DNA from: Cyanophora paradoxa CCMP329
Taxonomy: Eukaryota; Plantae; Glaucophyta
DNA length: 64,000 nt
Reading direction: 5' to 3'
Assembly: GCA_004431415.1 (NCBI GenBank)
Contig: QPMI01000163.1
Coordinates: forward strand, 129,499-193,498
Numbering within the stretch: position 1 is the first letter of the stretch; the number at the start of each line of letters is the position of its first letter. Positions 1-64,000 of this stretch are shown one piece after another. Below the pieces are notes generated by a model, which saw only the letters and a program-made list of their open reading frames with translations, was not told where the DNA came from and made no database searches. The position numbers and the translations under genes are program-made.

Positions 1-60
1 AAAACCTCCCTTCGGACCTGCGTCCTTCGCCGCCCCGGCGTCTACCTCCATCGCGCTCAT
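1..60 (-). CDS. Possible 5' end of a gene running off the left edge (MSAMEVDAGAAKDAGPKGGF...)
   Basis: ATG at 60 on the minus strand, open to the window edge, head-to-head with the next gene. Too short to identify. Confidence 0.3.
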   Translation of the reverse strand, partial: MSAMEVDAGAAKDAGPKGGF

Positions 61-268
61 CGCTGATGTTGAGGTCGACGAGTGAGAGTTCCGATATATA
101 CCTTTGCAGTTCGTCTCAGAATGATGGCGGTTCTGCAGCTGGTGGCTGATGGCGACCGTCGGTACCCACGCCGCGCACCCCCCCCCCCCCCCCTTGGACG
201 TTACGTTGTTCCTGCCTCGCAGGCGACCTGGCAAACGCCTAGCGTACATTCAGCCGGCTCTCACGACA

Positions 269-3200
269 ATGCCCGCCGCTGGTGCTGGTGGACTGAGCCT
301 GGTGGAGTTCTTGTCGTCGAACGTTCTGATAGAGATATTCAAGCACCTGCCGAAGGTCAGAGGGCGTGAACGTATACGGCCAGAAGCACTGCAGGGCGAG
401 CGTTCTGAGAACCGCCGCAGGGGGACCTGCTACGCGCGGTCGGGAAGGTTTGTCGGAGGTGGCGCTCGGCTTCCCTCGCGCCGGAGCTGTGGGCGGAGCT
501 GACGGTGGCCGACGATACGGGCGGCGCGTCGGCGCGGTACGGAGCGAGCGGCTTCTTTTCGGTGCCGCTCGCCTCCGCCGCGGGGCTCCTTTCCTCTCTA
601 CGGCGTGACGGCGTCACGGCTCTCGACGTCTCCCTGTGCGCCTTCCCCTCCGTCGCTCTCGAGATGCTGCTCGTGCGTATGCGCCCCGGCCGCCTGGATA
701 GCTTAGATGGCCGTACGCGCGTGCCGTGTGCAGCCCGTCTGGATAGCTTAGACGGCCCGCAGCCGCTCCTGCCGGCGCTGGCGGTCGTCTCTTTGCCGAG
801 CCCCGGCGGGGGCAGCTCGGCGCGCACCCTCGAGCTGCTGGCGGAGCACGCGCCGGGCATCGCCAGCCTCACCCTCGGCCGCGCCGCCGACACCGCCGGC
901 CCCGCCTGGTCCTCCCCCTTCGCCGCCGCCGTGCGTACGCGCCGCGCCGCCGCGCCGGCCGGGGGCTCGCGCCGCCGACGCGGGGCGGGGCGGGCAGCTG
1001 GGGCGGCTGCGGCGGCTGGAGTCGGTGCGGGTGCTGTGCCCCGTGCCCCTCGAATCGCTGCTCCTCGCGCGGGGCGCCGGCTGGCGCGCGCTGCTCGTCC
1101 GCGCCGCCGCCGCCGGGGCCGGCCCGGGGCGGGGGCGGGAGCCCCTGGCGGCCCTCGCCGCCGCCTTCCCCGCCCTGCGCGACCTCGAGCTCCGCCTCGA
1201 GGCCCCCGAGGGCGCCTCCCCGCGCCGCCCCGCCCCCGCCCCGCCGAACCCGACCCCGAGCCCGGCTCCCCAGCGGGGCGCCGGCGGGGCGGGGCGGGTG
1301 CCCGAGCTGCCGGCCCTCCAGCGCCTCTCGCTCTCCGGGGCGCTGCTGGCGGCGGGGGCGCTGGAGGCGCTCGCGGGGCGCCTCGTGCGGCTCGAGGCGG
1401 AGACGGCGGCCCCGGCGCTGCTCCTCGCCGGCGACGCCCTCGAGTCCCTGCGCCTAGCCGGCCCGCCCCCCGCCCCCCGCCCTCCCTTCGCGCCCCCTTT
1501 GAGGGCGAGCAGGGCCGCGGCTGGAGCGGCTGGCGCTGGGGCGCTGCCCGCGGCTGGCGGCGCTGCACGTGTCGGGGCACCCGGGGCGCGAGCTGCGGGT
1601 GGCGCTCGCGGAGCCCCTCCCCGCCCTCGCCGAGCTGGAGGTGCCGCTGGGGCGGGTGGCGCGGCTGGTGCTGCCCCCGGGGCGCCCCGCCTCCGCCTAC
1701 GCGTAATAAGGGTAGCCGCCCTCACCGACGACCTCCTCGCGGCCCTCGACCCGGCCCGCCCCGCCCCGCCCCGCCCGCCGGGCCGCCGGCTCTGAGGCGG
1801 AGGCGGCAGGGGCGCTGCGGGAGCTCGAGGTCCGCGGGGGCGCCGCCCTCCTCTCCACCTCCCTCCTCCACGCCCGCGTGCCCGCCCCCGCCCGCCCGCC
1901 CCGCCCGCCCGCCCCGCCGGTCCGAGGGCCCCGGGCGGGCAGCACGTGGCGGCCCTCCCCGCCTTCGAGCTCCTCGACTCGCTCACCATCACCCGGCGCG
2001 CCCCGCCCCCGCCCCGCCCCCGCCCCCGCCCCGCCGATGCCGGGCGCAGGGCGGCGCTGGAGGCGGCCTCGCTGAGCGTGCGGCACGGGCACCTGCACCG
2101 CCTGCGCCTCGAGAACTGCTGCGCATCCGCCCCCGCGACGGCCCGCACGAGCGCGGGGGCCCTCCCCGCGCGCGTCCTGGCGCGCCTCGAGATACGCTGC
2201 CCCAACCTCCGTTCCCTCCAGCTCCGCCTCGGCGGCGGCCCCCGCGCCCCGCGCCCCGGCCCCGCCTCCTCCTCCTCCTCCGAGGACGACGATGGCGAGG
2301 ACGAGGGCGGGGGCGTCGACGCCGCGCTCCCCGAGGAGGAGGGGGCGGGCGGGGGCGCCCCCGCCCGCCTCCGCCCCGGCCTCGAGACCCTCGTCCCCGC
2401 CCCGGCCCTCTTCGCCTCCGCCCTGGGTGCGCCGGCCCCGCGCCGGGCGCCCCGGGGCCGGCTGGGGCGGCGGGGCCTGAGGGGCGGGCAGTGGAGTGCG
2501 GGGGCTGGAGGGGGCGGAGCTGGAGGGGCTCCCCTTCGCGGACGACCTCTGGCTCGCCGCCTTCCTCGCCCGCCACCCGCGCCTCCGCTCCCTCGCCCTC
2601 GCCGCCCTGCCCCTCCGCACCCCGCTCCTCCCCGCCCGGCCCGCCCCGCCCGCCCCCCGCCCCCGCCCGCCCCTCACGCCGGCGCAGTACCTGCGGGAGC
2701 TCACCCTGCGCGGCTGCTCCCGCCTCGTCGGGTGCGCCCCGGCCCCCGAGCCTGCAGGGCAGCGGGGCGGACGGGGCGGGGCGCAGGGCGTGCCTCTCGA
2801 CGCCCCGGCTGCGGGCGCTGCGGCTGGTGGCGCTGCCGCTCTTCGCCCCCGAGCTGCTCGCGACGCTGCGGGAGGCGGCGCCGCGGCTGCGCGAGCTCGA
2901 GGCGGCGCAGCTCGACGCCCCCCGCGAGGCCGCCCTCCGCTGCCCCGCCCCGCTCCGCGTCCGCACCCCCGCCCCGCCTGGCCCCGCCCGAGTGCGGCGG
3001 AGGCTGACGGGGCGGGGGGCAGACGGTGGCGGTGAGCGACGCGCCGCGGCTGCAGCGGGTGCGGGTGGAGGGCGGATGGGCGCTGCGGGAGGTCCGCCTC
3101 GAGGGCCTCCCCGCCCTCCGCGCCGCCGACCTCGAGCTCCCGCACCACTGCCGCCTCGCCACCGCCGGTCCCGCCCCGCCCCGCCCCGCTCCGCCCCCGC

Positions 3201-3523
3201 CCCGCCCGCCCTCCACTCCTCGCTGAGGCGCAACGCGGCCAGACATTCCCGAGACGGCCAAGGTCGTGCGCTCCTGGAGCCGCCTGCGGAGCGCCCTGCA
3301 CGGGGCCGAGGCGCGCGCCCCCGCCGGAGCGGCGGAGGCGGAGGCGGGGCCGGCGGGGGCCGGGGGCGGGCTGGAGGCCTTCGCGTGCCTGCGGGGCTGC
3401 CTGGGGAGCCGGCCCCTGGGGCCCCCGGGCTCCGGGGAGGTCAAGGGCCTCCCTCCGGCCCCCGCCCCCGCCCCGGCCCCGGAGGCGCCCCCCGACACCG
3501 GCCACCACTGCATTCTCGCGTAG
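269..3523 (+). CDS. F-box/leucine-rich-repeat protein (multi-exon)
   Basis: N-terminal F-box-like LVEFLSSNVLIEIFKHLP followed by LRR-type segments (FPALRDLELRL, LPALQRLSLSG, CPNLRSLQLRL, LRELTLRGCSRL, LPALRAADLEL) across exons. The stop is approximate. Confidence 0.65.
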
Positions 3524-4284
3524 CACCCCGCCAGCTGTCTGCAACGCACCATCCCGTAGCGTGCCCCGGGGGCAATGCACCGTCAGCACACCTCGGGCTT
3601 CAAAGGCTTGCAGCCTTATCCCGCCTGCGCCAGCACCTGCCAGGATGAGGGCCGCGGGCCGCAGGGCCATCGATGTCAGAGTCCGGGAAGGTCCCGGTCG
3701 TGGCCATGGTTTCGAGTTTTGCCATGCCATGATGCCATGATGCGACGCGGCAATGCCATGATGCACTGCGGCATGCCGCAGTGCCACAGGGCCACTTGGC
3801 CCAGTGGCCGGCCGTCATGACCACGGCGTGTTGCCTGATGCAGTGCCGCATCATGGAATTGCGGCAGCGGCTGACGTCGACCGCCGGCCCCCGGGCCCGG
3901 GGCCCGGGCAGTGCCGCAGCCTTTCAAAGTGTTTTCGAACTTTCGGAATTCGAATTCGAAGCTCCGACGACGCCGTGTGTGACGGCGAAGGGCAACTTGG
4001 CGAGGCTTCTTAAGCTCGCAAGTCAATAATTTTTGGAGTCTTGAAGCCTCGGAGCCGCTGAGCCTGCGACCCGGGCCGGAGCCTTGAATTAACTCACAGA
4101 GTCAGTGAATTGAAGCTCAGCGGCTGCCGCACTGCCAGCCCCCCGGCGGCCCCCCCGGGCCCAGGGCCCCGCCCTCGAGTCATGATCATGATCAACTGGC
4201 AAATGCAAATCGCGATCGGCCCCGGCGGGCCGCGCACTGTTGCGAGGCTTCCCTGTCGCGCTCCCGGCCCCCAGAGACTCGCTC

Positions 4285-6452
4285 ATGATGAATTAGTGAT
4301 CATGAGTTCTGGAGGCTTCCGCCAGGCCTCCGATTGGGATCGCGCTCGGGCGGCTACGGGAGGGGCGGGGCGCGGGGCGGGGCCGGGGCGGGGGCGCCTC
4401 CCGCGGGGCCGCCCTCAAGGCGGAGGGCCCCCGCGGGGGCGAGGCGGGCCTCGCGGAGGGCCGGGCAGTTGGCGACCTGCACGCGCCCCCGCGCCCCCGG
4501 CCCCGTCGCCACCACCGCCAGCGCCTCCAGCCGCGGGCAGTCCTGCCCCACGCCCGCCTCGCGCCCGGCGGGGCGGGGCGGGCGGGGCGGGCGGGGCGGG
4601 GCGGGGCGGGGCGGGGCGTGCGGGGCGCACGCGGACGAGGGTGCCGTCAGGGGAGGGGAGGAGGAGCCAGAGGGAGCGCAGCGCCTCGCACGCCTCGATC
4701 CGCACGGGCCCCCCGAGGCGCCCCCGCCCAGCCGCCCCGCCCTGCGCCCCGTCAGCGCAGCGCGCGCGCAGGGCGGGGCGGCAGAGGCGGACCCCGAGAA
4801 GGGGTTCGGGGGCGGGGGCGGGCCGGCGGGGGCGGAGGCGGGGCGGGGGCCGGGGCCCGGGGCAGGAGGAGCGGACGAGGAGGTGCTGCATGGCGGGCAT
4901 GGCGGCGAGGCGGCGGAGGGAGTGGGCGCTGAAGTGGCTCTGGTGCACGTGCAGCCGGCGCAGCCGCCGCAGCTGCACGATCTCCCGCACCGCGTGATCC
5001 TGCACCGCCCTGCGCTCCCCCGCCCGCCGCGCTCAGGGGGCGCCGGGGCGGGGCGCGAGGGGGCGGGCGGGGGCGCGGGCCCGTCGAGTGAGAGCTCAGT
5101 GAGGGCGGGGTTGGTGAGGGCGAGCTGCCCGCAGAGCAGCACGCCGTCGTCCCCGCGCGCCGTCGACGAGACGTGCACCGGCGCGTGCAGCACGCGCAGC
5201 AGCGGCAGCCGCCGCACCAGCTGCCCCGCCGCCTTGGGCCGGCCCCGCTCGCAGGGGCGCTGGCGGGGCGCACCTCGCAGAGCTCCCGCTCGTTGACGAG
5301 GGCGTTGACGACGAGGGCCGTCAGCAGGCACGGCCGCGGCAGCGCCGCCCGCAGCTCCAGCACGGCGAACGCCAGCCGCTCCGTCGGCCACTCGCACGGC
5401 ACGCACGCCGCCGCCGCCGCCGCCTCCCCCGCCCCCTCCAGCGCCATCCCCTCCCGCCGGCCCTCCTCCCCGAGGCAGCCACCGCCGTGGAACCAAGCGC
5501 GGTGGCCCTCCGGCACCGGTAGCGCCGCCCGCAGCGCCCTCGCGGGGGCGGGCACGCGCCGGCGCCCGAGACCTGCTCCCGCGGGCTGCCCGGCGGAGCG
5601 GGCGCGGCGGGCTGAGCAGGGGCGGGAGCCGGGCACGGGGAGGGAGCGGCCGCCGACGAGGGGCCCGTCGCCGGGTACGAGCTCCTCGGCGCAGCGCGGG
5701 AGGCGGCCGAAGCGGAGGGAGCGGATGCGCGGCCATCCGCGCAGCAGCGCGCGCACCGCCGCCGCGAACTCCTCCGCCGCCGCCTTCTCCGGCCGCACCG
5801 GCGCGCAGACGGCGTCCGGGGCGCAGCGGTGCGCGCGCGCGACCTCCAGGCCTACGGGCTGGAGCCTGCGCGCGGGGGGCGCGTCCCGCACGGGAGCGCA
5901 GGGGCGGGGCGGGTGCGGTGGCGTGCGCACGGGAAGACGACCTCCTCCACGCTCGGAGCGAGGGAGACGATGGCGCGCGCGTCCTCCTCGCCGAAGGGCG
6001 CGCAGCACGCCGTCAAGTCGAGCCGCCGCACGGACCCCGCGTCCAGCCGCCCCAGCGCGCAGCGGAGGAAGCTGAAGGGGAACGGCCTCCCGCGGAACGA
6101 GAGCGTCTGCCAGTCCGCCGCGTACACGAGGCTGCGGCGCGTGCACGTGGTTTTGGTTCTCGCGGCCGCGGATCTGTTTTCGCGCCAGGCGAGCTCACCG
6201 CCGCCATGCTCTACACACGAGGGACGTAGTTGTCAACAATTCAAAAGGATCGATACACGCGAGAATTTGCCGGCAGAGCTCGGCCGGCAGCTGCTCCAGG
6301 CTGCTGGGGACGGCCGCCGCGTCGCCGCAGCTGCCGCCCGAGGCGTCGGAGCACCGGCCCGCGTACGCCGCGCCGGCGTCATTGCCGCCGCCGCCGCAGC
6401 CGCCGCCGCCGCCGCCGCAAGCAGCGCCCGCGCGGAACGGCACAGTCGACAT
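4285..6452 (-). CDS. F-box/LRR protein (multi-exon)
   Basis: F-box SSLEQLPAELCRQILACIDPFELLTTTSLVCRAWRR, then SVRRLDLTACC, WPRIRSLRFG, NPALTELSL, CPRLEALAV, NCPALREARL. The 3' end is approximate. Confidence 0.75.
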
Positions 6453-6589
6453 GCAGCGCCCGCGCGGACCGTCACAGTCGACACCGAGCAGCTGGCAACA
6501 CCAAGGAAGCGGCTGCGGCAGCGCCGGCGTTGACGTTGCAGAGAATACCAAGCTTAGGGGGGAACCACTTTGCGACGGATACCGCAAAA

Positions 6590-9500
6590 ATGGCGTTCTC
6601 GTGCGCGTGGGCGCCAGCGGCGGCGCCGGTGCATGCTGCTTTCGCGTGCACGGCCCCGGACGTTGCATCCCGTGCCAGAGTGCGCCGCTGTCGGCGTGCG
6701 CCCCAGGTCGGCGTGCGCCGCTTCCTCGGCGAGCGCCAGCGGCTCCTCCGGGGCGAGGGGACCGCATTCGCAGCTGGCAGTCCCCTGGAGCTTGCCGACT
6801 TGCCGGCGCGCGCGAGTCTGGAAGGGTCCGCCGGCGCTGAGCAATCGACCGGCGCCGCCGCGCCGCCGGCGATTGTCCCGAATGACAAGCTCCGCGTCCC
6901 GGTGCTCGAGGACGATTCCTATCTCCTGCCTGATGTACGCGCCCCGCCCCGCGCGCTCTCCTCGTCCGCCGCTCCTCATACGTGCCTGCACGTGCGCGCC
7001 GCACACGCGCCGCGCAGGAAGTCGATATCGCGCAGCAGCTCGCGACCAAGTGGGTGAGCGACTTTTGGGGGCATCGAGCCCAAAGCGCAGTCCTGTCCCG
7101 CGCCGCGCTGACCGGACGAGCGCGCCCGCCGCAGCGCCTCTTCTGGTCGCCCCCGTGGAAGAAGTTCCGGAAGCACAGCGTCCTCAGCGTCGAGCTGGCG
7201 GGCAGCTGCGCCGAGAAGGCCTCGGGAGGCTTCCCCGGGCCGTCTCCCGGCCAGGTGGGCGCCCCGCGAGCGCCCCGGACCCGCCCCCGAGCGCCCGCGC
7301 CGGCGCCGGCCTCTGACGGGCGCGTGGCGGCGGGGCGGGCAGCTGGCGTCGCTGCTGCCCGTGTTCGTGGAGAACCTGCGGAAGGCGGCGGTGGACCCGC
7401 GCATCGAGGGCGTCTACATCCGCCTCGGCGTGCTGACCTGCGGCTGGGCCAAGATCGAGGAGCTGCGGCGGCAGATCGCGCGCTTCCGGCGGAGCGGCAA
7501 GTTCGTGGTCGCCTTCGCGGAGGTCTGCACCGAGCGGGAGATGGCGGTCGGCTCCTTCTGCGACGAGTTCTACCTCCCCGAGGAGGCCGTCGTCTCGCTG
7601 CGGGGCTTCCGCGGGGAGGGGACCTTCCTCGGCGGCGTCCTCGAGAAGATCGGCGTCGAGGCCCAGGTACAGCGCATCGGCAAGTACAAGGTGCGCGGGG
7701 CGAGAGGGGGCGCCCGCCCGCCGGCTCACCTGGGGCGCGGGCAGAGCGCGGGGGACCAGCTGGGGCGGAAAGACATGAGCGAGGCGCAGCGGGAGGTGCT
7801 GGGGAGCTTGCTGGACCAGCGGCTGGCGCGCTTCAAGCAGCTGCTCGCGGCGCACACGGGGCGCGGCGAGGAGGAGGTCGAGGCGCTCCTCGAGGCCGCC
7901 CCCATGCGCGCCGCCGAGCTCCTCGACGGCCGCTGGATCACCGGCGTCGCCTACGAGGACCAGGCCCGCCCCGCCCCCCACCCGCCCCGCCCCGCCGCCC
8001 CCCGGGCCGCTGAGGCGGCGGCAGGTGCTCGACGGCCTCAAGCGCCGCGTCTTCCCCGCACAGTGCGCCGCCGCCGAGGAGGCCATCGAGCGCGCCTCCA
8101 GCCCCGAGGCGCGCCCGCCGCCCCCGGCCCGCCCCGCGCGGCGCGCCTGAGGCCGGCGTGGCGCAGGAGAAGGAGAAGGCGCAGAAGCGCTGGGAGAAGA
8201 TCCGCCTCGGCCTCGTGAGCTCCGTGCCCCGCGGCCGCCCGCTTGCAAGCAGCGCGGGGCCGACGCCGGGGCCCCGCAGGTGCCGGCCGGCGCGTACGCG
8301 AAGCTGAAGCCGCGCACCCTCGGCCTCGACCGCCGCGGCAAGGTCGTCGGTGCGCCCGCCCTGCCGGCCCCGCGCCCCTGGGGGGCGCTGAAGGCGGGCA
8401 GCGGTGGTGCGGGCGTCGGGGGCGATCACGTCCGGGGGCGGCGGCTCGCCGCTGGGCGGGGGAGCGGCATCTCCAGCGACGCCTTCGTCAAGCTCCTCCG
8501 CAGGGCCCGCCCCGCCCCGCCCCTCCTGCGCCTGGCGTGGCGTGGCGTGGCCGGGGCGCTGAGGCCGCGGCGGCTGGGGGCAGGTGCGGGAGGACCGGCG
8601 GGTGGCCGCCGTCGTGCTCCGCATCGACTCCCCCGGCGGCTCCGCCCTCGCCTCCGACGTCATGTGGCGCGGTCCGCCCCGCCCCGCCCCGGCCCCGCCC
8701 CCGCCCCTCACACCCGAGCAGAGATCCGGCGCACGGCGGAGCGCAAGCCCGTCGTGGCGAGCATGAGCGACGTCGCCGCCTCGGGCGGTCCGCCTTGCTC
8801 TGCCGGCGCGCGCCCGGGCTGGCGGGCCGGGCCGACGGGGCGGGGCGCAGGGTACTACATGAGCATGGCGTGCGACGAGGTGTTCGCGGAGGAGAGCACG
8901 GTGACGGGCAGCATCGGCGTCGTCACCGCCAAGGTCAACCTCGGCAAGCTCTACGAGCGCGGTCCGCCCCGCCCCGCCCCGCCCGCCCCGCCCGCCCGCC
9001 CGCCCCGCCCGCCCTGCCCGCCGCGCCGCGCCGGGCTCAAGGCGGGCCAGTTGGGTACGCGAAGGAGGTTGTCTCGCGGGGCCGCCTGGCGGAGCTGGAC
9101 GTGGACAATCGGCCCTTCACCGAGGAGGAGGCCGCCTACTTCGCCGCCTCCGCCCGCCGCGCCTACGGTCCGGGACGCCACCCCGCCCCACCCCAGCGCG
9201 CCGCGCCGCCTCAGGCTCGCGCAGAGTCGTTCCGGGACAAGGCGGCGGCGTCGCGGGGGATGGAGCCGGAGGTGATGGAGGCGTACGCGCAGGGGCGGGT
9301 GTGGACGGGGGGCCAGGCCCTCGAGCGCGGCCTCGTGGACGGCCTCGGCGGCGTCGACGCCGCCGTGCGCGCCGCCCGCCGCCGCGCCGGCATCCCCGAC
9401 GAGGCCCCCGTGCGCCTCGAGGAGCTCCCCGCGTGCCCCGCGGCGCCCTCGCCTTCCTCCCCGGCCGCGCCGCCGCCGCCCTCGCCGCCCTCGCCGGCGC

Positions 9501-9768
9501 CCAGGCCGCCGCCCCCGCCGGCGAGGCCGAGGCCGAGGCGGCCGGCGCCGCGTCGCTGCTGGCGGCCCTCGCGCAGGGCCAGCCCCTCGCCCTCCTCGAC
9601 GGGCCCGCCCCGCCCCGCCCGCCCGCCCGCGCCCCGCCGGCTCCTCACGCGGGGGCGCGCAGGTACATTGAGGGGGCGCTCTCCACGGCCGTCGCCCGCG
9701 CCGCCGTCCGCGACCCCGCCGGCGCCATCGCCGCCGCCCAGCGCGCCCTCTCCTCCCTCGGCCTGTAG
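6590..9768 (+). CDS. sppA: Signal peptide peptidase SppA (protease IV, S49), probably plastid-targeted
   Basis: ENLRKAAVDPRIEGVYIRL, WAKIEELRRQIARFRRSGK, RIGKYK|SAGD, VVLRIDSPGGSALASD, VVASMSDVAASGGYYMSMACD, TGSIGV and AQGRVWTGGQALERGLVD. The N-terminus MAFSCAWAPAAAP looks like a transit peptide. Confidence 0.95.
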
Positions 9769-9825
9769 CCCCCGCCTCTGCTAGTCCGGTCCTTGTCACC
9801 CTGTCTAGTGGATGCCTACCTATGA

Positions 9826-11608
9826 CTACGCTTGCATCGGGCCGGGGGCCCGGGCCTGGGGCCGATCCGGGCCCGCCCCCATCTCCAGCAAGCTCTCGTA
9901 CCCCTCGGGCGCCCGCTGCGCGTCCTGCCGCTGCTGCGCGGCCCGTCGGGGAAGGGAGGGGATGGGAGGGGGACGGGGCGGGGGCGCACGCGGAGGCGGC
10001 GGCGGAGGAAGACGGCGGCGGCGACGAGGGCGAGGGTCCCCGCCGCTCCCGCCGCCGCCACCGCCGGCCCCGGCGGGGCCATCCTCTTCGGCCCGCCCGC
10101 CCCCGCCTGGCCCGGCGTCGCGCTTGCGCCGCTGGGCGGCCCGGCGGCCCCGCGCGCTCCGCCCGCCACCGCTCGGCCGCCCGCACGGCCTGGTCGGGGC
10201 CTGGGGCGAGGAGGGCGGTCAGCTGGGAGCGCGGAGGGCCGCGGGAGGGGGCGCGGGGCGGGGCGCGGGGCGGGCCTCGGCGAAGAAGCCGTCGACGCCG
10301 GCGGCAAGGTAGGCGGCGAACTCCCCCGCGGGGTCCGCGGGGTCGGGCGCCCCCTCGGCGCGAACGTCCACGCGTGCACCAGCAGGCCCCGCCCGTGCGC
10401 CGCCTCCACCACCCCGTCCCCTGCCCCGTCGCCCGCCCACGCTACTCGGCGGGGCTGGATGGGGCGGGGCGGGGAGGTCGGGGCGCACGCGGGCGCGGGG
10501 TCGCGCTCGCTGGCCGGGGGCGCGAGGAGGAGGGCCTTGGCGGCCCCGATCCCCTCCGCGTACTCCGCGATGGCGTCCAGCCCCGCCCCGTCCAGCTGCC
10601 CGCCCCCCGCGTCACGCGGGGGGCGAGGGGCGAGGGCGGGGCGGCGGACGGCGTAGTTCCAGGGCGGCCCGGCGGCCGCCTTCTCCACGAGCTGCACGAA
10701 GAGCGGCTGCACCGCCAGGCTCCTGCCGCCCCCGCCCGCCCCGCGGCGGCCGTCGGCGGCGGGCGAGGCGGCGAGCGCGGGCGGGGGCGCGCGCACCGCT
10801 TCATGGCGGCCCGGCAGGCGCGGAGCGGGCCGGCCTCGAAGCACTGCACGTAGACGCGCACGGCGGGGGACGGGAGGCCGCGCGAGCGCAGGGCCGCCGC
10901 CAGCGCCCCGCACGGGTCGAACCCGAGCGAGGCGTAGTGGCTCGGGTGCTTCAGCTCGGGGTAGACGCCGAGCGGCCGGCGCGCGGAGGCGCTCGCGTTG
11001 AGCGCCGCGTCGAGGGCGTCCTCCAGGAAGAGCACCGGCAGGAGCCTGCGCGCGCGGCCTCGGGCCTGGCACGGGCGCTCGCGCACGCGCGCGCGGCGGA
11101 CCCGTCGAGGCTGTGGTCACGGGATGCGATGCGTTGCCTCAGCCGCAGCGTTCTTATCTCGGCCGCCGTGAGGTCCGATGCGAATACGCCCGTCCTCGGC
11201 AGCCCGTCGATCACACGCGTCGTCCTGCGCGCCGGGAACTTCTCGGCGACGTCCGTTGTCTCATCGAGGGTGGGATTGTGGCTGATAACGAAGGCGCCGT
11301 CCTTGCTCAGCTGGAGGTCCGGCTCGATGACGTCCGCTCCGAGCTCCAGTGCAAGGCGATAACCAACAAGGCTGTGCTCAGGCGCGTAGAAGCTCGCGCC
11401 GCGGTGGGCGATAATCAGCGGCGCCTCCCTTGCTGCGTCGAGCCCGTGCGAGCTGCGTACGCGTACGCGCTCGGCGTGAGGCAAGCTCGAGCTCGAGGCC
11501 ATCCCCCAAGACGAGTTCGAGCGGACTACGGGGAATCACGCACCCGCACGAGCCCCACAGGACGAGGAGTGCAACGAGAAGCCGCCCGAGGGCTTCCGCG
11601 CGCCGCAT
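9826..11608 (-). CDS. Glycerophosphodiester phosphodiesterase (GDPD) with signal peptide and C-terminal TM
   Basis: IIAHRGAS...PEHSLVGYRLALELGADVIEPDLQLSKDG, YPELKHP, VYVQCFE, VHAWTF and AGVDGFF. Hydrophobic N-terminus (LLVALLVLWG) and GTLALVAAAVFLRRR anchor. Confidence 0.92.
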
Positions 11609-12053
11609 CTGGCTGAAGCGCCAGGTCGGCCGCTGAGTTGCTGCTTCCGCGCCTGCGCTTTGAAGTCTGTTGCGATGCTTTAATGCCGGCGGGGCCTGAG
11701 GGAGCCTCAGGGGGCCCTGAGGAGGATCCGGGGGGCTACAGGAGTAAACCCAGCCGAGGTCCGAGCGTTCACGGAGCTGCTTTTGCGCAAGCTCGCGAAC
11801 AGACGAGAGCGGCCGAGGAGATTCAGAACGCCCGCGGAGCTCGGCGCGCAAGCTCACCGCTCGACTTCAAGGCTTGCAGTCACCGGCCCAGGCCACGACG
11901 CACCGCTCCGGCCCAGGCCACGACGCACCGCGCAAAGCATAGCAGGTGCGCCCTGCCTTGCTACCGCCCGCCGCAGTTCGTGACCGGGCGCGCCGGGCGC
12001 CGCAGCTCCGCAACCGCCGCGTCGCACACTGGGCCGGCCGCAGCGTTCAGGAC

Positions 12054-13675
12054 ATGGCATTCTTGGCGGTAGCGCCAATCGCGCTGCGGCGCGCGTGGAG
12101 CGGGATCTGCCAGGGCTATGATCGCTCGAGGCTGAAACTGCGCACGCGGCCGGCGTACGCTCTGGGCGCCGGCGTCCAGCTGCAGCCGCGCGGGACGCAG
12201 CTCTTCCACACTAGCATAAGCGCAGAACTCAGCAGCGCGGAGCCGCGAGCTGAGAGCGGGCAGGCACAGCCAAGCGAGGCGAAGCCGTCGAAACGAGCGC
12301 TGAAGCGCGCGGCCCGCATGCTGCTCTTCCAGAATCTACGGGATGAGCGCCTGCGAAAGACGGAGGAGCTTCTCGCACGACAGAAACTGGAGCGCGAGGC
12401 GTGTAGACTGAATCGCACATGCCTGATTTCAGTGGAGTCCCGCGCTGACGCCTCGTGCGCAGGAGCGCCTGGCAGCGATGCACCCGGGTAGCGCCCTCCC
12501 GAATTCAACCTTCTGTGCCCGAAGCCGGCCGGCCTGACGCCCTCGCGCGGCGCCGCAGAGCAGCGGGAGGAGTTCCTCCGCGCCAAGGCGGAAATCAAGG
12601 AGGCCAAGCGCCGGGCGAAGGAGGAGGAGCGGGCGACTCTGCGCGCCCGCATGGAGTCCAGCCCCCAGCTCGTGCGCGCGCCGCCACCCTAGGCCCAGCG
12701 GCGCCGCCCCTGCTCGCGCTTGGTCCGTGAGCGGCTGGGGGCCGGCGCAGGTCATGGACCTCGAGCTCGTGAACTTCGAGGACGCGAGGGCGCGCCCCGC
12801 CCCGCCTCGCCCCGCGGGCCTCCCGCCTCCGGTCCGACCCTGCGCAGTGGGTGCGCTCGCTGCGGAAGCAAATCGTGTACCTGTACGGGGCGAACGCGCT
12901 CGCGGAGGCCCCATTCAAGCTTCACTTTGCCGGCGCCTCCGAGCGCGCCGTCCGCGAGTGCCTGGAGCCCATCCCCGGCTTCCCCGACTGGTGCGTCTCC
13001 GTCTCCGACCGGTGCGCCCCCCGCCCCCCGCCGCGCTGCCGTACCCCTCGCCCCGCGACGTTGCGGTTCTCGTCTGAACACGCACGCAGGCCCTACCTCG
13101 AGACCTTCCCCCACTCGCGGATCACCTACCTGAGCCCAGGCGTGCTCTGCACTCCGAGGCTCCGCGCACCGCGGTCGGCCCGGCCGGCCGCTGACGCGGC
13201 GCGCGCTTGCAGACGCGGACGAGGAGCTGGGGGAGATCGCGGCGGACGACGTCCTCGTCGTCGGCGCCGTCGTAGACCGCGAGCTCCTCAAGGCGCGCCC
13301 CCGGCCCGCCCCCCCCGCCGCCGCAGCCTCGCGCCGGGAGCGCCAGTCTCAGTCTAGTCCACCTCCAGCTAAAACGGGTTTTCAAGGCCGGGCTTGCGCA
13401 TGCCGCAGTGCTGACTCTGAATTGGCGTGCGCAGGGCCTGACGCGAGGCAAGGCGGACTCGCAGGGGGTGAGCGACCCCTCCTCCGGTTGAGCGTTCGCG
13501 TGGGTTCACCTGCGCTGCGCAGCTGCGAAGCAGGCGTCTCCCCTTGCACCTCAGCCCTTCGCCCTTCTCGACCTCCGCTCTTCCGATCAATCACGCAAGT
13601 ATGGCAGCAATCCACTTCTACTCGACCAAGGATTGGCGGCTCTCATTCGAGCGAGCACTAGCTTTCGGTGCATAG
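12054..13675 (+). CDS. TRM10: tRNA m1R9 methyltransferase Trm10 (SPOUT) with N-terminal targeting-like extension
   Basis: SLRKQIVYLYGAN, ITYLSP|DADEEL, VLVVGAVVDR, GLTRGKA, RRLPL, LPINH and DWRLSFERAL. May splice on to about 13984. Confidence 0.85.
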
Positions 13676-14122
13676 CAGCCTAGCCTAGCATAGCAGCAGA
13701 AGTAAGCGACGAAGATTGGAACACTCTTCGAGGCGGGAACTCCGGAATAGTGCACAGTGGCACTGAGAAAACGAAGCAGCCGTCGAACTAAAGGAAAGCG
13801 CTCGTACGTGCCCAGCTTATCCAAATACCGGCTCCTGTGCGCGAGTGCACGAGTGCGAGATAAAGCGATGGTTCAAAATGAGCAACTTGGTCAATGAGCA
13901 CCCTGCTCAATTAAGTGTCCTACAGCTGTTCACACCTACTTGGAGCGCACAAAACGAACGCGAGCGGAGAGAGCTGCCGAATAGCGGTGGGGAGCTGAAT
14001 GGAAGGTGGATGTCCGGCAGCAAGACTCGCGAGGAGGACGGGGCAGGTTGGAATGTACAAGATGGCGGGGGAAGACTGGCCGGAAGGGACGGCTGAGCTG
14101 GGAGGCTCGATCGGCGAGTTCT

Positions 14123-14962
14123 TCAGTCATCATCCTCCTCGTCCTCCTCCTCCTCACCCTCGTCCTCGTCCTGCGAACACCGGCTCAGCGGGGCCAACTA
14201 ACTCGCACGGCGCGGGCCCGCGAACCTCCTCCTCCTCCTTCTTCTTCTTGCTGCTACGCTTCTCGGACTTCTCCGACTTGCCGCCCTGTACGCGGGGGCG
14301 GGGAAAGCGCGGGAATCAGCTCCTTCGATTCAAAACTGGCGGTGCCGGGAACGTTCGGGCTCACCTTGTCGTACTCCTTCTTGTCCTTCTCGTACCGCTC
14401 CTTGTCCTTCTTGGCCTTCTCCTCGTATTTCTGCGGGGACGCCGTCGGCCGGGGAAGACGGCGGCGTCACGGGCTTTCGACGCACGGCCTTGTCCTTGCT
14501 ATCGATCTCCTTCCACATCTCACCGATCCTCTTGCCAATATCGCCTGCGCCCGGGTCCCAGGCGTGTCGGAATTCAAATTCGCGAGGGACGTACACAAGT
14601 CCAGTCATTCTCACGCACCGAACTTCATATCGGGGTTCTCGCTCTTCACCTTCTCGCGGACATCGTTGCTGAAGAACATGAAGGCCGAGAGGGCACGCTT
14701 GGGCGCGTTGGGGTCCTTCTCCTTCTTGCCCTTGGCGGCCTTCTTGGTCACACCGCCCTTCGCCTTCGACGCGGCCTTGGATTCCTTCTGCGATGGCAAA
14801 CGGAACGTAATACGTCAGTTTGAGGATATTCCGAAGGAAGCAACGCCCCCGAAAAACCCTCGCGCTTTTCAAAAAAGCGGGGCTCGCGGGCCCTAGCGTA
14901 CGGGGCGTCCCCGCTAGCGTCATTCGCGACTCGCTGCGCGTACGGCGGACCTTCGGCGGCAT
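14123..14962 (-). CDS. HMG-box protein (NHP6/HMGB-like) with acidic tail
   Basis: [36 protein letters not shown]|[14 protein letters not shown]|[15 protein letters not shown], ending [15 protein letters not shown]. Confidence 0.95.
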
Positions 14963-15118
14963 GGCTGCTTGTTTTGAGATGCGGGCGAGTTTCTTCGACT
15001 GGGGCTCTAACAAAGTTGGCCGCCACTACCCGTCCCGGCCAGTTGCAAACTTGGCCAAACAGTTCAGGTCGGGGTACGCTTGCCTGAAACCTCCCGCCCC
15101 TCACCAGCCGCGGCGGGG

Positions 15119-16884
15119 ATGTTCCGCAACCCTATCGTGCGGCGGCTGCGGCGGCTGCGGCGCGTCCTGCTGCGGCGTCTCACGCCGACGCACTGCGCCG
15201 TCGGGCTGGCGGGCGCGCTGCCGATCCTGACGATCGTCCTGGTTATCCGCTCGGCGCTGCATGCGGGTGCGCAAGCAGGCCGCACCGCGCCTCCGTCCCG
15301 CTGAAGCCCGCCCGCGCCGCAGACTCGTCGGGCTCAGTATTCGACATGCACTGCCTGCAGCAGACGCAGGAGTCCGCGCTGGTCGGTCTGTCGGAGGAGC
15401 CTGGCTACGCGGAGCTGTTCCAGCGGCGGTTCGCCCGCTACGTCTGTTGCGTCCCGCGCAGCAAGCAGCCGCCCGAGATGCTGGAGCCAGCCCCGCCGCC
15501 CCCGCCCGCCGACCTGGCGGCGCTAGCAAGCACCGTTCCGGAGGCTCTCGACGCGGGCAGCAGGGACATGCGGGCCGGAGGGGCCATCTGCTTTGTCCGC
15601 ACCAGGACGGAGCCCTCGTACGAGATCTGCACGTACGACGACGAGCGGGACCAGCACGTGTCCAAGACGCTCCGCGAGCAGGGTGCGGCCGCGCCGGCGT
15701 CCCGGGGCTCCGCGACGGGGCGAGCGAGTGGCGGCGCAGGGGTGTGGGACGCGCACATCCTCACCTTCATGGAGTCCGTGCTCGCGGGGGAGCCCTCCGG
15801 CGTCGTCGTCGACGTGCGCGCCCCCTTTCCCGCGCTTGCATGCGCCCGCGCGTCAGCCGAGCCCGCGGCGCCAGATCGGGGCGAACATCGGAGTGTTCAG
15901 CCTGTACGCCGCCGCGATGGGCCACGTTGTGTACTCCTTCGAGCCCTTCAAGGAGGTGCCCGCGCCGGGGCGCGGCCCGCGCCGGCCCCGCCAACGCCGG
16001 CGCAGAACGTGGCGCACCTGGCGGCCGGCGTGCTGCGCAACGGCTTCGAGGACCGCGTGCGGGTGTACCCCGTGGCGCTCTCCGACGAGCGCTTCGAGGC
16101 GGAGATCCGCGTCGACTCGAGCAACCGCGGCCGCGCCGTCGTACGCCGCAAGCCCCTCGCCGCCCGCCTCGTGCGCCCCCGCCCCCGCCCCCGCCCCCGC
16201 CCGCCCTCACATTCCGGGCCGCCGCCCTCCTCACGCGGCCCGCAGTCGCCTCAGATGCGGGCGCTGGACGATTTGATGCAGACGCGGCCGGCGCCGGTGT
16301 GGCCCCTGCCGCAGCCGCTCTCGCTCTCGGACGACGTGGGCGGCACCTGGCTCCTCGACGACTTCCTCGAGACGATCGAGGGGGAGATTTGGATGGCCGG
16401 CGGCGCCCCCCGCGGCCAGGGCTTCGCCGCCGCCGACCGCGCCCGCTCGGGCCGCGTGGACCCCTGGCAGGCCGACGACTCCGACGCCCCGGGCGGCGGC
16501 TGGCAGGAGCGCGCCGGCGCCCGCCCGCGGCGGCAAGGGCGCCGCGAGCGAGGCGGAGCGCCGCGCGGCCGTCGCCGGCGGCTGGGACGACCCATCGACC
16601 GCAGCCGGGCAGAGAAGACGCGTCCCGCCGCCGAGGCGGGCCGTGGCAAGGCGGCGGCCGGCGACGCCGCCCGCGGGAAGGCGATCGGCGCGGAGGAGCG
16701 GGCCGGCGCGGAGGGCGGCGCGGAGGGCCGCAAGGAGCGGCTGCGAGGCAAGTCGGAGGCGCGCGGGCGGCGCGACGTGGACGAGACGGGCTTCTGGCCG
16801 CGGCGGGGCCTGCTGGCGCTCGGCCCGCAGCGCGGCTCGGCGCCCCAGCAGCAGCAGTGGGGCCGCCCCGCCGATGCCCCCATC

Positions 16885-16954
<70 letters not shown>

Positions 16955-18078
16955 GGGCGCGGCAGCAGGTGCCAGCTGCGCAGCCTGCGCAACAAGAGCA
17001 ACAGCAGCCGCAACAACAGCAGCAGCAGCAGTGGGTGCGCCAGCCTCCCCCGCTGGAGCCGGGCGCGAGCCTGGAGGAGCAGAAGCAGCACCAGCAGTGG
17101 GTGCGGCAGCAGGCGCAGCGCGCGCAGCCGGTGCAGCAGCAACAACAGCAGTGGACCCGGCAGCAGGCGCCGGCCGCGCAGCCGGCCTCTCAGCAGCAGT
17201 GGGATCGGCAGCAGCAGTGGAGTCGCCAGCAGGCGCCGGCGCAGGCGGAGCAGGATCAGCAGCAGTGGACCCGGCAGCAGGCAGCACCGGGCCAGCAGCC
17301 GGCGCAGCAGCAGTGGGCGCGGCAGCAGGCGGCAACAGCGCAGCAGCCGGCGCAGCAGCAGTGGGCGCGGCAGCAGGCCGCGCCCGCGCAGCCGGCGCAG
17401 GCGGCGCAGCAGCCGCAGCAGTGGGCGCAGAAGCAGGCGGCGGGGGCAGAGCAGCGGTGGCAGCAGCCGGCGCGGCTGCAGCACGAGGCGGAGGCGCCGC
17501 GGGCGGCGGCACCTGCCGCGAAGAAGCAGGCGGCGAGCCACGCGGCGGCGACGGGCCCGGCGGCCGGCGTGCACCTCATCAAGATGGACGTCGAGGGCTT
17601 CGAGGCCCGCGTCCTCACCGGCGTCCGCCCCCTGCCCCCCGCCGCCCTTCCGCCGCCCGAGCGGCGCCTCACGCCGCGCAGGGGGCCCGCCTCATGGAGC
17701 GCCTGCGCCCGCGCTACATCGTCCTCGAGCTCTCCTCCTCCATGGCGCGCGCCGGGCGGGGCGGGGGCCCGCCCGCGGGGCGCCGCCGGCCTGACGGGAG
17801 GCGGGGGGCAGATGAACGTGCAGGGGTGCAGCTACCGGCGGGTGATGGAGGTGCTGGTGCAGGACAGCGGCTACTGCGCCTACGAGGACCCGTACCTCTC
17901 GGCCCCCATCACCGCCTCCGGCATCATGGCCCGCCCCCTTCGCCTCCCCTTCCGTCTCACGTCGCCGCCGGGCGCGCTGACGGGCCGCGCCGCGCAGGAG
18001 TGGTCCTGGCGGGCCGCCCAGAAGGGCACCAACGACGTCTTCTTCGTCCGCCGCGACCTCGCCCGCGGGCCCTGCTAG
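15119..18078 (+). CDS. FkbM-family SAM methyltransferase, type II membrane, with long Gln-rich insertion
   Basis: N-terminal TM (AVGLAGALPILTIVLVI), VVVD|IGANIGVFSLYAAAMGHVVYSFEP, VYPVALSD, RALDDL ... HLIKMDVEGFEARVLTG and PRYIVLEL. Confidence 0.9.
16888..16953 (+). repeat. (CAG)22 coding microsatellite (polyQ)
   Basis: 22 perfect CAG units, counted directly. Confidence 0.97.
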
Positions 18079-18393
18079 ACGGGCCAGCCGCCGCCCTGCG
18101 AGGACCACTTGTCTCCGCGAGGCCCGCCCCCCTTTCCCTTCGCACTTCCCACTTTTGTTCGATGTTTTATGCATAAGACCACACGATACTGCGCCTGCAC
18201 TACGCACGAGACGCGTCTGCTGCTGGGAACGACGTTGAAAGCGAAAAGCGAAAGAGGCTTGACTGAAACTTTGAAAAGCGGCTGCCATGAAATGTGGAAT
18301 TTAAAAGCTGTCAGCATGCTGGCCACAGAGTACATTCGGATCCGGAAAGAGCGAGAACGTCCGGCGGGGCGGGGGGACCCCACAGCTCGACAC

Positions 18394-20479
18394 CTAGAAC
18401 TGGCCGCGGTTGCGGATGCGGGAGAGGGACTTGCAGAAGGGCGGGCGCGCTTGGGCGAGCCAGGTCATCATGTCGCGGATGACGCCCGGCTTGTGCGAGA
18501 TCCGTTTCCGGTGCCGCACCAGCGTCTGCCCCCGCCCGTCACGCCCCGGCCCCCTCGAGGCCGGCGACTCGTGGTCGCCGGGCGCCGGCGCGATACCTTG
18601 TCGATCTGCCACGGGCGCGCGGGGTAAGCGGGGTCCGGTAAGACGGAAGCTAGACGCTGAGAAGGCGGGGGCCGCCGGCCGGGCGTGTGCGCACGATGGC
18701 GATGCGGTTGAAGAGGCAGCTCTCCGTGTTCTGCGGGTGCCGGCCCCGCACGTCTGGGCGGGCGCGCAGGGCGCAGGGCGGGCTGGCGGGGCGCACGTCG
18801 TAGCCGTATCCCTGTGCACCACATCCGCGGGCGCACATTGGTACTGCACAGAACAGCACGGGCGGGGCGTGCGCACCCAGTAGTTGTAGTCGGCATGGAT
18901 GACGTGCCGCCAGAACTGCTTGCCGCTCGCGGGCCGGTCCAAGGGCGGGCGGGCGGGCGGCAGGGGCGGGGCGGGCGGCGCGCCTGGACCCACGCGTCGC
19001 GCTGGAAGACGGGCACCATGATCTGCGCACTCTCAGGGGCGTAAAGGCGCAGGCATACGGCCCTCGGCCCCGAGCCCGCCGCGCGGACCTCGACGAAATC
19101 CGTCCACCTGCGGACGTGCGCCGCTCAGCGGGGCGCGGGGGGCGGGCGGAGCCCAGGAGGGGGCGGCGCACCGTCCGGTGTAGTTCGGGTGCTGCTGCGC
19201 GAGCGTGATCGGGTGGGTAATGAAGCTGTCCCGCGTCAGCGCCGGCTGCGCCAGCTGGATGCTGCGCCCCCCGGCCCTCACGACCGACCTGCACGCACGG
19301 GGCGCAGGGCGGGGGCGGGGCGGCGGAGGGCGGGCGGACTTGTGCGCGCGCATGGCGGCGAGGAAGGCGGCCGGGTCGAAGTCCGTCACCTCCAGGTCGT
19401 CGTCCCTGCGCCCGCCCCGTCGCCCCCCGCGGGGCGCGCGCGGGGGGCAACGGCCGGGCTTGCCACACGAAGACGAACTCGTACCTGGAGGGCCGGGACG
19501 TCAAGGGCGGGCGGAGCGAGCGGGGACGGGGAGAAGCTCACGGGGCGGTGAACTCGGGCGTCAAGAAGCGCTGCGCCCACCACCTGCCCCGGCCCGCGCT
19601 GAGGGCGCACGGGCGCGCAGCGTGCACGCAGGCGAACCACTTCAGCTGGCCCCGGGCCCGCACGCTGATGACCTTGGGGTACCAGTCGAACTCCTGTTCC
19701 CTGAGCATGAGCGACGCCCCCGGGGGTCCCTGTGCGGGGGCAGACAACAGCAGAAGTACCTCCCATGAGCTGTTGTCGTGCTGGAGCAGCACGAAGGTGT
19801 AGTTCTCGAAGCCGAACTTCCGGACCATCGCGTCCACGAAGGGCTTCCCGAACTGGCCCACCGTGATGGCGACAAGACTCTTCGAGCTTGGGGGCACCAC
19901 CCCACCGAACTCCTGCGCCCGGCGCGGCGTGTCAGGCGCGCGTCGCGTGCACCGCTGCGCCGGCGCGCTCAATTCATGCGAGCCCGCGTACATAGCCGCG
20001 CTGCCGGCCTTTGTCGGGATGACAGTGCGTTGCTTGAGCATCCAATGTGATCATCCGATCTCGCGCGTCTCGCAGCGCTTGGCCGAGACGTCGGTTCAGA
20101 TTGCGGACCTCCTCCAGTTGCCTGCCCGGCGAAGTGAACGGGGTAACGCGTCCCGAGATGGCAGAGACTTTACGCACCGTGATAGCAAAGATTCCCGTTC
20201 AGCGCATGCGAGCGCCGCCGGATCGCTCTGCGCGGCGATCGCTTTGTCTGATTCGACGAGAGCCTTGTCCGCCGCAGCCAGCGCCAAGGAAGTTGGAGAG
20301 TCGGGAATCGAAGATGCCGCTGTCAGCTCGTGTTGGCTGCGCCGCCCCCCCGGCGCGTGCGCCGAGACAGCAGCGCCGGGCGGCTGCGACGCGTAAACCA
20401 CGACAGCAACGGCGGAGGCGACCGCCAAACAAGCGACGGTGAGCAAAAGGCGTTTAAAGCGCCGGCGAGAGTACGCCAT
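18394..20479 (-). CDS. DUF707-family putative glycosyltransferase, type II membrane
   Basis: TM LLLTVACLAVASAVAVVVYA, then KSLVAITVG, VDAMVRKF, KW|WWAQRFLTPE, YEFVFVW|DDDLEV, IQLAQPAL, IMVPVFQRDAW and GYGYD. Confidence 0.85.
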
Positions 20480-22276
20480 GACGCCGCAAAGGCGGCCTTG
20501 ATCGAGGGCGCGAGGAGTTTCCTGCGGGCGGTTCGGGCGGAAGCTGGCCAAACAGCAAAGCGCTGGAGAATGCACCGCAATTCGTTGCGTGCGATGCCCG
20601 TGCAGATCGAGCGCGAGCTCTCAAACTGCGGAAACTAACCGGTAGCCCCCCCGCGGCAGGCGCCAGCCGACGTCGCGACCCTAGGCCTGGCGCGCGCGCG
20701 CCGGGCCCCGCCAGGCGCCAGCGTACGCGTACGCGTACGCATGTTCTCGCTTTAGCAAGAGCACCGCGTTACAGGAATCAGAAGTCGAAAATTAACAGGG
20801 CGAGCGCTAGCTAGAATGCAGTGACCAGCTACGGGCGAGCCCTGCGGTGGCGTGGCGATCGTCCGACTAGTACTGTCGGATGGTCAAATCTGATCCCGGA
20901 GCGCCGACCCCGCGCCGAGCGGAGCGCATGCGCATGCTGCAGCTGCAGCTGGCGAGGTAACCAGGCCGGCCGCGCGTTGCAACTGTGCTAACTAGCCAGC
21001 GTCGCCGGTAGAGATGCCGTACGCTGCAGGTGCAGAGCAGCTCCGGATGTGCATGCACCGGCCGTCGATATTTTGACCACGCGTACGGCCGCCAGCTCCA
21101 GCAGCAGGCGTCGACGTTCGCAGGCCACCAACTGCAGCAGGCCGCCAGGCTTCGGGAGGCAGCGAGTGAAGCACAAAACCGCTGCCAGACTGCATGGAAG
21201 TCATGAGCGAAAACGCAGCGCAATGCGTGTGAACGCGACGGCAGTGATGCGCACTTGCAATGCCAGCTCGGACGCGTGGCAGCGCAGCTGGATCAGGGCT
21301 TAGTGATGCATGGGCCGAGACGTCAGCGCTGCGATGAGCTTCTGTCGCAGCGCCGGCGAGAGGAAGCTGCGAGCCGAAGGGCGCGTGTTAGCGGATCAGG
21401 GCGAAGCGGCCGCGGGCAGAGAGGCGCGCGCGACTGGGACGATAACGCACAACAGGCCGCCCAGCAAACAACAGTTGAGTGCTGTTGCTCCGTGGTAAAC
21501 GACCATGAACCTGCGTTACGGTTGTCGGCGAACGAGTCTGCGCACGGCGAGGGGCCTCGAACTCTTTCTGCGCGATGGGGCGTGATTGGCGGGTGCATGT
21601 GACGCTCGCGCTTGAGAGAACAGCGCACCTTCGACCGCTTGTGCTTGAACTGCTGTTGCGCGAAGTAGCCGCCGGCCCACCTAGGCGCCACTCAGTCGGA
21701 TGCGCCAGAAGCGCCCATCAGCAGTTACCCGCCCACGACCGCCGTCGTGTGCAAAACACGCTCCGGAACACGCCAGCCTCCTCGAATGGCCTGCTGCTTG
21801 TCGTAACTTCTAGAGGTCAGCTGGCAGCGCGACGCTCCGCTGGGCGCGGGCGCGCGCGCGGACGCACTAGAAGAGGCCGACAGTCCCTGCGTTCACTGCG
21901 AGCGCGTACGCCAGCATCAGCTTTGTGACCGCGGTGTTCATGGTTTGGTGGATCGACTGCAGATTGAATGCTGACTCGGCGGGAGTTGATTGCACCCCTC
22001 AAGCACTCAGCGCCCCTCGTGCGTAAGATGACCATCGCGCTTATTTGGCAGATCTCCAGTGTTTCTATGACGCGCCGCCTGCAGTGTGCATGTGCGGATG
22101 GCGCGCTTGCAGCGTAGAAAGTTGCCGACAATCCCAGCGAGGGCGGACGCGAACCATAAACCGCGCTACATTATGCAGGAAAAAGGACAAAACTTCATCG
22201 ATTGTACAGGACGGCAGCATAGGAGGCTGGCAAGCTGCCTAAGGACACAGCGAGCCGCTCCTACTATGAAGTCTGC

Positions 22277-22797
22277 TTAGTCATCGCACGACTTCTTCCA
22301 GGTGGGGCTGCGAGACGAGCGGATTAGAACGAGAATGCAGGGCGCGAAATGGAAACAGTCGCTCACGGGAAGGGGCCGTAGCGCTTCGACGGGGGAACGT
22401 CGAACGAGCCAACGCCGACCTGCCGAGCGCGCCGTCGGCCAACGCGGCCAAGCGAAAGGGCAGAGAGCGTGGTCAGACCTGCTTCTCCTTCTTCTCGCCG
22501 CCCTTGGCAGCCGAGAGGAAGACCTGCGAAGGTTGATTAGATTATCTTCAATCACCCGATAGAGGCCACGCCTGACGGCGGCGCGCTGAAAATGCACTTT
22601 CTATGAGGTTTAAATACCATTCTAGACAAGCTGAACCGGCCAGGCGGGCCGCCGCGTGTGAAACCAGGGCCGGCGGTTTGGGCGGGTCGGCGACGAACCT
22701 GGGTGCCGAACCACGAGGCCTTGGCCGGAGCCGCGGCGAGCTTGGCGCCGGCGACCGGGAACAGGGGGGCAGCCGAGGGGAGAGCGAACGAGGCCAT
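22277..22797 (-). CDS. 85-aa, 5-exon predicted plastid-targeted microprotein
   Basis: Four GT-AG introns splice in frame to MASFALPSAAPLFPVAGAKLAAAPAKASWFGTQ|RAAVRRGLYR|VFLSAAKGGEKKEKQ|VGVGSFDVPPSKRYGPFP|PTWKKSCDD*. Confidence 0.75.
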
Positions 22798-23297
22798 GTC
22801 TTCTTTTCTCCGAGACGAGTGTCGAGCGAGGGTACCCGTAGCCGACCAGATCCGGTACCCCGCCGCTCATCCCCCCACCTCGATCAACCACAGTGCCGCA
22901 CGGCGCCGGCGCCTCTCTGATATCTAGCAGCTGCGATTCGAATTCTAGACTGCGAACTGCCTGTCTTATTGATGCGAAACGGAAGCACTACTAACCATTG
23001 AACTGCCGGCGCCCATGCAGTACCAGTCTGCCGCAGTGCGCGCAGCGCCGTATACGTAGGCCTGGCCGGGGTGCTTTACGCGCGCGGCCGTACACATGCG
23101 TGTCTGCTGGCGCTTCCGCAATCCCGGATGCGCTCGCCCGGCCGCGGCGCCCAATTGCAAATTTCGAAGCGCCTGCACGGATCGGACGCGTGGGCTCGGG
23201 TAATGGCTGGTGTATAGCTGTACACACGGTGCAGGTACAAATGGAGAGCTGTCCTACTACGAGCTGCGGAACCCGCAGCGCATGTACACGCGCGCGC

Positions 23298-26200
23298 TCA
23301 CTGGACGGCGCCGCCGGGGACGGGGTCGACGGGGTGCTCGCAGAAGTAGTAGGTGTTGGCGAGGGTCGGCGGCGGCCCGACGCGGGCGGGGGAGTCGGCG
23401 CGGAGCGGAGCGAAGAAGGGGTGGTCGAGGAGAGCGGCGGGGCTCGGGCCCGGGGCGTCGGGCACGGCGGCGCCGGCGGCGAGGTCGGCGATGCGGAGCG
23501 GGGAGGCGACCTCGTCGAGGAAGGAGAGGAGGGCCTGGGGCGGCTGCCCGATGGTCATCCGGTGCCGCTCCAGCAGGCGGTACATCGACGCCGCGAAGTA
23601 GCGGAGGTCGTAGGAGGACGAGGGGAGGCGCGCCGGCGCCTGGTGGCCCCGGATGATGTCCGCCGAGAGCTCCCCGTCCGCCTTGAGCACGCGCGACGAG
23701 GAGGCCGCGAAGCCGCCGATCTTGACGAGCGGCGCCCGGTGCAGGTCCACCACGAACGAGCGCTGCGCCGTCGCCGTGTAGTAGCCGCCGCCGGCGACGC
23801 CCGAGCAGACGTTGTAGTACAGGAAGCGCTTCTCCGCGGGGTCCGACGAGTAGTCCGCGTAGTCGTTCCCGGGCGCCCTCATCCGCGCCTCTTCCAGCCG
23901 CCGCGCGAAGCCGCTCGACAGGCACACCGCTGCCGCGAGACGGGCGCGTGAGCGGGGCGGGGGCGGGGGGCGGGGCGCGGGGCGGACAGAGGTTCATGGG
24001 GCTGAGGTCGTTGTGGCGGAAGTCGAAGGTGGCGCCGTTGAAGGAGACGCTCTGCGCCGCGTTGATCGCCGTCACCACCTGCAGGCAGATCCCCCGCATC
24101 ATCTCCTCCACCACGTCCGGCCGGTTCTGCGCACCGCGGCGCGGGCCCGTCAGAGGGGGGCGAGGCGGAGCGGCGGGGAAGCGGGGGGGGGGGGGGAAGC
24201 GGGGGGGGGGGGGGGGGAGCGGGGGCGCGCCTGGAGCGGGTGCATCTTGACGAAGTCGTGGAGCTGGTAGTCGGTGGTCTCGACGACTGCGACGACGCGC
24301 ACGCGCTCCGCCCCATTCTCGGCGATCACGCCCGACTTGAGGGTCACGCTGCGCCCGCCCGCGCCGGTGCCGCGTCGGCCCGCGGCACCGCGGCACCATC
24401 CGGGGGGCGGCGCACAAGTCGAAGGTGCGGAGGAAGTTGGGGGTGGCCTGGCGGGCGACGTTGAGGCCGCGGTCGAGGCTGGCGGCGATGCGGCAGGCGC
24501 CGTAGTGCAGCGGCGCCACCTCCAGGTCGCACTCGAAGCCGACCACCTCCGCGTTTTGCCCCCGCCACTTGCCCTCCTCGTACATCCCGTCCGCCCCCGC
24601 GCACACCTTGCGCGCGTAATCTGCGGGAACTGCTTCACGAACTGCGGACTCCACGAACTGCGGGACGGGAACTGCACCTTGCACCGGGTACTCCACGAAC
24701 TGCGGGGTGGGGCGGGGCGGGCCGGTTGGCAGGGCGGGGCGAGGCGGGCGGGGCGCCCCGGGGGGCGGGCGGGCGCGGACCCGGCCGAAGTAGCCGAAGA
24801 ACTCCTCGCGGCTGGCAACGAGGGTGAAGTCGGGCGAGTCGAACACGCGCATGCCCACGCCGCGCGTGATCGCCCCCGGCCTGCGCCCCGCGCCGTGAGC
24901 GCCTGAAGTCGAGGCGGAGGCGAGTGCGTGTGGGCGCACCGCTGGCTCTCGCCCTTGCGGGCGTTGAGGAGTGCGACGGCGGCGCGCTTGCCCTCATCGG
25001 TCTCGAGCACGCGGGCCTTCTCGGGGGCGGCCCAGAGGAAGAGGTATCCCGCCGTGGCGTCGGCGTCCATCGCGTACCCCATCGAGAGCACGTCGCTGCC
25101 GCCGGCGTCAGGACGGGTGGAGGGGGAGGGCGGGGGGGCGGGCGGTGGGGCACTTGTGGCGGGCGAAGCGGTCGCGGAAGGGCATCATCTCGCTCGAGCG
25201 GGGCACGAAGACGTTGAACTGGCGGTGCAGCGAGGGCAGCTCCACCGTGTGCGAGAAGACGAAGTTCGCCAGCTGCGCGCGCCCGCGTCGGCGACCGGTC
25301 GGGCGTGCGCGGGGGGAGGGGACAGGGGGCGGGCACCTCCTCGGGGCGGAGGGCGCGGGGCATGTCGGCGACGGGGACGCGGACGGGGGCCTCGCGCTTC
25401 TGGGGCGCGGGGGCGCGCTTGGGGAGGCAGGAGCGGGAGAAGCCGGCCCAGAAGTTGCGGAGGCAGTCGAGGAGGTAGAAGAAGGCGGCGATGCCGGCGA
25501 GGACGAGGGCGCCGAACGCCGCGTCGAAGTACGAGGTCCCGCCCCGCGCGTACACCAGCACCAGCGCCACCATCGCCACCTCGCTGCCCGGCCGGGCGGT
25601 CGGGGGCCGGCGGCCCGAGCAGCGGGGGCGGGGCGGGGCGGGGCGGGGCGGGGCGGACCAGACGTTGCCGATGGAGACGAAGATGCGCTCGACGGTGTCG
25701 GCGAAGACGCCGCCGAGGACGGTGTAGAGGGCGCGCAGGGCCACGATGGTCAGGATGACGGCCGCCTGCACCACGCCGGCCGAGGCGGGGCCCACGGGGC
25801 GCGCGAGGAAGGCCAGGGTCGCCGCCAGCAGCGCCTTCTCGATCAGCAGCACGGGGATGTAGAGGTAGCCCGACGACCTGCGCAGAGGCTCGGCTCGGCG
25901 CAGGGCGAGGGGCGCGGGGCACGGGCGTACGTGAACGACTCGAAGAAGAGGTAGTTCTGCGGGGTGGTGCGCAGGAGGTTCAGGGCGCCGATGGGGCGGG
26001 GCGGCGGGGTACGGGGCACCTTGGCGAAGAAGTCGCGGCCGGAGGAGGTGTCCTTCGGGAGCCAGCCGCCCTCGAAGGCGGCCTGCTTCTCCGCGTCGAA
26101 GCCGAAGGAGTCGGAGCGGGGCCCGCCGAAGGGCAGCAGGCTCTCCTTCTTGGGGCTCGCGAAGGCGCGGTGGGCCTGCTCGAAGACGGCGAGGCGGTGG

Positions 26201-28279
26201 CCGCCGATGCCCGAGGTGAAGCGGCCGAGGAAGGCGAGCGGGTAGACGAGGACGAAGAGGGCGAGGAGGATCCAGACGACGACGAGGACGGCGAGCTTGG
26301 CGGAGAAGCCGCCGAGGCGCTGCCTGAAGCTGACGAGCTCGGTGACCGCGAAGGCGACGTTGAGGACGAGGCCGGCGTAGATGAAGACGAGCGCGGCGCC
26401 CTCGGCCTGGCGCGAGGCGACGTACGCCGGCGTCGGGCTGCGGCGCGTGTCCGTGAAGGCCCGCCACGCCCCGTAGAGCACGAAGTGCGCGAGGGCGACG
26501 GCGACGAAGAGGAAGAGGGAGACCCAGATGTTGCCGTCGTACAGCTCCATGTCCCGCGGCGTCTGCCCCTCCATCCACACCAGGTCCGCCCTGCCGCACC
26601 GCCCCCGCCCGGCGTCGGCGGGCGGACTTCGGGGCGGCGTACGGGCCGGGGGCCGGGGTGGCGACGCACGACGGGGTGCGCGGGAAGGGGAAGATGGGCG
26701 ACTGGACCTTAGGCCAGGGCACCGCGATGTTGCAGATCGCCCAGCGGATGCCGCGCACGAAGGTGACGAACTGCGCGGGCGGGCAGGGTCGGTTGGCGGG
26801 GAGGCGGCGGGGGGCGGGGCGGGGCGGGGCGGACGTAGTCGGGGAAGTCAATTCGTAGGAAGGCGAAGTAGGCGAGGAGCTGGAGTAGAGAGACGACGCC
26901 CATGGTCCAGCCGCTCCGCGAGCCCAGCACCGTCCCCAGCAGCGAGAGCGCCACGCAGACCACCACCACGACAGTCACGACGGTCACCGCGACGCTCGCG
27001 CGCGGCTCGGGCTCCACGACGAGGTGGATCGCGGTGTTGAGCTCGCCCGAGACCTCCCGCGTGAACTCGTACTTCCCGATCCCGAGCCGCGACACGTACG
27101 TCGTCGCCGCCGCGGGGCTCGCGATGAGCGCCGGGGCCGAAAACCCGGGGGTCTGGGCCCAGAGGTACGTGGCAGCCTGAAGGAGGCCCGGTGAACCAGT
27201 GGGCAGCTGCAGTGAACGCGACGGACGGGGTACGCACGAGATTCTCCGAAGCTTGGTTTACGAAGCGGACGGGGGTGTAGCTGAAGGGGATGGCGATCTC
27301 GCTCTTGGCGACGCTGCCGCCCGGAGCAGAAGAGCGAGCATTGACCGTCGTCGTGTCCACGGAGGCGATCTGCATGCTGCTGACGTCCACGGTGATCTGG
27401 TCAAACACCGCCTTGTTCTTGCCGTTCTCGTCGACGCCGTAGATCTACGTGAAAGGAAGCTCAGATAATCGCGTTCGACGAAGCGAAGAGAGGAGGGAAA
27501 CAGGCGTACCACGTCGCACTCGAAGACGTACTTTCCGACGCCCAGGTTGAAGAGCGTGAGCGTCGAGCGGTCACTTAGAAACTGAGGGATGGTCTTCTCG
27601 GGGTTGACCGGCGGACCCGACAGCTACGTGAACGGGAAGAGAGCGTCGTTAGGTGCAAGAAGACGCGGAAAGCTTCATCAGCGGCGCTCCCACAGCGTGC
27701 TGTGCACCTGGTACCACTCGTAGCGGAGGCCGGCTTGCGTGCTCATCGAGCCCGAGAGTTCCGACTGAATGTTGACCACGGAGGACGTCTCCGGGTACTT
27801 CAGCTGCATGGCCCCCGGCAGGGTGACCTTCAATCCATCGATGCTCTTGGACTCGAGCAGCGACCGGCCTGCTCGGAATCGTGAGCGATCCAGCCCTGGA
27901 GGTGAATCTCCCTAACCACGCCGCTAGGCGCCCTAGGCGTCGCTAGGCCCGGACGCTTCAGAACCCCGGCCGTTGCTAGCCGCCGAGCGGTGCGGCGTGC
28001 GGGAACTGCGGGAACGCAAAGCCCACTTTGTTAACTTCAAAAAGCTCACTTTGCGACGCCTCGCTTGCGGTCACTGCGGTCGTTCGCCGGTCAGAAGCTG
28101 CAAGGAGGATGCGCGGGATGTACTCGGCGCACCGGTCGCTGTTAGACCTAGCAGCAGGAATGCCGCACAGGCGACCAGCACGCGAGTCTGCGAAGTGCAG
28201 CGGATCGAGCGGTCAGCGTATATACATATTCGCCGGAGCGGCCTCCGACATCCGAGCTTCTCCCTCGGCGAACCTGCAT
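23298..28279 (-). CDS. Large membrane protein: signal peptide + PKD/KIAA0319-like repeats + TRP-like multi-TM region + C-terminal kinase-like domain
   Basis: Signal MQ|TRVLVACAAFLLLGLTAT. Repeats YEWYQ|LSGP...LFNLGVGKYVF and YLWAQTPG...VSRLGIGKYEF. About 9 hydrophobic segments including LLQLLAYFAFLRIDFPDY. Kinase-like FRHNDLSPMNL, LVKIGGF, YDLRYF and LLDHPFF. Confidence 0.75.
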
Positions 28280-28395
28280 CGCGGCTGGCGTGTCCGGGGC
28301 CTTGTTCCGGCACAGTCCGGGACTGGGCTTCTTCCGAATGCGTACCCCGCAAGTCAACTTCTTAGTTTCTTCTAAGCCGCTTCTTCTGTCTGCGA

Positions 28396-29906
28396 ATGGC
28401 AGAGGGGAAGCGCGCGTCGGCCCTGGCCGAGCTCGAGTTGCGCTACGCGGCGGGCGCGTCTCCGAAGCCAGGCGGCGCATCGCCCGCTGCAGCCAAAGGC
28501 TCGGCGAAGAAGAGCAGCGAGAAGAAGAGAAAACAGCGCGAGGTCGCGGACGAGATTGACCCCGACGGTGCTCGCGATCCCCGCGACAGCTCGCTCGTCG
28601 TGCTGCGCTGATCCATCATGCAGACCCGCTATACCAGCGCCTGGACGTGCCACTCGACCCTCCAGCACCGCCTCCAGCGGCAGACTCGCAGGCCGGAGAC
28701 GTGGTTGCGACGCTGGTCAGGAGCGTGGCGGGCCCGAGCGCTGCACGGGGCCGGCAATTCGAAAATGCCGTCCAACAGAAGCTGAGCGAGACGAGCACGC
28801 TGTTGCTGGACAACCCTAAGCAGGATCTATCGCTGCAGGACCTTCGCAAACGAAAGGCAGCAATGCAGGTGCCACCTTCCCCACGACCCTGCGGCTGCAT
28901 CTGATCCCTAGCAGGCCCAGCGCGTGAAGCGTGTCAGTGCAAAGCAGCAGCGGAAGCTAAAGGTATACGACATCCCGGAGGAGTCGAAGAAGTGCGTCTT
29001 CAGTGCTTAGCTAGACGCTTTTTGTTTGGCCTCGCTAGATGAAGTCCCCTTTCCCCTCCCCACCGACGCGCGTTGAGGGGTGGCGCCGTCATTGGCGCCA
29101 CCGCGAAAGTTCGCGTCGTAGACCGAAGTAGCCGCTGGTACCCGCGCTGGAGTCTGCTGATGAAGGTTGCGGTCAAAAGCGACCATACATTGTCCCGCTC
29201 TTTTCTGCTAGCACTTTCCTGCCGTCCGGAAGCGCATTTGTGCGGCGATACCTAACGCCGATCGACAGGTACGAGCTGTACGTGCCTCTGCACCACCTCT
29301 GGACGAAGTACATCGGGGATGTGCTCGGGCCAGGGCCGCCGTCCGGGTCAGCGCGGTTTGCAGGCCGAGCCCCTCGCCTGAGCTCACGGCCTCGCAGGCC
29401 GCAGGCGCTGAACTCGCTTCTCAAGGCCGACTTCCACGGTTGCCGCATGCGAGGCACGGGCCCTGGCAGCACCCGCACCTGCCGGGAGGGCGCGCTGACT
29501 CTGCCCGCCGCAGTCGTGAAGAGCAAGTGCCCGTCGCTTGTCGGGATCGAGGGGATCATGCTGCAGGAGACGGAGCACACGTTCCGCATCATCACCCCCG
29601 CCGATCGCATTGCCGGTGCCCCCCGCCCCGCCCGCCTTCCCTTCGGAGCCTCCGGCGCCGACGCCCTTCCGCCGCGCAGTCGTGCCCAAGGTGGCGTCCG
29701 TGTTTGCCGTCCGGCTCTCCCCCACCCACGAGGCGCTCCTCTACGGCGTGGTCCGCCCCGCCCGCCACGCCGCCCACACAGCCGGCGGCCTGCCTGCGGC
29801 CCGCCGCGCGCTCACGCCGGCGCCATGGCGCCCGCAGCACCTTCGGCACCGTACCGCGGAGCGTTCGGTGAAGAAGTTCAAGAACAAGGTCACCGTGGAC
29901 TTGTAA
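28396..29906 (+). CDS. POP4: RNase P/MRP protein subunit Pop4/Rpp29
   Basis: YELYVPLHHLWTKYI, LLKADFHGC, VVKSKCPSLVGIEGIMLQETEHTFRIIT, VVPKVASVF and ERSVKKFKNKVTVDL*. Confidence 0.95.
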
Positions 29907-30321
29907 GCAGCATGCAGCGCAGCTGGCTGCCCTTGCCTGCCGTTCTCTCTAGATGGCTACTTTTATCTAGATGTTGTGAATTCATGTACAGTCCGGCTTC
30001 GACGGTTTCAGGATACATGTACAAATCTGTGGCGCAGCGCTTGCCGCAGCCGCCGCGCCGCGCTGGGCGCCGGCGCTTGCGCGTCCCTGAAGCAAGCGTA
30101 AGCGTTCAACAGCTGCAGATCTCCTCGACGTCGCGCCCGTTGATGCGGCGCGGTGCGTATGCGGCTGCTTTTTCACTGCATATGCATGATGCCCCTTGTT
30201 TTCGAGAGGGCGTGTGGGGGGGGATACAGGTTCCTTTGCAGCATCCACAGGGTCGCGCGGTACCGGTCGCATCCACAGCTAGCACGCGCCGGCGCCGGCG
30301 CGCGACGGGCTCGACAGCAAG

Positions 30322-32188
30322 ATGCCGGACTCGTGGGCTGAACCTCATGACTTCAACTACAGCGAGGTGAAGATGAGCAAGAAGATTGGCTCTGGCCTCA
30401 CCGCGGAGATCTACAAGTGCGCCCGGGGCGCCAGGGCATGCAGCGGCTTAGCGAGAACACGTTCAATAGAGTTCGATAGCCGGGAGCGCGCCCTCTGCGC
30501 TCCACCAGCCGCCGGCGCACGGCGGCTTTTCGCTCGCCAACCGGTCGCGCAGGGGGACCTACCGGGGCGCATCGGTTGCCGTGAAGATAATGAAGCGCCG
30601 TAAGTTCGGCCGCGCCGCGCCCCGCACCTGCCGCACTGAAGGACTGCCTTCTCGCATACGCCGGAAGATCCGAACGACAACTACGTGCAGATGATGTTCC
30701 GCAAGGAAGTCGACCTTCTCTCGTGCGTACCATCCCAATGCATACGGATGCTTAGCGCCCGGCGTCTCCGTCGTGCCGGTGCTGCGCATCTTGATCAGCT
30801 GCAGCTGCAGTCCGCTTGCCGTATAGCTAGCAAGCTTTAGCCCTGTCCGCTACCACTCGGGTTTCTGCGAAGCCAGTCTGTACCGATGTCTTGACCCACT
30901 TCTTCCCCTTGTGCACTCTGCATCTAGATCTAGATCTTCCGCTCGTGATTCCGGCGCCCCATGAGCACGCGATTCCCGGCCCCCTCCGCGCCCAGAGCCA
31001 CCGCCCCCCGGCCGCGCCGCCAAGCTGACATCGCTGCGCGCGCAGGCGAAGCCAGCACCCGAACATCGTGACCTTCGTGGGGGCGTACCAGGACGATAAA
31101 ATAAGAGCGCTGGTCATGGAGGCACGCCCCCGCCTCCCCCCCCCCCCCCCCCCCCTCCCCCCCTTTCACCCAAGGCGCTCAACCCGAGCGCGGCGCGCTG
31201 CGGCAGTTTCTTCCGGGCCTCAACATGTACCAGCGGCTGCACGGGGAGAAGCCGAAGCCGCCGAAGCGCCTCGAGGAGACGCTTCGCATGGCGCTCGGTG
31301 CGCTGCGGAGCCCGAGCTCGAGAGCGCGCGTCCCTCAGCTCGCTCTGACGGGGCGCGGGACGGCAGACATCTCGCGGGCGATCGCCTTCATGCACGAGAA
31401 CGGCTTCATCCACCGCGACCTCAAAAGCTCGAACCTCATGGTGCTATGCGCCGCGCCGCGATCACGAGGCCCCGCCCACCGCCCCCGCCTGCGCTCACGC
31501 CCCCGCGCGCCTCCCCTCAGACGACGGACGAGGGCATCGTCAAGCTGATCGACCTCGGCCTCAGCCGCGACGACGCCGCCGACGGCCGCATGACGTGCGC
31601 CGCGGGCCCCGCCCGCCCGGCCACGCCGCGGGGCGCCGAGCGGGGCGGGGCGGGGCAGGGGCGAGACGGGGAGCTACCGGTGGGCGGCGCCCGAGGTGCT
31701 GCGGAACGAGCCGTACCACAGGAGCGCCGACGTCTTCTCGTTCGGCATCGTCATGGCGCGCCCCCGCTTTTCGCCTTTTGCGTGCCGCCCCGCGCAGATA
31801 AATCGATGCTGACGCGGGGGCGGGCGGGGGGGCGCAGTGGGAGATCATCACGGGGGACCTGCCGTACGGGCGGCTGACCCCGCTGGAGGCGGCGATGGGC
31901 GTGGCGACCAAGGGGGTGCGGCCGAGCAAGCTCAAGCCCGGCAAGAACGTGAACGAGGAGCTCATCGCGCTGATAGAGCAGTGCTGGGCGGAGCGGCCCG
32001 ACGAGCGGCCGCCGATGTCCGAGGTGGCCGTCCGCGTCGAGGCGATCCTGCGGGCGGCGGAGCCCGGCGTGAACCTGGACCTGCCGCCCAACGCGACCCG
32101 CCTCAAGTCCATGCCGCAGCGCAGCGAGAGCGGCAGCTTCTTCTCCAAGATCGCCGACTTCTTCTCTGGCTCCAAGTCCCACCGTTGA
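30322..32188 (+). CDS. Tyrosine-kinase-like (TKL/Raf-like) protein kinase
   Basis: [65 protein letters not shown]|WEIITG and [10 protein letters not shown]. Confidence 0.95.
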
Positions 32189-32511
32189 TGATCCCCCGGC
32201 CGCGGCCCCGCAAGGCCGCTTTACCCATCCCCGCCCCCCGCGCTCCGAGGCTCGATGCCGGCGCCGGCCCATCGGCGTGCGCTATCTCTCGCATCCCCCT
32301 AGTTCCGCTCGCAGCAGTTGTAGATCTAGATTACGGTAGGGCGCAGCCGTTTTCCGTGCACATTGCCAGCATGGCATATTTTTTTGCTTCGAATCTGTGA
32401 GAGCTGATGTATTGCTGAGTGCTTGAAATTTACCTGATCATGAAGGAATCGCTATTTATCTGGATCTCGCCATGCTATGCAGGGACGGACTCGGGGAGCA
32501 AGAGCGGAGCC

Positions 32512-33529
32512 CTACAAGACTGGCGCCTCGAAGTCGCACACGCTGCAGAGCATATGTAGGCCAACGTGAGGAACGCAGAAGCACGAGAGGGTCCCGGTGC
32601 AGTCCGTCCTGCACGAGGGTCACTGTGTGATTCGGGCGCGGGCGCGGGCCTGGCACCTGTGTGCAGCAGAGGCCATCGCAAGACTAGACGCTAGCTGGGC
32701 CGGGGACACCTGCAGACCAGGTCAGAAATCTTTCGGACGGCCCATCGACGCGTGCTGCGAACCCCCGTCCTGGACTCGAATCCGCAGAGCTGGGGGCAGC
32801 GCAGCCCATCGTCGACTTGCAGGACGGGGGCGCGACGACACACGGGGCAGACGCATGTCTGCGAGGACTCCGCGCGCTGCCGGGCCGGATCTTCCCACGC
32901 TTCTACCATCTCCGTGTCCGCATGACCACATTCCGCATCAGGCGGAATATGCGCAAGCTGTGACTGTGCGTCGGCTTCCTCAAACGCCTCCGTGTCCTCG
33001 TACTGCAGGAGCTCGCCTGCAGCGACATCAGATTTGGCGCGCTTGAGGGAAGAGGAGTTTATGGGCACGTTCTGCTCTGATCTCGCGGGCGAGCTCTTCG
33101 GTGAGGAACTGCAAGAGCTCCTCATCGGACGGCTGCACCGCGACGCCAGCCGAGTTCATTGCGCGGACGCGAAGCTGATGATACGTGGCCCGCTCGCGCT
33201 CCCAGTCGACGCTTCCTCGCTCGCTCGCTATGATTTCAGCCAGCTGCCTCTCCAAAACTGCGCCCTGCCGTGCCCGCATCAGCTGCGATGCATAGCGCGG
33301 CACGCCAGGCTTGCCTGTGATTCCGAGCCCCTGCATTGCCGTACGTGCTCGTTTCTCGCATTCTTCATGCGCAGCAGACAGCGCTCCTGAGGCCCTCGTG
33401 CAGAACCGCGCTGCCACGGCGCCGCTCGACCGCACGGTGGGCGCCGGCGGCTCAGGGCGCGCACCTGGACGTGCGACCGCGGAGCTCGCTCCAGCGCACG
33501 GCCCCGCTTTCCAAGCACGCGGCCGCCAT
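32512..33529 (-). CDS. RPA-interacting protein (RPAIN/RIP)-like
   Basis: N-terminal ERCLLRMKNARNEHVRQCR, acidic middle, and C-terminal Zn finger CPVC...CPQLCG...H...C...LCSVCDF. The start is uncertain. Confidence 0.7.
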
Positions 33530-33739
33530 CTGATCGTCCGCCGCGGAGCGGGCCAGCTCGAGCGGGGAAATGACGCAGGCGAGGCTCGCTGCACGTCAGT
33601 GGACGCCCGGCGCTACGAATGATCCTCTGATGCAAGGCTGCTTGCGCGTTGGGTGGCTTGGCGGCAAGTTGGCGCCCACTTGAATGAATTGCAAACGTAC
33701 CCCAGTGCGGAAGTTTGCCCGGAACAAGCGCTCAGAACG

Positions 33740-35388
33740 ATGTCCCTCCTCGATCCGCGCGATCCAGGAAGCGAGCTCAAGACCTCGGACGCCGCCCTCG
33801 CCACTGGTGCGGGCCGGCGGGCGCTAGTCTTGTTTGCACCGCCCGCTCAAACGCACTTGCAGAGACGCGCGCCCTGCAGACGCTCGAGAAGCACGTCATG
33901 AACGTGGGGAATGTCTTCGATTTCGTGCGCCCGCAGCGCTGGCTTGTCACCTTCTGCGCCGCCGCCGCCTGCGCTGCCGCCCGCGTGCCATTCGAGTCGT
34001 GCAGATCTCGCCACGGGTCGGGAAGAAGATTCTGGTGGCGCCGGATGGGCGTGAGGCGCTGCTCGCGCTCATCGTTCTGCCAGGCCCCCAGAGGTGCGCC
34101 ACGGGTCGCAGGTCACCACGGGCGGCCCTGTGTCAGGCCTGCTTCGCGCAGTCCCGTTCTCCGACACCTGTGGCGGAGCGCTTCGTTCGTCGTTGCCGAT
34201 GCGTGCGCGATGAACGACCTGTTCGACACTCTGAGCGCCGAGTGCGCTGGTGAGCTCGAAATGTGCGTCCGCGTTTCTTGGCTGTTGCGTTGATGCAATC
34301 AATTCTTTGAACCGCCCGCAGCTACGTGCCGGACGTCGTCAAAGGCGATCTCTCGAGCATGCGCGCCGACGTGAGGAGCTTCTACACCGAGCAGGCGCGC
34401 GGGAAACAGTCAACGCCGCTCGGGCGCGGGTCCTCGTTCATTTCGGGTTCGGCCTCCGCTGGCATTTGAGCACTTTGGTAGTCTGACGGGGCTTCCAGAT
34501 ACGCACGACGATCGTTCGGCGGCTCACAAGGCGCTCGCGGCTGTAGACGAGTGGATTGCGCAGCGTGCTTGTGGGCAGGTTCGTTGCCTGGTTTGAATGG
34601 AGTTGACATTCACGGGATGAGCGTCGCCTACAGGACTGTGTGCTCGTCTGCATCACTGGCGCCCTTGGTGGCCGCTTGGACCAGGAGCTTGCGACTATCG
34701 TGCGTTCGCTCCTTCGCTCATTAATGCCAGCGGCTCTCTCCGATGATCACTGACGCTCTTTAATTTTGGCAGAATGACGCAATGGCCCTCGTTCGCATCC
34801 TTGCCTTCAGAGACCCCCTTTATCGTCAGTGACTCTAACATCTCGGGCAGGCATCCGCTCACCCGCGTCCCCTGACGTTCGCATGACCCACCTCTCTCGA
34901 TTCGCGTGCCCCTGACATTCCGGTGCAGGTTGCTGGGGCGGGACTCGCTCGTGACGTGCCTCCCAGCCGGATTCCATCTCGTGCGCCGCCGGAATTGCTG
35001 CTCCTCGACGAATTTGAGACTCTGCTTGCCAATAATATTGTTGCCGTCCTCGCAGCTGCAGCTGGACCCGCGGTTCGAGAGCGGGCAGGTGGGCCTGCTT
35101 CACCCTGGGGCTGGGTCGCTGTCGGTGCGGACGCGTGGCCTCAAGTGGGAGCTGGACCCCTCGCGACCCCTCCAGTTCGGGCAGCTCCTGAGCGTGTCTA
35201 ACGAGGTGCGCGATGGACCCTTCGCCTGTGTGTAAAGAGGTGAGCGCTCAAGCCTCGATTGAGCCTGAGAACTGTCGGCTGCGCAGCTGACTGGCACAAG
35301 CGTGGAGGTGGAGACCCCGGGACCCGTCCTCTGGACCTCCCGACTGGGCCCGCTCCCCGAAGGCCTCCCTCTCTCTCCGGAGCACTGA
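33740..35388 (+). CDS. Thiamine pyrophosphokinase-like protein (degenerate active site)
   Basis: LWRSASFVVADACAMN, YVPDVVKGDLSSMRADVRSFY, GALGGRLDQ, VRTRGLKWEL, FGQLLSVSNE and VETPGPVLWT. Confidence 0.88.
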
Positions 35389-35466
35389 GCAACCTCTAAC
35401 TGTTGATCGTGGTACACACAGAATGATTCCAACACATATACGTAGTTGATCAGTTTCAGTAGTTGA

Positions 35467-36509
35467 TCATGATTCGAAGACGGCTCCTCGGGCTTCCGCC
35501 CACGTGCACTGCTCCAGGGCCTGGGGCTCAGCCGCGGCCGACGCCCTTTCCACACCCGCCGACCACGCGCCGCGCCCCGACTCCGATACTCGAATTTGAA
35601 TAGGAGGGGGCTGGTGGGGAACTCGGAAGGGAGCAGCCGTCCCCATCGCGAGCCCGGAAGGCGCCGAGGAGCTCGGCAAAGCTCGGCTTGAGATCTAGAG
35701 CAGCGCTCGCCTGGCAGCGAATGAAAGCCGGCGACGTCTCATACGTATACCATGGCGGGACGCTGCTGGTTAAAATGAATTCGCACACACCGAGACACTA
35801 CGGCTAGAGAAGGCGCAACGCGGCATCCCGCGTCCGCCAGCCGTTGATCACGGGCGCTCCTTCCAAACTGGGCAAAGCAGCCCAGGCGCCTCTCTCAGCA
35901 GCTGTGGTCGAGCTTGAGCGTTCCGAGGGGCGTGTCGACGCGAGGGAGCGCGCGCGTCAAGGTGACAATCCCGGGCCGGGCTGCCACTCATCGGTCTTAG
36001 CTTACTCCCGAAGCGTAGGAAGGACGACGACGGACGGAGCTTATCGGCGGGTCCCCTCGGCCTCTGCGGCGCCGATCAGCGCGATCAGCGCCTCCTCTGT
36101 TCCCGGTGTTCCAGCTTCGCGCGCTTCCACTTCCGCTCCAGCTGCTGCGCAGCGCTGTCGAGCTGGGGCAGGCGGGCGGGGCTGTCCAGCAAGCAGCGCC
36201 GGGCTCGCACCTGTGGTCGCGCTGCCTGCTTTGACTATAGCTGCTCTGCTGCGCCGCTCGCTTGTATGCGCCGATGGCCTGCTGGAAGGTCTCGGAAGTA
36301 GACTCGCCGGGATTCGAATCTGTTGGGGGGAGGAAGTTCGAGGGGAGGGTGCCGCCACCGAAGGGTACGGCGCCAAGTTAGTGCAGTCGGACTCTGTTAT
36401 AAACGAGGTCAGCCTTCCAGCGCGCCCAGAGCCCCGCCGCAGGCCCAGCAGCCCAGCAGCTGACTGTGCTATTGTTCTCTACCTGCCGCAGATCGCGCAA
36501 ACCGCGCAT
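35467..36509 (-). CDS. Possible spliced hypothetical protein
   Basis: ATG...CAG|GT first exon (MRGLRDLRQ) and several open segments. No recognisable motif. Confidence 0.25.
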
Positions 36510-36645
36510 TTCGCCCAATAAATACAGGTGCGGCGCTGTGGGCTCTGCCGCGGTCCTAGCGAGCCCTGGAGCGCGAGGATCGTATGGCTGGATCTGGAGC
36601 TGACCCTGGTTTGTTCAATGGGTGCGCAGGGAAGAGTCCGTTAGG

Positions 36646-37788
36646 ATGCGGTCCCTCGCCGTCCTCGCCGTTGCCCTCCTCGGGCTGGCGGCCATCGCCA
36701 CCGCCCAGAACCTTCGCATTGTCGGGTCCGTTGCGGGCGGAGGTCAGCGGTGGGTTTCACACTCACCAGACCGGCAGCCTGTACTCGGACTCGACCTGCC
36801 TGCAGCCGTACGCTGATGGCGATATGGTTGGCCAGGCGTACCGCCCCATCGGTACTTCTGACGAGGTCATTAAGGCGTCCAACCGGAACACCGCCAACTT
36901 CGCCCCCCTGGTGATTCCACCTTCCACCGATGTGCCTGATACACCCGCTAAGTTTCTGCAGCCCTGGACCTACACCTTCTCGACTTCTACCTGCTATTCG
37001 GCGGGCGCTGGCGCCACTGGCGTGACCAACTTCCCGTTCACCCCCCGCACCGCTCCGACCGGCGGCGTGGCCCCGACTGTGCGCATCTTTCAGGAGACAA
37101 GTAGTTACTTCCTGTAACGCATTTCGCAGTTCACCTCCGGCTCTACCGCCACCAACTTCCTCACCGTCGCGGCCGTTCTTGGCCAGACCACCGCCTCGCA
37201 GGCGACTGCATGCCCCGGCGCGACTGCCGGTGGCCGCGACGCCGTCGCCACCTGCTCGGCGTTCCACTTCTTCTCCTTCGTGAACGACAACTTCCGGTTC
37301 CAGCCTGAGACCGCCAACGTCGACAAGGCCACCGCCAGCTACAACTACGTGAAGGTGCACTTGCTCTCTGTTCTTCTACTTTCGCTGTTTGGCTAATCTT
37401 GCACCGTGCAGCTGTCCTGCGACCGCAACCTCCAGATGGTGTTCTCGCACTTCGCTGATGACAAGTGCACCACCATCCCCTCGGCCGTGCCCCTGCAGAA
37501 GGCCACGTGCGTGTTTTTGCAGACGAGGGTCAGTTTGTGCATGCCTTATCTAAACTGTCTCGCAGCATGCCGATGGGCTGCTACAAGATCGGCACCGTCA
37601 CCCTGGACACCACTGTCTCTGTGAACGGCAACACCTACCCGAAGACCACCGAGGTTGCGTCTCAGGACGTCTACGCCCGCGTTCGCTGCTCCTCGGCGGC
37701 CAACAGCGCGAGCTTCTCGCTTACCCCCGCGACCCTTGCTGTTGCGTTCTTCACCATCCTCGCGATCTTCGTGCAGCGCCAGCTGTAA
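36646..37788 (+). CDS. Secreted, probably GPI-anchored Cys/Thr-rich surface protein
   Basis: Signal peptide MRSLAVLAVALLGLAAIATAQ, spaced Cys, and C-terminal SSAANSAS followed by hydrophobic tail ATLAVAFFTILAIFV. Confidence 0.8.
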
Positions 37789-38259
37789 GATGTCGGCGGT
37801 GTAACGAGATAAATCGCAATTAGTTTTTCTGGTTATTTCACTCAGGCATATGTTGCTGCGGAAGACAAAGGGAAAGGAGAGGGTGCATTTCTAGGGCCGG
37901 GGCTGGAGAATACGTTTTGCACTCCGGCTTTTAGTTAGAAGTTTGGGGCCGGGAAGTGTGCGTGCGGGATGTGAAGGTGAATCGAGAGGATGCAATTAAG
38001 TTTCAGGGACACATGGTGATAAGCGTGTAATTTGCCACAGCTGGCAGGGAGGGCGTTTCATGCGGCGACGTCGACTCTTCGCATTCAAATACAGAGCATG
38101 CGAATTAAAATCAGGACTTCATGTGCATCATTGAGTTCAGAATCAGGTCTCTATGACACGGACGTCGACATCAGACAGATCTGTATATGTGACAGATCTA
38201 GCTTCACGAAGCTTCACATCTAGCTCTAGTGCAGTGAGCATCAATAAACTACTAGCTGG

Positions 38260-41200
38260 CTACGTCCCTCGTGCGAACGATCTGCCACGACTACCGCCCC
38301 CGCGGGAAAATCCCCCTCGGCCTCGACCTCCGCCGCGACCTCCGCTGCGGCCTCCGCCACGGCCCCTGCCCCCGCGCTCTCCGCCGCGCCCTCCGCCGCG
38401 TTCTCGACTCCCGCCACGGCCTCCGCCACGGCCTCCACGGTCTCCTCCGTACCCTCCGCGGCCTCCCCCGCGGCCTCCCCCGCGGCCTCGCCCGCGGCCT
38501 CCACCCCGTTTCACGTCGTGGAGACTCTGGAAGGGGTTGCTGTTCCTGCTGCTCGCCTCCTCGCCTTCGTGCTTCCGCTTGACCTTCTTGGTGCGGCCTG
38601 TATCGTACGCCTCGTCCCACTCGTCGCGCTGCTGCCGGGGGCCTTGCATGCCGCTGCTGAACGTGAGCACTCGCTGCCGCTCCCGCTCGGACAACACGCC
38701 CGGACTGCCATCGCCGTCCCACTGTCCCACTGCGTTGCCGATGTCAGTGCAGCGAAAAGATTGCCAGCACCTAGCAGATCCCGCACCGGATTTGCCCAGG
38801 GGACCACTAAAGTCGAATGCGCTCGCGCGCTCCACTGGGGGGATGAAGCGCTCCCTTGGGGCAGCTGCTGAACGACTGGAGCTTGGTTTAGACTCTGCTG
38901 GACGAGCAGCATATTCTTCTTCGTCCTCAGCGGGGACTGGGACCCTTGCTCGCTGCAGCCGCCTGCCCGCAGGCTCCTTCGGTTCCACTGGTGGCGACTC
39001 GGCTTCCTCCGAGCGCGGTGTTGGCCCGGGGGTGCTCGCGCGCCGCACGGCGTGCATCCGCCGCGCGAGCGGCAGGACACGCAGGCCGCTGCGGAGCCGC
39101 ATCCAGCCGGGACTCGCCGGCGTCGGGCTCGGGCTCATGGCTCCCGTGAGATGGCGCCCGTACTCCGCTGCTGTGCCCGTGTCTACCTCCAGGGCCGGCT
39201 TCCTTCGCTTTGTAGCCTCCCGTCCCGCTTCTGTGTCTCCTGCGCCGGCCCTCGCCTACAGTGGCGGTCAGTAATGCGTTTCAAGTACCGGCCAAGACAG
39301 GCGCACTCGTTCTTGGGCGGGGGCCGGCTCCTCCGCCATCCTCTTCCGCGTCACTTTGCCCGCAGGGCCCACGGTTGCTGCTGGGGGCGGCTGTGCCTCC
39401 GCCGCGTGCCGTGGGCTTGCGCCGCCCTTCGCTGGGTGCGGGCTGGCCGCCTTTGCGCCGCTCTGGCCGAGCGGGGGCGTGGGGCGGGTGCGGACGTAGA
39501 AGAGGATGTACGGGCGCTCCTTCAGAACGGCAGACTCGCCGACGTGCCGTACCTGCGCCGCGTCGAGTCAGGCCGCCGCACTCGAGGCGAAGCGCGAGGA
39601 GGCGGGGCGCTAGGGGCGGCGGACGCGCCTCAGGAGGGCGAGGGCATAGTCGCCCAGGCGCTCGAGGAGGCCGGCCTCGCGCATCTCTGGCAGGGGCGCC
39701 GGCGCGCGGCGGCGATAGAAGAGCACGTATGCCGGCTCTCGCAGCACGGCCGCCTCCGAGGCGGGCCGCACCTGCGCGCCGGCTCTAGGACCGCCGCGCC
39801 CCGCCCGCCCCACCCGCCCCGGCCCCGAGGGGCGCACCGAGGAGTCGTCCATGCAGTGCCAGAAGTCCGAGGGGCTCTTGACGTACGCGTAGTAGTGCCC
39901 GGAGTGCATCGAGTGGCCGGCGTGCACGACCGCCGCGTACAGCGCGTACTGGTGGCCCTCCCGCTGCCGCCCGCCGCGTCAGCGCCCGACGCCCCCGCTA
40001 GCCATGCTATGCTGCGGACCTCGCGGCACGACACGAAGGGGCCGAGGTCGAGTGTCGGGCCGAACGCCACGGGCTTGTTGATCTTTCCCGAGTGCCGCCC
40101 GAAGTCGAAGCGCTTCAGCTGGATCGTCAGGACGTTGGGCGAGTGGTGAATCGTGAGCCGCTTCGTCGCCCGGACGAGCTTCTTGCACCTGAGGCCCATC
40201 AGCGCCGGGGTGCGGAGGCTGACAGGGACGGGACTACTTGGAGCATCGGTACTTGTTCTCGCCGTCCAGAACTTCGGCAGCGGTAAAGTTGCTGAGCGCC
40301 TGTTCCACGGAGTTCGCGCCGCGGAGCTCCAGACTCAGGTCCAGGAACGGGTCGAACTTGTTGCTCCCGTACTGGCACTGCGAGCACTTGACCTGCAATG
40401 GCGGCTCGGCGCACGACGGCGGCCTTATTGGAGCAGGAAGCATACCTGGCTTCTGAGGTATCCCCCAAAGATCTGCTGGATCACTGTGGTCTCTGAAACG
40501 CGGGGCTCCACTTTTCTGGGGTGCGGATTAGAGAAATACGGCAGAAAAAAATTTCAACCGCACCCCAGACCCCGCAAACAATCTTTTTGCATCGATTCGA
40601 TGAGGTAACGGGCGAATTCGTGCGCGTCTTCCTGTCTGCCTATCCGGAAATGCGAAGCGATCTCTGGAACGCATCACGAAAATGAGAAAGACGGTTTTGA
40701 GGATTGAAAAAAGAAAGGCTTGACCTCGCATACGCCTCACAATCGCGTAGGGTTGAAATGCCCCGCCGTTCTGCGAGAGCGCCCGGCCAACGTGCTTTTC
40801 GAGCAAGCACATTGCGCAGAACTGTTCCGGCGCTTTCCGGCCTGCGTAAAAGCTCAATCTACAGCCTTCAAGAGAAATGCAGCGCGAAGCAGCGACGCAC
40901 AGGACTTCGAGTGCTCGCCAGAGAGAAGGTAGTTGGCGAGCGGCGGCGTGTACGTAAGGCTCTGAAGCACTGCGTTTGCAAAGCAGCTGTTTCCCATGTT
41001 TTCAAGACCGCATCCGATCTTCGTCTGCCGCTGCCAGTGCAGCAGCTTGCCGATCCGGTCTGGTGGGAAGAGATAGCACGGCGGCGGCTGCAGGCTGTTG
41101 TCGGGGTCCTGCGAGGAGCCTTTCAGTCTGCGTACAGAACCAGTACGATACAGCGCGCACGCGCGCCCGATCGCGCACCTCGCCCGGAGAGCTGGCCGGC

Positions 41201-41437
41201 TTCGACGGGCGCGACGACGACTGCGCTGCCCCGAACCGCATCTTTAGCTCCATCGCGTCGTCCTCCGGTCTCGTCGATCGGACGAACGGGATGCGCCGCG
41301 GGAGCAGATCCTTCGTGCTCGCGAGGAGCACGTCAATGGAAGCTGCGATCGCGCGTCAGGTGTGCGGCGGACGGATGCGCTTAGCTACAGCTCGCTCGCT
41401 CGCCTGAACCGCCCGACGAGCCCTCGCGGCCCACCAT
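38260..41437 (-). CDS. Ubiquitin-specific protease, USP36/USP42-like, with RGG tail
   Basis: Cys box [49 protein letters not shown], His box [17 protein letters not shown]...MDD, C-terminal [20 protein letters not shown] and RGG repeats. The start is approximate. Confidence 0.93.
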
Positions 41438-42888
41438 AACCTAACCGCGCTCAACCTCTGACGCAGGGTACAGCTCGAATTCGCCAAAATGCGCGTGGTT
41501 GTCCCCTGGCTTCGCACCGCCCAGCGCGATGCGCGGTACGCGCTCCAGCGTCGAGGAGTGCTCACGCGGCCGCCAGTAGACCCGCCCGCGGTCGCCCTCT
41601 CGAGCATTCGGCACGGCTCGCACGACACACCGCACCGGCGCCCGCCGATCTGCATCTTGGTACGAAACGACAAGCGCATTGCGCACGTGTCTAGTTGACC
41701 CCAGGCGCAGCACGGACTGGTGGGTGATCTAAACGCGCGCCAGTTCTGCTTGCCCGTCTGAAGCCCTGCTCAGTTCGGCGCGCTGCCCAACTGGCGAGGG
41801 TTCATTTCGAAGATGGACGCGGAATACGCGAACGAGCCTTTGCAGCAGCGCCCGTTCGAGACGGCATACATGTTGGACGGTGAGACCACATTGACGCCTC
41901 GAACTTCAGTTCTCATGACGCTGCCTCGCAGCTCGCAATCACGGCACTTCCGAACATCACCCTGACATGTCGTACGGTTCGAGAACGTTTGTTTGTGCTC
42001 GCACAACTTACAGCCAACGGCCTGCTCTTTGCAGAGCTAATGGCACATGATTTGCGTGCTTGGATGGGATGCCACAACCTCTCATCGGCAATATGGCTGG
42101 GTAATAATGATCATTGCAATTGTATTTGGTTATCAAGAGGTTTTTTAGGTTGTACCATATGCTCACCCCTGGGTGCTCGCAGGGCACTCCATGGGGGGAA
42201 AGGCTGTTGCACAGGTGCGTGCAGCATACTGCTTGATTGAGGTCGATTTGTCCTTATCCCAAGTTTTTCATGCAGCTTGCACTGGAAAATCCGTCCCTGG
42301 TGTCCGCCTTGATCGTTGTGGACATAGCACCAGTCACATATGATCACAATGCTATGCTTGATGGCGTAATTCGGCCTCTGAGAAAGTATGTAAAAGTGCT
42401 GATTTTCTGTTGCGCAAACAATCATGAGCCTGACCTGTCCACAGTGTCGACCTCTCAACTCTCAAATCTCGAGCAGATGCAGATGCAACATTAGCCCCGC
42501 ATGTGAAGGTGTGCATGATGAGCTGACAATACTTTTCCCATTTCTGAAACCTATTTCATTCCAGGACCCAAGAGTGCGAGGCTTTCTTCTCACGAATCTC
42601 GTTCACTCTGCCACTGGATATAAATGGAGGGTTAATCTCGAGGTCAGATCTATTGTTGGTTCTCAGCACAGTTTCACATCCACCATGATCCTATGCATGT
42701 GCAGTCAATTGAGCGATGCTGGCCATCACTGGCATCTTTTCCATCTAGGTGGATTCAAGCAAACACAGCTGGTCAGGGTGTGCAGAAGTTAGACTCTTTA
42801 GATATTTGTCCTTCCACTAATTTGTATTTGTTCTCTCCTCAGGACGTACCTATGATGGTCCAACTTTATTCATCCGAGGATCAGCATC

Positions 42889-43040
42889 CGTAAGGAGCTG
42901 TTTCGCATGTCGCAGACGGCCCCGGACGGACCTCGACGGGCCGAAAACGGCGCGACCTTTTGGACATCCCGCTAGTTCGCGAGCTTTAACAATGGATGGA
43001 ATTTGAATTTTGAACACGGCCGTGTCACGGCGGCTATCAG
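42889..43040 (+). repeat. Element left end, 152-bp direct repeat (copy 1)
   Basis: Matches 46159-46310 by eye. Confidence 0.93.
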
Positions 43041-43201
43041 CCGGCTGAGTTCGAGTTCGAGCTGGCTAGACCAAATTCTATATCCCCCCAAGCCATCTCC
43101 CCCCCCTTCCAAGCCACGGCCAGCTGCAGCTAGATTGCGGCCAGCCACGGACTTGCGCGGGAAAAGCAAAAGCGCTTATAGCTTAGCGTTCGGCGATCGA
43201 G

Positions 43202-44861
43202 ATGCCGCTCTCTGTGCTGTCTGCCAAGGTCGGCTCAGCGTTCGGTTCCATTAGAGCGTGGCTGGGCGGCGCCAGCGATGGCAGGCCGCGGCACGGCCAG
43301 ATTGGCGGCAGCACCTGCGGCAGCCAGGACGACCTCGGCGAGGACGTGAATCCAGACGACTTTGGCGACGCAGCTTTGAGCGAGCAAGTCGTTCAGCCTG
43401 CGCATGCAGCGCCAGCTGCGCATGCGACGGCCGCGGTCGCGCTGGCGCCTCCCGCGGCGGAGCCGGCGGGCGGGAGCGACTCCCCACAAGTCTCGCCAGT
43501 ACGCTCAGAGCTCGAGCAGAGCCCCGGCAGCGGCTGCTGTGAGACGCCAGGGACGCCTTTGGGGGGGTACGCCTGTACAGCCGTGTACGCCGCCTGTCGC
43601 AGCTGCCTCATCAGCGACCCCCGTGTACACGCCTGATCGCCCGCGTCGCAAGCGGGTAGTAGCTGCGCCCTCGCAATCGCAGCCTTCGCATGATCAGCCG
43701 GCCACGCCTCCACGCACGCAGCCGCCGGCGGCAGCGGCCTCGCCAGCGACCCCCGTGGACATGCCTAAGCGCGTGAGTCGCAAGCGGGCAGCGGCGGCGA
43801 CCTCCCAGCCTTCGCCCGCGGCGGCACCGAGCGAGCAATATGAGGATCCCTTCGTTGCCATGGAGCGGTATATGGACGATCCCTCTGTCGCGCCGTCGCC
43901 TGCCAGCTCAGCCGCGAAGAAGCCAGCCCGAAGAAGCCCGCCACGTCCACCAAGCAGCAGTGCAAGCGGCGCAAGTGCGATGTCGAGATGACGGGCGAGG
44001 AGGAAGATCGATTCACCCCTGGGACAAGCCCGGGCGGCACCGCTTTCGCATCGAGGAGGAGGACGCCGCACTCTATCGGAGGCTCACCGGCTGCAAGCGG
44101 GTTTCCGATGCGGTTCGCATGGCGTCCAAGCTCCTTGAAGCGATCGAGTACCTTCAGCAGCGTGTGCGCGCGCCGTTTCACGCCGCCGTGCGCTTCGCCC
44201 GCAGCTTGCCTCGCTGATTCGGGCCGCAGGATGTCCTAGACAAGGGTCTAACTGGCGCGGAGCTCGCCAATCAACTGAAGGCGAAAGTCGACGTGTTCCT
44301 CCGTGCACCGGCGCAGCGTGAGGAGCTCCAACAGAAGTGCAGCTCCCTGGAGCGGGAGCTCCCTGATCTGCGGTGGGCCAACAGGGAGAAGCAGCGGCAG
44401 ATCGCTCAACGGGAGGAGAAGATCGCTCAGCTGGAGAAGGAGATGATGCAGCTCAACGCCAGTCTGGTGAGCCCGCCGGCCGCCGCGCCGCCCGCGCCGC
44501 CGGCGCCCGCAATGCGCTGCTGACGGCGGTCCCTCCGGCGCCCGCAGAGAGCGACTCGGGTCAAAAACCTCGAAGAGGAGTGCGAGGAGCTGCAGAACCA
44601 GAACGCTGCGCTGCAGACGAAGGTGGATGACTTGGAAAACAAGGTCCGCGATTGCCCACACGCGTGCGTGCGCCCGCTGGCGCGTAACGCGGCGCGGCGC
44701 AGGTCTCAAGGATGAAGAGGAATTGGGACTTGGAGTTGGAGCGTGAGGCGAAGGTGTGGCGGAAGGAGGAGCGCATGTACATAAAGGAGGTGGAGGAGCT
44801 GGAGGCCGTTATCGAGTATCTCTACATGAGGGACGTGCTCATGCGGGAACCCGGGGCCTAG
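43202..44861 (+). pseudogene. Transposon ORF1: low-complexity N-terminus plus long coiled coil, frameshifted
   Basis: MPLSVLSAKV... with frame jumps near 43560 and 43960. Spliced exons give REELQQKCSSLERE...IAQREEKIAQLEKE, KNLEEECEELQNQNAALQTKVDDLENK and ...LYMRDVLMREPGA*. Confidence 0.6.
43309..43484 (+). repeat. 176-bp segment repeated in inverted orientation at 46310-46485
   Basis: Reverse-complement match; the peptide NPDDFGDAALSEQVVQPAHAAP appears on opposite strands in the ORF track. Confidence 0.93.
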
Positions 44862-45149
44862 GGTCGCAGGGTGGGTCGCCGCGGTCCAGCAGCTACACGC
44901 TGCTGTGCCGCCGGAGACGTCGCCTTTCGAGGCGCCCGCCATCGGGCGCTAGCCCCGGCCCGCTCGCTTCGTCCTGCATAGCTAGAGCTCTCATCGGATG
45001 AGAAAAATTTGTGTTCCTTTTGCGCATGCGTCGCCCACACGACAGCCGGGCGGGGACGCGGGGCGCGGCTGGGTTGGCTAACTGTGCGTGCATCCGGAGC
45101 CTCCGAGCAAGCCTAGCCTATAAGCTCGGCGACGCTGAGCTAGGTGCGC

Positions 45150-45284
45150 CCGGCGCGCCTGGTAATCTGCTCGGGAAGGTCGGAACGGCTTGGGCACGGA
45201 ACCGGGGTCGGCCGCAAAGGCGGACCGTGCCAGACCCAATCGGCGCTGAGCTACGCCGGCGCGCCTGGTAATCTGCTCGGGAAG
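45150..45284 (+). repeat. 29-bp direct repeat pair inside the element
   Basis: CCGGCGCGCCTGGTAATCTGCTCGGGAAG at 45150-45178 and 45256-45284. Confidence 0.85.
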
Positions 45285-46158
45285 CTCGGGATGAGTCAAG
45301 GCCTCGCACCTGGGGCTGGCAATCCATGCACTGCGGCAAGCAGCCGCTGCCCCACCGACCTCGTCTCGCAGAAGCGGGTCACGGAGATGAAGGAAGACCG
45401 CGTGAAGCGCCGCGGGCGCTCTCGTGGCATGCCGGGCCGGGCCGGGCGTATGCGTACCCGGTTGGCCAGCGGAGGAAACTCGGCTGACTGAGCGGCTCGC
45501 GCTTTCGACAACGTGGCACTGTGGCACTGTAGTACACCTGGCGAGGCGCACGCCGCGACAACGATTCGGCGAGGCGCACGCCCTCGCCCGCGAACTTGGA
45601 ACATACGCACGCCTGCCCTGGATCGCGGACCGAGCCTCGGAGACTTCCGCCCTCTCCGAGGCTCATGGCTGAAGCTGCGATAGCATGGTGCCGGCTGGCT
45701 GAGGCCGCCCGTGCCGGAGCAGCTGCAGCCGGGGCCAAGTGGCTGGCCGGCGCCTTAAGCGCGCGGCTGCACTGCGAGCGGGAGCTGGGCTCGCTGTCGG
45801 CGGCAATCTTATCCGCTCTCAAGGTTTCGCAAGGCTGCGAGCGCGCGGCGACCCCGGTATCGCGTTCGCAATTTTTGATCTGCCAGGGAATCTGCACTCC
45901 GAGGCTTGCGATTGAAGCACGGCAGCCTCGTATCTTGATTAGAACTTTTTATTCAAGATGTAGAGGCGTCACACGGCGTTATTTAGTGCCCTGCACAAAG
46001 CCCCCGCGATGGGCCCATTTAACCCGTCATACCATATGACTCATCATACGCCTATACACTACGTTACAGCTAGTCTTCTGCTGACTTTTGGCCCTTCCAA
46101 ATTGGGCCCATCGCCCCAGGAGCTGGGAGACATCGAAAATCGGGACGAGATCCTGAGG

Positions 46159-46485
46159 CGTAAGGAGCTGTTTCGCATGTCGCAGACGGCCCCGGACGGA
46201 CCTCGACGGGCCGAAAACGGCGCGACCTTTTGGACATCCCGCTAGTTCGCGAGCTTTAACAATGGATGGAATTTGAATTTTGAACACGGCCGTGTCACGG
46301 CGGCTATCAGGGAGTCGCTCCCGCCCGCCGGCTCCGCCGCGGGAGGCGCCAGCGCGACCGCGGCCGTCGCATGCGCAGCTGGCGCTGCATGCGCAGGCTG
46401 AACGACTTGCTCGCTCAAAGCTGCGTCGCCAAAGTCGTCTGGATTCACGTCCTCGCCGAGGTCGTCCTGGCTGCCGCAGGTGCTG
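46159..46485. repeat. Internal copy of the left end (46159-46310) fused to an inverted ORF1 fragment (46310-46485)
   Basis: Direct sequence comparison with 42889-43040 and 43309-43484. Confidence 0.93.
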
Positions 46486-47832
46486 GGAGACAGGAGCAGC
46501 AGGGCCGCGGGATCGGGACGGCCTCCCTCCAGCCAGCGAACAGAGAATCCGCACCCCCGAGCACGACGCCAACGCCCTCCTGCAGCCGCTCCCGAACAGC
46601 ATGCTGCCCGTCGCTGCCGTCGAGGTGAGAAGCCCGCGACACCTCGCCTCAGCGGACGCCAACGCGCACCTCAGGTCCGGCTCGACGACGCCCTGCACGG
46701 CATCAAGAGCTGGGTGGCCGGGTTCTTCGTCTACTTCTTCCTCGCCCTCGCCTGTGGTGCCTCCGAGGACCAGCAGAAGCGCATCGAAGACCTGCAGCGT
46801 CATCTTCGCGATAAATACGCGCGGAACATCAAGTTCGAGAAGACCGAGAACGGGGCCACCTACAAGTTCTTCCAGAAGATCTCCGCCAACACCGCCAAGA
46901 AGATCCTGGAGGACCCCGAGGCGCCCGACACCCTCTTCAGCATCTGCTTCGGCGACAGTAAGGAGAGCTGGAGCGAGAAGACGAGGGGCATGCACGAGAT
47001 TTGGCAGCTCCGCCAGATCATCTACCAGTACGAGCGGAACATGAAGCCCGACGAGGAGGCGCGGCAGCAAGTTATCGAGGCCGTCGCCGAGCTCCAGGGC
47101 CTGATGGAGACACACTTCCCGTTATGGAAGATCTTCACACGCTACATGCACTCGACGCTTGCGCACCTCGCGTTCTGGGCGCGCGTCGACAACACGAACG
47201 CGCCCGGCCGTTGGAGCTGCGAGGTCATCGAGTCCTACATGGGCCTCCTTCGGCGCCTGCGACACACCGTCACGTCTCTCGGTGGCGGGTGGAACAAGGA
47301 CCTCGACATGCTCAAGCAGATCATGACGCACCAGCGGCGGCGCCTGGCGCTGTGGATGCGGAACATGACGGAGGCGAGCGCCGGCGGGAAGGACGCTGCC
47401 CACGCCGAGTACGACGCGCCCGTCGCCGCCAAGGCCTGGCCAGATGGGCCCTTCATCCCCCGACCTGCGGCCCGTCCCCACCGGTCAGCGGCTATGCAGG
47501 GCGAAGGGGCGGCGGCGGCGCCGCCGGGGGGCGAGGAGGTGGCAGCGGTGCCCCTGCCTGCGGACGAGGAGGAGATCGACGAGGATATTGAGCTGCAGGA
47601 GGGGGATCCGGTGCCGGAGGACGAGGTGCCCGAGGAGAGCGGGGACGAGGAGGAGGAGGAGGAGGAGACCGCCGAGTACGACGCCGAGGCAGAGGAGGAG
47701 GCGGAGGAGGAGATGGAGGCGGAGGATGAGGGCGCCAACATGCTCGATTTCGATGATAGGGCCCTAGCAGAGGTTCTAGCAGACGATCTAGCGGAGGGGG
47801 AAATAGACGAAATGGATTTGGACCAGACATAG
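46486..47832 (+). pseudogene. 5'-truncated RAG1/Transib-like transposase (C-terminal core plus acidic tail)
   Basis: Intron at 46625-46674. Motifs DALH (46687-46698), LQRHLRDK, KISANTAKKIL, LMETHF, FTRYMHSTLAH and GRWSCEVIES...LLRRLR occur in RAG1 order. Confidence 0.8.
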
Positions 47833-47845
47833 CGCACCTTGTAAC

Positions 47846-49874
47846 CTAGATAGTGCGATTCTCAGTAGCAGCTTCACGACTTTGCCCTCTTGCGCGCCGC
47901 CACCGCGGCCGCGAGCTGTGCCGCGCGATCCTTCCTGCTGCAGGATTAGGCGAGCAAGTAGCCGAGCGGGGGGCGAGGGGGAGGGGGCGCACTTGGGGAC
48001 CGAGGCGGATGCGGCGGGGGCAGGTAGGGCGGCAGCGGCCGGTGGGGCAGCAGCAGCAGGGGCCGACAGGGCGGCGACCGGCGGGCGGGGGCGGGCGGGG
48101 CGGCGGCGGCGGCGGCCGGCAGGGCGGCGGCGGCGGGGGCCGGCGGGGCGGCGACGGCGGGGCCGGCAGGGCGGCGGCGGCGGGGGCCGGCAGGGCGGCG
48201 GCGGCAGGTTCTGAAGGGGCTGCTTCGGGGACAGGCGGCGCCTTGGCGACGGTGTTGGCGCCGGCGCGGCACCGGCGCGGGCGCTTCACGGGGACAGCCG
48301 CGAGGGCCCCGCGAGGCTGGCGATGCGCTCGCCGTCGGGGCCGTACTCGTAGCTCGGAAGCTCGAGCGTGACGTGCCCACCTTTCCTGCCCGAGCGCTTC
48401 GTGGCCACGATCCGACCGGGACCTGCCGCGCCCAAGGAGCAGAGCTTCGTAAGCGAGCGGCGCGGCGAGGGCGGGCCGGGCGCACGCTCGTCGAACTGGA
48501 CGACGTCATGGGAGCCCGTGTGGCGCGGCACGATTAAGCCGCCGTACGCCTTCTCGACGGTGACGGTCTGCATCTCGCTGTGCTTCCGGATCGCCTTCCC
48601 GTCCGCGTCCCGCTTGCAGACGCGCTTGGACGCTTGCGCCACGCCGGAGGGACCGAGAACAGCTGCAAAGAGGTCGGAAAAAGAACAGCGAGCGGGAAAA
48701 AGGAAGCGGCTTCCACCAGCAGCGGTCTCGCGGTCCGGAAGCTCGATAACGAAGCGATTCGCCGCCGGCAGCTTGTCAACCGGGATCGGCTGGCCCGTCT
48801 TCGGGTCGATGGGCGTGGCGACGTGCGCGACCTGCGCCACGATGTTCTCCTGCGATGCGCACCGTTAGAGGATAGGAAAAAGAACTTCGAACGAGTCATA
48901 AGAGCCGCAGACCAACATTGCCGGCCCGGCCACCGGGATCTTGACGTTGACAAGCTGCGTCCCGGTCTTCCGGCGCTTGAGGGCGTTCGCGGCGGCGTCC
49001 TGAAGGTAGCCAATCGCCTCCACGCGCTCCTCCGGCCTCGACAGCGGCCGGAGGAAGCACGCCATCTTCTTCTTCGCCACTCGCTTGAGCCTCGCGTTGA
49101 AGGCGAGGGCGACGTCGAACTGGAAGGAGCCGTCGCCCGGGAACGTCATGATTTGCTTACAGACGTAGATGTGGGGATCGGCGTGGTTGAGGGCTTTGTA
49201 CTCGTCCGCGGCCACCACCTTCGCGGGTGCGTGAACCTGCGCGCACGGGCATCGGACGCTGGAACGGGGCGCGGGCGCGGCGGGCGGACCGTCACGTTCG
49301 AGTAGTAGATGAGGTGGTTTGCGATGGCCACGGCTGCCTGCTCCCCGTCTGCCTTGATGATCACGCTGCCGAGCCCGCAGTCCTTCACATCGGAGTCCTC
49401 CGGGCGCACGAAGCGCCGAAGGATGACGCCGTTGACGGAGTAGTTGAAGTCGCCGCGCTTCGCCTTCGTCTGTGTTGGGAACTCGCCCTCGACTCGCGCC
49501 AAAATCGTTTCACCTGGGCGCGGGAAATGGAAGGGCTTCGGGCGAACGACGCTGAGTTCTGGACACAGCTGGGTGTCTGAGCTAACTGAACAGATGACGA
49601 AGTCGCCAAGGCGAACGTGGTAGGCGCGGCCGCTGGTGTCCAGGCAGCGGACCGTTGCCGCGGGGTGCTCGCCCTTGAGGATGTCGAGGTCAGGGAGCTT
49701 GGGCTCCTTCGCCTTGCGCGCCTGCTGAGTGATCTTGTTGACACGCTTCATGTTGCCCTTGCCGGCCCACGAGCTGCTGCTGTCGGGTCGCTTGCCGTGC
49801 CAGCGGTGCCGACGTCGGGCCTCGTCGAAGCCGTCATCCCAGAGGCTGGGTTCCTTTCGCTTTGACTGCTTCAT
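47846..49874 (-). CDS. Transposon-encoded BAH-like domain protein, convergent with the transposase
   Basis: SGRAYHVRLGDFVIC, ILARVE, VILRRFVRPED, AKVVAADEY and IYVC follow the BAH pattern. About 4 introns. The stop is at 48286 or, with a frameshift, about 47846. Confidence 0.65.
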
Positions 49875-51092
49875 GCACGGCGGCGTGCAGGAATGCTCGC
49901 GCTCGGGCGTGCGCGATGGCGGGAAGCTAGCTAGTCCGGCCTAGCCGAGGGAAGCTGACTAGCAAGCCGGCCTGCTGACCGTTACTGTGACCGTTGTGGC
50001 CGCGTGTGTACGCCACTGTGTACGAGGCCAAGTTCGAGCTCAAGTTTGCGCTGGGCTAATTTCATTGGCGGAAGAAGTTAACAATGGGCGGGGCGTGACG
50101 CAAACTCCGTTCAGTTTGAAACGATCTGACTACATTCTGCCTGAACATGAGGACACAATCAAGGCCCTCTTTCCAAGAGCTGAAATAAAAACCATCGAAG
50201 GAGCAGGCAAGTCTTGAAGTCTTAGAGTCAAGACCACTGACACAGAAGTTCTGAGTTTCCTCCTGCAGGCCACTGGGTGCACAGCGAGAAGCCTGCTGAA
50301 CTTGCGCAAGTGCTTCATCGCTTTCTGCAGAAAGCCTACATCTTCGAAGGCAACCATTGAATTGGTCATGTGCATCGGACCCCAAAGCTTCAACAAGCAG
50401 CCAAAAAAAATATTTGGTTTGTTGAAGCAGGCGAAGGGCAGGCATGCAAGACGAAATTGTGGAATGCATTCCTCCCCGCCCAGCAACCTAGCTATAGGGG
50501 GGGCGAACAAGGTCGAGCCGGCCATGCAAGCCGGGGCTCGAGCCAGGGGGGGGAGAGGCGGCCTCTGACGGAAACAGTGCTAGCTCATTTAATTTCTAGC
50601 TCGTGTCGCGGGCCTGAGTCATCGATATCAAATACAGGCTAGCCTGCCTCTATTCTGTAAGATTATGTGCATTCCGCATATATCCGCACGAGCTATCGCT
50701 AGAGGCCAGAGTTTCTTCGAGCGCCGAAGTCCGGGACCGGGTACCACCCCCCCCTTAGGAGGGCTCGAGCCAGCTCGAACCTGGAACGGGCCGGCTCGAG
50801 CCAGCTCAAGCCGGGGGTTTCAAGCTCGAGCCGCAGCTCTAGTGCACTCTAGTGCTGATCCACCATGAGAAAACGTTAATGCGGCACTTCCCTTTTTGCT
50901 CTGCCATTCAGTCCTTTTGTGTCTTCTTACCCACCGTGAAAAACACCATAATTTGCATAAACACATTACGGTACACTGCGCCACGACTGCAACGTGACTA
51001 AGCGGAGCGGCGTTGTTCGGTTTATTCCAACGCATCGGCGCCTAATCTAGTGACAGACACGGAACAGCGCCGGCACGCGAGAAAAAGGCCCA

Positions 51093-52709
51093 CTACGCCT
51101 TGGAGAGCACACCAGAGTAGATGGTGGAGCTAGTGTACGAGGTCGGGAGCTTCATCTTCTCGGGGTCCTTGAACGAAGCATCCTCAATCGCCGAGCGCGA
51201 GAAGAGCAGGATCACACCGAAGAGCGCTGGAACAAAGATCAGAAAAGGAATATATGGCCGGCTCTTTGATGAGCTCACCCTTCGAGAAGGTGTCGACAAC
51301 GGCGTACGAGACGATCTCGGCCGCAAGGGAGATGGCGTGCGTGCCGGTGGCGATGATCCAGATAAGCGGGTACGCGAACCAGGCGATGATGGAGATGATG
51401 ATGAGGATGTTGTAGGTCTGCTCGCTCGTGAGCGTAGACCCTACAGTCAGAGGAACATGCCGCACCTTCTCGACCTCCGGGGACTTCTCGCGGGCGTTCT
51501 TGCGGAGAACGGTCACCCACGCGACGATGATGGGGATGAAGCACATGTTGGAGATGCCGAACCAGCCCCACTTGGTGCCGGTGCTGAACAAGACACGTTC
51601 AGAATTTAACGATCCCAATAGAGCGATAAAACAGCCGCTGTGCTCACATGGAGAGGGCGCCCATGAGGCCAGTGCCGACCATGAGCATGCCAGAGAGAGC
51701 CAGACCAATGGTCAGAGCCTTGGTTGCGCTAGCCAACAGGCACAGGTTCAGGATGATGAGCGGCACGGTCAGGAACCTGAGCCAAGATGTAAGACAAATG
51801 AAGGCCACACTAACACGAACTGTGCCACTGACCAGTCAATGTAGCGCGCATAGTAGAACACGCGGTACGGGCTGAAGTCGCCGTTCTGCGACGCATCTGA
51901 GCACGAGTTTGCGCAAACTGGAGCCCACATCTGCTACGCACCGACCAGGTGTCGAACAGGGCAACAGAGCCCTGGCCGCGGGCCATGCAGTAGTACGCCA
52001 TCGTGGAAATGCCAGAGTACAGGGTGGTGATGTAGTGGAAGCGGCGCTTGTGCTCCTCACGGCGGAGGGTGAGGATCAGGAAGAGGGTGAACATCGCCGC
52101 CTGGATGCCGAACTCAATCCAGAAGAAGACCTGGCCGCGCTCGGCGGCGTCCTCCGGCGAGTAGAAGTCGGGGCCGAGGCCGGTAATGCGGTTGTAGCAC
52201 GTCCGCTGGATAGCGAGCTGCACCGACTCCGGGTCCTTCAGGTACGAGCCCGCGTAGAAGGACGCGAACTGATCGTAGGTGAAGGAGCACTGGCCGTTCG
52301 GGACGAACGCCGACTGACGGTTCTTGTTGTTCAGCGCGTAAGTCTGGTACCACCGGGCGAAGGTGGGGGACATCTCCTGGCCGGGCAGGGGGGCCGGCTC
52401 GCCAGTGTTGGTGTCGAAGAGCACCGTCTGGCTGCCATACATCTGGTTGAGGGTCTGGGCCTGGTCGAAGGTGAGGGCACCGTTGTTGTTGAGCGGCAGA
52501 AGCGGATCCACGCGATTGCCGGCCGCGTCGGCAACCTTCTGGACCAGCGGCTGGCCGCCGGGCACGGTCACGCCGGCGACGCGGGTGGTCGCGGTGCCAT
52601 CAACGATAGTGTTGGTGCGGGGGTTGGTCTGCAGGTCAAAGACATGGCTGAGGCCAGAGTCGGCAATGTTGCCGGCCATCTGGGGGGCCGACACTTGCAG
52701 GAGGACCAT
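51093..52709 (-). CDS. Microbial (type 1) rhodopsin with about 190-aa N-terminal extension
   Basis: RRFHYIT, AYYCMARGQG, YYARYIDW|FLTVPLIILNL, MVGTGLMGAL, WFAYPLIW, and the retinal lysine in YAVVDTFSK. Confidence 0.95.
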
Positions 52710-54034
52710 CGTTTATTCTGCCAACGGCAACGCGCGGCGCAGTCAGTAACGGCCTCGCAGTGCTACTAATGTAACAGCTAGCTGGCTGCGGGAGGGCGCT
52801 GCGGGAGAGGCAGACCTGTTGACTGCGCAGTCCGCAGTTCTTTACCGACTGGCGGTGCACTAACTTGGTGCGGTACCCGTCCCTGGTGGCTCCTCCCCTC
52901 CAGCTTCCTCCCCCCCTTTACTTCGATTCCCGGCGAGTCTACTTCAGAGAACCGCTCCGCGTCCTTCGAATTCCACCGGGCGATGGGCGTCTGCAAGCGA
53001 GTGACGCAGCAGAGCAGCTAAAGCACAGCAGTGAGAGCAGGCGAAGCGCCGAGCACTGCAGCTGGTACGAAGCCCTTCCCGCTGCTGCACAGCCCGAAGC
53101 CCGAGGCGCTGCTGCACAGCCCGAAGCTATATCAGCCCGACGCGTGCACGTGATCGGCGCCGCGCGGCCGCATGCGCAGAGGCCGAGCTCGAGGAGCCGA
53201 GCTCGCAGATCTAGATCTAGAGGCCGTGGCTCTACGTCGACGTCCTGGGCCGGGCCGGCGCCATGCATATGGCCACGCGTACGTATACGTCCACTCGATC
53301 GATCGGTGCGCGCGTATGCGGAGCTGCTCCCCGGGGCCTGCGATGCAACAATACGCTTTCGCTAGCGCTCAGGCCTAGGCCGTTGCATTGCAATTGGGGA
53401 CCTTATGCTGGACGGAGCCTTGGCCTCATGCTAAAGCTGGACCTTGCGCTCGCCTCAACGGTCAACATGCGCTCGCCTTGCGCTAGCGCTCGCCTTTAAA
53501 GCTTGCAATAGACTCGATCGCGAATTAATATTGCGCTCTCAGAGTCTGATGACATCGCAACCGGCACGTGACATGTACATGTACATCGCGTGCACTGCGG
53601 CACGGTCATGATCACGCACGCCCACGGTCATGATCACGCACGCCACGACTGTCCGATACATTATCGACTCACACGTACCGTACTGAATAAAAAATTGCCT
53701 CAGTGCCGCAGTACCAACGCCACGGTCATCTTGTGCCCTCAGGCCTAAAATGAAAAATTCGAAACCGCGGGCCGCCGGGCCGGGCCGCTTGAACTCGGAA
53801 GCCTAGCTGAAAATAAAACTGCCTCACCGTGGCACTGCAGCTGCGCATGCCAGGCTGCCAGGCTGGCCATGGTTCTAATTTTACAACTAAAAACCAGTAA
53901 GCTTGATTTCCAAAGTTCAAGCTCTGATTAGATTGCTGGCTGTACATGTACGAACTTGAGAGGCGGGGCTTAAGCTTGCCGCAGCGCGACCAGCGGCCTT
54001 CTAGATTCGATAAGGCGGGCTCATGCCATAATGA

Positions 54035-56871
54035 TCAGGCGGCGGAGACGGCGGCGGCGGCGGCGGGGCCCCAGGCGGTGGCGGGGGCGGGGGCGGCGCC
54101 GAGGGCGTCGAGGGCGCGGCGGGCCTTGTCGGCGCAGAGCCCCCACTCCTCGCGGTGCGCCCCGCAGGCCGCCTCGAGAAGGCGAGCGCCAGCAGCGTGC
54201 CCCACACGCCTCGGGGACCGCCGCGGGGCGGGCGGCGGCGAGGGCGGCGAGGGGCGGCCGAGGGCGGCGGCGAGGGCCGGGGTGAGGGCCCACAAGCCCG
54301 AGGCGGCCTGCAGGGCGAGCACCGCGTCGTGCCGCCGGCCGCCCTCCGCCCCGCGGCCGCCCGGCGCCGCCTCCTCCGCGCCCGCGGGCGTCCCGCGGTT
54401 GAGCTCGGCGCGCGCCGCCGCCGGGCTCGCGGCCGGGCTCGAGCTCGGGGGCCCCGCGGCGCCCCTCTCCTTCTTGCGGAAGAGGCCGCCGACGGACTGC
54501 GCCGGCGCCGCGGGTCAGGCGCGCCGGAGAGGGCGCGCGGGGCGGGGCGCACGGCGACGGCGGAGGCGAGGGCGGCGGCGGCTGAGCCGGCGAGGCCGGG
54601 GGCGCCCTTGGGGCGGGCAGACGAGGTGGCGCGGACAAGGGTGCGGCAGTGGGCGTCCGAGCGCTTCAAACGGGCGGCGGAGCGCTTGAACTCGGCGGCC
54701 TCCACTTCGAGCTCCTCGCACTGCTCCTGCAGCATCACCGCGTCCACCGCCGCATCGCCGCCGGCGGCGAGACGGCCCTCCGGCAGCGCGCCAGCGCATG
54801 CACGCCTGCGGCTCGGCGCCGGCCGCTCCCGCTCCCGCTCCTGCGCGAGGCGGGCGTCGGCGGCGCTCGGGCGCGCGGGGCGGGCGGGGCGGGGCGGGCG
54901 GACGCGGAGGGCAGGAGGGGACGAGGGCGAGGCGGGCCGGCTCGTGGGCGGGGCGGCACCGTCGCGGCGCTCGACGGCGACGAAGGCCGTCTCGCGCGTG
55001 GCGAGCGAGTGGCGGAGGCCGAGCTCGAGGATGCGCCGCCGCGCCGCCGCCCGTCGGGGGCCTCCTCAGCTCCCGCACCGCCGCCCGCGCCGCCAGCGCC
55101 GTCACCCGCCCCGCCGGCCCCGCGGGGGCACGGCCACGGAGAAGGCGACGGGGCCGGCGGGGCCGCGGGCGGTGAGGGTGAGGAGGCGGGAGGGCCCCGT
55201 GCCGGCGGGAGGAGGGCGTAGGCGAGGAGGCGCTCGCCGCGGGGGCGGCGGGGAGGGCGGCGGGGCCTGCGCGGCGCCGGGAGGCCCCAGTCGAGGCCGC
55301 TCGCGAGCGCCGGCAGCAGCGCGCGCCGCAGCTGCCCCAGCGCCGCCCCCTCCACCCGCTCCCCGTCCGCGATGAAGGCCGCGTGCCCGCGCCCCGCCCG
55401 CGCGAGCCCGTTCACCAGGTGCTCCGACGCCCCGGCCCCGATCCCGAGGGCGAAGAGGCGCGTGCCGGCGGGGGCCGCCCGCACCGCCGCGATGCACTCC
55501 TCCGTGTTGCTGACCTCGCCGTCGGTGAGGAGGAAGAGGTGGCGGGGCCGGCCGGCGGGGGCCGGGGCGGCGAGGAGGGCGCGGAGCGGGGCGAGCAGCT
55601 CGGTGCCGCCGAGGTCGGCCTGGAGGGCGGCGACGGCACGGGCCGCCTCGGCGAGGCTGGCGTCGCCGTAGGGCGCCGGGGCGGCGAAGAGGCGCCGGAA
55701 GGAGGAGCCGAAGCCGACGAGGTCGAAGGCGGAGCCCGGGGGCAGCGCGCGCAGCATGATCTGCAGCGCGTTCTTCGTCTGCTCCATCTTCGAGCCGGCC
55801 ATCGAGCCGCTGCGGTCGACGAGGAAGAGGAACTCGCCGGGGGCCGGCGGCGCCCCCGCCTCGAACTCGGGGCAGAGGCAGAGGGCGAGGCAGGCGGAGC
55901 CGTCCTCGGCGCGCTCGGCCCAGGCGTGCGGGGCGCGCGGCGCCGCGTGCGCCACCTCGAGCACCAGCGCCCCGTCCATCGGCACCGCCCGCGCCAGCCG
56001 CACCCGCCCCTCCCGCCCCGCCACCGTCACCTCTGCCCCCGCGTCGGCCGGCGCGCGGCGCGGGGTCCGGGGCGGGGCGGGCGGACCGAGGTCGGGGGCG
56101 TGGGTCGGGGAGGCGATGGAGGCGATGGGCGCGGGGGCCACCACGTGTAGCTCCAGGCTCATCGCGTACGGCACCTGCGCGCGCCAGCGGGCCGCGGGCG
56201 TCGGCGGGCGGCGGGCGCGGTGGGACGGGCGCGGGGCCGCACGTGAGGGGCGACGCCGAGGGGATTGACGGCGGCGGCCTCCTCGGGGGCGGTGCGCGCC
56301 GGCGTGTACTTGGCGGGGATCGTGGTGGGGAGCGTGAAGCGCGCCGCCCCGTCCGCCGTCATCGGTAGCTCGCACACGTACGAGAGCGCGAGCTCCGCCT
56401 CCTGCCCCGCCAGCAGGTTCCCCGCGCTCGCCGTGAACACGTCCGGCGCCTCCCGCTCCAGGAGGTACGCCCCGTGCCCGCCCGCGATCGCCGCCGAGTA
56501 CTCCTCCGCCTGCGCCGGCGACGCTGAGTGGCGGCGCGGGCGGGCGAGCGCGGGGGGGCGGGCGGGCAGCGCACGGCCTTCTCCCGCTCGCGGATAACGC
56601 CGGCGATGCGACGGTCGCCGACGCGCGCCTCCCAGCCGATCACCGCCGCGCCCTCGGGCAGCGGGAAGCGGAAGACCGCCTCGATCGGGCCCGCGCTCTC
56701 GTTCTTGTACACCTGCCGGACTGCGCGGGGCGCGGGCCGCCGTCAGTGCTTGATCGCATGGAGGAGCGCTGGCAGCAACCAGCACGCACTCGAGATGTCG
56801 CTGAAGAAGGTGTCGATGGTTCCCGTCACGTACACGGCCCGCAGCGGGCTCGGGGCCTTCTCGGACGCCAT
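54035..56871 (-). CDS. VIT + von Willebrand A domain protein (VWA5A/BCSC-1-like)
   Basis: YKNESAGPIEAVFRFPLPEGAAV, DVFTASAGNL, MIDAS FLVDRSGSM, ADLGGTEL, FLLTDGEV, FALGIG and C-terminal LALQAASGLW...EEW. Confidence 0.92.
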
Positions 56872-57051
56872 GCTGTTAACGCTCGCTGTGGGCGGACTAG
56901 ATGCCGATGCAGAGGATCACTCTCGCCGGTTCGGATGGAATGAGGCCGATGGGCGGCCGCGCGGGAGAGCATGGCGCTCGGCTCAGCCCGTACGACTCAG
57001 CGCCTCAGGTCCGTACGAAGGGCGAACGAAGCTCAAGCTCAAGCCTCGTGA

Positions 57052-57120
57052 TCAAGCCTCTAGCCTCAAGCCTCAAGCCTCAAGCCTCAAGCCTCAAGCC
57101 TCAAGCCTCAAGCCTCAAGC
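57052..57120 (+). repeat. (TCAAGCC)n heptamer tandem repeat, about 10 units
   Basis: Directly visible, upstream of the VWA5A start. Confidence 0.95.
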
Positions 57121-57224
57121 TTGACCGAGGCCTTCAGCGGCTTGCGAATTCGATCGCACTGAACGTTGACGAAAAAGCATACGAGAACTGTCACTACCCT
57201 ACCTAGAGCCATCTAGCCTGCATC

Positions 57225-60200
57225 TCAGTCGGAGGGGGCCGCCGCGGCGAGGATGAGGTGGGCGGGGGCCTCGCCGGCGGCGGCGAGGTCGGCGGCCATG
57301 GCGAGGGCGGCGTCCAGGCCGGCCGCCCACGCCGCCGTCTCGAAGAGCGGCGCCGCCGGCCCGCGGCCCCGCGGCAGGGCCCCGGGCCCCAGGGCGGCCA
57401 GGTCCTCGTACGCCTTCAGGCTGCGCGCCACGGGGGCCCGCCCGGGCGGGGCCAGCCGCGCTGCCTCCTGCGCCCCGTCCACCTCGCAGCTGGCGCCCCC
57501 GAGGCCGAGTGCACCATCCTGCGGCCCCGGAGGTGAGCTCGAGGCGCGGCTGGGTGCGGGCCCGGCCGGGTGCCGTCCACGGGGCGCACGCGGAGGCGAC
57601 GCGGGAGGAGATGGAGTCGCCCCGCAGCGTCACCGCCGGCACCCCGCTGCGGGGGCGGTGAGGGGGGCGGTGTGGAGATGGGGGACGCTGCCGGGGGCGT
57701 GGGTACCCGAAGAGGTAGTCGAGGAGGGTGGTCACGCCGTTGTACTGCGCGGGGCGGTGTTGGGGGCGGGAAGGGGCGAAAGGAGGGGGTGCGCACGAGG
57801 GGCGTGTCGAGGTAGAGGTCGGCGAGGGCGGCGCGCCGCGCCTGCCGCGGCCCCGATCAGCGCGGGGGCGCGGGGCCTCGGCGGGGGCCGGGGGCGGGCC
57901 TGGGCGACGACGTCGGGGCGGCGCGGGGCGAAGAGGAGGCGGGAGGCGGGGAGGCCACGGGCGGCGAGCTGCGCGCCGGCCGCGGGGGCCACGTCGAGCT
58001 GCAGCTCCTCCAGCATCCACAGCACCGACGACGGCGACCGCCGCAGCGCGTTCCCCCACACCTGCCCCGCCACGCAGCTCAGGCGGGGCCGGGGCGAGCA
58101 GAGAGGCCCGGGCAGGGCGCACGTCCATGAGCTCGGGGTACAGCTTCACGGTCTGGTGGGGGGTGGGTACCGCTCGCGGGGGCGCGCGGGGATGGAGGGG
58201 TACGGGGGGCGGACCCGATGGTGGACGGCCAGCACGCGGGCCCCGGGGGGTAGCCCCTCCTCCTCACGGGAGGTCTGCTGCAGCGCCTCGCTGGAGAGTA
58301 TGCTCCGTAGGCTGCACCCTCGTCAGAAGCAGGGGAACGGATGCCGAGAGCGGGGCGGGCCTGTTCATGGCGATGGAGAGCGGGGGAGGGAGGACGAGGG
58401 CCTTCTCCGAGAGCTCCCCGAGGGCCGCCTCGGGGGCCGTCGACACGCGGTCCCCAAACCTGCCGCCCCCCCTCTCGCTGGGGTACGGCGCCAGCGGGGC
58501 GGGCGGGGCGGGGGTACAGGTAGTCGAAGAAGGGAGCGCCGGTGGAGCCGATGGTGGAGTGGAGCTGCACGGGGGCCGGCCGCAGCGCCGAAATTTCGGG
58601 GAGGTCACCCTGCGAGAAGGGGCACGGGTGAGGTGCGGCGGGAGTGGGACGGGGCGGGGCGGGGGCGGGGGCGGGGCGGGGCGGACGGCGGTCCAGAAGT
58701 CGAGGTGGACGAGGACGTGCGCCCCGTCGGTGTTGATCTGCTCGGCGATGCGCCGCGCGCTCCAGCCCCGCACGTCGTACTGCTTCGCCGCGGCGGCGGC
58801 GACCTCGCGCAGCACAGGGCTGTCGCCAAGGCCGAGCCCCTCCCAGCGGTTGTACACGTAGATCTCCACGCGGTTCCGGTCCTGCAGCCCGAAGACCTGC
58901 CGCCAGGACCATCCCATCGAGGTTTCCTGCGCCGCCATGAGCGCCGAGGCCCTGACAGACGGAAGGAGGCGGGCGCACCCCGAGATAGGAGCTGTAGTAG
59001 GCGATGCGGAGGCGGGGCGGGCCGGAGGGGGCGGCCGGCGGGAGGAGCGCGGACGGGGCCGGGAAGGGCGCGGCGTGGCCGGCGGCGGCGACCTGGCGGA
59101 GGAGGAAGCGGGCGGAGCGGACGAGGGCGGCGCGCTTGGCCGCCGCCGGCAGCGGCAGCGACATCGCCCTGCCCACCCCGTCGGCGCGGAAGCGCTGGAG
59201 AGAGGGGCCGGGGCGGACCACCAGGGGGTGATGGGCGCGGAGGCGGCGGCGGCCTCGGGCTGCGCCAGGAGCCACGCGACGCCCTCCAGCGCCTCCGCCA
59301 CCGCCTGCCGTCCCGTCAGCCCGAGCAGCAGCGGGCGGGCGAGGCGGCGGGGGCGCGCGCCTCGTCCCAGGAGTCCCAGACGAGGGCGCGGGAGAGGGCG
59401 AGGAGGCGGCCCGAGGCGGCAACGGCGCGCGTGCTCGGCTCCCGCGCCACCTCCTGCACAGGCGCCTCGATTTGAGGGAAGCAGCGGGCAGGAGGGCGGG
59501 GGACGCACGCGGAGGCGGGAGAAGTGGCGGGCGGCCGCCGCGGCGTCCCCTGTCGATGTCGCCGCCCCGCCTGCGCCCCCGCCGCGCCCCGTGAGCCGCG
59601 TACGCCGGGGCGTGGCGAGCGGGGGGAAGGGGCCGCGCCACGGAACCAGCGTGTGGTCTCCTCGAGGCGCGGCTCGAGCTCCTCGGCGATCGCGCACGCC
59701 GCCTCCACCGCCTCCTGCCGCCGCGCCTGCCCCGCCGCGTGAGGCTAGAAGGAGAAGGTGCGGGCGCTGGGAGGGCGGGGCGGGCCTGGGCGGCGGCGCG
59801 GCAGAGGTCGAGGAAGTGGTCGGCGCGGGGCGCGGCGGCCGCCCACGCCGCCTGGCGCGCCGCCACCTCGAGGGCCTCCTCCGTCCCACCACGCCGCCCC
59901 CGGCGCCCGGGACCAGGGTCGCCCCCTGCGCCCCGGCGAGCGCCTTGGCCGCCCCGTCGTGGGACGGGTCCGCCAGCAGCGCGCGGCGGAGCAGCACGGC
60001 CGCCGCCGCCTCGCCGCCGCCGCCCCCGCGAAGCGCCGGAGGAGGGCGGCGGCGTAGTACGCCTCGGCCGGCCCGCCGGGAGGGCGGCGGGGTGGGCGCC
60101 CGCAAGTCGCCCCGCCGCCTCGTAGAGCGACGCCGCCTCCGCGAGGCGGCCCGCCCCCGCCGCCCGCTCCGCCGCCTCCCACGCCCCGCCCGCCCCGTGC

Positions 60201-60812
60201 TCCTCCGCCCCCTCCGGCGAGGGCGAGGGCCGCGCCGTCGCCCCGCCCCCGAACAGCCGCCGCATGAGGCTCGGCGCGGCGCTCGGCTCCGGGGCGCCGC
60301 GCCGGCGCCTGCGCCTCCAGGGAACGGCGCGTCGGACCGGATGCGCGGGGCGGGGGCCAGCCAGCGGCCGGCGCTGGCGGGCGCGTGCGCCGCCTCGACC
60401 TCCGCCAGCGGCGCGCTTCGCCCCGTGACGCGCGCTGAGAGCGACACGCCGGCGCCCGCAGCATCCGCCCCGAAGGCCAGCCTCAGCTCATCCCCGTCGA
60501 CGGCCGCATCTGCGCGCGCCTGGAGCAGCCCTTCTCCGCTCCAGGACAGATTCGCAGCGCCGCTCGCCACCGCGCGCAGCCGCACGTCCGCGGCATCAGC
60601 CTGCAGCTCGAACGATACGAGGCACGGGCACTGCGCGCTCGCCGTCAGCATGTGCAGCCTGGCAGCGCGGGCACACGTCGGGAACGCACGCCGGGAACGG
60701 TCAGCTCGATCCACTCCGACTGCGTCAGGTTGAACTGCAGCGCGTTCACCCCCGTTGCGCTGATTGCGGCTGCGAGCACCGCCAGCGCTGCTATCAGCTG
60801 CAGACAGCGCAT
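57225..60812 (-). CDS. GT41 (OGT/SPINDLY-like) glycosyltransferase with TPR-like region and N-terminal signal peptide
   Basis: RLRIAYYSS, DRNRVEIYVY, IAEQINTDGAHVLVHL, ALRPAPVQ, STGAPFFDY, SEKALVLP, KLYPE, SVLWML, YNGVTT and VPAVTLRGDSISSRVAS. N-terminus MRCLQLIAALAVLAAAISATGVNA. Confidence 0.88.
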
Positions 60813-61159
60813 TCGAGCCCCCGGGCGCGTTCAAATTCGTGCCATCGATAGCCGCGCCGCCGCTTCTCGCGCCGCGAATCGCATACCCAGCTCAGCGCAA
60901 TGTCGAACGCATCCGGCGGCTCCCCGACCGGCCGCGCGCTGATCGCAGACCTGCAACGGTGTGTGCGAGCGGTATGATGCGCCTGGTCCGCCGCGCCGAA
61001 ACAAACGTCGTTCGCAGGCGCTCCGCGCTCTTGCACCGCGCTTCGAACGGGTTCCAGGCGCGCTGAGAGCGCTCACACGTCCCTCCCGCGAGCGCCGCTG
61101 CCCTTGCGCGCCTTGCCGAGCGGCCGCAGGTCCTCGCGCTGAGCGAGGGCGGGCGGGAG

Positions 61160-63086
61160 ATGAGCGCGGAGCAAGGTTCGCCGCTCCGCCGCGCTGCCGG
61201 CTCGGCTGAGCTGACGCGGGGCCTTGCGCAGCGGCGGAGGTGTGTCGGGGGCGGCTCGCGCAGCGGGAGGCGACGCCGCACAAGGAGCTCGAGTTCGGGG
61301 GCGGCCTTTGGGCCCGCTACCACGAGTCCGCGCGGCCGCTCGGGGCCTCCCGCCCCGCACGACGGTGCCGACGCGGGCGCAGGATGAAGGCGCAGGCGAT
61401 GGCGGAGTTCGTGGAGCGCGTCGGAACGGGACGCGCGGCGGCGGCGCCCGTCGACCTCTCCGGCGTCAGTGCGCGCCGATGCCCCAGGGAGCGTCGGCCG
61501 CGGGTGCGACGCGGCGGGCCCCGCAGACCCGTACGCGCTGCTCGTCGTGCCCGAGGCATCCTCCCCCGTGCGCCCCGCGCCCCGCCCCAGCGCGCCGCCT
61601 GGGGCCGAGCGAGCAGTGCCGGGGGCAGTGGGCGGAGTACGCGACGCTGGGGTGGCGGGGGCGGCCTCGGGCGGGCGGCGAGGGCCCGACCTTCGGCGGG
61701 GCCGGGCGGGGGGCGGCCGCGGGGGCGCCGGGGTGGACCTGGAGGCCCTCGCGGGGGAGCTGCGGGCCCGAAGGACCCGCTCGCCGCCGTCCGCGACGCC
61801 AAGCGGTGAGACGCCGCGCAGGGCCGCCCGCGCGGGCTCCCCTCGTGACGGGCGGGCAGGCGGGCATCGGACGTGGTGGCGACGAGCAACGGCTGGGAGG
61901 TCGTCGTCCCCGACGGCCTCTCCCTCCAGCACGGCCCGCCCCGCCCCGCCCGCGCCTCGCAACCTCCCGCCGGCGCGCCGACGCGGGGCGGCAGCGGCGG
62001 AGGTGCTGCGGCAGCGGCTCGAGCAGCGGCGCCGCACCCCGCACGCCGAGTACGGCGGCGGGCCCCGCGCCCGTTACGGCCAGTGCGCCAGTTCTTCTTC
62101 CCGCCTGTCCGGCCCGTCTCATCCTCTCCATGCTTCGAAGGGAGCGGGCTGCGGCGGAGGCAGAGTTCGTGGAGCGGTTCGCGGCGCCCTTCCCGCCCGA
62201 CGTCCGCCACGCCGGTGCGCTCCCCCGTCCCCCGCACATCGCGGGCCGTCTGGAGCGGGCGGGGGCAGATCGCGGGGCGGTACTCGTGGTGCCGCAGGAG
62301 GACCACCCGGTACCCCGCCCCCTCGGGCCTCGCCCGGCGGCTGAGGGGCGCAGATGGCGGCGCTGGCGGAGGCCGGCCTCGCGGGGGCGGCCTCGGCCAG
62401 CCGCCCCGCCCCGCCCGCCCGCCCCTCTCCGCCACCCAGCGCGCCCTCCGCGCCGCCGGCCGTCCGCCCCCTCCCGCCCCCCCGCACGCATCCTTCTCTG
62501 GCCCCTGACGCTGCGCTGTGTGGGCAGCGGCGGGGCTGGGGGCGGGGTTCGCGGCGCGGGAGCGGGTGGCGACGGGCGCCGGCTTCACGATCGAGATCCC
62601 CGAGGGATGAGCGACGAGGAGGCGCTCGAGATCGCCCGCGAGCGCCTCTGGCAGCGCTACGCCAGCGCGGGGCCCCCTGGCACGCCAGCGCCCCGGAGGA
62701 GCCCTGGGCCCCGCCGCCCGCGCCCACGAGGCCAAGGCCGGCCCCCGCCTCTCCTTGCTCCCCCGCGGCATGCCGCCAGTGACGCGGCGCGTGCAGGCGC
62801 GGGCCTACGAGGAGTTCATCGCCCTCAAGGCGGGGCCCGAGGCCCCCACGGCCCCGGCGTGCGCCCCGCCGGCCCTCCCCCGCCCCCCGCGCCGCCCACG
62901 GCCCCGCGCAGGCACCCGGAGCGGGGCGGGCTGGGCCCGCTGCGCGCCGTGCCCCGCGAGGTCCCCCGCTCGCCCCGCCCCCTCCCGCGCCCCCTGACCC
63001 CGTCCAGGGCTACCCCCTCGCCCCCTCCTTCGGCGCCGGCCCGGGCTTCCGCCGCGCCCCGTGAGCGCTCGCGCCCCGCGATGTAA
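61160..63086 (+). CDS. Hypothetical spliced protein with an internal duplication
   Basis: Exon-like segments AMAEFVER...ALLVVPE and AEAEFVER...AVLVVPQE. Family not recognised and ends approximate. Confidence 0.45.
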
Positions 63087-63127
63087 CGCGTGTCTCTGTG
63101 TCCGAAAGAAAGGCGAGCGCGGGGGCG

Positions 63128-64000
63128 TCAGCGGGCGGCGGCCTTGGGGGTGTGGGGGAGGACGGAGAGGAGGCGGGGCAGGGGGCGGGTGCCTCCCGGG
63201 GAGGGGGGCCCCTGGGTCGCCTCCCCCTCCACCGCGTCCCCGCGCCGGAAGGGGTGCGCCGCCGCCAGCTCCGGCGGCACGCACACCGCCTCCCCCGCCT
63301 CCGTCTTCACCTGCGCTCCGCAGTGTTCAACGGGCGGGGCGGGCGGGCGGGCCGGGCGGGGGTGCGGGGCGGACCTCGAAGCCGCCGATGATCTTCTCGA
63401 GGCGGCCTTTTACGCGCCACGTGCGCGGCGCCTCCTCCTCCGCCTCGGCCTCCCGCGCCCGCTTCCGCCCCGCCTCCCGCGGCGGGCTCACCGCCGCCGC
63501 CCCCCGCGGCGGGGACACCGGCGGCTCCGCGGCGGCCTCCGCCCCGCCCAGCAGCGGGCTGATGATCCCGCCTGCAATGCCGGATCCCTGCCGGGGTGCC
63601 GCGTGAGGGCGGGGAGGGCGGGCCGCAGGGGCGGGGAGCGAGAGGGACCAGGCGCAGGGGCGACACGGGAGCGTCGGGATTGGCGGTGGGAATCTGCAGC
63701 CCGCCCCTGCGCCCCGGTGAGGGCCCAGGCGGGGCGGGGCGGGGGCCGTGCGCGGCGCACCCCGGCGGGGGCGGCGAGGAGGGGGGCGCGGAGTGCATGG
63801 GGCGGGGCGGGGAGACGGACTGCCTGGGGCGGGGCGGGGAGATGGGGCGGATAGGTTCCGCGCAGACGATGCGGGGAGGGGAGATGGAGACTCTAGCTGG
63901 CGCCCGGGGGCGGGGCCGGCGGCCGGGGAAGGGGCCTGGCGGGGCCGCCGGCGGTCGGGGGCGACGCCTGGCGGGGCCGGCTGGGGAGGAGCGAGCGACC
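63128..64000 (-). CDS. 3' part of a hypothetical gene entering from the right edge
   Basis: Spliced RTWRVKGRLEKIIGGFE|VKTEAGEAVCVPP...FRRGDAVEG (OB-fold-like pattern) and an NLS-like RKRAR. Confidence 0.45.

Follow-up and report, generated by a model that had tools for sequence, protein, structure and literature searches.

A young RAG1-like transposon family in Cyanophora paradoxa, with a convergent partner gene and spliced antisense RNA over its transposase

ProtoRAG/RAGL transposons (BbeRAGL, FcoRAGL and AanRAGL; PMC9435367, PMC10629977) pair a RAG1-like transposase with a convergent second gene for RAG2L, a protein with a six-bladed kelch and a PHD, carry CAC heptamers in their TIRs and leave a target-site duplication (TSD) of 5 bp; AanRAGL, like the element described here, resides in a unicellular alga. 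The catalytic and zinc-binding motifs of their transposase are common to EnSpm, Chapaev, Transib, Plavaka, ESTA, Lanisha and RAG1 (PMC12730594, PMC4079192), that is, to the CMCT clade, in which C(2)C and H(3-4)H follow the second D and precede the E, TSDs range from 2 to 5 bp, CA..TG ends are found "in most cases" and some lineages carry chromatin-acting cargo, for example TET/JBP. The hallmarks of Chapaev are C(2)C, LH, H(4)H and TSDs of 3-4 bp (PMC4079192). Convergence of a transposase and an accessory gene is also the layout of maize MuDR (PMC3440606), which has a transposase of an unrelated superfamily and produces antisense RNA from failed termination between its two genes. Non-animal examples that bear on the origins of RAG are few, and an element active in an alga, with a RAG1L-like core and other ends, stagger and partners, would make it possible to ask which properties of RAG (reading of the heptamer, the 5-bp stagger, dependence on RAG2) are ancestral and which are separable.

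We analyzed a window of 64,000 nucleotides from the C. paradoxa genome, in which a transposon copy of 7,235 bp occupies positions 42889-50123. The copy is flanked on the + strand by ATC at 42886-42888 and again at 50124-50126; its left terminus (42889-42900, + strand) starts with CGT and its right terminus (50112-50123, - strand) ends with ACG, the two matching at 7 of 12 positions by sequence comparison. When the insertion is excised, the frame of the host gene is restored (RTYDGPTLFIRGSASDYILPEH), which together with the flanking ATC copies bears out the limits proposed in an earlier, sequence-only reading of this DNA. Comparison with contigs from sequencing runs shows that other copies of the family stop at precisely 42889 and 50123. 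The insertion site is a coding exon of a host gene (41990-50330, + strand) that we take, from its motifs GHSMGG, VDIAP and GHWVH, to encode an ABHD11/YbfF-like alpha/beta hydrolase; its exons, queried singly, have no match in Pfam. The empty site is represented in the DNA run X2 by a 12.3-kb host contig that crosses 50124 and then diverges from the element, and in the RNA run X20 by an intact transcript junction in which the two halves of the host exon are joined with a single ATC. The 3-bp TSD is thus verified against the empty site, and the insertion is recent, because the host exon is intact in other cultures. A Helitron identity was ruled out by the presence of a TSD. X-rc(X)-X scars show a 3.6-fold enrichment in the flanks and are not assignable to this family.

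Sequencing depth over the element is 1375-1875 compared with 58 on the flank; the family is young and comprises about 25-30 copies, with gene models on 13 contigs and a transposase core of 230 aa that is identical on eight of them. The similar depth over the transposase and partner genes in run X2 fits their linkage across copies. No sequence relative outside Cyanophora was found by phmmer against 1.8 billion representatives, by word searches or in metagenome and viral contigs, the sole foreign phmmer match, P0011, being an unrelated repeat protein; a degenerate pattern for the second-Asp motif of CthTransib gave six matches, all by chance. An active native element of this kind could serve for insertional mutagenesis in Cyanophora.

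The 3' half of a RAG1-like transposase gene lies at 46496-47832 (+ strand) and encodes the LH His, the zinc-ligand His residues (at 47149 and 47164), the catalytic Glu (at 47230) and an acidic tail; a sense intron is predicted at 46625-46674. A single + frame (46687-47262) contains all seven motifs quoted in the sequence-only reading, in the order and with the spacing it gave, namely 151 aa from the LH His to the first zinc His and 22 aa from the second His to the Glu. A search for full-length copies retaining both catalytic Asp and CxxC had also been proposed, and P0012, from another copy, is such a protein: it contains D418, D522, C535/C538, H606, H757/H762 and E784, hence the complete set of DDE, CxxC and two zinc His that defines the RAG1 core, of which the window copy has the C-terminal half only. 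The spacings of these residues are 104/13/68/151/5/22 in P0012 and 109/19/68/141/5/20 as counted in FcoRAG1L, the full copies of the family encoding a DDE transposase of ~950 aa. In the structure comparison suggested by the same reading, all top ranks for the part encoded in the window went to RAG1 and BbRAG1L (Z 8.7-11.4, rmsd about 4, 148 residues), while HzTransib matched with Z 7.3-7.6; the transposase model is of low overall quality (mean pLDDT 43) and its Foldseek E-values are not significant. There is no sequence match in Pfam, NCBIfam or PDB, and the ESM Atlas returned RAG1 clusters at 0.94. From sequence and partial fold, the DDE transposase of the full copies contains a RAG1-type zinc domain. 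Its C-terminus is an acidic low-complexity tail, in contrast to the CxxC-GH-C tail of FcoRAG1L, and the CTT1 zinc motif of RAG1L and subgroup I Transib is absent.

We know of no CMCT-clade structures in PDB other than those of RAG1 and Transib, and fold matches therefore cannot place the lineage. A somewhat unlikely alternative is that the likeness to RAG1 only reflects which relatives have solved structures, the element being a divergent one of Chapaev, Lanisha or "basal Transib" type with ordinary accessory genes. This would agree with the C(2)C, LH, H(4)H and 3-bp TSD shared with Chapaev/Chapaev3 (PMC4079192), with the weak signals of the Chapaev domain DUF1280 (E 0.27 over 35 residues; Atlas 0.92) and with the words around both Asp (RLAGDGT and FLVTGDYKFL), which are closer to those of the basal CthTransib_0091 (KLTGDGT and FFLGGDWKFL; PMC9435367) than to those of RAG1L. 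Yet the distance between the first and second Asp (104) fits RAG1L (109) better than CthTransib_0091 (77 by our own count), RAG1 constitutes most of the named Atlas matches, and the CGT...ACG ends with almost no TIR depart from the invariant CAC...GTG of Chapaev, from which the extra genes also distinguish the element, as the ATC target does from the TWA of Chapaev3. The fold match with HzTransib and the Asp words notwithstanding, Transib differs in TSD length, termini and the lack of two accessory genes; EnSpm/CACTA differs in its CAC(TA/TG) termini, and no Transposase_21 domain match was obtained for the Cyanophora element.

The locus had been described as ProtoRAG-like. What stands of this description is the RAG1-like core, with its order and spacing of DDE and zinc ligands and the fold of the ZnB region, as well as the convergent gene pair; the term itself goes too far, because the cited motifs are CMCT-wide, the TSD is of 3 bp rather than 5 bp, the ends lack CAC heptamer TIRs and no RAG2L is present. 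The CGT...ACG ends, the TSD and the missing RAG2L exclude membership of both ProtoRAG and Transib, and the acidic tail in place of CTT1, a third gene, many introns and overlapping 3' ends further separate the element from ProtoRAG/RAGL. With the CMCT clade it shares the catalytic and zinc motifs and a TSD inside the known range, whereas its CG..CG ends deviate from CA..TG, which is not obligatory. The reading that we favor, and hold to be probable though far from assured, is that of a young DNA transposon family of cut-and-paste type in the CMCT clade near RAG1L/Transib, with a deleted copy in the window and a transposase covered by antisense RNA. The transposase of full copies would probably cut by nick and hairpin formation on flanking DNA, and the TSD points to insertion with a 3-bp stagger. 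The proposal of an apparently undescribed multi-gene family related to RAG1/Transib is supported by the fold and the Atlas matches, and none of the papers searched links Cyanophora with RAG1 or Transib.

The convergent partner gene has five exons (47788-49874, - strand; introns 49237-49289, 48850-48912, 48663-48716 and 48423-48485). All four introns are seen as RNA joints, confirming the intron-containing gene that had been predicted. Its protein of about 618 aa (653 aa if a 373-nt intron is spliced) has a basic N-terminus, suggestive of a nuclear protein, and a Pro/Ala linker at aa 440-560; its likeliest role is that of an accessory factor in the nucleus. By eye, aa ~85-225 resemble a BAH domain in the order of the motifs VRLGDFV, ILARV, RRFVRPED, AKVV-DEY and IYVCK, so that a BAH fold is plausible, its chances being about equal either way. 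If true, a RAG1-type enzyme would here have a chromatin reader as its partner for the second known time, and the element might be an analogue of ProtoRAG in which a BAH protein replaces RAG2L and, by binding the transposase, directs it to chromatin bearing marks. The convergent layout and the RAG1L-like spacing and fold of the transposase are in line with such an analogue, as are the motif order and basic N-terminus of the partner, but we consider it unlikely: exon-by-exon searches without homologues gave no BAH match in Pfam, NCBIfam, PDB sequences or the ESM Atlas, the fold model of exon 1 has a pLDDT of 32, the ends and TSD are not of RAG type, and convergence, present also in MuDR, is not specific to RAG. 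Neither kelch nor PHD was matched by the partner exons, and the spliced product is devoid of kelch repeats and of a Cys-rich PHD.

In the window copy, about 4 kb including both catalytic Asp and the CxxC is replaced by a filler of 356 bp (46140-46495), and this internal deletion is the reason why its transposase lacks these residues; the copy thus derives by deletion from a larger family and is non-autonomous. The filler starts with 19 unplaced bases, followed by an exact copy, in direct orientation, of the element's left end (46159-46310), an exact inverted copy of 43309-43484 (46310-46485) and 10 further unplaced bases, a structure that gap repair with template switches may have produced. 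It is decidedly unlikely that the rearrangement is a long-read assembly artefact at a locus holding a full-length copy. The window does contain several indel errors relative to the reads, and the filler junctions are spanned by none of the listed contigs. Against an artefact, one filler junction coincides exactly with the terminus of the element, repair typically leaves short fillers that cannot be placed, gene model P0014 points to a further internally deleted copy, and run X2 cannot show the junctions, since it lacks the insertion altogether. Gene 1 (43202-44955, + strand, its end approximate) is spliced, three RNA runs showing a GT-AG intron near 44466-44546, and encodes a coiled-coil protein; the frameshifts that it has in the window probably stem from errors of assembly.

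Contigs of public RNA runs reveal a spliced antisense RNA over the transposase (46496-47464, - strand) with introns at 46614-46669, 46792-46859, 46947-46995 (or 46944), 47101-47166 and 47257-47331, which the 373-nt intron 47465-47837 joins to the partner gene. These six CT..AC joints (GT-AG on the minus strand) recur in three RNA studies and are absent from the DNA run. The sole contigs over the transposase in the three studies are this antisense RNA joined to the partner transcript, its splicing looks uniform, and none of its introns has an unspliced or sense contig over it; a single spliced antisense contig explains the depth in four of four bins, within 4 units, in each run. At the level of contigs, which give neither strand counts nor start sites, lose rare forms and derive from runs guessed to be RNA, the spliced minus-strand RNA far outweighs sense transposase mRNA. 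We rejected the joints as sense introns, given their CT..AC ends and the conserved motifs that removal would delete, and a coding role of the antisense exons, which have stops in all frames. A bacterial promoter scan was discarded as irrelevant.

The open reading frames of transposase and partner overlap, leaving no space for a terminator, and the minus-strand transcript from the partner runs on through the transposase. This arrangement suggests an antisense restraint resembling that of MuDR, compared with which the Cyanophora RNA is distinguished by at least six introns of its own and by being, apparently, the predominant transcript across the transposase. It might hold the transposase low via transcriptional interference or double-stranded RNA, with about an even chance. 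Scarcely less probable is that the antisense RNA is passive, with no regulatory role, and arises from failed termination of the partner and from splicing wherever a short-intron spliceosome happens to find sites. Of the four donors in the coding core, three coincide with the CAC of His codons read in reverse, including that of a zinc ligand, and thus need no selection of their own; the RNA has no convincing ORF, with at least four introns behind a stop, and extra antisense MuDR RNA in maize did not suppress sense transcripts (PMC3440606). The uniform splicing and the lack of unspliced or sense contigs argue against a passive RNA, as does the antisense depth, which exceeds that of the partner in all three runs and may reflect an internal promoter. 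That the family multiplies despite its antisense RNA counts against restraint. An improbable extension of restraint would be an unnamed active glaucophyte lineage at the base of RAG1L/Transib, devoid of true TIRs, with BAH in place of RAG2L and the multi-intron read-through RNA of the partner as a built-in transposase brake. So heavily spliced an antisense RNA offers a simple test case for transposon self-restraint. A further spliced minus-strand RNA without convincing ORF (44900-45950; introns 45167-45225 and 45273-45359) is possibly its far end.

The discrete insertion that the sequence-only reading placed at 42889-50123 (7,235 bp) is borne out, with ATC on either side, and excision of the element together with one ATC leaves an intact coding exon of an alpha/beta hydrolase. 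The motifs GHSMGG, VDIAP and GHWVH in the interrupted gene led us to presume that it is ABHD11/YbfF-like; a Pfam search with its short exons gave no match. The empty site is visible in the DNA run X2, where a 12.3-kb host contig crosses 50124 and continues into sequence unlike the element, and in X20 (RNA), where both halves of the host exon are joined across a single ATC. Since this site bears no scar, it represents an allele that never held the element; in the assembled lineage the insertion is recent, the runs possibly coming from more than one strain. Contigs of other copies diverge exactly at both ends into different flanks, and thus the termini are correctly placed; they read CGT...ACG, match at 7 of 12 positions and form no longer inverted repeat. 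The 10-mer TTAACAATGG occurs at 42986, 46256 and 50078, near both element ends, in direct rather than inverted orientation, and may be a chance occurrence or a candidate binding site. The host gene region (42000-43000 and 50100-51000) has 48-53% GC, the window elsewhere mostly 60-84%, and directly behind the hydrolase gene lies a spliced microbial rhodopsin gene on the minus strand (51184-52709; Pfam Bac_rhodopsin, E 2e-9).

All the RAG1-like motifs cited earlier lie in one plus-strand frame, 46687-47262, with the claimed spacing. In P0012, a full-length transposase gene model from another copy, the residues are D418, D522, C535/C538, H606, H757/H762 and E784, with spacings similar to those of RAG1L (by count 104, 13, 68, 151, 5 and 22 vs 109, 19, 68, 141, 5 and 20 in FcoRAG1L); the sequence words around both Asp resemble those of CthTransib_0091. 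ESM Atlas features ranked RAG1 clusters at 0.94. With a weak single-sequence model (mean pLDDT 43, usable over approximately residues 620-750), a structure search of 48,161 chains returned BbRAG1L and RAG1 as its top five (Z 8.7-10.3) and HzTransib at 7.6, and a second comparison gave Z values as high as 11.4, with an rmsd of 3.9 across 149 residues; the matched region is the portion encoded in the window. A Foldseek search by itself gave no significant match. Motifs and fold matches together identify a RAG1-fold DDE transposase. This identity alone gives no placement within the RAG lineage, because the entire CMCT clade has C(2)C and H(3-4)H in common (PMC12730594), the quoted motifs occur in EnSpm, Chapaev, Transib, Plavaka, ESTA, Lanisha and RAG1 alike (PMC12730594, PMC4079192), and C(2)C, LH and H(4)H, with a target-site duplication of 3-4 bp, are hallmarks of Chapaev (PMC4079192). 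Its mode of action is that of a RAG1/Transib-type cut-and-paste transposon, and it is a member of the CMCT clade; the membership criteria of ProtoRAG, Transib, Chapaev and EnSpm each leave it outside, and the term ProtoRAG-like overstates the resemblance. None of the papers searched describes the element. What the window copy contributes to the picture of the family is its empty site, the anatomy of its deletion and the antisense RNA.

The gene model of the window is listed in EukProt as Cyanophora paradoxa. Transposase gene models are present on 13 contigs, eight of them with an identical 230-aa core, and the depth of the element in X2 is 1375-1875 vs 58 for the flank; contig depth, a coarse measure, gives a family of roughly 25-30 copies. 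Loose ends of read contigs show that other copies differ from the window copy between 46139 and 46496, the right-hand end encoding the SECSAVEVV stretch of P0012. In the window copy this gap is filled by 356 bp, in which the left end and, in inverted orientation, 43309-43484 are each copied exactly and two short stretches are unplaced. Judged from its sequence, the copy appears to be defective, its transposase missing the first ~555 codons. An assembly artefact is the less likely explanation for this internal rearrangement; we read it as a deletion with filler, likely arising from repair with template switching. The gene model P0014 (tig00021758), in which the first exon of a coiled-coil gene of the element is fused to mid-transposase, points to a putative second internally deleted copy. 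Read contigs also have extra bases at 44852, 45349, 45779, 45851, 48082, 48158 and 48303, probable long-read indel errors of the assembly, the last of which masks the Pro/Ala-rich second half of the partner gene.

This partner, the convergent intron-containing gene on the minus strand (47788-49874), is real, four introns being confirmed by RNA joints. With read-supported indel corrections its ORF has 618 aa and a stop at 47788-47790, within the last codons of the transposase, or 653 aa and a stop adjoining the catalytic Glu codon if a 373-nt intron is spliced; its GC-rich part may hold more introns. A BAH-like motif order is recognizable by eye at residues 85-225, with the first intron falling inside, and exon-by-exon searches against Pfam, NCBIfam, PDB sequences and the ESM Atlas, which are weak tests because the domain is split and has no homologues, gave BAH no support. 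The proposed BAH identity could equally be right or wrong, and a part resembling that of RAG2 would be hypothetical. The coiled-coil gene, at 43202-~44955 on the plus strand, is the third of the element.

We propose that full-length copies would produce a small amount of transposase, which would cut at the CGT/ACG ends, probably with hairpins on the flanks, and insert the element with a 3-bp stagger. RAG and Transib cleavage leaves hairpins on flanking DNA (PMC10629977). The flanks of the element, 1-42888 and 50124-64000, contain 172 X-rc(X)-X triplets vs ~48 in shuffles (3.6-fold enriched) and 27 X-C-rc(X)-G-X vs ~4, against a rough two-letter block shuffle as background. Such triplets agree with the scars expected when elements with 3-bp duplications are excised by way of hairpins, and CACTA-like elements of the Cyanophora genome could also produce them.

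Contigs over the transposase, in one run (presumed to be RNA) from each of three studies, skip five short introns and the 373-nt intron, all with CT..AC ends, namely GT-AG on the minus strand; none of these joints is present in the DNA run. The short introns (49-75 nt) resemble those of the partner in length and interrupt conserved motifs, and on these grounds we rejected their reading as sense introns. A single spliced contig accounts almost exactly for the depth of all four bins (in X15, for example, 524.6 expected and observed), leaving no sense or unspliced contig across these introns; because contig assembly loses rare forms, the sense mRNA is rare and possibly absent. The antisense RNA extends 340-690 nt into sequence missing from the window copy and thus originates from full-length copies, and the 373-nt intron links it to the partner transcript. 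An internal promoter, or else 3' bias, may account for its greater downstream depth, and no convincing ORF is present in it. The partner promoter would drive transcription across the transposase, which may restrain it. A precedent for this antisense transcription is maize MuDR, in which antisense RNA arises from failed termination; supplying more of it left MuDR unsilenced (PMC3440606). Three of the four antisense donors within the core coincide with His codons, so that the splicing may be opportunistic, and we hold a regulatory role of the RNA to be evenly balanced against none. Another spliced minus-strand RNA, with two introns, no clear ORF and a depth of 2000-3500 in X20, covers 44900-45950 and overlaps the 3' end of the coiled-coil gene, which thus faces antisense RNA too.
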